Shown piece after piece: positions 1-64,000 of a stretch of DNA of 64,000 bases. How positions within the stretch are numbered: the stretch's first letter is position 1; each line of letters opens with the position of its first letter. This stretch comes from Diplonema japonicum (Eukaryota > Protista > Euglenozoa: Diplonemea), in NCBI GenBank assembly GCA_964019335.1, contig OZ025681.1, positions 186,001 to 250,000 of the forward strand. The letters are read 5' to 3'. The notes under the pieces are model-generated. The model was not told the DNA's origin. It worked only from the letters and a program-made list of their open reading frames with translations, and did not search any database. The translations under genes and the position numbers were made by a program.

Positions 1-26
1 ATTTTCAAAAATGAAAAAGAATAAGG

Positions 27-63
<37 letters not shown>

Positions 64-1124
64 CCCTCCTTTCTTCTTCTTTTTCATTTCTACAAAAAAA
101 AAAAAAAAAAAAAAAAAAACAATATACCCACGTGCACAATAAATAAATAATAAAAAAAAGTAAACGACAGTTTAATCAATATAATAAAGACCAATTGCCT
201 TAAAACTAAAGGGTATAATTTGAGATCGCATTTTCTTTTTTTTTTTTGGATAAAACTGAAAGCTGCCCCCCATAAAAAAAAAGAAATTTCGTCAGTAAAA
301 AGATGGGGGGAGGGGGGAAACAAAATAAATAACCCCACAGCCCAGTGCCGGACGCCTCAAAAGAATTATTTTTTTCCTGGGGCTTAACATCAAAGAGCAT
401 TATGGAAACGGGAGGAGGGCGAGAAAAAGCTAGTGGCTATTTTATAGCAATCTTCTCTTTTTCAAAACATATCAACAAAAAAAGGGGGGGGGGGGAAATA
501 GACTTTCCGAGGGCTCCCACTTTCAAAGAGGGAGAAAATAAATTCACTATTATAGGTACGTAGTGGTTAGCAACGGCCCGCAAATAAAAGTTTTCCTCCT
601 TATATAGCCTATTTTAAGAACAAAAGAGAAAAAAAAAAGAAAACGAAAGAACATGTAAATTGTGAAATAAAAAGAAAAGGGGAATATTACCAAAAAAAGA
701 AAAAAAAATGGGGGAAGGGGAAAAAAAGGGAGGGGGGGGGGGGGGGGCATAGCTTTCTAAATCCCATTTTTGGTTGTTTGATTAAATCTTATAGTACCTT
801 GCAGAGAGAGAAAAAGGAAAAAAAAAAGAGGAGGGAGAGAGAGAGAATATGAGGGGGGGGAAGAAAAAATCCCCCCCCCCATTTGCGAAAAAAAAACTTT
901 TTTTTTCTCATGAAGATGTTGGGAGAAAAAAAAAAAAAAAAAGAAGAGAAAAAAAAAAAAAAGAATATTGTGACATTTCTTCACACATACTATTGACGCA
1001 AAACAAAAATATTAATATTTTCTTTTTTTCTTCTTTTATACCCCCCTCTTGTTAAATAAATAAAATAAGAAGGCTTTTTTTTTTTTTTTTTCTTTTTTTT
1101 TGCTTGAACAAGAAAAATATATTT

Positions 1125-1826
1125 TTAAATTCCGGCTCTTGACCTCAACACAGCCTCGCGCTTCAAGCGGGTAAAATGAATGTGGACGTAAGTACAAGCA
1201 GCACCCCTCGAGCAGGTTCTACCAATTTCTTTCCCGAACTCCCTGCAGCGCGTGATGTCTGTCGGTCTCACCCTCCACTGGGAAGAGCACTCACGACACC
1301 TCAAAATTGCGTACCCCCGTTTCACCCTAAGGTTTTCCCAAGTATTATGAGCACAAGGAGGAACAGGAATAGTTGATTCACTCGAGGAACACTCAGGGGT
1401 TGAAACGGGTGTCACAGACCTGGTGGAACAGGGCGACACAGAGTATGTCAAAGGGGCAGCGCTTGCTTCAATGGATTCTATTAAGAATCCGTTTTTCTGC
1501 AGGGTGACTGTCCATATTTGTTTAACCACGTGCTTCTGGGGGCAGGGCGCCACACCAATGTCGAAGATTATTTCCATTTTGCCCTCACCCACCTGCACTG
1601 CCCCGTCTAGGCCCCACATCACGGTGCAGTTCCACCCCCATGAGCTCATCACACTATTGTAGTAACGGCAAACTTGGTCATGGCCGCGGAGGGTGATGTC
1701 CTTGCCCTTGACAGTGTCCTTGACCACCACCGTCTGTGCCAGGTAAGTCTGTACCCATTCTGCCACTGTGCCTTCTTCCATGGCAGTCTGCCATGCGGTC
1801 CAGTAGTGGGCAACCTTGTCGAACAT
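1125..1826 (-). CDS. Zinc-finger protein: possible NTF2/SnoaL-like N-terminal region, Ser/Thr/Pro linker, C-x-H...LRCxxC zinc ribbon and CCCH finger
   Basis: 233-aa ORF in a balanced-composition island, ATG preceded by an A-run. Motifs CAHNTWENLRVKRGYAILRCREC and CREFGKEIGRTCSRGAACTYVH (C-x10-C-x5-C-x3-H). The N-terminal fold call is tentative. Confidence 0.8.
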   Translation of the reverse strand: MFDKVAHYWTAWQTAMEEGTVAEWVQTYLAQTVVVKDTVKGKDITLRGHDQVCRYYNSVMSSWGWNCTVMWGLDGAVQVGEGKMEIIFDIGVAPCPQKHVVKQIWTVTLQKNGFLIESIEASAAPLTYSVSPCSTRSVTPVSTPECSSSESTIPVPPCAHNTWENLRVKRGYAILRCRECSSQWRVRPTDITRCREFGKEIGRTCSRGAACTYVHIHFTRLKREAVLRSRAGI

Positions 1827-1828
1827 TC

Positions 1829-1860
<32 letters not shown>

Positions 1861-3904
1861 GTAAGAAGAAAAAAAAAAAAAAATTAAAATCTTTTTTTTT
1901 TTTAAAAAAAAAGATTTTGTGAAATAAAAAAAAAAATAAAAAAAAAATATAAAAATAAAAAAAAAAGAAATAAATAAAGGAGGGGGAGAGAGAGAGAGAG
2001 AGAGAGAGGTGTGTTTTTTTTTTTTTTTTGAGAAGGAAAAAATAAGAAATGAAGTTTCCTTACCCATGCGGAATATAGACAGTATCAAGAGAGGAAAAGA
2101 CAAAGGAGGGGGAAGAAAGAAAATATGAAAAGGAAAAAAAAGAGGGTGGAAGAAAGTCAGCCTGGTGAAAATAATCAAGAGGCAAGACCGCGCCTTCCTT
2201 TTTTTTATTTCTCATTTTCTTTTTCCCCCTCCTAAAGGTCCTCTTTCTTTTCTCTGTCCATTCACTAGAGCCACGAGGGGAGGGGGGTGTTATAAAAAAA
2301 ACAGAAAAAAAAAGAATAGAGGGAGGGAGAAAGAGAGGTAAGGTGAAAGGGTGGCAAATTCTTAGTTCTTTCTTTTCTTTTTGTGTAATTTCTTCAAGAA
2401 AGGATAAGAAATCAGTAGAATTAAAAAAAAAAAAAAACACATTTTATTTCTTCGCAAAAAAAAAAAATAATTTTTTACTCTCAAAAAATAGGAAAAAAAA
2501 GGGAGGAAAAACAAGGGTTAGGGTGGGCACCCTGGTTGTTACTAGTTCTTGTGTCCTTTTCTTTTTTAAAAGGACTCAAAAAAAAAAAAGAAAAAAAAAG
2601 AGAATAAAAAAGACTACCCCTGCCCAGTGTCACAGGCAACACCAGCCGGATCCAACTCCGACTTTCGCTACGAAAGAAAAAAACGAAAGAAATATGGGTG
2701 CGTGATTTGGTAAGGTTCCCCACAGGAAACTTTTTCTGATGCAAAGTTCCGTGCAAATTTCATTCGTGTTTGACTTTTGGCGGCAATCTGTGTTGAAAAG
2801 GGTTTTTCTTTTTTTTTTTTTCCCTCTTCTTTTCAAATAATTTTGTTACAATGCGTTACTACATTTCAAAAAAAAAAAAAAAAAAATAGCTTTTTTCTTT
2901 TAAAATTTAAAAAAAAAAAAAAGAATCCCTGACTTAAATCTCAATTAGGGGGAGGGGCGTAAAAGGGTGAGTTCTATTTTAAATTCCTCAAGTTCTTTTT
3001 ACTTCAGTAAGCCCCATTTTCTTTTGGGGTTGGGAGGGAGTGGGTCGGGGGAAAAAAAAAAAAAAGAAAGGGGGGAAAAGATAAATAAGGAAGGAAAAAA
3101 TGCAAAAGGTAAAGAACCTTGCTGATAAGTTTGCTATCATTCTTCTAACACCACATTGCATTTTGGATAAAAATGAAATCTGAAAGAGTCCTTCTTCGCC
3201 CACGGACTGCGTCCTCGAAGCCCACTCAATCACAGAATAAAGCCGGGGAGGGGGGTGTTTCTGGAGTGAATAAAAAAAAATAAAGAGGTAAAAGGAAATT
3301 CCTGATCTGGAATCCTATCTCCCTTCAGCGTCTGAGCTGAGCCCGCTCCCTCATGGCGCTACCCGCTCCTTCTGCCACTGCTGTCTCGGTTTCTCAGTTT
3401 CTGGAGGTCCTTTTTCGTCTGTTCCGAGACGTACTGCGGATCTTCTGTCCCAGCCTATATGGTCCTCAGGCCGTGTTTCCGCCGGTATTGTGTCCCCTGA
3501 CCTTCTTCCTTATCCGCGCGTCCTGCCAGCCCTCACCAGCAGGCCATGCAGCCGTCAAGCGTGCTGTTCTCAAAGTAAAAAAGTAAAAAAAAAAAAAAGA
3601 ATATGGAATGTTCGAGACGTGAATTAGTCACTAGTGAGTAAAGAAATGACCGAATATCACCAAAAAAAAAAAAAAAAAAAAACACCAAGAAAACGTCAAG
3701 AAAAAAAAAAAAGAAAAGGTCCTAGAAACGGGAACAGAAAGCACATTTGCTGCATTTCCTCCCCCCATTCCTTTTTTTTTCCTTTTTTTTTTTCCTTCTT
3801 TAATCTTGGGAGAGGGGGGAGTGGGGGAGAGATATAGGTCGTTGGGATATAAAAAATAAAAAATAAAAAATAAAAATAGATCCAAAACATGATGTGTCAA
3901 CGGG

Positions 3905-3942
<38 letters not shown>

Positions 3943-4398
3943 AATCGATCTTGTAACTTCAAGGTGACACAGGTCAAAGCGCTCAGTACGACCACAGCCG
4001 GGCTCCAAGCGTACTTGGAGTGAGTTTCTGACCTGTGTGTCAAGACACGATCCGTGTTACCCCAGTTTTGAGTGGTCTGTCTGTGTCTGGGTGATAGTTG
4101 CCCTGCCTCAAGGTTTGCCTCAATTCTTGTCGAGCATCACCCTTACACAGACTTCCCTGAAATGACTCGCTTAAGGGGGAGGTGTTGTTACACACCTAGA
4201 CCCGGCCAAAGGTCTTGCTGCCCCCGTTAAAAAAAGAAAAAAACGCGGAAAGTAATTCCAGTTGAAAAAACTACATTTTTTTTTTTTTTTCTCGAACAAA
4301 CAAGGGGGGATGGGTTGAAGGAGGTCTTTGAAAGACACGCCCCCTCCCCATCTCCCTTCCGTTCTCATCAAATTAAAAAAAAAAAAAAAAAAAAAAAA

Positions 4399-4470
4399 AG
4401 AGTCAGTTGATTGTTGTTTGTGCACAGCCGGGATTAACCTGTAGAAGGATAAGCCCAACAATGCTACCAT
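4399..4470. repeat. Short interspersed repeat family A (other copies ~17850-17900, 21361-21460; diverged ~56790-56970)
   Basis: gagtcrgttgattgttgtttgtgcacagccgggrttaacctgtagaaggataagcccaacaatgctacca recurs, flanked by A/T tracts. Confidence 0.75.
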
Positions 4471-4534
4471 CTTTTTTTTTTTTTTTTTTTAGCACTAACA
4501 ATTCATTATCAATATATTGTTATTTCTTGTTCAT

Positions 4535-4568
<34 letters not shown>

Positions 4569-5102
4569 AAAAAAGTAAAAAAAAGAAGATCTCATGAAGA
4601 TTTAAAGTTACACCTCTCGCAGCCAATCTGTCACAAGAGAGGGGGGGAAAGAAAAATGCAGTTTGCATCATGTGCTTTTTTTTTTTCTTTGGGTAGGGAT
4701 TAAGGTACCCCTAAAATCGCGCTGTAGCCGTCTCAAGGGGGGCATTTTTTTTTTTTTTTTTTTTAAATATTTGCCCCAGTTTCTTTTCTTTCCATTCTTA
4801 AATTTTAGGTAAAAAAGAAAATAGTAATAGAGGGGTGTTGTTATATTTAACAAGTACATTACCTTTTTCCCTTTTCTGTTTGAAAAAAAAGGGGGGGGGG
4901 GTGAGTGGGAGGGTCGGGGCGTTAAAGGGGGTATTTTTGCCAACAATTCCCCCACCCCGTGCCCACAAGGCAAATGTAGTGAATAAAATATAGAAAAAAA
5001 AAGAAAAGAATTGAACAAGATTAAGATAAGGTCTCTTACCTGCCTGATTTGCGCAAGGATGTCGCACCAAAGACCTTTAATATGTAGGAAATAAAAAAGA
5101 AA

Positions 5103-5217
5103 TACTGTAAAGTAAAAAGAATTCCGTGCAGCAAAAAGTCTGGCCACCCCACAAAAAACGGGGGTCCTGCTTAAGAAGAACCCGGTTTATTTTGACGGTT
5201 TTTTCACTTTTACAGTA
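5103..5217. mobile_element. Putative MITE with TACTGTAAA...TTTACAGTA termini (pogo/Tc1-mariner-like)
   Basis: Left tactgtaaagtaaaaa versus right ttttcacttttacagta; same terminal motif as the pogo-type element at 37462-39100. Confidence 0.5.
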
Positions 5218-6090
5218 TTTAGCTTTTCGCGCGTTCACAGATATGGTCAATTATACAGTTCGGGGTTTCGAAAACCTTTTTAAAAAAAAAGCCTGAAAAC
5301 GGGGTACAAACCTTCCATATTTCTAATTCACCTTATTATTTCTTTGAACAGGGGAATAAGGTAAACACGATATTTTTTTTGACAAAAATGAATAGTATGA
5401 TTGACCATATACAGTAGTTGGGAATAATAATATAATAATAATAAAGCAGAAAAAGAAATTGTAAGTTTCGAGATGTCGTTTTGACCTTTATTTTCTCGCT
5501 CGAGCAAAGAAATTCGATGGGCAGTAGAAATGGAAAATCGGACTTTGCTCGGCACAAAGATCGACAAATTCTTAGTAAATCAATTTTTGCTCATTTTTTT
5601 CTTTTTGAAATCCGGATGGCAGGCGGTTAGTTTTGTCACCTTCCGGAATTATTGCTATTTTTGCTTTTTTGTTTTTTTTTGTTTTTGTTGCTTTTTTTTT
5701 CTCTTTTTCAAATATAAAAAAAAAGAAATGAAAAAAAAAAAAAAAAAAACCATCACCAAAAAAATGATAGGATCAGAAGTACAATCAACACTTCCTTCTC
5801 ACCAGTGTATACGAGAGAAAAAAAAAATACAAAAATCAAATTTGAAAATGACTTTAGTAAATCAGAGCATAGAAGAAAAGAGGAAAAAAAAAAAAAAAAG
5901 AAGAAAAAAAAAAAAGAAAAGCAAAGAAAAATAATCGGCTGGTTGATTGATGCCGCTTCTTTTCTTTTGTTTTTTTTTTTCTCTCTTTTTTTTTTTTTTT
6001 TTTTTTTTTGCAATAAACAAATTGTATTCAATATAATATAGCTTTGTTCCAGCGGAAAAAAGAAAAAAAAAGAAAAAAAAAAATCTTTTC

Positions 6091-9000
6091 CTAATACGGC
6101 TGTGTCTCGACGCCCTTGACCCCCTCGAGGGTATCATCACCTCTTTCAGCATCTTCATCTTTGGCCACTGTGGCACCAACAACGAGACTCAGAACAACGA
6201 AAAGCAAGAAACAAAACGCCAGCCCCACGATGACAGCAATGGTGAGATTGTCCTTCCAGGTAGCAGAATACAAGTCCCCAATGTTAACGATCCCTGTGGC
6301 CATCTGAGAAACGGCAAAGGCGAAAACAGTGATCCCCATAAGGGAGTGGAGAACCTTGAAGATTAAACGGTGCTTGCCTTGCGGCTTCGAGACAAGCACT
6401 CCTATGACACCGATAACCACCTGGCACCATCCAACCACCAACAGCACAATACCGATTTCCTTATGTCTGTGGGAGGTCTCGTTTTCGAACTCGTAAAGTG
6501 CGACACTGAAGAATACTGTTGTGGCCACCATACTCCCCAACATCAGCACCGCATGCACTATGAAGGCAATGGGGACGCTCTTGATGGAACCGAGGTGCTT
6601 ACCTCCGAACCGTTTAACTGCAACTGCCATTGGGACGACATATGCCCACACGGTCACCATCGCTGTACCGTGTGCTTTTACTTTTTTCGAGTTGTCCTTT
6701 ACTAGTGTGGTGACAGCTCCGCCTGTTGTTGTTGTGATGGATGCTCCGAACCGAACCTCGTGCTGCGCTGCTGGGAAAGACGCTGTTTTGTGGTACGCCA
6801 CCACCATGTTCAGTGAGGGCTTCTTCCCGGTTGTGAATGTTACCTCGCTGTTCCCGTTTGTTTGTTGCACCGCTACTTCCCGTACTGCTCCGGTGGTGGT
6901 GTCTGTGAAGTCCCCCAGCTGGGCTGTCTCTACTACCTCAGATGTCGACTTTCCGTTGAGGTCGTAGAATTTTCCGTTTGTCGCTACCACCTTCGACCCC
7001 ACCATTCGGTTCTTTTCTTTCGGGAACCCTATCGCACCGTAGCCGGGAACACCGATGAACACTACAAGTACACGGAGCTCACCGTTTGGCATCTCCACCC
7101 AGTTGAACTCTGTTGTTGTGTCAAGCTTCACCATGCATGTGTAGCCGGTACGTGTTGATGGGGTGGGGCATGATGCTGGTGGTGATTGTGTTTCCGGTGC
7201 TTCAGTTGTCGTGTTCACAGGCAATGGTACCTCAGTCTCTACAACCGTTCCTTTGTGCAGTGTCATGAAGGTTGGTGTCCTTCTGCTTGGGCCGTGGTAT
7301 GTGATCTTATCATCTCCGTCTGCACCGTAAGCCAGCACGATGGGCATGGTTTCTGTCAGCAGGAATGCCCTGTCCTCCTTCTCGTTTGATGAAGTGATGC
7401 TTCGTACGATATTCCCGGTTGTTACTCCGTTCGATCGCTTGAAGCCCGAGATACGCCAATCAGCCTTACTCTCGTCCAATGCAGGTAGTGCTTTCATGCT
7501 GGCGTACCTGTCAGACACTACTGGGATGCCGTCTGCCCATTCCACCACTACCATGTCCGAGCCTATCATCCCATGATTTGTCTTGTCAGAGATTCCGAAA
7601 CCGATCCAACCTGTGGTCTTGACGGTCACAGACAGCTCCACAACATCTCTTACCACATTCGAGCAGATCTTGTAGTCGTCTGTAGCTTGTAGCGACCATG
7701 ATTTGCAGTTGTTTGCAGCACACATCAGTGAAGTGTTCCCGAACAGCTGCTCGTCAACGGGGTCCACAATATCGAAGAGGTCATGGGGGGGCTTGTCTTT
7801 TGGTGTCAAGTAGCCGCTGTTGTCAGGAGCCTTGCAGATCTCCGTTTTCTGATTGAGGTACCCACAGTACCTGAGACCCTTCTTGGGATACACATGAATG
7901 AAAGCCATGCACATTTCTGAATCAGTTCCATCACCGAAGCCAATGTCCACGTTACCATCGTTCACCATCTTGCAGTAGGAGTGGATCTCGTCACCAGCCA
8001 TGATCTGTGCCTTCACAGGATGGTTCAGCTGCAGGTTGAAGTCCCAGTACTCAATGTCCTCCAACACATGGACCTCCTTCCCATCCCTCCATACACTTGT
8101 GCGCTGTTCTCTTCCAAACAAGTGCATGTGGCCAGTGATGGAGAACACATTCAGGGGTTCAGAAATAGTGTTGTTCGTGCATTCCGCCGAGCACATCGTT
8201 TGGTATTCCTTCGTTGTTCCCGGCTTGATGATGTCCTTGATCTGAGCAAGAGTGTCCCCAACGTTCAAGATCTGAACATCATGCTTACGAAGTGTCTTCG
8301 TTAGCTCAAGAACGAAGCCAGATGCATCAACACCAGCATCAGCCATCTCTGAAGGGACATCGTAGTGGGAGTTCATAACTATGTACCTCCACCCCCTGCT
8401 GGGGTCGATTGACACCCTCAGACCCGCCTCACGTGGCATCACAACCTTGTTGGTCCCGACAGCCCACATCGCCCCAATCTCAAAACCAGCAGCATGGACC
8501 TGTGCCGAACAGGTGTTCACGGATTCATTGTTCCGGAAATAAAAGGGATGATTCTCCGTTGTCTCGTAAAGGAGGGAGTGGTGGAACTGGTAGTTCGGGT
8601 TGCCCACAGAGGTGTCTTCAATGTCGTACGACACAACGTGGTAGTCGCGGTCCGCAAGGTCGGGGAGGTAGTCCAGCATGTCGAAAGCATAGCAGGTGTA
8701 GATGGTCCTCTTCCCACCAACGGTGTAGTTCTTGTTCAACAGCTTGACAGTGACAAGATCAGTCTCAGGTGTGGTGAGCTCCTCCTCCCCACCCTTCATG
8801 AAGGTCATCGTTGCAACGCTCCTCCCTGCCCCGTGGTAGGCAAGAGTGTCCTGCCCAGGTTCCCCGTACGCAATCACAATCCGCATGGACCCCTTCACAA
8901 AGGGTCTGTCCTCGTTCGTGTCCTCAACTGTGATGGAGCGTCTCAGGGTCCCTGTGGTCACCCCGCCAGCTCTCTTGAAGCCCGAGATCGTCCAGTCTTC

Positions 9001-12000
9001 CCCACAGCTGTCCACATGAGGGGTCGCCTTCGCAGTTGCAAACCTGTCGCTCACCTTGGGTTCCCCGTTTGCCCACTCGATGATCGCCATGTCCGACCCG
9101 TGCATGGATCCACCGGTCTGCTCAGCAATCCCGAAACCGATCCATCCGGTGGTCTTCACAGTAAGGTCCATCACCACCTCGTCCCCTTCGATCTTGGAGC
9201 AGAGCATGTAGTCATCCTTCGCCTTGACGGTCCAGGTCTTGCAATTCTCAGGACACGGTGCAGAAGTGTTCCCGAACAGCTGCTCGTCAACAGGGTCCAC
9301 AATATCGAAGAGGTCATGGGGGGGCTTGTCTTTTGGTGTCAAGTAGCCGCTGTTGTCAGGAGCCTTGCAGATCTCCGTTTTCTGATTGAGGTACCCACAG
9401 TACCTGAGACCCTTCTTGGGATACACATGAATGAAAGCCATGCACATTTCTGAATCAGTTCCATCACCGAAGCCAATGTCCACGTTACCATCGTTCACCA
9501 TCTTGCAGTAGGAGTGGATCTCGTCACCAGCCATGATCTGTGCCTTCACAGGATGGTTCAGCTGCAGGTTGAAGTCCCAGTACTCAATGTCCTCCAACAC
9601 ATGGACCTCCTTCCCATCCCTCCATACACTTGTGCGCTGTTCTCTTCCAAACAAGTGCATGTGGCCAGTGATGGAGAACACATTCAGGGGTTCAGAAATA
9701 GTGTTGTTCGTGCATTCCGCCGAGCACATCGTTTGGTATTCCTTCGTTGTTCCCGGCTTGATGATGTCCTTGATCTGAGCAAGAGTGTCCCCAACGTTCA
9801 AGATCTGAACATCATGCTTACGAAGTGTCTTCGTTAGCTCAAGAACGAAGCCAGATGCATCAACACCAGCATCAGCCATCTCTGAAGGGACATCGTAGTG
9901 GGAGTTCATAACTATGTACCTCCACCCCCTGCTGGGGTCGATTGACACCCTCAGACCCGCCTCACGTGGCATCACAACCTTGTTGGTCCCGACAGCCCAC
10001 ATCGCCCCAATCTCAAAACCAGCAGCATGGACCTGTGCCGAACAGGTGTTCACGGATTCATTGTTCCGGAAATAAAAGGGATGATTCTCCGTTGTCTCGT
10101 AAAGGAGGGAGTGGTGGAACTGGTAGTTCGGGTTGCCCACAGAGGTGTCTTCAATGTCGTACGACACAACGTGGTAGTCGCGGTCCGCAAGGTCGGGGAG
10201 GTAGTCCAGCATGTCGAAAGCATAGCAGGTGTAGATGGTCCTCTTCCCACCAACGGTGTAGTTCTTGTTCAACAGCTTGACAGTGACAAGATCAGTCTCA
10301 GGTGTGGTGAGCTCCTCCTCCCCACCCTTCATGAAGGTCATCGTTGCAACGCTCCTCCCTGCCCCGTGGTAGGCAAGAGTGTCCTGCCCAGGTTCCCCGT
10401 ACGCAATCACAATCCGCATGGACCCCTTCACAAAGGGTCTGTCCTCGTTCGTGTCCTCAACTGTGATGGAGCGTCTCAGGGTCCCTGTGGTCACCCCGCC
10501 AGCTCTCTTGAAGCCCGAGATCGTCCAGTCTTCCCCACAGCTGTCCACATGAGGGGTCGCCTTCGCAGTTGCAAACCTGTCGCTCACCTTGGGTTCCCCG
10601 TTTGCCCACTCGATGATCGCCATGTCCGACCCGTGCATGGATCCACCGGTCTGCTCAGCAATCCCGAAACCGATCCATCCGGTGGTCTTCACAGTAAGGT
10701 CCATCACCACCTCGTCCCCTTCGATCTTGGAGCAGAGCATGTAGTCATCCTTCGCCTTGACGGTCCAGGTCTTGCAATTCTCAGGACACGGTGCAGAAGT
10801 GTTCCCGAACAGCTGCTCGTCAACAGGGTCCACAATATCGAAGAGGTCATGGGGGGGCTTGTCTTTTGGTGTCAAGTAGCCGCTGTTGTCAGGAGCCTTG
10901 CAGATCTCCGTTTTCTGATTGAGGTACCCACAGTACCTGAGACCCTTCTTGGGATACACATGAATGAAAGCCATGCACATTTCTGAATCAGTTCCATCAC
11001 CGAAGCCAATGTCCACGTTACCATCGTTCACCATCTTGCAGTAGGAGTGGATCTCGTCACCAGCCATGATCTGTGCCTTCACAGGATGGTTCAGCTGCAG
11101 GTTGAAGTCCCAGTACTCAATGTCCTCCAACACATGGACCTCCTTCCCATCCCTCCATACACTTGTGCGCTGTTCTCTTCCAAACAAGTGCATGTGGCCA
11201 GTGATGGAGAACACATTCAGGGGTTCAGAAATAGTGTTGTTCGTGCATTCCGCCGAGCACATCGTTTGGTATTCCTTCGTTGTTCCCGGCTTGATGATGT
11301 CCTTGATCTGAGCAAGAGTGTCCCCAACGTTCAAGATCTGAACATCATGCTTACGAAGTGTCTTCGTTAGCTCAAGAACGAAGCCAGATGCATCAACACC
11401 AGCATCAGCCATCTCTGAAGGGACATCGTAGTGGGAGTTCATAACTATGTACCTCCACCCCCTGCTGGGGTCGATTGACACCCTCAGACCCGCCTCACGT
11501 GGCATCACAACCTTGTTGGTCCCGACAGCCCACATCGCCCCAATCTCAAAACCAGCAGCATGGACCTGTGCCGAACAGGTGTTCACGGATTCATTGTTCC
11601 GGAAATAAAAGGGATGATTCTCCGTTGTCTCGTAAAGGAGGGAGTGGTGGAACTGGTAGTTCGGGTTGCCCACAGAGGTGTCTTCAATGTCGTACGACAC
11701 AACGTGGTAGTCGCGGTCCGCAAGGTCGGGGAGGTAGTCCAGCATGTCGAAAGCATAGCAGGTGTAGATGGTCCTCTTCCCACCAACGGTGTAGTTCTTG
11801 TTCAACAGCTTGACAGTGACAAGATCAGTCTCAGGTGTGGTGAGCTCCTCCTCCCCACCCTTCATGAAGGTCATCGTTGCAACGCTCCTCCCTGCCCCGT
11901 GGTAGGCAAGAGTGTCCTGCCCAGGTTCCCCGTACGCAATCACAATCCGCATGGACCCCTTCACAAAGGGTCTGTCCTCGTTCGTGTCCTCAACTGTGAT

Positions 12001-13911
12001 GGAGCGTCTCAGGGTCCCTGTGGTCACCCCGCCAGCTCTCTTGAAGCCCGAGATCGTCCAGTCTTCCCCACAGCTGTCCACATGAGGGGTCGCCTTCGCA
12101 GTTGCAAACCTGTCGCTCACCTTGGGTTCCCCGTTTGCCCACTCGATGATCGCCATGTCCGACCCGTGCATGGATCCACCGGTCTGCTCAGCAATCCCGA
12201 AACCGATCCATCCGGTGGTCTTCACAGTAAGGTCCATCACCACCTCGTCCCCTTCGATCTTGGAGCAGAGCATGTAGTCATCCTTCGCCTTGACGGTCCA
12301 GGTCTTGCAATTCTCAGGACACGGTGCAGAAGTGTTCCCGAACAGCTGCTCGTCAACAGGGTCCACAATATCGAAGAGGTCATGGGGGGGCTTGTCTTTT
12401 GGTGTCAAGTAGCCGCTGTTGTCAGGAGCCTTGCAGATCTCCGTTTTCTGATTGAGGTACCCACAGTACCTGAGACCCTTCTTGGGATACACATGAATGA
12501 AAGCCATGCACATTTCTGAATCAGTTCCATCACCGAAGCCAATGTCCACGTTACCATCGTTCACCATCTTGCAGTAGGAGTGGATCTCGTCACCAGCCAT
12601 GATCTGTGCCTTCACAGGATGGTTCAGCTGCAGGTTGAAGTCCCAGTACTCAATGTCCTCCAACACATGGACCTCCTTCCCATCCCTCCATACACTTGTG
12701 CGCTGTTCTCTTCCAAACAAGTGCATGTGGCCAGTGATGGAGAACACATTCAGGGGTTCAGAAATAGTGTTGTTCGTGCATTCCGCCGAGCACATCGTTT
12801 GGTATTCCTTCGTTGTTCCCGGCTTGATGATGTCCTTGATCTGAGCAAGAGTGTCCCCAACGTTCAAGATCTGAACATCATGCTTACGAAGTGTCTTCGT
12901 TAGCTCAAGAACGAAGCCAGATGCATCAACACCAGCATCAGCCATCTCTGAAGGGACATCGTAGTGGGAGTTCATAACTATGTACCTCCACCCCCTGCTG
13001 GGGTCGATTGACACCCTCAGACCCGCCTCACGTGGCATCACAACCTTGTTGGTCCCGACAGCCCACATCGCCCCAATCTCAAAACCAGCAGCATGGACCT
13101 GTGCCGAACAGGTGTTCACGGATTCATTGTTCCGGAAATAAAAGGGATGATTCTCCGTTGTCTCGTAAAGGAGGGAGTGGTGGAACTGGTAGTTCGGGTT
13201 GCCCACAGAGGTGTCTTCAATGTCGTACGACACAACGTGGTAGTCGCGGTCCGCAAGGTCGGGGAGGTAGTCCAGCATGTCGAAAGCATAGCAGGTGTAG
13301 ATGGTCCTCTTCCCACCAACGGTGTAGTTCTTGTTCAACAGCTTGACAGTGACAAGATCAGTCTCAGGTGTGGTGAGCTCCTCCTCCCCACCCTTCATGA
13401 AGGTCATCGTTGCAACGCTCCTCCCTGCCCCGTGGTAGGCAAGAGTGTCCTGCCCAGGTTCCCCGTACGCAATCACAATCCGCATGGACCCCTTCACAAA
13501 GGGTCTGTCCTCGTTCGTGTCCTCAACTGTGATGGAGCGTCTCAGGGTCCCTGTGGTCACCCCGCCAGCTCTCTTGAAGCCCGAGATCGTCCAGTCTTCC
13601 CCACAGCTGTCCACATGAGGGGTCGCCTTCGCAGTTGCAAACCTGTCGCTCACCTTGGGTTCCCCGTTTGCCCACTCGATGATCGCCATGTCCGACCCGT
13701 GCATGGATCCACCGGTCTGCTCAGCAATCCCGAAACCGATCCATCCGGTGGTCTTCACAGTAAGGTCCATCACCACCTCGTCCCCTTCGATCTTGGAGCA
13801 GAGCATGTAGTCATCCTTCGCCTTGACGGTCCAAGTCTTGCACACATCTGCACAATTTATTAAGAAAGGCAAAAGAAGAAACACAGCAAAGCACTGCGTG
13901 TTGCGTGACAT
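6091..13911 (-). CDS. Large membrane protein: signal peptide, 4 x (DOMON + copper type II ascorbate-dependent monooxygenase, DBH/MOXD1-like), 2 DOMON domains, cytochrome b561
   Basis: First ATG at 13911 followed by a hydrophobic leader. Each module has DOMON motifs (GWIGFG, GSMHGSD, AYHG) and Cu ligands FHHSL, NSHYD, GHMHLFG, EMCM. The C-terminus has about 5 TM helices with 4 His (KAHG, IVHA, RHKEIG, VLHSLMG). Confidence 0.92.
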   Translation of the reverse strand: MSRNTQCFAVFLLLPFLINCADVCKTWTVKAKDDYMLCSKIEGDEVVMDLTVKTTGWIGFGIAEQTGGSMHGSDMAIIEWANGEPKVSDRFATAKATPHVDSCGEDWTISGFKRAGGVTTGTLRRSITVEDTNEDRPFVKGSMRIVIAYGEPGQDTLAYHGAGRSVATMTFMKGGEEELTTPETDLVTVKLLNKNYTVGGKRTIYTCYAFDMLDYLPDLADRDYHVVSYDIEDTSVGNPNYQFHHSLLYETTENHPFYFRNNESVNTCSAQVHAAGFEIGAMWAVGTNKVVMPREAGLRVSIDPSRGWRYIVMNSHYDVPSEMADAGVDASGFVLELTKTLRKHDVQILNVGDTLAQIKDIIKPGTTKEYQTMCSAECTNNTISEPLNVFSITGHMHLFGREQRTSVWRDGKEVHVLEDIEYWDFNLQLNHPVKAQIMAGDEIHSYCKMVNDGNVDIGFGDGTDSEMCMAFIHVYPKKGLRYCGYLNQKTEICKAPDNSGYLTPKDKPPHDLFDIVDPVDEQLFGNTSAPCPENCKTWTVKAKDDYMLCSKIEGDEVVMDLTVKTTGWIGFGIAEQTGGSMHGSDMAIIEWANGEPKVSDRFATAKATPHVDSCGEDWTISGFKRAGGVTTGTLRRSITVEDTNEDRPFVKGSMRIVIAYGEPGQDTLAYHGAGRSVATMTFMKGGEEELTTPETDLVTVKLLNKNYTVGGKRTIYTCYAFDMLDYLPDLADRDYHVVSYDIEDTSVGNPNYQFHHSLLYETTENHPFYFRNNESVNTCSAQVHAAGFEIGAMWAVGTNKVVMPREAGLRVSIDPSRGWRYIVMNSHYDVPSEMADAGVDASGFVLELTKTLRKHDVQILNVGDTLAQIKDIIKPGTTKEYQTMCSAECTNNTISEPLNVFSITGHMHLFGREQRTSVWRDGKEVHVLEDIEYWDFNLQLNHPVKAQIMAGDEIHSYCKMVNDGNVDIGFGDGTDSEMCMAFIHVYPKKGLRYCGYLNQKTEICKAPDNSGYLTPKDKPPHDLFDIVDPVDEQLFGNTSAPCPENCKTWTVKAKDDYMLCSKIEGDEVVMDLTVKTTGWIGFGIAEQTGGSMHGSDMAIIEWANGEPKVSDRFATAKATPHVDSCGEDWTISGFKRAGGVTTGTLRRSITVEDTNEDRPFVKGSMRIVIAYGEPGQDTLAYHGAGRSVATMTFMKGGEEELTTPETDLVTVKLLNKNYTVGGKRTIYTCYAFDMLDYLPDLADRDYHVVSYDIEDTSVGNPNYQFHHSLLYETTENHPFYFRNNESVNTCSAQVHAAGFEIGAMWAVGTNKVVMPREAGLRVSIDPSRGWRYIVMNSHYDVPSEMADAGVDASGFVLELTKTLRKHDVQILNVGDTLAQIKDIIKPGTTKEYQTMCSAECTNNTISEPLNVFSITGHMHLFGREQRTSVWRDGKEVHVLEDIEYWDFNLQLNHPVKAQIMAGDEIHSYCKMVNDGNVDIGFGDGTDSEMCMAFIHVYPKKGLRYCGYLNQKTEICKAPDNSGYLTPKDKPPHDLFDIVDPVDEQLFGNTSAPCPENCKTWTVKAKDDYMLCSKIEGDEVVMDLTVKTTGWIGFGIAEQTGGSMHGSDMAIIEWANGEPKVSDRFATAKATPHVDSCGEDWTISGFKRAGGVTTGTLRRSITVEDTNEDRPFVKGSMRIVIAYGEPGQDTLAYHGAGRSVATMTFMKGGEEELTTPETDLVTVKLLNKNYTVGGKRTIYTCYAFDMLDYLPDLADRDYHVVSYDIEDTSVGNPNYQFHHSLLYETTENHPFYFRNNESVNTCSAQVHAAGFEIGAMWAVGTNKVVMPREAGLRVSIDPSRGWRYIVMNSHYDVPSEMADAGVDASGFVLELTKTLRKHDVQILNVGDTLAQIKDIIKPGTTKEYQTMCSAECTNNTISEPLNVFSITGHMHLFGREQRTSVWRDGKEVHVLEDIEYWDFNLQLNHPVKAQIMAGDEIHSYCKMVNDGNVDIGFGDGTDSEMCMAFIHVYPKKGLRYCGYLNQKTEICKAPDNSGYLTPKDKPPHDLFDIVDPVDEQLFGNTSLMCAANNCKSWSLQATDDYKICSNVVRDVVELSVTVKTTGWIGFGISDKTNHGMIGSDMVVVEWADGIPVVSDRYASMKALPALDESKADWRISGFKRSNGVTTGNIVRSITSSNEKEDRAFLLTETMPIVLAYGADGDDKITYHGPSRRTPTFMTLHKGTVVETEVPLPVNTTTEAPETQSPPASCPTPSTRTGYTCMVKLDTTTEFNWVEMPNGELRVLVVFIGVPGYGAIGFPKEKNRMVGSKVVATNGKFYDLNGKSTSEVVETAQLGDFTDTTTGAVREVAVQQTNGNSEVTFTTGKKPSLNMVVAYHKTASFPAAQHEVRFGASITTTTGGAVTTLVKDNSKKVKAHGTAMVTVWAYVVPMAVAVKRFGGKHLGSIKSVPIAFIVHAVLMLGSMVATTVFFSVALYEFENETSHRHKEIGIVLLVVGWCQVVIGVIGVLVSKPQGKHRLIFKVLHSLMGITVFAFAVSQMATGIVNIGDLYSATWKDNLTIAVIVGLAFCFLLFVVLSLVVGATVAKDEDAERGDDTLEGVKGVETQPY
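7729..13842 (-). repeat. Four-copy 1533-bp (511-aa) in-frame tandem repeat
   Basis: Identical ORF-track entries recur at 7981/9514/11047/12580 (period 1533). The only differences I saw are single bases near the array ends. Confidence 0.95.
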
Positions 13912-13965
13912 TAAATCGTCTACTGTCAACTGCTTTCTTCTTTCCCTCTTTTTTTTGTGAGAAAC

Positions 13966-14046
13966 CTGTAAAAAAGATCAAAAAAAGCACAAAAAAGCCA
14001 CGGGAAAGCAAAGAATAAAAAAAAAGGAAATACGAAAGAAAATACA
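13966..14046 (-). promoter_or_regulatory. Putative trans-splice acceptor (polypyrimidine tract + AG) for the monooxygenase mRNA
   Basis: Minus strand reads ...gtgctttttttgatcttttttacAG|gtttctc... about 55 nt upstream of ATG 13911. Confidence 0.45.
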
Positions 14047-15483
14047 TCACAAGCGGAACCCGTAATCAGATGACACCTTGTCCCGCTGCGCAGGCGAGAG
14101 AGAAGGGTGCCAAATGTCAATGATGAGAACCAATCTATCGTCAGGCCCATTGTTCCAGACGTGGTGTGTGAAGCTATCATCGATAACAAGCACGCCAGAT
14201 TGTTGCCACTGCTTCGTGACGTTCCCGACGGTAATACCACAGGCGATCTCAGTGCCGTCAACATGACGCATCGCGTCGCAGGAAGCGGGAACAGAAATAC
14301 CAAGATGAACGCGATTCTTGTGATTGGTGGGACCAGAATGCGGTGATATGCTCCCGCCAGCTTGAAGCAAGCTGAACCCAACGAAACCTTTAGGAATACG
14401 AGGGAACGTCGATTCGATGAGAGATGATGTGAACGGGAGTTTTTCACGGAAAATCGCGGACGTCGACGACTCGTGCCCGTTGACAAATAGCGAGAACTCA
14501 CGCCAGAACCCGTTAGAGAGCGACACGTGTTCGTTTGTCTCCAACATAAGAGAAGATGACAGGAACGCATATTCCTCGAGAATTCGAGGAACCGCTTTTT
14601 GAAGATCTTGTAGAATAGTATGAAGCGCACCTTCCACCACAGGAAACGGCGATGACTCTAAACCGCCCACAAGGTAGGAGACCATCTGGTCCGGCCGTTC
14701 CCACACACCACGTCGAAGCGCTTTCTGTACAACATCCCTTCGATTCTCTTCCGTCTTTGCAAGAGACACCATTTTGTAAAATGTCGACCCCGCTCCCATG
14801 GTGCTTCCCCCGTACGCTTCATCCGACACCGCAAGTTTGAAGAGAACTTCCGCGGTATCATGGTGGCTCAGTGAATATGCTGTATGCCCCATATCTGCGA
14901 TTTCCATGCTCGTTGCTGTAGATGCTATGCTCGTCTCAAGGACGGTTGTTCCCGCTGAGAGAGATACAATGAATGACCCGTAAGGGGTGGTGGAGCATGA
15001 TGTGGATTCGATAATGTTTGAGGCCTTCTGAAGGGGTTCTCCGAGGGATACAAGCGATTTTGCCAGATATATTGCTTCCGTGCAGTCGTTTTCGGATAGG
15101 CTCGCGGATTCTAAGGTGGATTTGACTTCTAGCATGGATTTTCTGTTTCCTCGATCGGAGGACTCGAATAAGATTCTGCCCAGTTTTTTTCTCACGTTAT
15201 TTGTGAATTTCGACGTCGGTGCGGAAGTTAAAAGTTCTTTGTATGCTGATTCTGCTAAACGGTGTGCTTTTACCCCTTCAGCTGCTATTCCAAGATTGTA
15301 CAAGAGCTCAGGTCGTTTTGGGGCGGCGAGTACCGCTTGTCTGATGTACTCTAACCGTTCCATGCCTTCGGTACGAGCAGCTTTTTCCATTAACATTTTC
15401 GCTTTTTCCAGGTCCTCTCCCAGTGTGGTGGTCACAGTGAATGTTAATAAAACAGTTGTGACCAGAAATATTGGGTTTTTCAT
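14047..15483 (-). CDS. Secretory TPR-containing aspartyl/asparaginyl beta-hydroxylase-family (Fe(II)/2-oxoglutarate) oxygenase
   Basis: Signal peptide, TPR-like helices (ELLYNLGIAA), and C-terminal AspH-type motifs SPHSGPTN..RVHLG, DDSFTHHVWN, RLVLIIDIWHP. Confidence 0.9.
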   Translation of the reverse strand: MKNPIFLVTTVLLTFTVTTTLGEDLEKAKMLMEKAARTEGMERLEYIRQAVLAAPKRPELLYNLGIAAEGVKAHRLAESAYKELLTSAPTSKFTNNVRKKLGRILFESSDRGNRKSMLEVKSTLESASLSENDCTEAIYLAKSLVSLGEPLQKASNIIESTSCSTTPYGSFIVSLSAGTTVLETSIASTATSMEIADMGHTAYSLSHHDTAEVLFKLAVSDEAYGGSTMGAGSTFYKMVSLAKTEENRRDVVQKALRRGVWERPDQMVSYLVGGLESSPFPVVEGALHTILQDLQKAVPRILEEYAFLSSSLMLETNEHVSLSNGFWREFSLFVNGHESSTSAIFREKLPFTSSLIESTFPRIPKGFVGFSLLQAGGSISPHSGPTNHKNRVHLGISVPASCDAMRHVDGTEIACGITVGNVTKQWQQSGVLVIDDSFTHHVWNNGPDDRLVLIIDIWHPSLSPAQRDKVSSDYGFRL

Positions 15484-17106
15484 TTTTTTTTCTTTTTTTT
15501 TTTCCCCCTCCCGCCTTCTCTTCCTTGGTGTTTTGAGTTTTTTTTTGGGGGGGTACTGTTTTATGTATCTTTAAATACAACAAAAAAAAAAAGAATTCGA
15601 TTCATTTTAACGTCAAAGTGACAAGCAGCGCGGGGAAAAAAAAAAAAAAAAAAAAAAAAAAGAAAAAAGACAACAAAAAAAAAATCGGAGATAGAAAAAA
15701 AGAAATACAAAGAAGGGAAAAAAAAAGACTTTTTTTTTTTCTTTTCTTTTCGTCGAACGACTTAAGTGGATCGTCACTTCTTAAAAAAAAAAAAAAAAGA
15801 AAAAAAAGGAAGAGAGGGGGAAATTGGAAGGGACTCATATTAAAAAAAAAAGGTAGCTCCAAGAGGGAAAACAAAAAAAAAAACAAAAAAAAAAAGAAGA
15901 AAGAAATGCGGAAACACGAATGACCGTCAGAGTTCTTTCAGGCTGGGGAAAGGAGAATTTAAAAAAAAAAAAAAAAAAAAAGTGGGTTTTCTTTTTTTTT
16001 TTTTTTCTTCTCTTCTTTTTTCAAAGTTTCTCACCGACCTTCAAGATCTATTTCAGAAACAAATTCACCGTTTTTCTTTCTTCTTTTTTTTTCTCTTTTC
16101 TTTTTCCTCTTTTTTTCTTTCTTCTGAAGGTACTTCTTTTGAGATACGAGTTAAGATTAAAATGGAAAAATAAAGAAAAAAAGAAGTAAAATTACGAGAG
16201 AAAGATGGGGGAGTGGGAGGGGTACGAACCAGTTTGCGAAATAGCCGCTGTTAAAAAAAGAAAAAAAAAAAGAAACGAAAAAAAAATAGCACGATTAGAA
16301 AAAAAAAATAAATAATAGAAAGAGGAATGTTTTTTTTTTTTTTTTTTTTTTCAAAACAATGTGTCATGTTTACCTGTAATATTTACCCATCACTTTTTTT
16401 TTTTTTTTTTTTTTTTTTTTGCAAATGTGGACATAATCAAGTAGCTGTGTAAGCTTCAGGTCCCCTATCACCCTGACACAAGGCAGCCCCTAAGATCAAC
16501 TCTTTTAAAGAGGATCACCCTATGGGAGGCCTTGCTGCTTCTGAAACTATCTCCTAGAAGATGGAGAGGGGCAAAAAAAAATAAATAAATAATAATAATA
16601 ATAAAAAGAAACACAAAAAAATAAAGTGAAAGGGGACAACAGGAATAAGGTTTCTACGCTCAAAGAAATCTTTTTCGTAGTGATTTTTACTTTTTTTTCT
16701 TTATTTCTCCCCCGTTATTCTTTTTTTTTTTCCTCTATTCTCTTTCTTTACGTTTCCCGGGGGGGGGGGGGGGGTGCGGGAAGGAATAAAAAAGAAAAGA
16801 AAAGAGAAAAAAAAAAGGGGGGGAAGATGGGAGGGGGGGAAGGAAAAAAAAAAAAAAAAAAGAAGAAATAAAAAAAAGAATGAAAGCGGAAAAAAAAAAT
16901 AGATTACTTTTATCTTTTTATTCTTCTCCTTTTAAAAAAAAGAGAAAACAAAAATGGGGCTTTGATTGCAGCACTAAGTGTGCAACGAAGCGCTACTACT
17001 CTCTACTTGTAGCTTTTTCTGTGCTCCGCGTCAGGGGAACTGTCAATGATTACAGGATTTTCATGTCTTCTAAGCTTCGTCGCACCAAGGTTCTGCGCTC
17101 GTGCAG

Positions 17107-17172
17107 AGGAGGTCAACAGCGAACAACACAACTGATGAATTTCTTTATTTCCATGTTATCCCCACCACCTTA
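17107..17172 (+). repeat. Short interspersed repeat family B (other copies ~24184-24250, ~57248-57306)
   Basis: ggaggtcaacagcgaacaacaca...tgatg...ttcttta...atgttatccc recurs three times, each followed by A-rich sequence. Confidence 0.7.
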
Positions 17173-17383
17173 AAAAAAGAAAAGAAAATAATAAGAGCCT
17201 TGTACAGAACAAAGGAGAATCAATGTAAAAAATAAAAATAAAAATGGGGAGAACTTGTTTTTTTTTATTTTTTCCTTTTTTTTTTTTTTTTTTTTTTCCG
17301 GTTTCTTCTTTCCAAATCCAGAGAGGAGTTTAAGCAACACTTGGCATTTCTCGGATCGAAAACTTAAAGATAGAATTTGTAGG

Positions 17384-17420
<37 letters not shown>

Positions 17421-17819
17421 AGAAAAGAAAACAGTTCTTGTCCCCCCATTTTTTTCTCTGACTCCTGCTTTGTCTTTCTCATGGCTCGATAAAAAACTCA
17501 TAGTAAAAGACAATCCCACTCGAGGACAGCCCCTTAAAAAAGAGAAAAGTTAGAAGCAAAAAAAGAAATCTGAATGGTGTTACTCCCCCCGCTTTTTTTT
17601 ATTTCGTTCTTCCCCGAACTAAAGAAGAAAAAAAATGGCACTTTTTTCTTTTTCTGTTCTCGCCCTTCCGGCTCCCCTTTGCGGCAATAATTGTGGAATT
17701 TCAGGTTCTAACTCCCAAAAGCCCGCAAATCACAGCAAGGGGGGAAGGGCATCCGTGGGGAGGGAGAAATTCAAGAAGTTCCCCCCTTTCTTTAAAATAG
17801 CGATGAAGTGGCAACTGAG

Positions 17820-17852
<33 letters not shown>

Positions 17853-18457
17853 AGGATTGTTGGTTGTTTAGAAGGATAAGCCCAACAATGCTACCACAAC
17901 TCTTTTTTTTTTTTTTTTTTTAGCAATAACAATCCAGTATCAGTTATTTTCTTTTTCCTCTTTTTTTTGTTTTCTCGCTCGGCCAACTCTGTTCATCAAA
18001 CAAAACTCGTGACTGTACTAATTTACTCGCTAGCACAAATAAAAAAGTTTTCGTAAAAATGATTACTGCATGAAAAACTCCCGGTCTGACAAATAGCTGA
18101 AATCTGAGTCCCCGAAAAGCCTGGCCAAGAACTCTGCCAAAATAGCTACCAAGTACCCACTCGTATTTATATATTTTCGTTGGTGTAGGGAACTTTGTCA
18201 GGCCGGCATTTTTCACTTAACAGCATATTAAAAAAAAAAAAATGAATTCCTTCTTTCTTTTTTTTCTCTTTTTTTTTTTTTGGGTCATTCTTTCTGCACG
18301 TATCACTCGCTTCCGGTGGACGGGTGCAAAAGGAGTAAAGAAAAAAAAAAAAGAAAAGAAAAAAGGGAATTCTTTTTTTTTGGAGGAAGGAAGAAAAGGG
18401 GGTGGGCTTTTCCGAACTTCTTTTTTTTTTTTTTATTTATTTCTTTTTTGTTTTTGT

Positions 18458-18800
18458 TATTTCACTCTTCGTCATTTTCTTCACTCACTAGGGGGCCCAT
18501 TATTTACTAACGCGAAATGGCCATTATTTAACTAGATAGTTGCAGTTAATTAATGGCGTTTCAGAGTGAAAAAATGGGTCTCGCCGTGGAAAAATCTTTT
18601 TTGGGGGTGGGGTATTTTGACTATTTTCGCCATCTGAGGCCATTCCGGCCCTTAAAAGTGGCAGTAAGTGCTTTACTTCCCCTTAAAATGCCGGCGAAAT
18701 AGCTACCCCGTATTACCCGGGGGAAATCCCCTAAAAAGCTGACCTGCGCGTTTGTTGACTCGAGTTAAATAATGATTCATAATTTGTTGGCAATAAATAA
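18458..18800. repeat. Interspersed repeat family C (second copy ~55385-55680)
   Basis: Shared blocks tattttgactatttt, gaaatagctaccccgtattacc, ggaaatcccctaaaaagctgacctg and actcgagttaaataatga. Confidence 0.7.
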
Positions 18801-21136
18801 TATAGAAGTCTCTGTATGCCTCCAGGGAAATTAACTAGAAGGATATAAAAACAAAACAAAAACAAAGAAAAAGAAAGACTTTTAGCAAACGGCCAGACGG
18901 GCATCTCTGCCTCGGAGAAAAAGAAATTAACAGCTTTTCTCTCTCTTTTCTTTTCTCTTCTTTCTTTTTGTTTTTTCTTCCTCTAGCTTCTCCCGCTCAC
19001 CCCCCCTTTTTTTTTTAAAACGAACAATAATAGGAATGAAAGTGCGAAAGGGGAAAGGTCATAAGAATAGAAAAGGAAAATAGATAAAAATAAAGTGCTA
19101 ATCAGCAAAGACACTAAAGCCGACGAGCCACTAAAAAGAAAAAAATGTAATATCTAATTTAGTGAGGATACGCAGTAAGTGACATTAAACCTTTCTTTCT
19201 TTTTTTTTTTTTGAAAGGTTTTTTTGATGGCTTCCAAACCTTAGTGGTTTTAGCCACAATTGGAAAACCTTTTTCTTTTCTCTTTTTTTTTTTTTCCCTT
19301 TTTTTGGATACTTGCGAAGGTGGCTTGCTTTTTTTTTTCTTTTCTTTTTTTCTTTTCTTGAGCTTTTTATTTCCTTTCAGTTACTGCAAAAGAAGATTTA
19401 TTTGTGCCTTTTTCTTTTTTTGCCAATAATAAAAAGCTTTCTTTTGAAAGTTTTGTGAAGCTTGATCCGGCAAAAAAAAAAAAAAAAGAGATGAGATAAG
19501 GAGGTTCTTGTTTGGAACGTCCTCCTAAAAAAAATAAATGAAAAAAAAAGAATCATGTTCAGGGAAAGTAGGGCTCTCTCCCCCCCAATACCTCAAGATG
19601 CTTGACGAGGTCCTAGCTCAAACGCTTATCGATCCTAAACCGAAAGGGGAAAATAAACTGTAAAAACTTATAAAAAAGAGGGACTTTCCTGTTTGTACGT
19701 GCTGGGTAAAAACTTTCCCCTTTTGTTTTAGACAAGTCAAAGATCGTTCTTGCAAAAGAAAAAAAAAAAAAAAAAAAAGTATTGAGCTTCACAGAAAAAA
19801 AAGCTTAAAATATCGAATTTGACGACTCGGCTTTACTTCCCCCCTTTCTTAACCAATTCATAATGAAATTGGGCAGGAAAGATGGAAAAAGAGAGAGAAT
19901 AAAAAGAAGGAAAAAAAAAAAAAAAAAAAAAACATGTGTCTTGCTTGTTTGATTGGCAGCAGAACTAGGTAAATTACATTGGAAAGGGAAAAAGGGAAGA
20001 AAGGTGAAGGAAGGCGGTTGCAAACATGAGTGCATGTTTTCACTGGCTGCCTGTTGATACACATCTTCTTTTCCCTTATAACTCAAAATTAAGAGTCATT
20101 ATGAAAGAGGTAAAAAAAAAAATATAAAATCACAAAAGATAGGAACGAAGTGGTTAGCAACGGCCCAGAACTCGGATAAGAAAATGGTGCACGCAAAGCA
20201 GAAACAAAGAACAACAGAGAAAGGACTTCAGAACAGATTTTTTTTTTCTTGCCTATTTGCTGCGGCTGGACCCCAAGCTGTGTGATTCTTTTTTTACTTT
20301 TTCTTCTTCTTTATTGAAAAACCTTACGTGATTCTCACCCTCATCGCCAATAATACACAAACTTTATTTTTTTTTTTTTAACCGTTCCAGAAGAGTAGAA
20401 TCGGCTTGCTAACTTGGAACGTGCTCACCGGGGAAGAAACCTTTGGAAGTTTATAACCCGTGAGCACATTTACTCGAAAAACTGGGGAAAAAAATGCGTT
20501 CGTTGGCACAAAAAAAAAAAAAGAAATCTGCCAAGTGTGAAGGAGGGACACTTCTCCCTCTTTTTTTTTGAACTTTTTTGAAAGGGGGGGTGGTGGGGTA
20601 GGGTTAACATAAAAAAGAAAAAGCGTAATTTAAAAAAAAAAATAAAATAAAATAAAGAAGTCATTTCGATTCCTTCTTTTTTTCTTTTCTTTTTTAATTG
20701 CACTTTTTTTTTTTTCCTCCCCTTCTTTTTTTTTTTCTTTTTTAATAAATGGAGGGCACAGAAATATGATTAAAAAGCAAGGCACAATTAACAAAGGGAA
20801 TATCACAAGCTAATTGAGCGTGCGATTCTCGTCTTGTCCTTGATTTTCCACCGCTTTCTGATTTTCATCCAACTTTTCATTTTTTTTGTTCAACCTGCAA
20901 TCTTTGGCAATTCGGCAGGGATAAGGGCTTAACGCCTTTTGCTAAAAAAAAAAAAAAAAAAAAAATTAAAATTTGAAACGGATTTCTTTTTTTTTTTTAT
21001 TTTAAATTCCTTGTTTTCCTCTTTTTTTGTTTCTTCTTCTTCCCCCCCCCCCCCCCTTCAAATTCTCGTTTTTTCTCCCCTTTATTTTCTTTTTTTTTTT
21101 TTCCCGTTCTTCTTTTGTTTCAAGGAAGAACCAGCA

Positions 21137-21168
<32 letters not shown>

Positions 21169-21506
21169 AGAAAAGAGGAAGAGGTCGTTGTTTCACGCGT
21201 GCAAATAAAGAGACGAGTGCTTGGCATCTGCTAGCACACAAAACCCTGAGATAAGCTACTGCATGCTGCCACTACAAAAAAAAACGAGGGGGGGGGGGGG
21301 GGGGGGGAAACACGTAAATAACAGAGAGGAAAAAAAAAAAGAAAAGAAAAGGAAAAAAAAGAGTCGGTTGATTGTTGTTTGTGCACAGCCGGGGTTAACC
21401 TGTAGAAGGATAAGCCCAACAATGCTACCACTACTCTTTTTAGCAATAACAATTCATTGTCAATTTTTTGTTTTTCTTTGTTCAAGCAAAAAAAAAAAAA
21501 GAAAAT

Positions 21507-21540
<34 letters not shown>

Positions 21541-21578
21541 GTGTAGCATTAATTATAGATTTTTAGATAGAAAAGAGA

Positions 21579-21617
<39 letters not shown>

Positions 21618-21782
21618 CAAAAGAAAAAAAATATACTCAAAGAAAAAAAAAATCTTTTTTTCTTAACTTTTTTTTTCTCTTTTTTTCCCGGCTTCAAACT
21701 GTTCGTAAGGGAAGGGAGGAGGCAGGTTTTTTTCGTGCAAAGTAAAAAAAAAAAATAAATAAAAAAAAATGAAAACTATCGT

Positions 21783-22316
21783 TTAACAACAGCCCTGGTC
21801 AGATAAAGTAACACAATTATGAATCTCGGAGTAAGGGTCGAACCTGTACAAAGTGCCAGTAGGCGTACTTATCAAGGACCTCGAAGATCCATGAGGTGAC
21901 AGAGATGCTGTCGATTCCGGGGTACAAGAGCCTTCGCTGGGGGTTGAAAGATGTACCTCAACAGACACAGGGGGACTGCGGGTCTTGTTTTTGAGGTGCT
22001 TGCTCAGCCCTCGGATAGCCCCCATAAGCATTTCCTCCCCATGAGCCTGTATCCTTTCATTAAGGTTACGCTTCCTTGGGAACAAGTGAATCAGCTTGCA
22101 CTTGTTCCCACTAGGACACCTCCCCCTCATCCAGAAGTCAATGCAGCGCCACTCCCGAGTCTCTTGCGTCAGCACCTTGACCTTACCCTCGCAGCTTCTA
22201 CACCGAAGGGTCATCTGCCCCTTCACTACTCTAACGTTATCGAAACCGTTGTCAGCACAACTACACCTAAGTTGTTCAGCAGTTCCCACACGCAGGCTGG
22301 AGGCACGACAAGTCAT
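21783..22316 (-). CDS. Zinc-finger protein (zinc ribbon + CCCH), same family as 1125-1826
   Basis: ATG at 22316 after an A-run. Motifs CSCADNGFDNVRVVKGQMTLRCRSC and CIDFWMRGRCPSGNKCKLIH (C-x8-C-x5-C-x3-H); Ser/Pro-rich tail. Confidence 0.8.
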   Translation of the reverse strand: MTCRASSLRVGTAEQLRCSCADNGFDNVRVVKGQMTLRCRSCEGKVKVLTQETREWRCIDFWMRGRCPSGNKCKLIHLFPRKRNLNERIQAHGEEMLMGAIRGLSKHLKNKTRSPPVSVEVHLSTPSEGSCTPESTASLSPHGSSRSLISTPTGTLYRFDPYSEIHNCVTLSDQGCC

Positions 22317-23210
22317 ATCTTTTTTTTTTTTTTTTTTTTTTTTCTTGTGATGGAAATGAAAATTGTGTGTAAGAAAAAAAAAAAAAAAAAAAAAAAAAAA
22401 AGAAGTGATGGGGGAAGGAGGCGGGGAAAAAAAAAAAAAAGAAGAAAAAAAAAAGGCCAGAAAAAAAAAAAAAAAAAAAAAAAAAAATCGGGTGACGAAA
22501 ATGAACGCCTTGTTGTTGTTGGTCTGGTCACTCTTGTATGCAGATGACGGGTAGCGTTTAGTGGAGGTCCTGACAAGGGCAACCAACAAAGTAAGTGACA
22601 ACCCTGCGATGCGTGAGATAAAGACCCGTGTACCTAGGGGGGTCATTATTGTTTTACCCCCCCCCCCCCCCCCCTCGTCGTCAATTAGCCCCTTCCGGTC
22701 TGAAAATGCCTATTTTGTTGTAGAACTTTAGCACTTAGTCCTAGCACAGTTGAGTGACTAACAACGAAGGGGAAGGAGGAAAAAAGGGGAAAAAAAGGTT
22801 GTGGGAAAATGGGGGAGGGGTGGGGAGGGGAATTTCTGTAAAGGTGGAGCGTATCTCTCTCCCCCCCCCCTTTTTTTCTTTTTTTGTTCTTCTATTAAAT
22901 TCGTATCCGAAAGGAGCTTTTTCTTTTTACACCAAAACTGTAACGCAAGGGTAAAAACCCGGAGGAAAAAAGTTTGTTTTGCCCGAAAATACGTTTCCAA
23001 AGTTCCCCTTAGGGGGTTAGAGGGTTTGCTGATTGTTTATATTCTATCTTCCAACAACAACAACAACAACAACAACAAAAAAAAAAGGATTCGATAATTG
23101 ATGTGACACCAAACATTAATAGGGGGGCATTCCTCGTCGGATAACATCCCATGAGGGGGAAGATGAGCATGGCAGGAAAAAAATAAAATAAAATAAAATA
23201 ATAACTATTG

Positions 23211-23985
23211 ATTTATGAAAAATAAAGTGGACTTTATTTCCCGCGGCTGATAATCTGTCCCGAGGGGGTGATTTTCCCTCGCTTCGCTCGTGAAAATCAG
23301 ATCCCGAGGGGCAGATTATCAGCCAAGGGAAAGAGTAAGGTCCACTTTAATTCATGAATACGTAATCTTATTTATTTTCTGGTTCCCGATGACACTCTCA
23401 AATCCCCCCAAAGCCAGGAAGTCCAGGATTTGACATAACATTAAGACAGGGGGTTGCTTGCACTGCTCGTCCACGCCTTCAGCATGGCAGTCAACCTGGG
23501 CCAGTCTTGCAATTTTGTGCTTATGCTTCATGGAATGGTTCAGGCGGCTATAAAGGGACCAGAGGCCCGACGGCTTAGCCCTCCTTTGTACAGGGCATCG
23601 AACTACGTTATCATGTCAGCCTCCCTGGGCTTTCTGATGCGGCTGAACTCGATGAACTCAGGAACCTGGGTGCACCAGCGACGCATGGCCCCTGTTCTTG
23701 TCCACCCAAACAGCTCCCTACTTAGAGGGGGGGCTGCGAGCGATGTTCGTACCGCAGATGCCATCCATGACTGAAAGGCAAACCCCGACAGCCAACAACA
23801 GGATGCAACAGCAGCCCTGGCTGCAAAGCTTTGTTGATTTCCGGCCTCTTTTCTATGACGCCCCATTTTCACAAATATGAGAAAAAAAATAAAGTACTTT
23901 ATTTTCCCCTAGGGAAATAATGAAAACTTTATTTTCCCGGCTCTAGCCAAAAATTCCTTTGGAGGGAATCCAGAAAATAAATAAA
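23211..23985. mobile_element. Non-autonomous element: ~150-bp hairpin, internal inverted repeat and a captured LINE C-terminal fragment
   Basis: Fold-back at 23211-23359 centred on cgcttcgctcg. Inverted repeat ttatttattttctgg(a)ttcc at ~23368 and ~23965. 23700-23850(+) translates to QTAPYL..L.AMF..QMPS...RQT, matching the LINE ORF2 C-terminus. Confidence 0.55.
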
Positions 23986-24644
23986 TAAGTAAGACTATAA
24001 GACTTAAAGGAGGCCGGTGTTGGCGGCGCCCAGCACAAGAACTATCTACTTGATTACAGGGGGCGGCCGAGCTGTAGCTTCTTCTGCGTTCCGCGTCCCT
24101 GGTGTGCAGCTTGCTGCCTGTTCGTCACCCTGAGCATCTGCGTTACGTTCTTCCACTCGGGCGCTACCGGTGATGACCGACGAGGAGGTCAACAGCGAAC
24201 AACACATCTGATGTACTTCTTTATATTTTCATGTTATCCCCACCACCTGGAAAAAAGAAAAGAATAGAAAAAAAAAAGAAGAAAAATGAGTGCCCGCCGC
24301 GCGTTATTACACATCTGGACCCTTATTTTATGTTTTAAAAAGAAGCAAAATGAGAGAAGCAGGTTTTCTTTTTCCTTTTCTTTTCCTTTCCTTTTTTTTT
24401 TTTCTCGATAGACTCAGCGAGAGAGAGAGAGAGCCTGACGATGAGGAGTAAAGGGGAAAGGGGGGAGGGGAGGCCAGGAGCATTTGTCCAACGCTTTGTT
24501 TTTCTTTTTTATTCATATCACCCCCCCTCCCCATTACTTTACCCAAGTTGCATCGGTTTCTTTCTTTTATTCTTCATGAATAAGCCAGTTTTCTTTTTTT
24601 TTTCTTTTCCCTTCAATGCAAAGGAAAAAAGATAAACAAAACAA

Positions 24645-24675
<31 letters not shown>

Positions 24676-24902
24676 GAAAAGATGAAGACACTGAACTCAG
24701 CCAGTCCGCAAGGCCAGCATCACCACTTTTCACAGGTCCCCTTAAGAACCAGCAGCCCAGAAAATAATTTAAAAAATGGAGCGGCAACTTCACTTTTTCG
24801 TTTTTTTTTTTTTTAAATTAAATTTTTAAAACCGATTTTAACACCAAAAACCAATTACTCCAACTTTGGGACTTTTCTAGACCCAACATACTATTGTTGC
24901 CT

Positions 24903-25322
24903 CTAAATTGCAGTTTGCCCGGGAGGGACTGGAGTACCATACTGAGGGGGTGGATAGGCGGGAGTGGCCGTCCCATAAACGGGCTGGGCTGTGTAAACCT
25001 GCACGGTCTGAGCGGGCCGTTTGTAACAGCAGCACCTCCCGGACTTAATGCAGCAGAATATACAGAGGGAGATCCCGACACACGTCAGAATACTGCCCAC
25101 AACTGCAAACGCAATCGTGAAGCTTGTCAGATTGCAGCTATAGAGGGGCACCAAATTGTTACTATTCCTCTCACAGGTACTCCAAGGGCAGATGCACGTG
25201 TACTCCAGATTCCGGTCCGTGTTTGAGTCATGCTCTATGTAGCAGTAGTTGCTCAGAGGGTTTGTCTCATCACACCCGGAGACAGCAAGAACAAACAGCG
25301 ACAACACAGTGATAACCTTCAT
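24903..25322 (-). CDS. Small Cys-rich single-pass membrane protein, array copy 1 (most divergent)
   Basis: Signal peptide, 6-Cys ectodomain (CICPWSTCE), TM, CIFCC cluster, Pro/Tyr tail with PPQY. Confidence 0.88.
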   Translation of the reverse strand: MKVITVLSLFVLAVSGCDETNPLSNYCYIEHDSNTDRNLEYTCICPWSTCERNSNNLVPLYSCNLTSFTIAFAVVGSILTCVGISLCIFCCIKSGRCCCYKRPAQTVQVYTAQPVYGTATPAYPPPQYGTPVPPGQTAI

Positions 25323-26158
25323 TTTCTTTTTTGGATTTTCTTTTCTTCTTTCTGTTCCCCTTGTTTTCCTGTGTTGAAATAGGGGGGGGATAAAAAAAGA
25401 AGAAAAATAAAAAAAGAGGAGGGGAAAAAAAAAAGGAAAAAAAAGGACCCAGTCCCGAAGATAGTGCCCCCCCCCCCCCCCCCCCCCATAACACAGTGGC
25501 CATTTTTGATTCTATTTTTGTATTCTAAGAACCCGTAAATACAAAGGAATAAAAAAAAGAAAAATAAAATAAAAAAAAGAACGAAATACCCGCATTGCGA
25601 TAAAAGAAAAACACATCATTCTTTTTCAGGAGATCTTCACTTCTCCAGTAACGACCCATAAGATTATACCAGCATTTCCCTGTTTTTTTTTCTTTTTTTT
25701 TTTTTTTTGTTTCCCCTTTAAATGATGTTCATCGTTTCCCGTCCCCTGTTCTAGAATCTTAATGCGGTACGTTCAGAAATATATTTGGAAAAAAAAAAAA
25801 AGAAAAAAAATGCTCTTTTTTTATATTTTTTCTTTTCAAACCTCGATTTTTTCAAGGCAGGGAACAGTCCTCGCCCACTGCCTAAGACAGCATAGCTTCG
25901 TAGAAAAAGACCATTAACATCGATAACATAGTACTTCTTCTTCTTCTTCCTCAAGGTGGTTGTACCCTAACTAGGAGGCCACGTTCTTTGGGTTGATATT
26001 GGTCCCAAAAGCCCAAAAGCCCAAGAAATGCATGACAAAAAAAAAAGGGGGCTGTCAAAAAAAAGAGAAAAAAAAATTTAAAAAAAAGCTGATTGAGATG
26101 AGGTTCAGAAAAAAGAAAAAAAAAACGGGTTTTTTTGCGGGGAAAAAAAATGTATCAA

Positions 26159-26191
<33 letters not shown>

Positions 26192-27310
26192 ACGCATCAT
26201 TTGATTTGCTTTGTTTTTGAGAGTCATCTTTCTTTTTTCCTTTGTCTTCTTTAGAACTTCAAAAACATGCAATATGGTTAAATACGATTAGACCTTGTAA
26301 CTCTTTTTCTTTTTTTTCTTCTTTTTCTTTTTTTTTCCGTGCTGAATAAGAGAGGCCTTAAACACTGTTCTTGAAACTATGGCAATTCACTCAGGACAAA
26401 AAAGATGTGTGACTTGATTGCACACACAGTATGTGACACAGAGGCCACCCTTGTGAAGCTCAGCCCGAAGCTTCCCAAGTCCCCTGTGGCCGGTCAGGCA
26501 TAACGTAAAAAGCGGAGAGGTAACGAAAGAGGGGGGAAAGAAACAAAAGATTTTTTTCTTTTTCTTTTTTTTTCTTGGAGACCGCCACCAACACAGTCTG
26601 GAAACTATTTTGCTAATTCATTATTATTGCAGCATGTGAATAACGGAAAAGAGATGGCAAAGTACTTCCTATCATGTTTGCTCAAATTGCAATTGAGGTT
26701 AAAAAAAAAGGGGTATCACAGGTGATAAAGAAAGAAGGTTAAAATATATATAAAAAGAAGAAAAAAAAGATGAAAATGGGTAGCTTCAAAAAATAAAGCA
26801 GTAAGTAGACCGCGGCAACCTAGCGAAAATAATAATGGGAGAATTTCTTCGCGGGGGGGGATACTCGTTTGATATTTGTTTATCGCACGCTGTACTCCAG
26901 CTTAAAGAGCGGACGAGCCCACTGTCAAAGACCCGTTCCCGCAGCAAGCGCACAAAAAGACACAGGTGAAATGGAAGAAAAAAGAAGAAGAAAAAAACAA
27001 ACCTTTTTTTTTCTTTCGGATTCTGTGATATATACTTTTTACTCCCCCCCCACCTTCTTTTTTTTTGCCTTCATTCATCCCTAATAGGAAGGAATAAGAG
27101 GTCCTATAAAAAAAAAAAGACTGCGCAACCCAAACGGTAAAAACTTTGAAAACGCTTCACCGGGACCACATTGGGGGGGGGGGGGGGGAGGAAACCTTTT
27201 TTGGAGCCTTGCACCGGGATAACATATCACCGTCACAGGGTCAACTACTGGATTCTTCCGGAGTTGAAGTAAAAAGATGCGATGTTGTGAATCAAGTAAA
27301 AGTACAATCT

Positions 27311-27802
27311 CTAAGCTGCAGTTTGCGGGGGGGGAACCATAGGGGCACCAATGCACTGAGGGGGAGGGTAAGAAGCAGGAGGATACGCAGCAGGATAAGC
27401 ATTGGGATATGCCTGGGGCTGAGCAGCGCCAGTTACATAAACAGGCTGGGCCACTTGTAACTGGCCAACTGTCTGCACCGGCTGCTGGGAAGGCTTGTTA
27501 CAGCAGCACTTGACACAGCAGAAAATACAGAGGCCGATCCCAACACACGTCAGCACGCTGCCCACAACAATAAAAGCGATCGAGAAACCAGTAATCTTGC
27601 AGTCGTAGAGGGGCGACACAATGTTGCTGTTCCTCTCACAGGTACTCCAAGGGCAGACGCATTCATACTCTAAGTAAATGAAACCATCATCACTGGTGTA
27701 ATCCCTGTAACAGTAATCCCCCTCCGGGTTAGTCCTGTCACACCCGGAGACAGCAAGAACAAACAGCGACAACACAGCGATAACCTGGTTGATAACGTTC
27801 AT
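27311..27802 (-). CDS. Small Cys-rich single-pass membrane protein, copy 2
   Basis: Same architecture; tail with AYP repeats. Confidence 0.88.
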   Translation of the reverse strand: MNVINQVIAVLSLFVLAVSGCDRTNPEGDYCYRDYTSDDGFIYLEYECVCPWSTCERNSNIVSPLYDCKITGFSIAFIVVGSVLTCVGIGLCIFCCVKCCCNKPSQQPVQTVGQLQVAQPVYVTGAAQPQAYPNAYPAAYPPASYPPPQCIGAPMVPPPQTAA

Positions 27803-28053
27803 TTTTCCTTTCTTTTTTTTCTCGAAAACCTAGTGTTACTTATGAAAACAAAATAAAATAGGGGGTACATAAAAATAACACAAAAGAAATACTATTCCTT
27901 TTAAAAGTTAAGAAGTGAGAGACAAGGAGCTAGTTAACGAACGGTGCGGCGGTTACTGCGGTAGAGGGCCCGGAGGCCAGAAATTTAATTTCTTCCTAAG
28001 CTTCAGGTTGCAGAGAGAATAATTGGAATGCAACTGCGCATTCCAGCCCTGAC

Positions 28054-28109
28054 GCACTTGCCGCAGCAGAAAATACAGAGGCCGATCCCAATGCGACGAT
28101 AACCTTCAT
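28054..28109 (-). pseudogene. Internally deleted array-gene relic
   Basis: MKVI start joined almost directly to the IGIGLCIFCC-coding segment, out of frame. Confidence 0.6.
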
Positions 28110-28669
28110 TTTACCCTGTTGTGCTAATGGGGGGAGGGGTGGGTAAAGGGAAACTAAATAAACACCAAGGTGCTGACACACATTCCATTGCCTCTTGCAA
28201 ACCTCCTGCGAATATGTACTAGATGCTTCTGGGAGAAAAAATGATGATGGACTTAGCGTGGCCAGTCCGGAATATATATGAAAAAAATGGGGCGGAATTT
28301 AACAACACAGTGGCCTCTTGAAGAAAACTAAGAAAGATCTCAACGAAGTAAAGAAATATTATCATTCAGCAAAGGGGAGGGGGAGGGGTGCATCTCTGGT
28401 GCCATTTATAAAAAAGAAAAAAGAGGGGAACAAAAAGAATGGTGGCTTGAATGTACTCAGTTGACGTGTTTTTGTGCGCGTGAGTGATATAAAAGTAATT
28501 AAATTACTCCTTAAAAAGTAGTAAAATAAAACTCGTTACACTTGGCCATCAACTGGATCTTTATCCTCGAACAATGAAAAACTGTCAAATTGAGCAAATT
28601 AAAGCAGTAAAGGTGCGAATAACAAATGGGGGGGGGAACAAAATTCTTCTTTTTTTTTTTAATTTTCGT

Positions 28670-28677
28670 CTAATTAC

Positions 28678-28713
<36 letters not shown>

Positions 28714-28880
28714 AATCTTCTGCGGCAATAGTCCGTCGTCTTTCTGATGACTACAAATAACAATTCATCATAAAAAAGAAAGAGTTTTGAAAACCCTCGA
28801 CTTTTTAGCAAAAGAAAAAAATCCTATCCAGAACACTATTCCTTTCTACAGACAAGATTAAAGAGATTTACAGTAACTAG
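28670..28880. repeat. Inverted-repeat-bounded spacer module (ctaattactgtaaa...tttacagtaa(t/c)tag), present in most array spacers
   Basis: Also at ~30490-30873, 35797-36189, 39890-40395, 43202-43452, 57544-57839 and 59138-59303. Confidence 0.6.
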
Positions 28881-29049
28881 CTGGTAAAAAAAGAGTAGGC
28901 TAATTTCATTTGTTGCTTGCGCAAGTTTGGTGGTATTGTCCTACGATGTGCTTTGGATTCTTCTTCGTAAAAAAATTAGAATGGGACGTTCGGAAATTAA
29001 TTTCGTCGGTCAGTCTGAAGTTTTCACGTTTTCTTTTCAACTTCTTCTT

Positions 29050-29553
29050 CTAAACAACACTTTTCACGGGAGGAGCCTGGGTACCATCCTGAGGGGGAGG
29101 ATAGGCACCACCCTGAGGGGCAGGATAGGCACCATCCTGAGGGGGAGGATAGGCACCACCCTGAGGGGGAGGATAGGCACCGCCCTGAGGGGGAGGATAA
29201 GCACCATCCTGAGGGGCGCCGCCCTGAGTGGCGGGATAAGCGTAAACGGGCTCACCAGAATTCGCCTGCTGGGTAGGCTTGTTACAGCAGCACTTGACAC
29301 AGCAGAAAATACAGAGGCCGATCCCAATACACGTCAGCACGCTGCCCACAACAATAAAAGCGATCGAGAAACCAGTCAGCTTGCAGTCGTAAGTGCTGCC
29401 GCTCCTCTCACAGGTACTCCAAGGGCAGATGCACTTGTACTCCGTAAACCCCTCCCTGTAACAGTAGTCATTCTGCGGGCTAGTGTCATCACACCCGGAG
29501 ACAGCAAGAACAAACAGCGACAACACAGCGATAACCTGGTTCATAACGTTCAT
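29050..29553 (-). CDS. Small Cys-rich single-pass membrane protein, copy 3 (tail with 24-bp YPPPQ(G/D)GA repeats)
   Basis: Same architecture; about 5 tandem 24-bp units at ~29090-29215. Confidence 0.9.
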   Translation of the reverse strand: MNVMNQVIAVLSLFVLAVSGCDDTSPQNDYCYREGFTEYKCICPWSTCERSGSTYDCKLTGFSIAFIVVGSVLTCIGIGLCIFCCVKCCCNKPTQQANSGEPVYAYPATQGGAPQDGAYPPPQGGAYPPPQGGAYPPPQDGAYPAPQGGAYPPPQDGTQAPPVKSVV

Positions 29554-30763
29554 TTCCCCCCTCTTTTCTTTTTTTTTTTCTTTCGAAAAACCTTGTGGTG
29601 CTACTTATTACCGGGGAAACAAAAAGAAAAAAACAAAACAAAAAAGGGAGGAATAAAGTGAGGAAGCGAGACCTGGAAAACGCCACCTTGTTGACGCATT
29701 CCACTATTTCCTGCCAACATGTCCTGGATGCGCCTCAGGGAGGGGAAAAAAGAATGGTGATGGACTTAACGTAGCCAGTCCGGAATGTATATGAAAAATG
29801 GGGCGGAATCACTCTAACATCACAGTGGCCTTTTGATTTCTTTTTCTTTTCAAAAAGAAAACTCGAAATTCGATTTCAACAAAGTAAAGAAACATTTATT
29901 TCTTTAGCAAAAAGGGGATAAAAGAAAAAAAGAAAAAAAAGAAAAAAAAAAAAAACTCAATCTATTCTCTGCGGTGCGCTGAGTTGGTTGCCCACTGTGG
30001 GGCCTGTCACCATTCTGGCGATTGCATTCTGGTGCCATTTATAAAAAAAAAAAAAGAAAAAGGAGAAGAAAAAAAAATGAAATGGTAGCTTGAAATTGCA
30101 CATCTCAAGTTGACATGTTTTTGCGCGCACGAGCGTATATTAGAAAGTATAAAATTACTCATTATGCTGCAATCAACTATTCTTTCGTCTCTCGGATAAT
30201 AAAAAGCTACCAACAAGAACGACCTTACCGGAACCTTGAAGTTCCAAATGGTAACCGAGATGGTAAAATGCGGAACCGAGATGCGGTAAAGTCATTCCTT
30301 GGCGATAGGTAAGTGGTTTCATTTCACGACTCTCTGAAATTACTTCACCAACCTCAGCGTGTAGTAATTTCAGAAAAGAGTGAAATATAAATTTGTAAAT
30401 TACCAGCAAGGCGGGAAAAAGGGAAACAATAAAAATGGGAGAAACAATTCATTTTCTTTTTTTTTTTTTTTTTTCGTCTTTCTGTCGTCTAACCACTGTA
30501 ATCTCATTTTCCTTTTTCTGTGTAGGATACTTTTTTAGGATCGAAAGAAGGAGTGAACGCGTCCATAGACGAGACCACGGCTAGTGGCCGGGGCACTCAT
30601 ACGTGGACGACTCGAGTACCAAGGGCTAAGGGTGTTAATATCCAAAAAATCCCGAAAACGATCCTAAAAAAAATTTAAAAATACTTTCCTTATTTTTTTG
30701 CGGCATAGTCCGTCGTCTTCTGCGAAACAAAAAAGAAAGAGTTTTGAAAACCCTCGACTCTTT

Positions 30764-30806
<43 letters not shown>

Positions 30807-31148
30807 CAATATCCTATCCAGAACACTATTCCTTTCTACAGACAAGATTAAAGAAGACTTACAGGGTAATTAGTCGGTAAAAAAGAAAAAAAAAAAAAAA
30901 AAAAAAAAAAAAGAGTTGGCTGAACTCTTTTTTTTCTTGCTTTTGTTGCAGGATTGCAAAAAGGAACAACGCTTGCCCACATGATATGCGTGGGTTTTTC
31001 TTCGTTCTTTTTGTTTCTTGTTCGCTGTTTTCTGATGAAAGGGAGGAATAAAAATAATATAAGAGGGGGGGGGCCATTGCTGGCGCCCTGTTGTCCTGTA
31101 ATTATGTCAATCAGTCTGAGGTTCCCCCATTTTTTTCAACTTCTTCTT

Positions 31149-31601
31149 CTAAACAACACTCTTCACGGGAGGAGCCTGGGTACCATAAGTACCCGGAGGG
31201 GGATAGGCACCGGCTTGTTGAGGGGGATAGGTACCGGCTTGTTGAGGGGGGTGGTAAGCGTAAACGGGCTCACCAGAATTCGCCTGCTGGGTAGGCTTGT
31301 TACAGCAGCACTTGACACAGCAGAAAATACAGAGGCCGATCCCAATACACGTCAGCACGCTGCCCACAACAATAAAAGCGATCGAGAAACCAGTCAGCTT
31401 GCAGTCGTAGAGGGGCGACACAATGTTGCTGTTCCTCTCACAGGTACTCCAAGGGCAGATGCACTTGTACTCAGTATACACCAGTCCTCCCGACGAGAGC
31501 TCCCTGTAACAGTAGTCATTCTGCGGGTTTGTCTCATCACACCCGGAGACAGCAAGAACAAACAGCGACAACACAGCGATAACCTGGTTGATAACGTTCA
31601 T
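31149..31601 (-). CDS. Small Cys-rich single-pass membrane protein, copy 4
   Basis: Same architecture. Confidence 0.9.
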   Translation of the reverse strand: MNVINQVIAVLSLFVLAVSGCDETNPQNDYCYRELSSGGLVYTEYKCICPWSTCERNSNIVSPLYDCKLTGFSIAFIVVGSVLTCIGIGLCIFCCVKCCCNKPTQQANSGEPVYAYHPPQQAGTYPPQQAGAYPPPGTYGTQAPPVKSVV

Positions 31602-32087
31602 TTTCCCCTCTTTTCTTTTATTTTCTTTTCGAAAAACCTTGTGGGTGTGCTACTTATATTACCGGGGAAACAAAAAAAGGGGGGGGGGGTGGATAACATA
31701 ACACGAAGAATAGTAAATTCTTCCCTTAAAAAATGATGTCTTTGAAGGGAACCTGCAGTATGTGACAGGATCGCCTAAAAAAGTTAGGAAGTGAATATGG
31801 AAAAAGCTACTTTGTGAAGTGTTCATGAGTCAGAGAACTTTCATTTCTTCCACGCTTCAGGTCGCACGAGAGGTAACATGTTAGGATTGGCTACTTCGTC
31901 GGGCTGGCCACCTGTCGCAACAGCACCTTCCCAATACACGTCTGCACCTCTAGGTTGCAAGATATGTGTTTAAATAACTCCTTTTCTTTTTTCCTTCTTT
32001 TTTTTGCGGCTTAGTCCGTCGTCTTTTTTTAATGACTACAAAAAAAACAAGCTATTCTTTTTGTTTTTTTTTTTTTTTTCATAATAA

Positions 32088-32615
32088 CCCCTAAACGCCC
32101 GGAGCCTATCTACGGTACCCCCCCCATTTTCGTTGTTGCTTTGAATACTCAAAAAAAGGGCAGCATGCAACCATAGGAAGGTGCAAGGAAAGGGTAAACG
32201 GTACTAAAATTTTCAATTCCAGGTGCCAGATTCAGATGAGAACACTTAACTTTGTGTGTAAGAGGGGGGTTGAGGGGGTACTTTTTATGTCCGATTTTGG
32301 GGGGTCTTGTCGTGGGGGGTCCGTGGAGTTATGGCTGGGCTAAAAAGGGCAGCATTCAGCCCTATTTGGTGCCCTGAACTCTAGGATGGAGGTCAGTCTG
32401 GAGACTTTTTGGGGCTGTGGGATGAAAAAAGCAACTTGTGAGTTTTCTTTCAGCTGGGGTAGCATGCAAGGGTAAAAACACGTTTTGCATAAGGGGGCTT
32501 TGCAACAGGGGCACCACGTTTGCACCTTCTTCCCGCACCCAAGAACAGCACAGAGCACCCTCCTCACCTTCGTTCCGTTCATCATGGACAACACTAGCTC
32601 TTCACTGCCTTTCAT
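32088..32615 (-). mobile_element. piggyBac-like transposon 3' remnant (Cys-rich C-terminal domain and terminus)
   Basis: RRVLCAVLGCGKKVQTWCPCCKAPLCKTCF resembles the piggyBac transposase C-terminal zinc finger. The island begins at ATAA|CCCCTAAACGCCC, resembling a TTAA|CCC end. Confidence 0.55.
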
Positions 32616-34677
32616 CGTGGTCTTCGAACTTCCTTTTCACACCCCTCTTTTCGGGAGAAGCCTCCTTGCGCCTTGCCAGAAGAAGTACCCGAATGGACTC
32701 AACTTTGCCCTCCTCAGCCGCGTAGAACAGTGGGGTGAGCCCCTCCCCGTCCCTCACACAAGGGTCCTGCTCGTAGGAATCCAGTAGCAGCTGCATCGTC
32801 TCAGTACAGCGTTTAGCAGCCATGTGCAATGGAGTGCGCCCCCGATAGTCCCTCACACAAGGGTCCTGCTTGTACTCATCGATGAGGAGCTTCACCATCT
32901 CCAAGCTGCCCCCTGCCGCCCTGTGCAAGGGTGTCTCGTCATTGTTGTCCCTCATGCTAGGGTCCACTTTGCACTCATCGAGGAGGTACCTCATCACCTC
33001 CATGCACCCTCTACCTGCTGCTTCGTGGATGACGGGGCTTCTAGCTGACTCGGTGCAGGGGTCAAGCTTGCACTCCTCGACAAAGTACTTCACCACATCA
33101 ACTTGGTTGTTCCTTGCCGCTCCTTGCAAGGGTGTGATGCATGTCCCATTCTTCGGGTCAAGCTTGCAGACTTCAGTGAGATACTTGACCACATGCAGTT
33201 GTCCCCACTCTGCTGCGATGTCCATGGATCCGGGTCCGAAGCCATAGACAGTCCTTGAGCCAGGGTTTTGCTTGTGAACTTCGACAAGGTGCCTCACTGC
33301 CTCCAGCTCACCATGTCGTGCTGCATACATAATAGGCGTGAACACCTTGTCCTGGACCGTCAGCTCCTGCTTGTAAACATTGACGAGACAGTCAATTGCC
33401 TCAAGCTTGCCATTCCCCGCAGCGAAGTGGAGAGGTGTAGTGCCGTCGGTGTCCCTTGCCCCAGGGTCCAGCTTGTACTCGTCGATGAGGAGCCTCATGG
33501 CCTCCACATGACCATTAAGTGCTGCCACATGAAGGCAGGAGGTCCCTTCATCATCCACAAGGCTGGGGTCAAGCTTGCACTCTTCGATGAAATACCTCAT
33601 CACATCAACATGGTTGTGTTCTACCGCACAGTACAAGCCACTCTTATTCTTCATCCCACCAGGGTCAACCTTGCAGACTTCAGTGAGATACCTGACAACA
33701 TGCAAGTGGTTGCGACCCACAGCAAGGTCTATGGGTGCCATGCCTCTATTGTCTCTCAAATGGGGGTCCAGCTTAAAGTCACTCACGAGCCACTCCAGTG
33801 ATTGAAGCCTTCCCGCTTTCGCTGCGTGGTGGACGAGAGTTGCACCGCTGGGTTCCATAACCGCAGGGTCTTGCTTGCACCCCTCAATGAGATACTTCAT
33901 AGCCTCGAATTGGCCTTCTGTGAGAAGGACTGCAACAAGGCCATCGGCAGTCGGGGTCGCGGGGTCTATCTTGCACACCTCAATGAGGTACCTCAAGGCC
34001 TCCACGTGACCTCCCAGTGCCGCCCTGTGAATGTGAGCATAGCCCTCATCGTCCTCACCGCTTGGGTCTTGCTTGCAAACTTCGACAAAATACTTCATCA
34101 CATCAACGTTGTTGTACAGTGCCGCCATGTGCAAGGGTGTCATGCCTGTCCCATCCTTCATCCCAGGGTCAAGCTTGCAGACTTCAGTGAGATACCTGAC
34201 CACATGCAGCTGTCCCCACTCTGCTGCGATGTCCATGGGTGCTAAGCCGTCTGTGGTCCTTGAGCCAGGGTTTTGCTTGTGAACTTCGACAAGGTGCCTC
34301 ACTGCCTCCAGCTGACCATGTCGTGCTGCATACATAATAGGACCGAGGCCGAATACCTCGTCGCCGACCGTCAGCTCCTGCTTGTAAACATTGACGAGAC
34401 AGTCCATTGCCGCAAGCTTGCCATTCCCCGCAGCAAAGTGGAGAGGTGTGGTGCCCTTGGTGTTCCTTACCCCAGGGTCCAGCTTGTACTCGTCGATGAG
34501 GAGCCTCATGGCAGCGACCTCATCGTGCTTTGCTGCAGTGTGCAAAGCTGTCAAACCACGCGGACCAGTCACACTTCTGTGAACCCCGTACTTCTGAATG
34601 ATTGCCCTCATGTGTTGGAGGTTGCCTGTCGCAGCAGCGGACTCCACCTCGCCAAACACTTCATTGTCCTCATCCAT
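32602..34677 (-). CDS. Multi-ankyrin-repeat protein
   Basis: 691-aa ORF of ~34-aa repeats (TPLHFAAGNG, TPLHMAA, C/YKxDP) with an internal higher-order duplication. Confidence 0.9.
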   Translation of the reverse strand: MDEDNEVFGEVESAAATGNLQHMRAIIQKYGVHRSVTGPRGLTALHTAAKHDEVAAMRLLIDEYKLDPGVRNTKGTTPLHFAAGNGKLAAMDCLVNVYKQELTVGDEVFGLGPIMYAARHGQLEAVRHLVEVHKQNPGSRTTDGLAPMDIAAEWGQLHVVRYLTEVCKLDPGMKDGTGMTPLHMAALYNNVDVMKYFVEVCKQDPSGEDDEGYAHIHRAALGGHVEALRYLIEVCKIDPATPTADGLVAVLLTEGQFEAMKYLIEGCKQDPAVMEPSGATLVHHAAKAGRLQSLEWLVSDFKLDPHLRDNRGMAPIDLAVGRNHLHVVRYLTEVCKVDPGGMKNKSGLYCAVEHNHVDVMRYFIEECKLDPSLVDDEGTSCLHVAALNGHVEAMRLLIDEYKLDPGARDTDGTTPLHFAAGNGKLEAIDCLVNVYKQELTVQDKVFTPIMYAARHGELEAVRHLVEVHKQNPGSRTVYGFGPGSMDIAAEWGQLHVVKYLTEVCKLDPKNGTCITPLQGAARNNQVDVVKYFVEECKLDPCTESARSPVIHEAAGRGCMEVMRYLLDECKVDPSMRDNNDETPLHRAAGGSLEMVKLLIDEYKQDPCVRDYRGRTPLHMAAKRCTETMQLLLDSYEQDPCVRDGEGLTPLFYAAEEGKVESIRVLLLARRKEASPEKRGVKRKFEDHDERQ

Positions 34678-34813
34678 GTTGCCTGTGCTTCTTGTGGAGG
34701 GTGAAGAAGGGGATTAGTGGTTGCTGAAACAATATTCTCGAGATTGGGAACAATGCCAAGCTCTTTTTCATTTAGTGTCCCCGATAGTCCCTCACACACG
34801 GGTCCTGCTTGTA

Positions 34814-35121
34814 CTACACCTCCAATTCTGCTGCCCAGTGCAAGGCTGTCTCGCCAGGTTGCACGAGAGGTACCATGTTAAGATTTGGGCTGGCCACCTG
34901 TCGCAACAGAGCCTTCCCAATACACGTCAGCACGCTGCCCACAACAATAAAAGCGATCGAGAAACCAGTCAGCTTGCAGTCGTAGGGGGGCGACACGGTG
35001 TTGCTGTTCCTCTCACAGGTACTCCAAGGGCAGATGCACTTTAAACTCCAATATGAGCTTAGGGTCATAATCCCTGATGCACAGCAAGAACATACAGCGA
35101 CAACACAGCGATAGCTTTCAT
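34814..35121 (-). pseudogene. Broken array gene whose ectodomain/TM runs in frame into an ankyrin fragment
   Basis: CICPWSTCE...VVGSVLTCIG followed by ...GETALHWAA*YKQDPCVRDYRG; the 5' part is deleted or frameshifted. Confidence 0.7.
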
Positions 35122-36444
35122 TTTACCCTGTTGTACAAATGGGGGGAAAGGGGAAACATAGCCACAGGCAGCCAAAAATATATTTATATGAAAAATGGGG
35201 CGGGAAGCACTCTAACACACAGTGGCCTTTTGATTCCTTTTTCGGTTCAAAAGAACTGAAGAAGAAATCACGATAAGATTTCAACACAATGAAGAAATAT
35301 TATCCTTTAGCAAAGGGGAGGGGGGATAAAAGAGAAACTTGTATAAATGAAACGCTGTTGGTGTGCCATTCAGCAGCTGCATTTCTTGTTGACATTTATG
35401 AAAAAGAAAAAGGAGGGGGAGAAAATAATGGTAAAAGAAAAGAAATGGTAGCTTGAAGTTGCAGATCTCAGTTGACACATTCTTGCGCGCACGAGTGAAA
35501 TAAAAGTAATAAAAATACATCTAATAAGAAAATAATTTTCCTTATAACAAAGTTGTAAGATTGATATCCGTTACGTGTGCGCCCATCAACTAGCTTTTGA
35601 GTCTTGAACAATAGAATTGTTAGAACAGCAAAATAAAGCAGTAAAGGTAGGAAAATAATAAAACGGGGGAAAAAGAATTCGTTTTTTTTATTGTCGAATT
35701 ACCGTAAAAAAAAAAAAAAAGAAGAAAAGTCTTCCTTCTCTGTATATGTACCTTGCGGCCCCCAAAAAATATTTTAGGCTACTTTTTAGGATTTTAGGAT
35801 CGGCCCCAAAAAAAAGAAATTCAAATTAACATGCAGGCTCCCTGAGACGAAAGCCGCATGCCTAATGTTTCTTTTTTTTTTTTTTTCTTTCCCCGAGGGC
35901 GGGGCTACCTGCACCTGTCCCCTTTCAGCAGCGGTTTAAAGAACAACAATGAAAACCAGTATCCAAAAAATCCTAAACAATCCTTTAAAAAAAAAAAAGC
36001 AGCTTGCAAGGTAAAAATCTTTTCTTGCGGCAGTCCGTCGTCTTTCTGATGACTACAAATAACAAGTATGTTCATCATAATAAAAAGAAAGAGTTTGCAC
36101 CCTCGACTTTTTAGCAAAAAGTAACAATATCCTATCCAGGACACTATTCCTTTCTACAGACAAGATTAAAGAAGATTTACAGTAATTAGTTGGTAAAAAA
36201 AAGGAGTCGGCTTTACCCTTTCTCGTTGTTTTGTGCAAGATTGAGTTATCCTGCAAAAGGAACAACGCTTGCCCACATGATATGCGTGGGTTTTCCGTTA
36301 AGCCCACTGACGGGAATGGGGAGGAATATAAAAAAAATAGAAAAATAGAAAACTAGAAAAATAGAAGCAGAATGGATCGTTTTCAGAAATTTCTTTTCCG
36401 GCGATCAGTCTGAAGTTTCCCCTTTTTCTTTTGGACTTCTTCTT

Positions 36445-36864
36445 CTAAACAACTTCAGTTTTCGGAGGAGCCTGGGCACCATCCTGAGGGGGAGGAACTT
36501 CACCACCCTGGGCAGGATAAGCGTAAACGGGCTCACCAGAATTCGCCTGCTGGGTAGGCTTGTTACAGCAGCACTTGACACAGCAGAAAATACAGAGGCC
36601 GATCCCAATACACGTCAGCACGCTGCCCACAACAATAAAAGCGATCGAGAAACCAGTCAGCTTGCAGTCGTAGAGGGGCGACACAGTGTTGCTGTTCCTC
36701 TCACAGGTACTCCAAGGGCAGATGCACTTGTACTCAGAATACACCAGTCCTCCCGACGAGAGCTCCCTGTAACAGTAGTCATTCTGCGGGTTGGTCTCAT
36801 CACACCCGGAGACAGCAAGAACAAACAGCGACAACACAGCGATAACCTGGTTGATAACGTTCAT
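36445..36864 (-). CDS. Small Cys-rich single-pass membrane protein, copy 5
   Basis: Start placed at MNVINQ (36864); near-identical to the copy at 54555. Confidence 0.9.
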   Translation of the reverse strand: MNVINQVIAVLSLFVLAVSGCDETNPQNDYCYRELSSGGLVYSEYKCICPWSTCERNSNTVSPLYDCKLTGFSIAFIVVGSVLTCIGIGLCIFCCVKCCCNKPTQQANSGEPVYAYPAQGGEVPPPQDGAQAPPKTEVV

Positions 36865-37461
36865 TTTCTCCTTTTTCTTCTTTTTCTTTTTTCGTTTCAA
36901 AAACCTTGTGTGGTGTACTTATTTCATGCAAACAAAAAAAAAAGGGGAAAAAAAAAAGAAGGGAATAAAATAACACAGAACTATTCCTTTAAAAGTTAGG
37001 AGACATGTAACACCCACATGTCTCGACAATGGGCAAACGGTCACCGAAGAGGCAACCTAGGAGAGAATGTGGTAGGATTGGCCACTTCGTAATTGGGCTG
37101 GGCTGTCTGCCTGTCGCAACAGCATCTAATGCGCCTCAGGAGGGGAAAAGAATGGTGATGGACTTAGCGTAGCCAGTCCGGAATATATATGAAAAATGGG
37201 GCGGAATCACTCTAACATCACAGTGGCCTTTTGATTTCTTTTTTTCTTTTCAAAAGAAAGCTCGATAAGATTTCAACAAAAGTAAAGAAATGTCATCATT
37301 TAGCAAAAGAGGGGGAGGAGGGGGGGATAAAAGGGAAGATTGTATAAAAAGAAAGCTCGATCTACTCACCCACCCCCACTGTGGATTGGGGATCTGTCAC
37401 ACCATTCTGCGGTTGCATTTCTGGTGCTGCTTATAAATAAAAAAAAAAAAAAAAAAAAGAA

Positions 37462-39100
37462 TACTGTAAAACGAAAAACTCCCGGACGGAAAAATGTCCG
37501 AGTTTTTTTGGCGTCCGGGAATTTTTCCGTCCGGGAGTTTTTCCGTCCGGGAATTTTTTTTAGGTAAGGCCGTCAGGGGGCCTGGTCCACTACCACCTAC
37601 ATACTGGCCTGGGCTGCAAACGGCAACCGCGCGAAGAAACCCCCAGGGTTCCCTTTCTGCATCTTTGTCCTCCCTTGCTGCCCTGAGGCAATCAACTTGT
37701 CGAGCCTTCATGTGGCCTACTACCTTTCTTAATAGATGCTTTACAGCTGCGTTCAACCCAATATCCATCGGTTGAACCATGTAGGTGAGCCCAGGGGGAC
37801 AAAAGCAATGTGCACGTTTGCGCCTGCGAACCACTCTACGAACCCATAGGCATAGGTCGTGTGAGAGTTGTGGTCGCCGACAAGCAGCAGAATCGGCCCG
37901 TTCGGCAAAACCATGGGAATCGATGATTTATAGCAAAAAGGAAGAAACAGCTCCGTAACCCAGATACCGAGTATCATAATTAGCCCAATGACTGGGCGAT
38001 GCCGTTAGGCTCCATTCGGTGGGCGGGTGCTTGACCGGGGCACGGATAATCCCTGCCGGTTGCGTTTCCGCTTTGCCTTTGTATTTAACCATCCAGCCAA
38101 GGAAACAGCCAGCTGTTCGGTTATAGCCCGTTTTGTCCCCCAAGCCACGGACTTTTACGACCTTAGCACCCCTTTTTGTTTTGGTTTTTAACCCCGTATT
38201 CCAGACCAATTCCGGCCTTACTTTATGGGTGTCGATTATGGACCTGAATTCCATGGTGAAACAGCGTGCCTTCTCGTTGTCCTTCTCGTTTCCGGGCTTT
38301 CCGGAGGTGGCTTGCGGCTTTTGTCTTTCTTGCTGCAAAATTTTGTCAGCCTAGCCAGTGGAAAAGGACAGTGCCCCACCAAAGTCTACCAGGTCTGTCT
38401 TTCGGGCTGGATTGGCGCACAGCAGCCCTTCTGCATAGGTGCATATTTGTTGTGCTGGGATAGGCTCACCAAGCCCGTTTACCTATCGACTCAAGCAAAA
38501 ATCTTTCAGCCCCCGAAGGATGCTAAATCCTGTATTGGGCGATACGCAGCTATCACGGCGTCGTGGCGGCCAGGGGTGGTAGGGTGGAATAGCAACGTCC
38601 AGTATTTCCGTCTGGAAGAAACCGGGGGCTCTGTTGAACCTGTTGCTGCCGTCTTCTGACCGAGGCAGAGGCTGCCAAGCTGCTTTCGGGGGTTTGTCTG
38701 GCCCGGTGTAAGGAGTTTATCTCGGGAGTGAGCTGGCCGGGGGTGTCAGCACCAAAGTTGGGCCCCTCACAAGCCAGCTGCCCAACGTGCCTTGGGTGGT
38801 CGAACTGGTCAATCTGACGAAAGAAGTACGGGTTTATGAGAAGTTAAGATCCCGTGGGTGCTGTTTGTTGGTGCATTGAAAGGGGAAGAAAAATTCAAAC
38901 TGCCACGCAGGGTGACATTTTGGCTCTGCACAAGGAATAAAGCCCTTCCAGGCAAACGTGGTGGGAGCTGCTACCCCCCCTTAAGTAAAAAAACTTCTTC
39001 TCAGAAAAACTCCCGGACGGAAAAATGTCCGGGTTTTTTTGGTGTCCGGGAGTTTTTCTGTCCGAGAATTTTTCCGTCCGACATTATTCGTTTTACAGTA
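37462..39100 (-). mobile_element. Decayed pogo-type (Tc1/mariner superfamily, DDE_1) DNA transposon
   Basis: Perfect 14-bp inverted termini TACTGTAAAACGAA including a TA target. Frameshifted transposase pieces RPELVWN, PSHWAN, ILLLVGDHNSH, PPGLTYMVQPMDIGLN. Subterminal ~17-bp repeats. Confidence 0.85.
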
Positions 39101-40679
39101 GTTAGCTAATGTTTTTGAGCGCACGAACCATGGCCCACACGTTGTACCGGTACCAATCGGGTATTTAAGTAGTGCAAAATTGGCCTGGGTACGCATGGCT
39201 ACCCCCAGAAAGTACTTCGGAGAGATAGCCGAATCAATGGACCATCGTTAGGACGTCCAGAGACAAGGACTCTCTTGATTATTTTCCAGAAAAGCTTTTT
39301 TTTAAGGGCCAGAGGTGGTTCCTGAGGGAAACTCCCGCTTCTTAAGTTGCCGGGGATTTGACTAGTTCTTAGTCTCTAAATAACGTTATTTAATTCGATT
39401 TGTTAAAATAACGGGGTACGTACAAAGATTATGAGCCCCCCCCCCCTTTTTTTTGCGTTACGGTAGGTATTTTAAATATGTCAATACGTTTTTTGTTTAC
39501 AACGTGTAGGCTCTGGTAGTGATATAAAAAAGCTTTTGAAATTACTCCTTATAAGAAAAATAAGATTAGATTTTTATAAAAAGTAATTATAATAAGTAAG
39601 ATCACTCCTCATTGCGCTGCCATCAACTAGTCATATAGATATTTACTACCTACAAGGAATGACCTTAGTTTTTCCCTCGAGGTCCCGTGGTAACCGCGGT
39701 AAACGAGATGCGGTAAAGTCATTCCTTGGCGATAAGTAAGTGATTTTTATTTCACTGCTCTCTGAAATTACTTCACCACGAGGGGCAGCCCCGAGAATGT
39801 GGAGTAATTTCAGAGGTAAAACAGCAAAGGAGTGGGAAATAATAAATGGGAGAAACAACTGTTCTTTTTTTTCTTTTTTTTTGTCCCGTCTAATTACTAA
39901 TAAAAAAAAGGAAAAAACTCCGATTTCCTTTTTCCGTACGTTCGCAAACCCCAAAAAGATTCTTAAGGCTTTTTAGGAATTTAAGATGCGATGCTGCCCA
40001 ACCGGAGTGGCTAGCTGACTTTTGTGTTTTTTTCCAATCAAAGAAAACTCCCTCACAAAGCCAATATCCAAAAAGTCCCAAAAGAAAGAACTTCTAGGTT
40101 ACAAGGTATGTGTATAAATCCTTTTTTTCTTTATTTCTTGTGATTTTCTTTTCTTTTGCGGCATGTCCGTCGTCTCTCTGATGACAAAAAAAATATATAG
40201 AGTTAAAGGAAGTCTTTGTGAGACGCCCCCCCAAAAAAAAAACTTTCTTGTTCATCATAATAATATCATAATAAAAAGAAAGAGTTTTTGAAAACCCTCG
40301 ACTCTTTGGCAAAAAGAAAAAAAAAATAACAATATCCTATCCAGGACACTATTCCTTTCTACATTTAAAAATTAAACAAAATTTATAGTAATTAGCTGGT
40401 AAAAAAAAAAAAAAAAAAAAGTAACGTAACCTTTAATGTTGTTTTGTGCAAGATCGAAAATTTTATCCTGCAAAAGGAACAACAGTGCTTGCTCACATGA
40501 TATGCTTTAGGTTTGCCTTCGTTCTTTTCTTTTTTTATTTTTTTTATTTTTGTAAGTTTTCGGATGAATGGGGAGGAATAAAAATAACACAAGAGATAGA
40601 TTGTTATGCTATAGATAAAAATAGAAAAATGGATCCATCAATCAGTCTGAGGTTTCCCCTTTTTCTTTTCAACTTTCTT

Positions 40680-41060
40680 CTAAACTACACTTCTCATGGG
40701 AGGAGCCTGTGTGTTAAAAACACCGGCTTGTTGAGGGGGGTGGTAAGCGTAAACGGGCTCACCAGAATTCGCCTGCTGGGTAGGCTTGTTACAGCAGCAC
40801 TTGACACAGCAGAAAATACAGAGGCCGATCCCAATACACGTCAGCACGCTGCCCACAACAATAAAAGCGATCGAGAAACCAGTCAGCTTGCAGTCGTAAG
40901 TGCTGCCGCTCTTCTCACAGGTACTCCAAGGGCATCTGCACGTGTACTCCGAAAACAGCTCCCTGTAACAGTAGTCATTCTGCGGGCTAGTCCCATCACA
41001 CCCGGAGACAGCAAGAACAAACAGCGACAACACAGCGATAACCTGGTTCATAACGTTCAT
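40680..41060 (-). CDS. Small Cys-rich single-pass membrane protein, copy 6
   Basis: Start at MNVMNQ (41060). Confidence 0.9.
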   Translation of the reverse strand: MNVMNQVIAVLSLFVLAVSGCDGTSPQNDYCYRELFSEYTCRCPWSTCEKSGSTYDCKLTGFSIAFIVVGSVLTCIGIGLCIFCCVKCCCNKPTQQANSGEPVYAYHPPQQAGVFNTQAPPMRSVV

Positions 41061-41969
41061 TTTTCCCTTCCTTTTTTTCTTCAAAAACCTAGTGTGGTGT
41101 ACTTATTTCACAGAAGCAAAAAAAAAAGGGGGGGAGGAGACACATAAAGGGAGGAAAAGAATGGTGATGGACATAGGTAGCCAGTCCAGAAGATATATGA
41201 AAAATGGGGCGGAATCACTCTAACATCACAGTGGCCTTTTGATTTCTTTTTTTCTTTTCAAAAGAAAACTCGATAAGATTTCAACAAAGTAAAGAAATGT
41301 CATCATTTAGCAAAAGGGGGAGAGGGGGGGGGATAAAAAGGAAGATTGTATAAAAGAAAAACTGGATCTATTCACCCACCCCCACTGTGGATTGGGGATA
41401 CCATTCTGCGGTTGCATTTCTGTGTGGTAACCGGTGGTAAACCCTAAAAAAAACCTCTAGGTTGCAAAGTATGTGTAAATATAAATCTTTTTTATTTTTC
41501 TCTTTTGTGAGTCCGTCGTCTTTTCTGATGACTACAAAAAAAAAAAAAAGAACAAGCTTTTTTTATTTTTATTTCATCATAATTAAAAGAAAGAGTTTTG
41601 AAAACCCTCGACTCTTTAGCAAAAAAAGAATATCGACACTATTCCTTCCTACAGGCGAAGATTAAAGAAGATTTACAGTAATTAGTTGGTAAAAAAAGAA
41701 AAGTAACGTAACCTTTAATGTTGTTTGTGCAAGATTGAGGGTTTTATCCTGCAAAAGGAACAACAACGATATGCTTAGGTTTGCCTTCGTTCTTTTTTTT
41801 TTTTTTTTTATTTGTAAGTTTTCGGATGAATGGGGAGGAATAAAACATAACACAAGAGATAGATTGTTATGCTATAGATAAAAAAAAAAGAAAAATGGAT
41901 TGCTTTCGGAAAATTAATTCCTTCGATCGGTCTGAAGTTTCCCCTTTTTCTTTTTGAACTTCTTCTAAA

Positions 41970-42284
41970 CTATGGATGGTTTTCACCAGAATTCGCCCTC
42001 TGGGTAGGCTTGTTACAGCAGCACTTGACACAGCAGAAAATACAGAGGCCGATCCCAATACACGTCAGCACGCTGCCCACAACAATAAAAGCGATCGAGA
42101 AACCAGTAATCTTGCAGTCGTAAGTGCTGCCGCTCTTCTCACAGGTACTCCAAGGGCATCTGCACGTGTACTCCGAAAACGCCTCCCTGTAACAGTAGTC
42201 ATTCTGCGGGCTAGTCTCATCACACCCGGAGACAGCAAGAACAAACAGCGACAACACAGCGATAACCTGGTTGAAAACGTTCAT
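41970..42284 (-). CDS. Small Cys-rich single-pass membrane protein, copy 7 (tail-less variant)
   Basis: Start at 42284; ends NSGENHP* with no Pro/Tyr tail. Confidence 0.78.
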   Translation of the reverse strand: MNVFNQVIAVLSLFVLAVSGCDETSPQNDYCYREAFSEYTCRCPWSTCEKSGSTYDCKITGFSIAFIVVGSVLTCIGIGLCIFCCVKCCCNKPTQRANSGENHP

Positions 42285-42877
42285 TTTTTTCCCTTCTTTT
42301 TTTTTGTTTTCTTCAAAAACCTTGTGTGGTGTACTTATTTCACGGAAGCAAAAAAAAGGGGGGGGGGGAGATAAAATAACAAAGACATGGAAAAAGGTGT
42401 GCAGAACCCCTGTCTCTACCTGAAGCGTCAACCCAGCACCTCGCACTAAGAGGCAACTTGTAAGCTCCTATCCTCGACTGCTGTTCTACATGGGTGGACT
42501 TGCGGCAAGGATTGGCCTTCGTAATTGAGCATCAGTACCCCGCAGTCCCTACCCTGACATAGCAGAAAATACAGACACTGGGAGGGAGGAAAAGAATGGT
42601 GATGGACATAGCCAGTCCAGAAGATATATGAAAAATGGGGCGGAATCACTCTAACATCACAGTGGCCTTTTGATTTCTTTTTTTTCTTTTCAAAAGAAAA
42701 GCTCGATAAGATTTCAACAAAGTAAAGAAATGTCATCATTTAGCAAAAAGGGGGGGGGATAAAAAGGGAAGATTGTATATAAAAAGAAAAAAAAAACTCG
42801 ATCTACTCACCCACCCCCACTGTGGATTGGGGATCTGTCACACCATTCTGCGGTTGCATTTCTGGTGCCATTTATGG

Positions 42878-42921
<44 letters not shown>

Positions 42922-43730
42922 GATATAAGATAATAATAAGTAATTATAATAAGTAAGATTACTCCTCATTACGCTTCCATCAATTAGTTCTTAGTCTCAA
43001 ACAATAGTAGCTACTTTCTACCAACAAGGAAGGACTATATATCTTCCCTCGAGGGGTGGTAACCGGTGGAAAAAAATGCGGAAACGAGATGCGGTAAAGT
43101 CATTCCTTGATAAGTAAGTGGTTTTTATTTCAGGACCGTCTTCCCCAAGGGGGTGGGAAATAAATAAATGGGAGAAAACAATTCTTCTTTTTTTTTTCCG
43201 TCTAATTACTAACTCAATTTTCCTTTTCTGTACACGTTCCCCGCAACCCCAAAGATTCTTAAGGCTTTTTAGGAATATAAGATCGGCCCACAAAAGTTCA
43301 CGATGATTGCGATACTGCCCTTCTTGGGGTCGTTGGCGTTTGCGTCTTCTAATCAAAAAGAAAATAATTCGAGGGGTGCTTTTTAAAAGGATTATTTTTC
43401 TTTTAGAATTTCATTCTACAGGCAAATATTAAAGAAGATTTACAGTAATTAGTTGGTAAAAAAAGAATAAAGCAACGTAACCTTTAATGTTGTGTTTTGT
43501 GCAAGATTGAGGGTTTTATCTTGCAAAAGGAACAACACTTGCCCACATGATAGCTTGGGTTTTCCTTCGTTCTTTTAAGTAAGTTCGGATACATGAGGCG
43601 GGAAAAAAAATAACACAAGAGATAGATTGTTAAAAATAAAAAAGAAAAAAAGTAAAAAAAAAAAAAAAAAAGAGAATGGATCGCTTTCATAAATTAATTC
43701 CGTCCCCTTTTTCTTTTTCAACTTCTTCTT

Positions 43731-44147
43731 CTAAGCAACACTCTTCACGAGAGGAGGCTGGGTACCAAAAGTAGGGGGAGGATAGGCCCCACCTTGAGGG
43801 GGAAAGACACTTGCTTGTTGAGGGGGGTGGTAAGCATAAACGGGCTCACCAAGATTCGCCTGCTGGGTAGGTTTGTTACAGCAGCACTTGACACAGCAGA
43901 AAATACAGAGGCCGATCCCAATACACGTCAGCACGCTGCCCACAACAATAAAAGCGATCGAGAAACCAGTAATCTTGCAGTCGTAAGTGCTGCCGCTCTT
44001 CTCACAGGTACTCCAAGGGCATCTGCACGTGTACTCCGAAAACGCCTCCCTGTAACAGTAGTCATTCTGCGGGTTGGTCCCATCACACCCGGAGACAGCA
44101 AGAACAAACAGCGACAACACAGCGATAACCTGGTTGAAAACGTTCAT
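43731..44147 (-). CDS. Small Cys-rich single-pass membrane protein, copy 8
   Basis: Start at MNVFNQ (44147). Confidence 0.9.
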   Translation of the reverse strand: MNVFNQVIAVLSLFVLAVSGCDGTNPQNDYCYREAFSEYTCRCPWSTCEKSGSTYDCKITGFSIAFIVVGSVLTCIGIGLCIFCCVKCCCNKPTQQANLGEPVYAYHPPQQASVFPPQGGAYPPPTFGTQPPLVKSVA

Positions 44148-44889
44148 TTTTTCCCCTCTATTCTTTTTCTTTTTTCTCTTTTTGAAAAACTGCGATGCAC
44201 TTATTGTTACGGGGGGAAACAAAAAGGAAAGGGGGGAGGGGGAAGAATAAAATGACGCAAAAGAATACAAAACTATGCAGGACACCAAGGTGTTGACGCA
44301 TTCCACTACCTCCTGCCAACATGTCCTGGATGCGCCTCAGGGATTTGTTTGTGCGCACGAGCGGAATTTTACCTAATAAAATAGCTCATTACGCTGCCAT
44401 CAACTAGTTTTTAGTCTCGACAATAATATTGTTAAAACAAAAAAAAGAATGGTAATCAACGCAGCGTAGCCAGTCCGGAAGATATATGAAAATACCAGCA
44501 AAGTGGACTTTTGATATATTTCTTTTTCAGAAAGAGGGGGGCTGCATTTCTTGGTGCCGTTTATAAAAAAAGAAAAAGCAAATGGTAGCTTGAAGTATAT
44601 CTCAAGTTGACATGTTTTTGCGCGCAAAGAGTGATATTTATAATTATATAAAATTACTCATTACGCTGCCATCAACTAGTTTTTTTTCTTTTAGTCTCTT
44701 TTAAAACAGCAAAAAGAAAAATAAAGCAATAAAGTAGCTTTTTTTCTCTCCCCCTTCTAAGTAACGTCTAATTACTGTAAAAAAAGACGTCTTTGAAGGG
44801 AACCTGCAGTATGTGACAGGATCGCCTTAAAAAAAAAAAATTTGATAAATTTCGGTGTGCGGGTGGGTGCTCACCGTTCAGGGAGAAAT

Positions 44890-47800
44890 TCACACTAATC
44901 GGTCACCGTTCTGCGGTTGCTGTCTGGTGCCTGCAGTGGCTGTTTGTCGCGATGAGATGGACGGCATCTGGGCGAGAAACATTGCTTGGAGTCGTGCTAG
45001 GTAGGGGGCGGTTTGGCTCGAGGAGAAGAGTGGTCTCCTGTCGTAGCCGTGTGTCGTCGGGCCCCCAAGATGTCGAAGGGTGTGTACCCTTGTCTTTGCG
45101 TTGGCGGGGAAAGCATTCTTCCCACTCTTTGCTGTGCATTTCTGAATACGTCCTAAGATGTATCGCATCCTTCCAGCCTTCTCTGTGAGCCAGTCCTGGT
45201 CGTCGAGGGGTCCAGCCAAGGACTGCCGGGTGGCCTGCTCATAGTCTACTGCGAGCTCCATCGTCGTGACGGACGTCAACTTCCTGCCTGCGTACCATCT
45301 TAGGCTTTTCAGCCACCTGAGGACGCTCTTCATGTAGAACATTAGGACCTTTCCCGACGCTCCGTTCGATTTCAACAGCTCCACTGTGGGCACAGTGTGC
45401 TGCTTCCCCGTTGTGATCTCATCCCACGGGTTGGTGGTGAGGATTCTGGTGCTCCGTTCAGCCGCTCTGGCGTCTCGTCTTGTCACTACATCCAACAGGT
45501 ATCGTTGCACGACTGCCGCCTGTTGCTTCGCAGCCCCCGTTGCGCCCCTTGGAATGATCCCGTGGAGGGCGGTCACTGCAGGTAGGTCACTTCGTGTCAT
45601 CCCGCCATATCTTTCGTTTGTCAGGGCAGCTCTCGCTGGTGCACATTCCCATAGGGCGTGCTCCGTGACTTCTGTCGTCGTCTGGCATCGATGGTCGCAG
45701 ACGTCGCACGCAAGAGACGAGCTTTCCACACCCTCACGTTCATCCAATTGCTTCCCCCACACTCGAGGGTGTACCGTGAACACTGCACCGCTGATGATCC
45801 GCCGCAGTCTGTACGATATCAGCGGTCTCCGTGACTGGAGCTTCCTCCACCAGGCGTTCGTGGACGGACATGCACCCGCTTCCATTCCAGCAAAAGACGA
45901 CCTGCCGTGGATCAATTCCTTTGCAACAGCCGGTCTGATCGCCTGTCTTACTTCATGGCGTCTCGCACTGGGCACCAGAGCGCGCAAACCTTCAATGAAG
46001 GACCACCCCTTGTTCAGGAAGGGTAGCCACCTCTTCAGCAAGACCCCTAGCGGCCCCCTCTCCTCGTCGTCCTCTCGCTCCCGGTACAGTGTAACAATCT
46101 CATTGACTCGCTGCCACAGTTGTGGGGAGGTGAGGCTTTCTCGCACCAGGCAGTTCACCGTGTTGTAAACAATCTTCGCTTGTGGATATGCTGTGTGTCC
46201 AGGTAACAGCACATTGAGCACAGCCATCGGGGATCTCATCCTGAAGCGCGGTCCCCACAGGGAAGTCACCGTCGCTGTACAGAGCTTCTTCAGCTGGTTG
46301 TCAGACGGCGCAGCGTAGGTCGTACCGTATAGACAGGATGGTAGCACAGTGCCCGTCAGCATTGACGCCTTGTTCCCGAAGCTTAATGGCAATGCACCAA
46401 GCCGGGACAAACGGCCTTCGGCGGAATGTAGCTTGTCCAAACTATGTTTCCCGTTCATGTTCAGGATCACGCCAAGCGCCTTGATCCCCTTCGTCACTCT
46501 GAACGATGAGCCTGTGCACTTCAACCAAGGGCCGATCTCATCCTTCGTCGAGAATGCTTGTGACTTGTTTTCGTTAAGGCGCATGCCTGTCCGCTCGCAA
46601 AACTCGATTGTTTTGTTGGTCGCTCTCTTGAGTACCTCGACCAAACGCGCAAGTAGGTACGCGTCGTCCGCGTACGACAGCGATCGCGAGCCAGGTACCT
46701 CAGCAATCACGCACTTCACCATCACTGACACCAGAGCGTTCACCAGGATGACGGAGATTGGACACCCTTGGAGAATTCCATTTGTCACGTGGAACTCGGA
46801 ACCCACGCCAGTAGGGAAGCGGAAACGTCTTTTGAGGCCTGCGTACATCGCTTTGAGCGGGGTCAGTATCCTCTGGTGCAAACCCAGGTCTTGCATAAGC
46901 CCGAACGCTACTTTCTGTGGCACCCTGTCGAAGCACTTGACGAAGTCCAGTGCTATGCCGTTAAGAGGGGTGTTGGTCAGCATCGCCGTCTCCAGCTGCG
47001 TGCTGAGCTCCATCAGGATGCTGTCCGTCCCGTGACGTGGTCGAAAACCATGCTGCGAGTCGTCCGCCCATTTCTCTTGCCATGGCGATATATCACGCAA
47101 CCTGGCACAGGCCCACAGTCTGTAGACCGCACTCGTGACTGTGATGGGGCGGTGGTTGAGCGGGGTCCTCTCGCCTCCCTTCGGGATCAGCGTAACCAAC
47201 GCCGTCAGGAGTGCCTTCGGCCACTTCCCTGTCACCTCGATGGCGTTGAAGAGCATCGCCCACGCATCCAACAATACATTTGGCATAGCGCGAAGTTCTG
47301 CCATCCTCCACCCATCAACTCCCGGTGCTGTCCTCGTCGATTTCTTGGCCAGAACTGCTCTCAGATCAGCCCCTGTCAGTGGCTGGAGCACCATGTCATG
47401 CGTCGAGATGTATGGCCCGTATCTAGCCTTGAAAGCCTCGTACGATGGTTCTTCATGCCCTTCACCGTACATCTGGAGCACGCCGTCCCATTCCGCGTGC
47501 ATCATCCTGTCCATCTCGTCGAGGTCTGCGGTCAGCACTCCGCCGCTCTCCACTGCCTGCGCCGCTGACGTAGAAGTGTTTTTCACAAAGGCGGTCATCC
47601 CCCTCCGCTCCTCCTGGAACTGGGTGTTGATCCTCGCCTCGTACTTCTTCTCCCGCTCCACTCTCGTGTCCTTTGCGATCTCGCGTAGTAGCGAGGAGAG
47701 GTTGTCGTCTAGCAGTTGAAGTCTGGTGACAATCGACTCCAGGTCATCCTTCAGCAAGTTCCTATCAAATACTGGAGGGTTCGGCAGTTTCTCCAGCAAA

Positions 47801-48736
47801 CTCAGAGCATTCGCCCAAGTCTTCAACAGAACTACTGGCATGTTGCACACTTGTCCCTTGTCAATCATCACCTGGATTTCCGCGCTGATGTGTGCAAGCT
47901 TCCTCTGCAAACAGGCAATCGACTTCTGTCTACCCACCGCTGCGCCCGTGGCTTCCTTTACAGACTTGGCCGACAGGCATTTCTCCTTGGGTTTGCGCTC
48001 CTCGCCCCTCCCTCGGAAAGTCTTCTGTTGCTCCCTCGGCACGCCTGTGATGCAGTGTCTTTCCGAGACGTCAGCCAGCACACGGTATGCGCCGTCGATG
48101 TCCTCAAGTTTTTGGATGAATCTCTCCGCCTGTAGCAGCTCAATCACGTGGTCATCACTAGCAGTCGACACCGGCAGTTCCTTCGGGATGAAGTACTTGC
48201 GTGTCTTGCTCTTGAGAGTAGGGATACACAGTTTGATGGAGAGGCATCTGTGTTCGTTGGTATACACCGTGTCGTGGACCCACGCCTTCTGTAGTCCCGC
48301 CGCAGCGATCGGGTTCATCAAGACGTAGTCGATGCGTGTCTTTGTGTCAGTGGCTCTCCTCACAAAGGTGTGGCTCGGCCTTACCCCGTCTTTCTCGGCC
48401 TGCATTGCTGCTGCATCCACCCAGTCACACCCAACCGCCTGCTGTAGTACACCTGATTGCGACACCTCGGTGTTTAGGTCCCCCGCGACGATGATAGGAA
48501 CATCTCCCAGGGCACATCTCATCTCGTTCAGCACCTTGTTCAAAAGTGTCTCACGCTGGTGTTTGCCGTAACTTCCCGAGTGGCAATATACCACCGTGTC
48601 CGTGTGCGGTCAGCTTCACTTCCTGCAAGCACGAGATGTCGCTCTCCATGGCCAACACCTCGTCCACCTTATTGCTCAGGGACCCCACATTGAGAGTTGT
48701 GATTGTGAGCGAATTGGGGTCCCTAGCTCCACCCAT
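44890..48736 (-). CDS. LINE pol: AP endonuclease (broken at ~48597 by deletion/frameshift), reverse transcriptase, CxxC...H...C knuckle
   Basis: TLNVGSL, CLQEVK, VAGDLN, RIDYVL; RPITV, QHGFR, LDFVKCFDRV, GILQGCPIS, YADD; CDVC...EHALWEC. Confidence 0.88.
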
Positions 48737-48775
48737 GAAGATGTCCCTCCGGATGTCTTCATGGCTGGCGTCCCT

Positions 48776-51070
48776 TCAGTTGAACTCGTCAGGGTCATGT
48801 TCGATTGGTAGGATGGGGGTCATAGTGTTAGCTATGGCCATGTGCACGTCAGGTGTGGCCGCACATGTCGGTGTGCCGCCGGGCAGGTATATCGGTGTCA
48901 TCGAACCCGTTGCACTCGTGGGGACAAGGGCACCCGAATGTGCCTTCTTGCTGGTCGTCGTGTCGTCGCATTTCCTCTTCTTGTCCGTGCGCTTCGCAGT
49001 CTGGATGTCCTGCTGGATAGACTGGACAGTCTTAACCAGCTCGGACACCGCCACAGCCACCGCATCCAACCTCTCGAGACGTGTTGTTACCATCTCCATC
49101 TGCCTGCCGAGAGCTTGCATGTTCTGCTCCATCGACTTCACTAGCGAGATGGTCGCGGCAGCCTTCCTCTCCATGTCCACCACTCTCGCTTCCATCGCTT
49201 TCCTCTCCTGCTCGTGCTCCAGCTCTTTCTTCCGCGCCCACTCCTCGAAAGCGTCGACAGACGCCATCGTTTTCGTAGCAGGTGCTGGCGCGTTCGGTGG
49301 GGGTAGAGCCTCGGCTACCGGCGTTGAGTGCGTCGCAGGTGTTGACGCAGCGTGGTGTGTTGACGCCTGCGTGTCCGACACTGGCGCAGGTGTAGGCGCG
49401 GATGATGGGTTCGCCTGCCCGGCTTGTCTGCCCCATATGGCGTTCGGCGGCAATGTGAATACGGCCTTATTACTGTCACTCGCGCCCTTCTTGTTCTTCT
49501 TCTTCTTCTGCAGGTCACCCTCCAGCGGCTGGATGGTCCAACGCGTGCCCTGGACATTCAGAACCAGACCTCTCGGTTTCGAGCACGAAGTCACGGCCCA
49601 GGATTGTTTTTCGCCAAACCTATGCAGCCTCTTCCTCACCGTGACCGGCCATCCCGACCGTTTCAAGCGGTCTTCCAGCTCGAGGCCGTTCATCGAAGAG
49701 GGCACCCCTTGTACCTCATAGTGCTCGCCGTCGAGCAGTGTCGCTGCTGTCGCTGTCACCTTCAGATCGGCATGTCGGTCTTTGAGCACCCGCCTTGCTG
49801 TGTCAAGCTCGGCTTTCGGTACCCTTACCCCGTAGACGACGGACTTGCCCGACTTCTTGAAGGTCAGTCCCCATCCGCACACTTCACGCCTGAACAGCAG
49901 TGCCGCTTTCAGTGTCGTGCCCTCCAGCCACAAAACCGGCAGGAGATCGCGTGCTTCCCACGGTTGGCGCACAAACACGCCGTCCTCGCCACTGCGCATG
50001 AGGATCGACTGGACATCGGTCTTCATCACCGTGATTGGGACCTCGAAAACGCCGTCCCGCTTCCTGCCTCTCTTGGTGAGGTACCGCCCTGCTCTCTCTC
50101 TCAGCCATGTCAATACTCTCGACCTGGCCTTCTCGGCGTCCAGCGATGTTTGAGCAACCAGATAGAGTTCCGAGGTGCAGGTCTCCGGCTCCTCCAGCTC
50201 CTCCTCTTCCTCCATCTCCTCCTTGTTTGCGTCCGGCATCGCAGGGTGACCATTGCGGGATGTCACCTGCAGGCGTCTGCACGTCTTCCCGCGCCCTTCG
50301 TTCGTGCTCAGAAGGACCTCAGCCTCCTCGCCGCAGAAGTAGGGGAGACGTCCCCACGAAACGACCGTTGCAGCCGGCGCGCCCCTTAGCCACTCCGCTG
50401 CCAACCGTTCAGAGCCTTGCGGGACAAGGTACACCGCCCGCTCCGGCTGTGTCTCCGCCCCTTCCCACTCCCGCACGTGCACGGGCCACTCGTCCTCGGC
50501 AAGGCATGCGATGATGGCCTTGCGTGCCGGCTTGCCCTGCTCCTTCTTCTTCCCGTCCTTCGCGCCCTCGCTGCGGATGGGGAGTGGGATCCTCACCGGC
50601 GGCACATACGCTGTAGTGGTAGGCATCTTCGAGTCCTCCCCTTTCACCGCGCAGACGTAGTGGCCCTCCACATAGCCCAGCCATAGCGTGGCCGTGTCTG
50701 GTACCTCATTCCTACTCCCCGGCTCGAAGCAGCTCAGGGTGAGGACGTCATCCCTTACAGCAAAGACACAGATCCTGCGTCCCATCACCACGGACATCGT
50801 GCTGACCGTCAGCCTGTCCGCCCACGTTCCCGAAAGAGCTACCAGCCTCTGGTACTCCTTCCACGCCGCAGCCTTCTCCCCTTCCTCCACCATCATGAAG
50901 GAGGAGTAGTCCTTCCCCGCCAGATGAGAGGCCACCACCTCCCGCAGCGCCCCCGCCTCGTCCCTCGCGCCGTGCACCGCGTACGACACCGCTTCGAAGA
51001 AGCACTCTCCCTGCCTTCTTCCGGTGTCTATCACCTTCCAACCCTCCAGCCTATTGGCCAGATCCTGCAC
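48776..51070 (-). CDS. LINE ORF1-like region: N-terminal OTU-like cysteine protease, low-complexity linker, coiled coil
   Basis: GECFFEAVS...LRE.V...GTWAD...LGYVEGHY matches the OTU Cys/Trp/His boxes. The frame is open to the element's 5' edge with no ATG, so it is truncated. Confidence 0.8.
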   Translation of the reverse strand: MQDLANRLEGWKVIDTGRRQGECFFEAVSYAVHGARDEAGALREVVASHLAGKDYSSFMMVEEGEKAAAWKEYQRLVALSGTWADRLTVSTMSVVMGRRICVFAVRDDVLTLSCFEPGSRNEVPDTATLWLGYVEGHYVCAVKGEDSKMPTTTAYVPPVRIPLPIRSEGAKDGKKKEQGKPARKAIIACLAEDEWPVHVREWEGAETQPERAVYLVPQGSERLAAEWLRGAPAATVVSWGRLPYFCGEEAEVLLSTNEGRGKTCRRLQVTSRNGHPAMPDANKEEMEEEEELEEPETCTSELYLVAQTSLDAEKARSRVLTWLRERAGRYLTKRGRKRDGVFEVPITVMKTDVQSILMRSGEDGVFVRQPWEARDLLPVLWLEGTTLKAALLFRREVCGWGLTFKKSGKSVVYGVRVPKAELDTARRVLKDRHADLKVTATAATLLDGEHYEVQGVPSSMNGLELEDRLKRSGWPVTVRKRLHRFGEKQSWAVTSCSKPRGLVLNVQGTRWTIQPLEGDLQKKKKNKKGASDSNKAVFTLPPNAIWGRQAGQANPSSAPTPAPVSDTQASTHHAASTPATHSTPVAEALPPPNAPAPATKTMASVDAFEEWARKKELEHEQERKAMEARVVDMERKAAATISLVKSMEQNMQALGRQMEMVTTRLERLDAVAVAVSELVKTVQSIQQDIQTAKRTDKKRKCDDTTTSKKAHSGALVPTSATGSMTPIYLPGGTPTCAATPDVHMAIANTMTPILPIEHDPDEFN

Positions 51071-51319
51071 CGCTTCCCTCGTCTTCGGCCTGGTGGAAAA
51101 AAAAAATAATGAGTCAGTATGTAACTCGAGTTCTCGAAGTTTTCCCGTTCTTTTTTTTTTTTTTTTTTTTTTTGTAAGTCTTCGGATGAATGGGAGGAAT
51201 AAAAATAAGACAAGAGATAGATTGTTATAATAAAAATAAAAAATAGAATGGATTGCTTTCGGGAATTAACTCTATCGGATCAGTCTGAAGTTTTCCCTTT
51301 TTTCTTTCAACTTCTTCTT

Positions 51320-51724
51320 CTAAACAACACTATTCACAGGAGGAGGCTGGGTACCATAAGTAGTACCCTGGTAAGCGTAAACGGGTTCATCAGAATTTAC
51401 CACCGGCTTCCGCGTAGCTTTCTTACAGCAGCACTTGACACAGCAGAAAATACAGAGGCCGATCCCAATACACGTCAGCACGCTGCCCACAACAATAAAA
51501 GCGATCGAGAAACCAGTCAGCTTGCAGTCGTAGAGGGGCGACACAATGTTGCTGTTCCTCTCACAGGTACTCCAAGGGCAGCTGCACACGTACTCAGAAT
51601 ACACCAGTCCTCCCGACGAGAGCTCCCTGTAACAGTAGTCATTCTGCGGGTTGGTCTCATCACACCCGGAGACAGCAAGAACAAACAGCGACAACACAGC
51701 GATAACCTGGTTCATAACGTTCAT
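51320..51724 (-). CDS. Small Cys-rich single-pass membrane protein, copy 9
   Basis: Start at MNVMNQ (51724). Confidence 0.9.
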   Translation of the reverse strand: MNVMNQVIAVLSLFVLAVSGCDETNPQNDYCYRELSSGGLVYSEYVCSCPWSTCERNSNIVSPLYDCKLTGFSIAFIVVGSVLTCIGIGLCIFCCVKCCCKKATRKPVVNSDEPVYAYQGTTYGTQPPPVNSVV

Positions 51725-52615
51725 TTTCCCCTCTATTCTTTTCTTTTTTCTTTTTTTTCTTTTTGAAAAACTGTGATGCACTTATTGTTACGGGGGGAAA
51801 CAAAAAGGAAAGGGGGGGGGGGAAGAATATAATGACGCAAAAGAATACAAAACTATTCAGGACACCAAGGTGTTGACGCATTCCACTACCTCCTGCCAAC
51901 ATATTTCATTTTCAGAAGGGAGGGGGGATAAAAGAGAAACTTGTATAAAAGAAACTCAATCTATTCTCTGCGGTTGCATTTTTTTTGGTGCCGTTTATAA
52001 AAAAGAAAAAGCAAATGGTAGCTTGAAGTATATCTCAAGTTGACATGTTTTTGCGCGCAAAGAGCTCATTACGCTGCCATCAACTAGTTTCTTTTAGTCT
52101 CTTTTTTAAAACAGCAAAAAAAGAAAAATAAAGCAGTAAAGTGGTGAGGTGGGAAATAGTAAAAAAATGAGAGAAACTCCAATTCTTCTTTTTTTCTTTT
52201 TTTTTTTTCTTCTTTCTTACGTCTAGTTTCTGTAAAAATAAAACAGAATCATGTCCAAGTCAAGATGAAGTTGTACCCCGCTTTTTCCCTCATAAACCCA
52301 ATATCTAGTAAATCCTAAAACGATCCTGAAGAAAAGCTTCGGGGTTGCAAGGTATGTATATAACAACATTCTCTCCAGGACACTATTCCTTTCTACAGAC
52401 AAAGATTAATGAAGATCTATAGTAATTAGTTGGTAAAAAAAAAAAAGAGTCAGCTTGCCCTTCTTTCTCGATGTTTTCTGCAAGATTGGGGGTTTTATCC
52501 TGCAAAAGGAACAACGCTTGCCCACAAGTTACGCTTGGGGGGGTTTTTTTTTATCATATTTCTTTTTTGTTTTTACTTAAGCTTTCTGATGAAATGGGAG
52601 AAATAAAAAAAATAG

Positions 52616-54267
52616 CGCTCTATATTCGCTAAGTGACCCACCAGAACCCGCATTTTGAAGAGCTAAAAAAAATTTTAATTGCTTTTTCTAGGGCTGGAAT
52701 GGATTTATTTGCGTCCGGGGCCCAATGTTCGACATATGGAATTTCTTTTTGTAATAAAAATCTTTTTTGGTGATTTGCCTTACTTTGTACTATACAAAAT
52801 GAAAGGAAGCAGCTCCGGTGGAAAAAACACAGCACAAGTGGGGTTCGAACCCTGATGAAAAAACCACTGCGTCGGGATTCGAACCGCGACTCCTGGAACA
52901 AGGGGGCCTGACAGGTGAGCACGGTAACCACTCTACCACACAGGAATTCAAAACTCTGACCCCCATCTTTACTCAGGCATCCGCATAGTGAGTGAGTAGG
53001 TTCCCTTCTTTCCACATCAGATATCCTCCACGATACACACTCACGACGTGCCTCAGCCCATCAACACTGTGATGAAATAAACACAGAATAAGAGATGAGA
53101 TAAAGGAGGTTCCTGTTCTGGAACGTCCTTGTCTACTTATCTCTACTTATCTACCCCTTTCCCTGTTCTCGAGTTCCATTGTGGTGACTCGTCTTCCTCG
53201 GTCCGTCGTACTACTCCAGCTTCCTGAGCTACTTGATAATGTCTTCTCCGTGCTTCATCATCAGGCTCCCGCTCACGTGCTTCTTCAGCTCCTACCACTC
53301 AGGTGGTGTGCATGAGCGTTTCCTTCCGTTATCTGTTCCAGGGGTGCGTCGGGTACGTTTCTAGCATTCTCTTGTCCTGGAGAAGCTGGTCTCGTTTTGC
53401 CACCACTTCCAGCAAGTTGTACTGCGTCTTCCTCAGCCGGTGTTGGTGTGATCGGTGACCAACACAGAATAATGATGAAAAGAAACTAGTACACTGAAGA
53501 GGAGGGGTCACCAGAAAAATCTGTTGTTTCTTCAGACGCTTGATCCACCCGAAGTAGAACAGCAGAAGGGAGGAGGAGGAAGGGGGGGGAGGTACTGATG
53601 TCTTCTTCTTTACTTTCTGTTGTCGCTACTGTCTTTGCTGCTGCTACTGCTGTTACTGTTGTTGCTGCTGCGTTGAGGAGGTTGTCCATGTCCTCTGTTG
53701 TGCCTCGGGTGGCCCTCCTCTGCTTCCTCGGTCTTGTGCTTCTTGTACAAGATGAGGCTGGGGTGCCATCCTTTGTTTTTGCCTGCATATGGCACTTCCA
53801 CTCTGTCTGCTCTGAGATCTCACTTCTTGCCCTCTTTTGTGTAGTGGACCCGGTAGTGGAGCTCCTTGTGGCTGTACTCCGCTATCGCGATCCTGTCCAT
53901 CCGGAGTCCTCGTTGTCTGAGGCTCTCTGCTGGCTGGAAGGGCTTGCTTGGTCAGGAAGATGCTGGCTTCTGGGATCGAACCTGTTAACCATGTTTTTCA
54001 AAGGAAAAGTGCCCAGTTGCACAAGTTTGGCAAAAATGGCCAAAACCCAAAATGGCGACTTCCAAGGTCATTTTGGTTGGCCCTCAATATTTTTTTTTTA
54101 GAAAATTCTTTTTGGAACTTCCTTGGAACTCACCGTTCTTTCATGTTCGACATATGGATTTTTTGAAAAAAAAAAATTCAATGAACCTTTGGGCATTTTT
54201 GACATTTTTTCCCCTATAGCCCCCTATAACCCCTTTGGGACATAGGGCACTTAGCGAATATGGAGCG
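52616..54267. mobile_element. Non-autonomous TIR DNA transposon with a 3-bp TAG target duplication
   Basis: 20-bp TIR cgctc(t/c)atattcgctaagtg at 52616-52635 and 54248-54267, with TAG on both sides. The empty site aaatag|aaaaatagaa is seen in the paralogous spacer at ~36335. Confidence 0.85.
52864..52945 (-). ncRNA. tRNA-like (Asp GTC-like) Pol III unit / SINE head
   Basis: A box TGGTAGAGTGG, CTGTCA loop, B box GGTTCGAATCCC, followed by a T6 run; stems are imperfect. Confidence 0.45.
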
Positions 54268-54347
54268 TAGAAAAATAGAAGCAGAATGGATCGTTTTCGG
54301 GAATTAATTCCGTCGATCGGTCTGAAGCTTTTAACCTCTTCTTCTTT

Positions 54348-54447
54348 CTAAACTTCACTTTTCACGGGAGGAGCCTGGGTACCATCCTGAGGGGGAGGAA
54401 TTTCACCACCCTGGGCAGGATAAGCGTAAACGGGCTCACCAGAATTC
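54348..54447 (-). pseudogene. Tail-only duplicate of an array gene
   Basis: Encodes NSGEPVYAYPAQGGEIPPPQDGTQAPPVKSEV* with no ectodomain or TM. Confidence 0.75.
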
Positions 54448-54554
54448 GGGGAGGAATATTAAAAATAGAAAAATAGAAGCAGAATGGATCGTTTTCAGAA
54501 ACTAATTCCGGCGATCGGTCTGAAGTTTCCCTTTTTTCTTTTGGACTTCTTCTT

Positions 54555-54974
54555 CTAAACAACTTCAGTTTTCGGAGGAGCCTGGGCACCATCCTGAGGG
54601 GGAGGAACTTCACCACCCTGGGCAGGATAAGCGTAAACGGGTTCAGTAGAATTCGCCTGCTGGGTAGGCTTGTTACAGCAGCACTTGACACAGCAGAAAA
54701 TACAGAGGCCGATCCCAATACACGTCAGCACGCTGCCCACAACAATAAAAGCGATCGAGAAACCAGTCAGCTTGCAGTCGTAGAGGGGCGACACAGTGTT
54801 GCTGTTCCTCTCACAGGTACTCCAAGGGCAGATGCACTTGTACTCAGAATACACCAGTCCTCCCGACGAGAGCTCCCTGTAACAGTAGTCATTCTGCGGG
54901 TTGGTCTCATCACACCCGGAGACAGCAAGAACAAACAGCGACAACACAGCGATAACCTGGTTGATAACGTTCAT
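54555..54974 (-). CDS. Small Cys-rich single-pass membrane protein, copy 10
   Basis: Same architecture. Confidence 0.9.
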   Translation of the reverse strand: MNVINQVIAVLSLFVLAVSGCDETNPQNDYCYRELSSGGLVYSEYKCICPWSTCERNSNTVSPLYDCKLTGFSIAFIVVGSVLTCIGIGLCIFCCVKCCCNKPTQQANSTEPVYAYPAQGGEVPPPQDGAQAPPKTEVV

Positions 54975-55908
54975 TTTCCCCTCTTTTTCTTTTTTTTGTT
55001 TTCTTCAAAAACCTTGTGTGGTGTACTTATTTCACGGAAGCAAAAAAAAGGGGGGGGGGAGAGGGGATAAAATAACACAAAAGAACTATTCCCTTAAAAG
55101 TTAGGAAACGAGACATGGAAAAAGGTGCACAGCCCCACAGCCCTATTCGCAGCAGGGTCAAGGCCATGATACGGACTGCCGTTGGGGAGTGCAATGCCCT
55201 GTTCCCAAGGCAGGCCCTGTGTGGAATAAAGAAAGGGAAAAATTAACACCAAGGTGTTGACGCATTCCGCGACCTCTTCAAAGGGGTCCCGGAGGCGACT
55301 AAGGGAGAAAGAAGAGAATGGTGATGGGTCGGTTCAGAAAGACTTTTGATTTCTCGCGAGTAAGAACGATAAAGTTGTAAAGTGGTCGTGGAAAAAAATG
55401 CACCCAATGCGTGGGGGGGTATTTTGACTATTTTTAGCCATTCGGGGCCACACCGGCCCTTCAAATGCCACGGCGAAATAGCTACCCCGTATTACCTTGG
55501 GGAAATCCCCTAAAAAGCTGACCTGTGTGAGGAAAACAGCAGTGAAAGCAGTGAAGAGTGAGTGACTCGAATGACGAAGAGTGAAATAAAACAACTTACT
55601 TGCCGCCAACTGAGCCTCGTGCAAAAAATTCAGAAACTCGAGTTAAATAATGACTCATAATTTGTAGGCAATAAATAGTTAGTGTTCATCAAATAAAAAA
55701 GAAAGGGTTTTGTAACCCTCGACCCCCTTGGCGGAAATTCTTCTACAGACAAAGATTAAAGAGATTTACAGTAATTAGTTGGTTAAAAACGAGTCAGTTA
55801 AACATTTTTTGTTGTTGTTTTGTGCGCAAACCCGAGATGAGGGGTTCTTTTTGGAACATTTCTTTCTCGATGAGTCAGCTTCCCTCTTTTCTTTTTTAAC
55901 TTCTTCTT

Positions 55909-56280
55909 CTAAACAACACTTTTCACGGGAGGAGCCTGGGCACCATAGGCACCACCTTGAGGATAAGCGTAAACGGGCTCACCAGAATTCGCCTGCTGGG
56001 TAGGTTTGTTACAGCAGCACTTGACACAGCAGAAAATACAGAGGCCGATCCCAATACACGTCAGCACGCTGCCCACAACAATAAAAGCGATCGAGAAACC
56101 AGTCAGCTTGCAGTCGTAAGTGCTGCCGCTCCTCTCACAGGTACTCCAAGGGCAGATGCACTTGTACTCAGAATACAGTGCTCCATGGACCACCCTGTAA
56201 CAGTAGTCATTCTGCGGGTTTGTCTCATCACACCCGGAGACAGCAAGAACAAACAGCGACAACACAGCGATAATATTCAT
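55909..56280 (-). CDS. Small Cys-rich single-pass membrane protein, copy 11
   Basis: Same architecture, short tail. Confidence 0.9.
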   Translation of the reverse strand: MNIIAVLSLFVLAVSGCDETNPQNDYCYRVVHGALYSEYKCICPWSTCERSGSTYDCKLTGFSIAFIVVGSVLTCIGIGLCIFCCVKCCCNKPTQQANSGEPVYAYPQGGAYGAQAPPVKSVV

Positions 56281-57952
56281 TTTCCGTTCGTTTTTTTTTT
56301 TTTTTTTGGTGCCTTATTTTTTTCCTGTGTTTGAACTTAACAGTGACAACGGGGGAGAAAAAAAACCTTTTCCAAAGATAACTTATTATTGTTGGCAAAG
56401 TGTGGTGCTTTATTTCTTTGTGCGCACGATCGGAATTCTACCAAATAAAAATAGCTCATTACGCTGCCATCAACTAGTAGTTATTCTCGAACATTAATAT
56501 TGTCATAACAAAGAACTAGTTTGAGCGGAAAAGAAAAAGAAAGAGATAAAGGAGGTTCCTGTCTTGGAACGTTCCCCTTGTCTCTATTTATCTACCCCCT
56601 TTCTCCCTTCTGGGGCCTCTGGAAAGAAATGATGAACATGGCCTCAGGGGGCCTGTCCGGAAGATAGCGATGAACGTTGAAAAAAAATGGGGCGAAACGC
56701 TTTAACATCACAGTGGCTATTTTTTTTCCCCATTCCTTTTTGTTTTCTTCTTTTTTCAAAGAAAGTCCTTCAAGGAATAAAAAAAAAAGAGTCGGCTGAT
56801 TATTTGTGCAAGCCGTTTCCACCTACAGTCGCGGTGCACCTGGAGAAGAAAGGGGAGCCCTCGTGGTACTGGACAACACTGTGGGGCCTCGGGGCAGGGG
56901 AGGAGCAGACCCTTCCTGTAGGGGTAAACGCAAGCTGCCTCTACTCTTTTTTGCAATAACAATTCTTTTCAAAAATTTGTTTACTTGTTCCAGCAAAAAA
57001 AAAAAAAGAAAGAAAGGGAGAAAAGAAATATAATTTTTTGATCTTTTTTTTTTTTTTTTTTTTTTTTTTATATATATATATTCTACGGTTTTCTTTTCTT
57101 TTTTTCTCTTTTTGCGTTCTGAAGCATGTATATTACCGCATTGAAGAGAAGAAGAAAAAAAAAGGAAAGAAATACTATTGCGTGTGGTGTGCTCAATCCC
57201 AAGCCGAGGTGCCCCCGGGCGTGCAGCTTGCTGGCGATCACACACAAGGAGGTCAACAGCGAACAACACATCTGATGTACTTCTTTATATCTCTTATGTT
57301 ATCCCAATCACTATAAAAATGAAAAGGGAAAGTAAATAATAATGGTAGCTTTAAGGTGCACATCATTCTTCTGCGCGCACGAGTGAGTAAACAAATAAAA
57401 TTACTCATTACGCTGCCACCAATTAGCTTTTTAGTATCGAACAATACAATTGTCAAAAACAGTAAGAATAAAAGCAGAAAAAGTTGGAAAAAAAATAAAT
57501 GGGAGAACATGTCTGCTTCTATTTTTTTTTTCTTCTTTCTTCCAATTACTGTAAAAAAGAAATCTCCCTTTTTCTATGTATGTATAAAGGTTTTCTTTTT
57601 TTCTTTCCTTAAAAGAGCTGACAGCTTGTTGTTCGAGCTAAGTCGGGGAAAAAGGAATTGTCCCTTTTTGACAGTTTGTGCCAATCGTGTTCACCTACAG
57701 GGTAGGGATAAAGGGACGTGGCCTCTGCTCTTTCTTGAGATACAATTCTTTAGCAAAGAAAAAAAAAAAAAAAACAACTTTTCCATTCCGAGACGCTGCT
57801 CTTTTCAATGGACAAAAGATTAAAGAGATTTACAGTAATCAGTTGATAAAAGAATTCGGCGTTTCTTCTTTATTTTGTAAGTTATTTGATGGGGGGGATA
57901 AATATATAAAAATGGAAGCCTGAAGTTTCCTTCTTCTTTTTAACTTTTTCTT

Positions 57953-58426
57953 CTAAACAACACTTTGCACGGGAGGAGCCTGGGTACCATCCTGAGGGGG
58001 AGGATAAGCACCATCCTGAGGGGGAGGATAGGCACCATCCTGAGGGGGAGGATAGGCCCCACCCTGAGGGGCACCGCCCTGAGTGGCGGGATAAGCGTAA
58101 ACGGGTTCAGTAGAATTCGCCTGCTGGGTAGGCTTGTTACAGCAGCACTTGACACAGCAGAAAATACAGAGGCCGATCCCAATACACGTCAGCACGCTGC
58201 CCACAACAATAAAAGCGATCGAGAAACCAGTCAGCTTGCAGTCGTAGAGGGGCGACACAGTGTTGCTGTTCCTCTCACAGGTACTCCAAGGGCAGATGCA
58301 CTTGTACTCAGAATACACCAGTCCTCCCGACGAGAGCTCCCTGTAACAGTAGTCATTCTGCGGGTTGGTCTCATCACACCCGGAGACAGCAAGAACAAAC
58401 AGCGACAACACAGCGATAACCTTCAT
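57953..58426 (-). CDS. Small Cys-rich single-pass membrane protein, copy 12
   Basis: Same architecture, 24-bp tail repeats. Confidence 0.9.
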   Translation of the reverse strand: MKVIAVLSLFVLAVSGCDETNPQNDYCYRELSSGGLVYSEYKCICPWSTCERNSNTVSPLYDCKLTGFSIAFIVVGSVLTCIGIGLCIFCCVKCCCNKPTQQANSTEPVYAYPATQGGAPQGGAYPPPQDGAYPPPQDGAYPPPQDGTQAPPVQSVV

Positions 58427-59456
58427 TTCTCCTCTTTTCCTTTGTTCCTGTGTTAGCTAACGGGGTAAGATGAAGGGTGGGGGGAGAAAACGACATTCAT
58501 AGAAATTGGAAACCTTCCCGTTTTCTACTTGTCGTGCCCGAGGGGTTGACGTTCCACTGTGCTACTGCCTGTGCGTCGGGGGGGGGGGGGGGGGGAGGTA
58601 TAAGAGACAAAGGAGCTAAAGAAATAAGAAAAGTGATGAATATGAAAGAAGATACGTTGGGAAAAAAAAAAAAACTGGGGCGAAAAACCTTTTAACATCA
58701 CAGTCGGCCTTTTCTTTTTGATTTATTCTTTTTTTTTTTTCTTTCTCATTGTTCAAAGAAAAAAAAAATAAAATAAAATAAAAAAAGTTTTGCGCTCCAA
58801 TTCTCTAAAAAGAAAAACCCACGAAAAGAGAGAGCCAATATGGACAATTTTTTCCAGTCCTCTTAACGGAAGTAAACGGGGATTTCTTTTAGAGATGTGA
58901 TACGCTGGATCATTAACATGGTGGTGTGGGGGGTGTGGGGTAAAGGAGAAGCTTTTAATATATAGCAGGTATGCTTCTTGCCTCTTCGCCTGCAAGCCTA
59001 GAAACTATACTTAAAAAAAGGGGGGGGGATAAAAGGGAAAAAGAAAACTTGAGCATTGCGGCATTAAGTTGCACATTTCAGCCTTAAAATGAAACAGCAA
59101 AATAAAGCAGTAAATAGTTCTTCCTTCTTTCTTCTTTTTACTGTAAAAAGCCTTTTTTTTTTCTTTTCCTGTATAAAAATCTTCATTCGTCTATTTACAA
59201 AATGAGAAAATGTCAGAACATGCCGAGTGAAGCCACTCTATAAACAGCAAAAACAACAATATATTCCTTCAACAAGACAAGATATAAGATAATTTACAGT
59301 AATCAGGTGGTAAATGGTATAAAAAATAAAAATAAAAATAAAAATAAAAAAGCCATAACAAAAATAAAATAAAAAGGGGGTATAAAAAAAATATATATGA
59401 AACGTACCGTCTTCTGTTTTTTTTTTTTTTTCTTTTTTCTTTTTTTTTTTCTTTTT

Positions 59457-59491
<35 letters not shown>

Positions 59492-59619
59492 CGTTCGCTG
59501 CCCTCGAAGTTGCCGAATTTATTCTGGCAGTTTACATTTTGCTTTTTTTTTTTTTTTTTTTTTTTTGTAGAACACGGTACTATATTTTTTTTTTTTTTTT
59601 TTTTCTAACTTTCTTTCTT

Positions 59620-60111
59620 CTAAGCCGCACATTGCGGGGGAGGAGCCTGGGTACCATCCTGAGGGGCGCCTTCCTGCGGAAGAAGACAGGTACCATCCTG
59701 AGGAGGAAGATAGGTGCCACCCTGAGGGGGATAGGCACCACCCTGAGGATAGGTAGCCTGAGCAGGGTAGACCGCAGCACCAGCCTGAGGGGGATAGGCA
59801 TAAACAAGTTCAGTAGTTGTAGTTTGCTGGGTAGGCTTGTTACAGCAGCACTTGACACAGCAGAAAATACAGAGGCCGATCCCAACACACGTCAGCACGC
59901 TGCCCACAACAATAAAAGCGATTGCGAAACCAGTCAGCTTGCAGTCGTAAGTGCTGCCGCTCCTCTCACAGGTACTCCAAGGGCAAACACAGTCATAGCT
60001 CTTAATCAGGGATCCCGAGAATTCCAAGTAACAGAAATTGCTATCAGGGTTGGTGTCATCACACCCGGAGACAGCAAGAACAAACAGCAACAACACAGCG
60101 ATAACTTTCAT
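59620..60111 (-). CDS. Small Cys-rich single-pass membrane protein, copy 13
   Basis: Same architecture, divergent ectodomain loop. Confidence 0.88.
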   Translation of the reverse strand: MKVIAVLLLFVLAVSGCDDTNPDSNFCYLEFSGSLIKSYDCVCPWSTCERSGSTYDCKLTGFAIAFIVVGSVLTCVGIGLCIFCCVKCCCNKPTQQTTTTELVYAYPPQAGAAVYPAQATYPQGGAYPPQGGTYLPPQDGTCLLPQEGAPQDGTQAPPPQCAA

Positions 60112-60193
60112 GTTTTCACTCGTTTTTTTTTTTTTTCTTATGTTTTCTTATGTTATTTCCTGTGTTGAACTAACGGGGTAAAAAAAAAAAAAA

Positions 60194-63100
60194 CTCGATA
60201 AAATTTCAGTGTGCATGGGGGTGCTCACTGTTCAGGTAGAAATTCACACTAATCGGTCACCGTTCTGCGGTTGCTGTCTGGTGCCTGCGGTGGCTGTTTG
60301 TCGCGATGAGATGGACGGCATCTGGGCGAGAAACATTGCTTGGCGTCGTGCTAGGTAGGGGGGGGTTTGGCTCGAGGAGAAGAGTGGTCTCCTGTGGTAG
60401 CCGTGTGCCGTCGGGCCCCCAAGATGTCGAAGGGTATGCACCCTTGATTTGGCGTTGGCGGGGAAGGCTGACCTTCCACAGCGTGCTGAGCATTTCTGGA
60501 TGCGACCCAAGATGTATCGCATCCTTGCGGCCTTCTCCGTGAGCAGGTCTTGATCGTCGAGGGGACCTATGAGTGACCGGCGGGTGGTCTGCTCATAGTC
60601 TATGGCGAGTTCCATTGTAGTGACGGAAGTTTTCTTCTTACCATCGTACCATCGTAGGCCTCTTAGCCACTTGAGGACGTTCTTCAAATGAAAGGTCAGG
60701 ACCGCGCCTGACGCCCCGTTCGCCTTCAGCAACGCTTCCGTCGGAACATCATGTTGCCTCCCTGTCGTTACCTCATCCCAAGGGTTGGAGGTGAGCACTC
60801 TCTTGCTTTTTTCCGCTGCTCTGGCGTCACGGACCGTCACTACTTTCAGGAGGTATTGTTGCACCATCCTGGCACGTTCTTTCCCTGCCTTGTCGGCTCC
60901 TCTTGGGACTATCCCGTGAAGGGCTGTGGCAGCTGGGAGGCCTTCTCGCTTCACCTCTGCGTATTGCTCGCTTTCCAACACACTCCTTGCCGGCTCGCAC
61001 TCCCACAGTGCATGCTCCGTCATGCTGGTCGTTGTCTGGGACCGGTGGTCGCAAACGTCACACGCTAATGCTGGGTTTTCCACACCAGGGCCATCCAATT
61101 TTCTCCCCCACACCCTCGGGTGAGTCGTGAACACTGCACCACTAATGATGCGCCGCAACCTAAAGGACACCAACGGTCTCCGGGCCTGGAGCTTTTTCCA
61201 CCAATAGTTCGTGGACGGGCACGCCCCTGCCTCCATCCCCACGAAGGTTGATCTCTTCTCGATCAGCCTCTTCGCAACTGCCGGTCTGATGGCTTGCCTC
61301 ACTTTGTGAGCCACCGCTGTATCTCCGTGCAGGTCGGCCACAAAGGACCATCCCTTCCCCAGAAAGGGGAGCCATCTGTTCCGCAGGACTCCAATCGGAC
61401 CCATCACCTCATCGTCATCACGGTCCTGGTATAGACCAATGATCTCACCAACACGCTGCCGCAAACGCGGAGAGGCCAGGCTCTCCCGGACCAAGCTGTT
61501 TATCGTTCCGTAGATGACCTTCGACAGCGGATGTGCCGTATGCCCTGGCAGCAGAACGTTCAGTACAGACACGGGGTTTCTCATCCCGAACTGGGGGCCC
61601 CACAAGGAGACCACTGCCGCTGTACACATCTTCTTCAGCTGGTCGTCCGAGGGTGCCGCATACGTCGCTCCGTACAGACACGACGGTAGCACAGTGCTCG
61701 TCAACATCGTCGACTTGTTCTCAAACCCTAGTGGCAAAGCTCCGAGACGGGTCAGGCGTCCCTCCGCTGCGTCCAGCTTGTCCAGCCTGTGATTCCCATC
61801 CATTCTCAGGTTCACGCCAAGTGATTTGATCTCCCTAGCTACCTTGAACGAGGAACCGGTGCATACTAAACTAGAGCCGATCTCGTTTTTCGTCGAGAAT
61901 CCCTGCGACTTCTTTCCGTTGAGGCGCATCTCTGTCCGGTCCCCGAACTCGATCACCTTGTTGGTCGCCCTTGTCAGGACCTCCGCTAAACGCGCCAGGA
62001 GGTACACGTCATCCGCGTACGAAAGTGACCAAGCTCCTGGTACTTCCGTCATCACGCACTTCACCATCACCGACACCAAGGCGTTCACCATGATTACCGA
62101 GATGGGGCACCCTTGCAGGATACCATTCGTCACTCGGAACTCTGAGCCAACACCTGTCGGGAAACGGAATCGCCGCTTCAGGTTCGCATACATAGCTTTC
62201 AAGGGGGTCAGTATCCGCTCGTGCAAACCGAGATCTTGCATCAGGCCAAAAGCTATCTGCTGTGGGACTCTGTCGAAGCACTTGACAAAATCCAACGCAA
62301 TGCCGTTGAGAGGGGTGCCTGTCAACAGCGCCTCTTCGAGCTGTGTACTGAGCTCCATCAGAATGCTATCCGTGCCTCTCTTCGGTCTGAAACCATGCTG
62401 AGAGTCGTCGATCCACTTCTCTTGCCACAGCGTGATGTCACGCAGCCTCGCACATGCCCACAGCCGATAGACCGCGCTCGTGACTGTGATCGGCCGATGG
62501 TTCAGAGGAGTCCTCTCGCCACCCTTCGGGATCAACGTCACCAGCGCTGTCAGGAGTGCTTTCGGCCACTTCCCTGTCGTCTCGACTGCGTTGAACAGCT
62601 CGGCCCAAGCATCCAGCAGTACTACCGGCATGGCACGCAGTTCCGCCATCCTCCATCCATCCACCCCTGGAGCCGTTCTCGTTGACTTCTTGGCCAACAC
62701 CGCCCTCAGATCCTCTCCTGTAAGTGGTCGAAGTTCCATCTTCTGCGACACGATGTACTCCCTGTACCTCGTTCTAAAGGCGTTGTACTGCGGCTCTCCT
62801 CGATCCCCACCGTACAGCTGAAAAATAGGGTCCCACTCCTTGTGCATCATCTTGTCCATCTCTTCAAGATCTGCCGTGAGAACCCCGTCGCCTTCCACTG
62901 CCTGCGTTGCTGATGCCGTTGTGCCCTTCACGAAGGCGGTCACCCTCTTCCGTTCCTCCTTGAAGTGGGTGTTGATCCTCTCTTCATACTTCCTTTCACG
63001 CTCGACCCTCGCGTCCTTTGCGATCACTCGCGCCAGAGCGGACAGGTCGTCGTCTAGGCGTTGAAGTTTGATGATAATCGTTTCAAAATTGTCCTTCATC

Positions 63101-64000
63101 AGACCCACCTCGCATCTCGGAAGCTGCGGGAGCTTCGCTAGCACCTTTATAGCATTCGCCCAAGTCCTCAGCAGCTGCTCCGGCATGTTGCTTGCTAGTC
63201 CCCTGTCGAGCAGATCTTGGACTCCCGCAAGGATGTGCGAGACTTTCCGCTTCACCTCGGCGATGCACTTCTGCCAGCCCACTGCCGCACCTGTCGCCTC
63301 AACCACAGATTTCGCCGACAGGCACTTCTCCTTTGGTTGTCGCGCCACGCTTCTCCCGACGTAGGCCCTCCGTCTCACCGCTGGCAGGTCCCCGATGCAG
63401 CATTCCTCCGAAACGCACGCTAACGTACTATACGCATCGTCAATGTCGCCGTCGCCCAGCTTCTGCGCAAATCCCCCGACCTGTAGCAGCTCAGCAACTC
63501 GGTCATCATCAGCAGCTTCCATCGGCAACTCCCTCGGGACGAAGTATTTCCTCGTCATGCACTTGAGGGCCGGGATCCGGAGCTGGATTGAGAGGCAGCG
63601 GTGCTCGTTGGTGTAGACTGCGTCGTGTACCCACACCTTCTGTAGGCCTGCCGCCGCGATCGGGTTCAGCAGAACGTAGTCGATACGCGTCTTCGTGTTG
63701 GTGGCCTGCCTGGCAAAGGTGTGGCATGGTTCCACGCCATCCCTCTCGGCTTGCAGCATAGCAGCATCCACCCAATCGCTCCCCACCGCCTGTTGTAGCA
63801 CTCCCGACTGTGACACCGCGGTGTTGAAATCGCCTGCCACGATGATCGGTACGTCACCGAGGACGCATCTCATCTTGTTCAGGACCTTATCCAGCAGAGC
63901 CTCCCGCTGGTGCTTGCCGTGACCGCCCGAGTGACAGTAGACTACGATCAGGTAACCACATATCTCGACCATCTAGGTTGATCATCGAGTGTACCCACCT
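60194..64000 (-). mobile_element. Non-LTR retrotransposon copy 2 (runs off the window); ORF 60244-63972 encodes APE C-half, RT and knuckle
   Basis: Collinear with copy 1 (VAGDFN, RIDYV, YADD, CDVC..EHALWEC). Apparent frameshift near 63960, since the upstream frame reads RWVHSMINLDGRD. Confidence 0.92.

Follow-up and report, generated by a model that had tools for sequence, protein, structure and literature searches.

A single, uninterrupted gene of Diplonema japonicum, located on the minus strand between positions 6091 and 13911 of the window (i.e., the whole 64,000-nucleotide stretch analyzed), encodes a protein of 2,606 aa in which copper monooxygenase modules are fused to a cytochrome b561. 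From its N-terminus, this protein is composed of a signal peptide, four repeats of a DOMON domain followed by a DBH-like copper monooxygenase, a fifth DOMON (DOMON5), a Thr/Pro linker, a sixth DOMON (DOMON6) and a five-helix cytochrome b561. A preliminary description made from the sequence alone had proposed this domain architecture, which has been borne out in every item by the open reading frame, Pfam, homologues and fold, all refuting conditions accessible to computation having been decided in its favor. The architecture had moreover been put forward as a candidate for an undescribed system and, indeed, we found the combination of a copper monooxygenase with b561 in two diplonemid species only and did not find such a fusion described in the literature.

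DBH-type enzymes and cytochromes b561 are classically presented as partners that are separate proteins. Their natural fusion is direct genetic evidence for their cooperation outside animals and offers a compact system to study cross-membrane electron delivery to a copper oxygenase. Diplonemids count among the most abundant heterotrophs of the sea. If they possess a surface oxygenase that works without external reductant, it may be relevant to their processing of organic matter, dissolved or derived from prey.

The gene and its tandem array

The open frame extends on the minus strand from position 13929 to 6091 (2,612 codons). Within this frame, the coding sequence (6091..13911; 2,606 aa plus stop, no intron) starts with an ATG at 13909-13911 and terminates with a stop codon at 6091-6093. 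It is matched by a 100% identical transcript of the Diplonema japonicum transcriptome in EukProt (P0001), whose complete ORF joins the signal peptide, the modules and the b561 tail, although this Trinity transcript carries two units only. The gene is real, expressed and single. The reading as separate genes, which the preliminary description had named as one outcome that would overturn it, is rejected since the complete ORF of P0001 joins both ends on one mRNA, and the reading as a pseudogene is likewise rejected. A signal peptide was assigned by hydropathy scan to aa 1-20 (13852..13911, minus strand), with a hydrophobic core covering aa 5-26. Upstream of the gene, a pyrimidine-rich tract (13966..14046, minus strand; 80% pyrimidines over 90 nt) ends in an AG (13966-13967) located 54 nt before the ATG and is a putative spliced-leader acceptor; the upstream gene has its stop at 14047-14049.

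Most of the coding sequence is occupied by a perfect tandem array (7760..13833) with a period of 1,533 bp, 3.96 units and zero mismatches in a self-comparison over 6,074 bp. Module 1 (aa 24-534; 12310..13842, minus strand), delineated by Pfam, alignment with 4zel, AF2 and Foldseek, consists of a DOMON, a copper monooxygenase and a disordered tail of ~25 aa. According to the repeat comparison, modules 2 (10777..12309) and 3 (9244..10776), on the same strand, are DNA-identical to module 1, and module 4 (7708..9243, minus strand) is identical down to 7760 and differs only in the last linker residues, all four modules being otherwise 100% identical at the DNA level, a point absent from the preliminary description.

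Repeats of 1.5 kb without a single difference commonly mislead assemblers and, together with the two units of the Trinity transcript, they could point to an assembly or annotation artefact, with an inflated copy number or separate genes wrongly joined. We consider this explanation very improbable. Collapse of identical units is expected from a short-read transcript assembler, the complete transcript ORF links both ends of the gene, and the assembly was built from HiFi reads with a mean length of ~9 kb at 102x coverage. In addition, the copy number was gauged from unitig depths in Logan contigs, the library kind of each run not being on record. In run X1, depths are 484.5 for the unit unitig, 365.7 for the unit-unit junction and 121.2, 114.4 and 92.5 for the unique flanks, while in run X5, from another study, these values are 71.8 for the unit, 49.2 for the junction and 15 and 18.8 for the flanks. 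Unit, junction and flank thus stand at 4 : 3 : 1 in two studies, and the presence of the unit at fourfold and of the junction at threefold depth establishes that the four copies are real. No variant letters were found within the unit among the unitigs of X1 and X5. Run X6 gave a unit depth of ~3x at low coverage, and in run X3, which may correspond to 3'-biased RNA, the unit depth is below that of the flanks. The four catalytic modules announced in the preliminary description are hence present but, being identical copies, do not represent four distinct enzymes: the array is a very recent or continually homogenized in-frame amplification, which would multiply the number of catalytic sites per membrane anchor.

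Copper monooxygenase modules and DOMON domains

Pfam recognizes five DOMON domains (E = 2e-83) in the protein and, well over the cut-offs, four copies each of Cu2_monooxygen (E = 4e-41) and Cu2_monoox_C (E = 1e-76). In module 1, the copper ligands are H244, H245 and H316 for CuH, and H395, H397 and M467 for CuM. The five histidines and the methionine claimed for each module align in all of them with the copper ligands of human DBH 4zel (E = 4e-20 by sequence for module 1), and, across 50 relatives, each of them is either invariant or conserved in at least 90% of the sequences. The AF2 model of the module (pLDDT 88.7, pTM 0.88) matches 4zel_A in Foldseek with E = 8.4e-35 and a TM of 0.68 over 476 columns, the matches to PHM entries reaching ~1e-16. 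The modules are homologous to DBH, have all of its copper ligands and, in the model, share the fold of its DOMON and catalytic core. A C-terminal dimerization domain as in DBH was not found in the module, which ends ~25-40 aa past the core in a disordered linker. Lacking this domain and having a DOMON which keeps a Met/His pair, the module is not a dopamine beta-hydroxylase proper. A search of the ESM Atlas returned ordinary DBH-like clusters only, with scores of 0.80 and below.

The six DOMONs had each been credited with a candidate Met/His haem pair, and all six pairs were found and are conserved in relatives. In the modules, the pair is M70/H160 in module 1 and is shifted by +511 for each further module. 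DOMON5 (aa 2069-2229; 7225..7707, minus strand), identified by Pfam and fold, is an orphan copy that shares 51% identity with the DOMON of the modules and has the pair M2115/H2206; its model matches the DBH DOMON with a Z of 12.8 and the CDH cytochrome domain with a Z of 10.2, its last strand, which bears H2206, being of low confidence in the AF2 model. It is followed by the Thr/Pro/Ser-rich linker (7171..7224, minus strand), assigned from its sequence and an AF2 pLDDT below 50, and by the membrane-proximal, CYBDOM-type DOMON6 (aa 2248-2399; 6715..7170, minus strand). This sixth DOMON was missed by Pfam and was recovered through homologues and fold: alignment A1 contains the Met of its pair M2303/H2384 in most sequences and H2384 in at least 90% of them, and the AF2 model is a beta sandwich with a pLDDT of 75-87.

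Among 50 related single-module proteins, M47 and H137 of the DOMON are invariant, i.e., conserved like the copper histidines, and both Met and His are kept in 155 of the 204 DOMON stretches among the best matches. In contrast, the DOMON of human DBH lacks both residues in the alignment with 4zel, and the absence of the Met/His haem pair from animal DBH has been described (PMC10691727). A search of PDB sequences with a seven-DOMON profile gave chance matches only. Each module probably carries a haem-type DOMON, a call relying on conservation, spacing, motif and fold and not on a residue-by-residue placement on the ligands of CDH. The invariant Met/His pair further suggests that, in most lineages, the DBH-family DOMON serves as an electron-entry cytochrome. 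With a haem pair as conserved as the copper ligands in the sampled protist relatives, there is now a testable idea for a domain of this family which had long gone unexplained.

The cytochrome b561 tail and related proteins

The membrane region had been read as b561, and its fold, four conserved histidines and a weak Pfam match support this assignment. The core (6160..6714, minus strand), defined by Pfam, alignment, fold and spacing relative to HYP1, contains five helices and is followed by an acidic C-terminal tail (6094..6159, minus strand), which would be cytosolic in a five-helix topology with the N-terminus outside. Using as criterion the presence of four haem-ligand histidines on b561 helices 1-4 (PMC10691727), we located H2414, H2453, H2483 and H2522 on these four successive helices. 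H2414 and H2483 are the predicted ligands of the outer haem, and H2453 and H2522 those of the cytosolic one; in 14 relatives, H2414, H2483 and H2522 do not vary, and H2453 is conserved in at least 90% of the sequences. By fold, the region matches 4o7g_A with a Z of 13.7 (rmsd 2.9 over 161 residues, aligned to its residues 43-220) and 5zle with a Z of 13.4. A classical six-helix b561 of the CYB561A/Dcytb type was ruled out, since only five helices are modeled and the match to the plant b561 starts at residue 43, helix 1 being missing. Sequence comparison of the C-terminal part with the PDB gave no real match.

The ascorbate-site residues P302, R307 and N311 of HYP1 precede its H314 (PMC10784544) with the same spacing as P2510, R2515 and K2519, which sit 12, 7 and 3 residues ahead of H2522; this match is to a modeled ascorbate site, and the third residue is K here and N in HYP1. 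Similarly, the Met and His of DOMON6 are 81 residues apart vs 84 in HYP1 (PMC10784544). Judged from sequence and model, the tail has the CYBDOM layout, with a DOMON Met/His pair directly upstream of a five-helix, four-His b561 fold.

The Pfam Cytochrom_B561 score of the tail is 20.9 bits with hmmscan, for a cut-off of 23, and 27.3 bits in a six-frame genome search, and the domain is absent from precomputed Pfam lists. The fusion would therefore likely be missed by searches relying on the Pfam cut-off, and an annotation bound to it would likely not report such an architecture. Apart from the transcript of the gene itself, homologue searches with the tail regions retrieved only a few CYBDOM-only proteins, and a scan of metagenomes with the tail alignment revealed no relative.

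The second fusion is Rhynchopus euleeides P0010 (EukProt EP01061, 944 aa), which consists of a signal peptide, a DOMON, a copper monooxygenase, a DOMON and b561 with all ligands intact. It shares the fusion with the D. japonicum protein but has one module and is devoid of the orphan DOMON5; the number four is thus not essential. Diplonema japonicum also has a paralogue (G000:C7, L020:2695-7410, minus strand, 1,571 aa) with a signal peptide and repeated DOMON and copper monooxygenase modules in one chain. However, its two intact modules are mutually diverged, a third one is degenerate, and the chain ends with a single-helix anchor without b561. The same haem-type DOMON is combined with such a plain single-helix anchor in the diplonemid paralogues C7, P0011 and P0012, implying that the modules can draw electrons from sources other than a fused b561. 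Near-identical repeated modules also occur in another diplonemid genome, with an exact 445-aa block common to P0007 and P0012.

Proposed electron delivery and alternative readings

Three known systems have features in common with this protein. In chromaffin granules, b561 gives DBH its reducing equivalents (PMC10691727). Animal DBH has the catalytic fold, the six copper ligands and the DOMON ahead of the core found here, and the logic is shared, cytosolic reducing power being brought by b561 to a lumenal copper monooxygenase. However, the animal system is made of two proteins while D. japonicum has one polypeptide with four catalytic modules, whose DOMONs keep the Met/His pair absent from animal DBH and which lack its dimerization domain; its b561 is of the five-helix CYBDOM type, whereas that of chromaffin granules has six helices. 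The CYBDOM proteins (plant HYP1/CRR and AIR12-type DOMON; animal FRRS1/SDR2 and fly CG8399) have, as here, an outside Met/His DOMON before a four-His b561, and HYP1 matches the D. japonicum tail in its five helices and in the spacing of the ascorbate-site residues. With cytosolic ascorbate as its electron donor, HYP1 reduces extracellular Cu(II) and Fe(III) (PMC10784544). Known CYBDOMs nevertheless have DOMON or reeler ends and chelated Fe(III)/Cu(II) as their targets, and none has been described with a copper monooxygenase. A third likeness is with CDH, in which a DOMON fold with a Met/His-ligated haem b, borne by a flexible linker, passes single electrons to the copper of LPMO; fold matches of the DOMON models include the cytochrome domains of CDH (4qi3, 4qi7 and 1pl3). 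In that case, a flavin dehydrogenase is the electron source and the copper enzyme is separate and unrelated, while here a membrane b561 is fused to a DBH-type enzyme.

On balance, we favor, by a modest margin of confidence, a membrane protein with four DBH-type modules on the outer or lumenal side, to which b561 and the DOMON haems would relay electrons of cytosolic origin. Cytosolic ascorbate would reduce the inner b561 haem, and electrons would traverse the membrane, arriving first at the outer haem and then at the haem of DOMON6, as proposed for the plant CYBDOM HYP1. They would be transferred onward, via DOMON5 and the flexible chain, to the DOMON haem of each module, which would reduce CuH and CuM, leading to O2 activation and hydroxylation of a C-H bond of the substrate. 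Such a device would need no soluble outside reductant, which would fit a free-living marine cell. With the distal modules up to ~2,000 residues away from the membrane, electrons are unlikely to follow a fixed wire and would have to be handed over when parts of the flexible chain collide. More tentatively, and with slightly less than even confidence, we propose a self-powered outward-facing oxygenase and, by extension, that the Met/His DOMON would be the built-in cytochrome of the sampled non-animal DBH-like enzymes, comparable to CDH feeding LPMO, and would have been lost in animal DBH.

Coupling could instead be indirect, the tail acting in the compartment of the modules by regenerating ascorbate from monodehydroascorbate or by reducing Fe(III)/Cu(II), while soluble ascorbate would feed the copper sites and the module DOMONs would be structural or regulatory. 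The DBH-b561 relation of chromaffin granules (PMC10691727), the ferric and cupric reductase activity of the CYBDOM HYP1 (PMC10784544), the single-helix-anchored paralogues which manage without fused b561 and the long flexible chain, which speaks against a direct wire, all argue in its favor. Yet, the Met/His pair is invariant in the modules of this clade and lost in animal DBH, which uses soluble ascorbate, and a marine flagellate with this protein on its surface would presumably lose soluble ascorbate to sea water. We regard this explanation as unlikely, though worth serious attention. A polyprotein, in which cuts in the inter-module linkers would set free the CYBDOM on its own and the four modules as identical soluble monooxygenases, with the array only raising the dose under polycistronic transcription, appears more doubtful still. 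Repeat-unit polyproteins are known in Euglena, and this explanation would account for the perfect identity of the four units, for the disordered linker of ~25 aa closing each of them and for the near-identical repeated modules of another diplonemid genome (P0007, P0012). However, reading the linker by eye revealed no dibasic or other recognizable processing site, the C7 paralogue with its diverged modules in one chain and its terminal anchor indicates that multi-module chains last over time, and the b561 fusion has been kept in Rhynchopus with one module.

Returning to the favored, cytosol-powered protein, two further observations concern its origin and its supply of reductant. In a module tree built with a quick method and with an unresolved base of the diplonemid clade, the Rhynchopus module does not group with that of D. 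japonicum, and the b561 fusion may have arisen once or twice. Finally, an aldonolactone oxidase-type gene is present, making ascorbate synthesis plausible.

One transcribed gene with four identical modules

The gene lies within a single reverse-strand open frame (6091-13929) of 2,612 codons and zero internal stops, whose first ATG (13909-13911) opens a protein of 2,606 aa, with a G+C content of ~53% in the coding part vs ~35% in the flanks. Counted from this Met, a signal peptide (aa 1-20) is followed by four modules made of a DOMON and a copper monooxygenase (CuMO; aa 24-534, 535-1045, 1046-1556 and 1557-2068), DOMON5 (aa 2069-2229), a Thr/Pro linker (aa 2230-2247), DOMON6 (aa 2248-2399), a five-helix cytochrome b561 (aa 2400-2584) and an acidic tail (aa 2585-2606). 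Pfam returned five DOMON, four Cu2_monooxygen, four Cu2_monoox_C and a weak Cytochrom_B561 match and, together with the structural model and alignments, it confirms and extends the domain order of the preliminary description.

Upstream of the gene, a 90-nt tract, 80% pyrimidine, starts immediately downstream of the stop codon that closes the previous gene on this strand and ends in AG 54 nt before the ATG; it has the look expected of a putative spliced-leader acceptor in a polycistronic unit. The gene directly upstream (14047-15483, reverse strand) encodes another oxygenase, 478 aa long, which carries an aspartyl/asparaginyl beta-hydroxylase domain (PF05118, E = 5e-32) and for which no evidence of a functional link with the fusion gene was found.

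A protein search retrieved a 1,584-aa 'complete' ORF, 100% identical to the gene, from the EukProt D. japonicum transcriptome (EP01064). This proves that one mRNA runs from the signal peptide across a unit-unit junction to the b561 tail and that the locus is one transcript, not separate genes. This Trinity transcript contains two units, as expected when identical repeats meet a short-read assembler. Beyond the preliminary description, the four modules are identical in nucleotides, with a perfect 1,533-bp period over 6,074 bp (7760-13833, 3.96 units, 0 mismatches). Copy number was assessed by placing Logan unitigs of public sequencing runs on one unit together with the gene's unique 3' portion. 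In run X1, which may be the assembly's own HiFi data and is thus perhaps not independent, depth was 121.2 on the unique tail unitig, 114.4 on the downstream flank, 92.5 at the signal-peptide junction, 484.5 (4.0x) on the repeat unit and 365.7 (3.0x) at the unit-to-unit junction. In X5, an independent run from another study (2020), the corresponding values were 15, 14.6, 18.8, 71.8 and 49.2. X6 gave ~3x at low depth, and the depth profile of X3 was uneven, which may reflect RNA. The repeat unit is a single unbranched unitig with 0 variant letters in three studies. Moreover, the assembly of D. japonicum YPF1604 was built from HiFi data at 102x with a mean read of ~9 kb (PMC13598402), long enough to cross the whole array. 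An assembly artefact is therefore rejected, both the unit and its junction being raised in X1 and likewise in X5, and the four identical copies are real.

Copper ligands, haem ligands and the b561 tail

One module aligned to human DBH (PDB 4zel) with E = 4e-20, over both DOMON and catalytic core, and all copper ligands were matched (CuH = H244/H245/H316, CuM = H395/H397/M467), bearing out the full ligand set read in the preliminary description. The AlphaFold model of the module, with 50 relatives as input, was confident, with a pLDDT of 88.7 and a pTM of 0.88 and matched 4zel_A (E = 8e-35, TM 0.68, 476 columns) as well as PHM (~1e-16), while its DOMON part was also similar to the haem b cytochrome domains 6jt6, 4qi3 and 1pl3. 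The final ~25 residues of each module are disordered and so form a flexible inter-module linker.

Regarding the Met...His pairs previously proposed as haem ligands, seven aligned D. japonicum DOMONs have in common a G-x-M-x-G-S/A-D/K motif, in which the Met is invariant, and a His with an Arg four residues after it, in agreement with this proposal. M47 and H137 of the DOMON are invariant in 50 single-module relatives, equalling the copper histidines, and among the DOMON stretches of the best matches the Met was found in 185/204, the His in 168/204 and both in 155/204. In contrast, both residues are absent from the corresponding positions of human DBH; its DOMON is stated to bind no haem and no sugar, while in CYBDOM DOMONs Met/His are retained around an 'M-G-x-D' motif (PMC10691727). 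Given this conservation and the contrast with DBH, the modules join a CYBDOM-like DOMON, probably haem-binding, to a DBH-type core.

The DOMON5/DOMON6-b561 tail had no match in the PDB by sequence. Its AlphaFold model (pLDDT 70.5 overall, 75-95 in DOMON6-b561) contains five long helices. Over 161 residues, stretch 338-506 of the model superimposes with an rmsd of 2.9 on Arabidopsis cytochrome b561 (4o7g_A, residues 43-220; Z 13.7), and it does so on human Dcytb as well (5zle; Z 13.4). The Foldseek probability was 1.00. Although a Z near 13 is by itself possible between helical bundles, the top three helical structure matches are all b561, the one Pfam match to a membrane family, a weak one of 27.3 bits, is again to b561, and the histidines are in place, so the earlier assignment of the membrane region to b561 holds. 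Among 14 relatives with this tail, H2414, H2483 and H2522 are invariant, H2453 and the DOMON6 His, H2384, are at least 90% conserved, and most also have the DOMON6 Met.

In CYBDOM proteins, the b561 core occupies helices 1-4 with the N-terminus outside (PMC10691727). Arabidopsis HYP1 has five helices, with DOMON ligands M90/H174, an apical pair H211-H278, a cytosolic pair H245-H314 and a modelled ascorbate site formed by P302, R307 and N311 (PMC10784544). Here, topology places H2414 and H2483 at the beginning of helices entering from outside, and H2453 and H2522 at the beginning of helices entering from the cytosol. The Met-His spacing is 81 in DOMON6 and 84 in HYP1, while P2510, R2515 and K2519 stand 12, 7 and 3 residues before H2522, as P302, R307 and N311 do before H314, a likeness of spacing and not of alignment.

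Proposed electron supply to the copper sites

Reduction of a copper oxygenase by a DOMON-fold cytochrome has a precedent in electron transfer from CDH to LPMO. HYP1, for which a three-haem conduit has been proposed, also reduces Cu(II) (PMC10784544). Modelled on both systems, a plausible route would start at cytosolic ascorbate and run through the two b561 haems, inner before outer, to the DOMON6 haem, then via DOMON5 to the DOMON haem of each module, and from there to CuH/CuM for O2 chemistry on a substrate. An aldonolactone oxidase-type gene (77 bits) is found in the genome. The preliminary proposal that b561 and the DOMON haems feed the four copper sites thus stays plausible, having survived the refutation tests that were run.

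A rigid wire is disfavoured by the disordered linkers and by how far the outer modules lie from the membrane, and a tethered, colliding chain appears more likely. The main rival to this direct supply is that coupling is indirect, via soluble ascorbate. The chain might also be a polyprotein, a reading that is possible but less likely as the linkers have no obvious processing site. DBH-type monooxygenases and CYBDOM proteins are both known kinds, and the fusion of the two is a variant on them.

Diplonemid relatives and other DOMON genes

An exhaustive HMMER search with module 4 and the tail against 1.84 billion representatives gave 3,129 matches. Among the best 150, on which domains were mapped, CuMO and b561 occurred together only in the gene's own transcript and in P0010, a 944-aa protein from a Rhynchopus euleeides transcript (EukProt EP01061) with a signal peptide, DOMON, CuMO, DOMON, b561 and all ligands intact, while CYBDOM-only relatives came from D. 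japonicum, D. ambulator and Flectonema. No description of a CuMO-b561 fusion was found in the literature on DOMON, b561, DBH, diplonemids and copper monooxygenase, and neither the D. papillatum genome paper nor the P. papillatum proteome paper mentions DOMON, b561 or DBH-type families. The architecture, so far in two diplonemid species among these 150 matches, is hence probably an undescribed one, as the preliminary description proposed. No b561 appears for these proteins in the precomputed Pfam lists, so a Pfam architecture search would probably miss the fusion.

Other diplonemid DBH-like proteins mostly end in a single helix, including the relatives P0011 and P0012 and a 1,571-aa D. japonicum paralogue (contig C7, L020:2695-7410, reverse strand). 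After two diverged DOMON + CuMO modules, this paralogue has another DOMON, joined to a degenerate monooxygenase-like domain, and then a single-helix anchor; directly upstream of it is an amidase gene (L020:8325-9905). In a quick tree, fusion genes and single-helix relatives form one well-supported diplonemid clade, in which one and two origins of the b561 fusion were not separated. P0007 and P0012, ENA gene models on one 1.455-Mb contig, from another, probably diplonemid, genome, have an exact 445-aa DOMON + CuMO block in common and are probably fragments of a single multi-module gene built of identical repeats; identical repeated modules thus recur in this family. P0006, a JGI metagenome protein of 4,632 aa, matches the DOMON portion of the query in 20 stretches and is hence a very long DOMON array.

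The D. japonicum genome contains 13 b561 and at least 29 DOMON matches. One 2,714-aa ORF (L022:1731-9875, reverse strand; G000:C42:437730-445874) carries four desulfoferrodoxin/superoxide reductase domains, DOMON, b561, cytochrome b5 and a guanylate/adenylate cyclase; it may work as an outside superoxide sensor connected with the cyclase. Another of 1,504 aa (L023:4731-9245, forward strand; G000:C38) combines a haem peroxidase with DOMON, b561, cytochrome b5 and cyclase. Mounting outside-facing redox enzymes on a DOMON-b561 anchor thus looks like a habit of this lineage, of which the fusion gene is the monooxygenase member. Elsewhere in the genome, a 1,634-aa open frame (G000:C116:105540-108818, forward strand) has seven consecutive DOMONs, three with equal scores, and some copies may be identical. 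Within the window, G+C-rich islands contain LINE-type retrotransposons in the form of long reverse-strand ORFs with reverse transcriptase domains (44890-48594, 48776-51070 and 60244-63972), one of which has an endonuclease domain as well, and a 691-aa protein (32602-34677, reverse strand) consists nearly entirely of ankyrin repeats.
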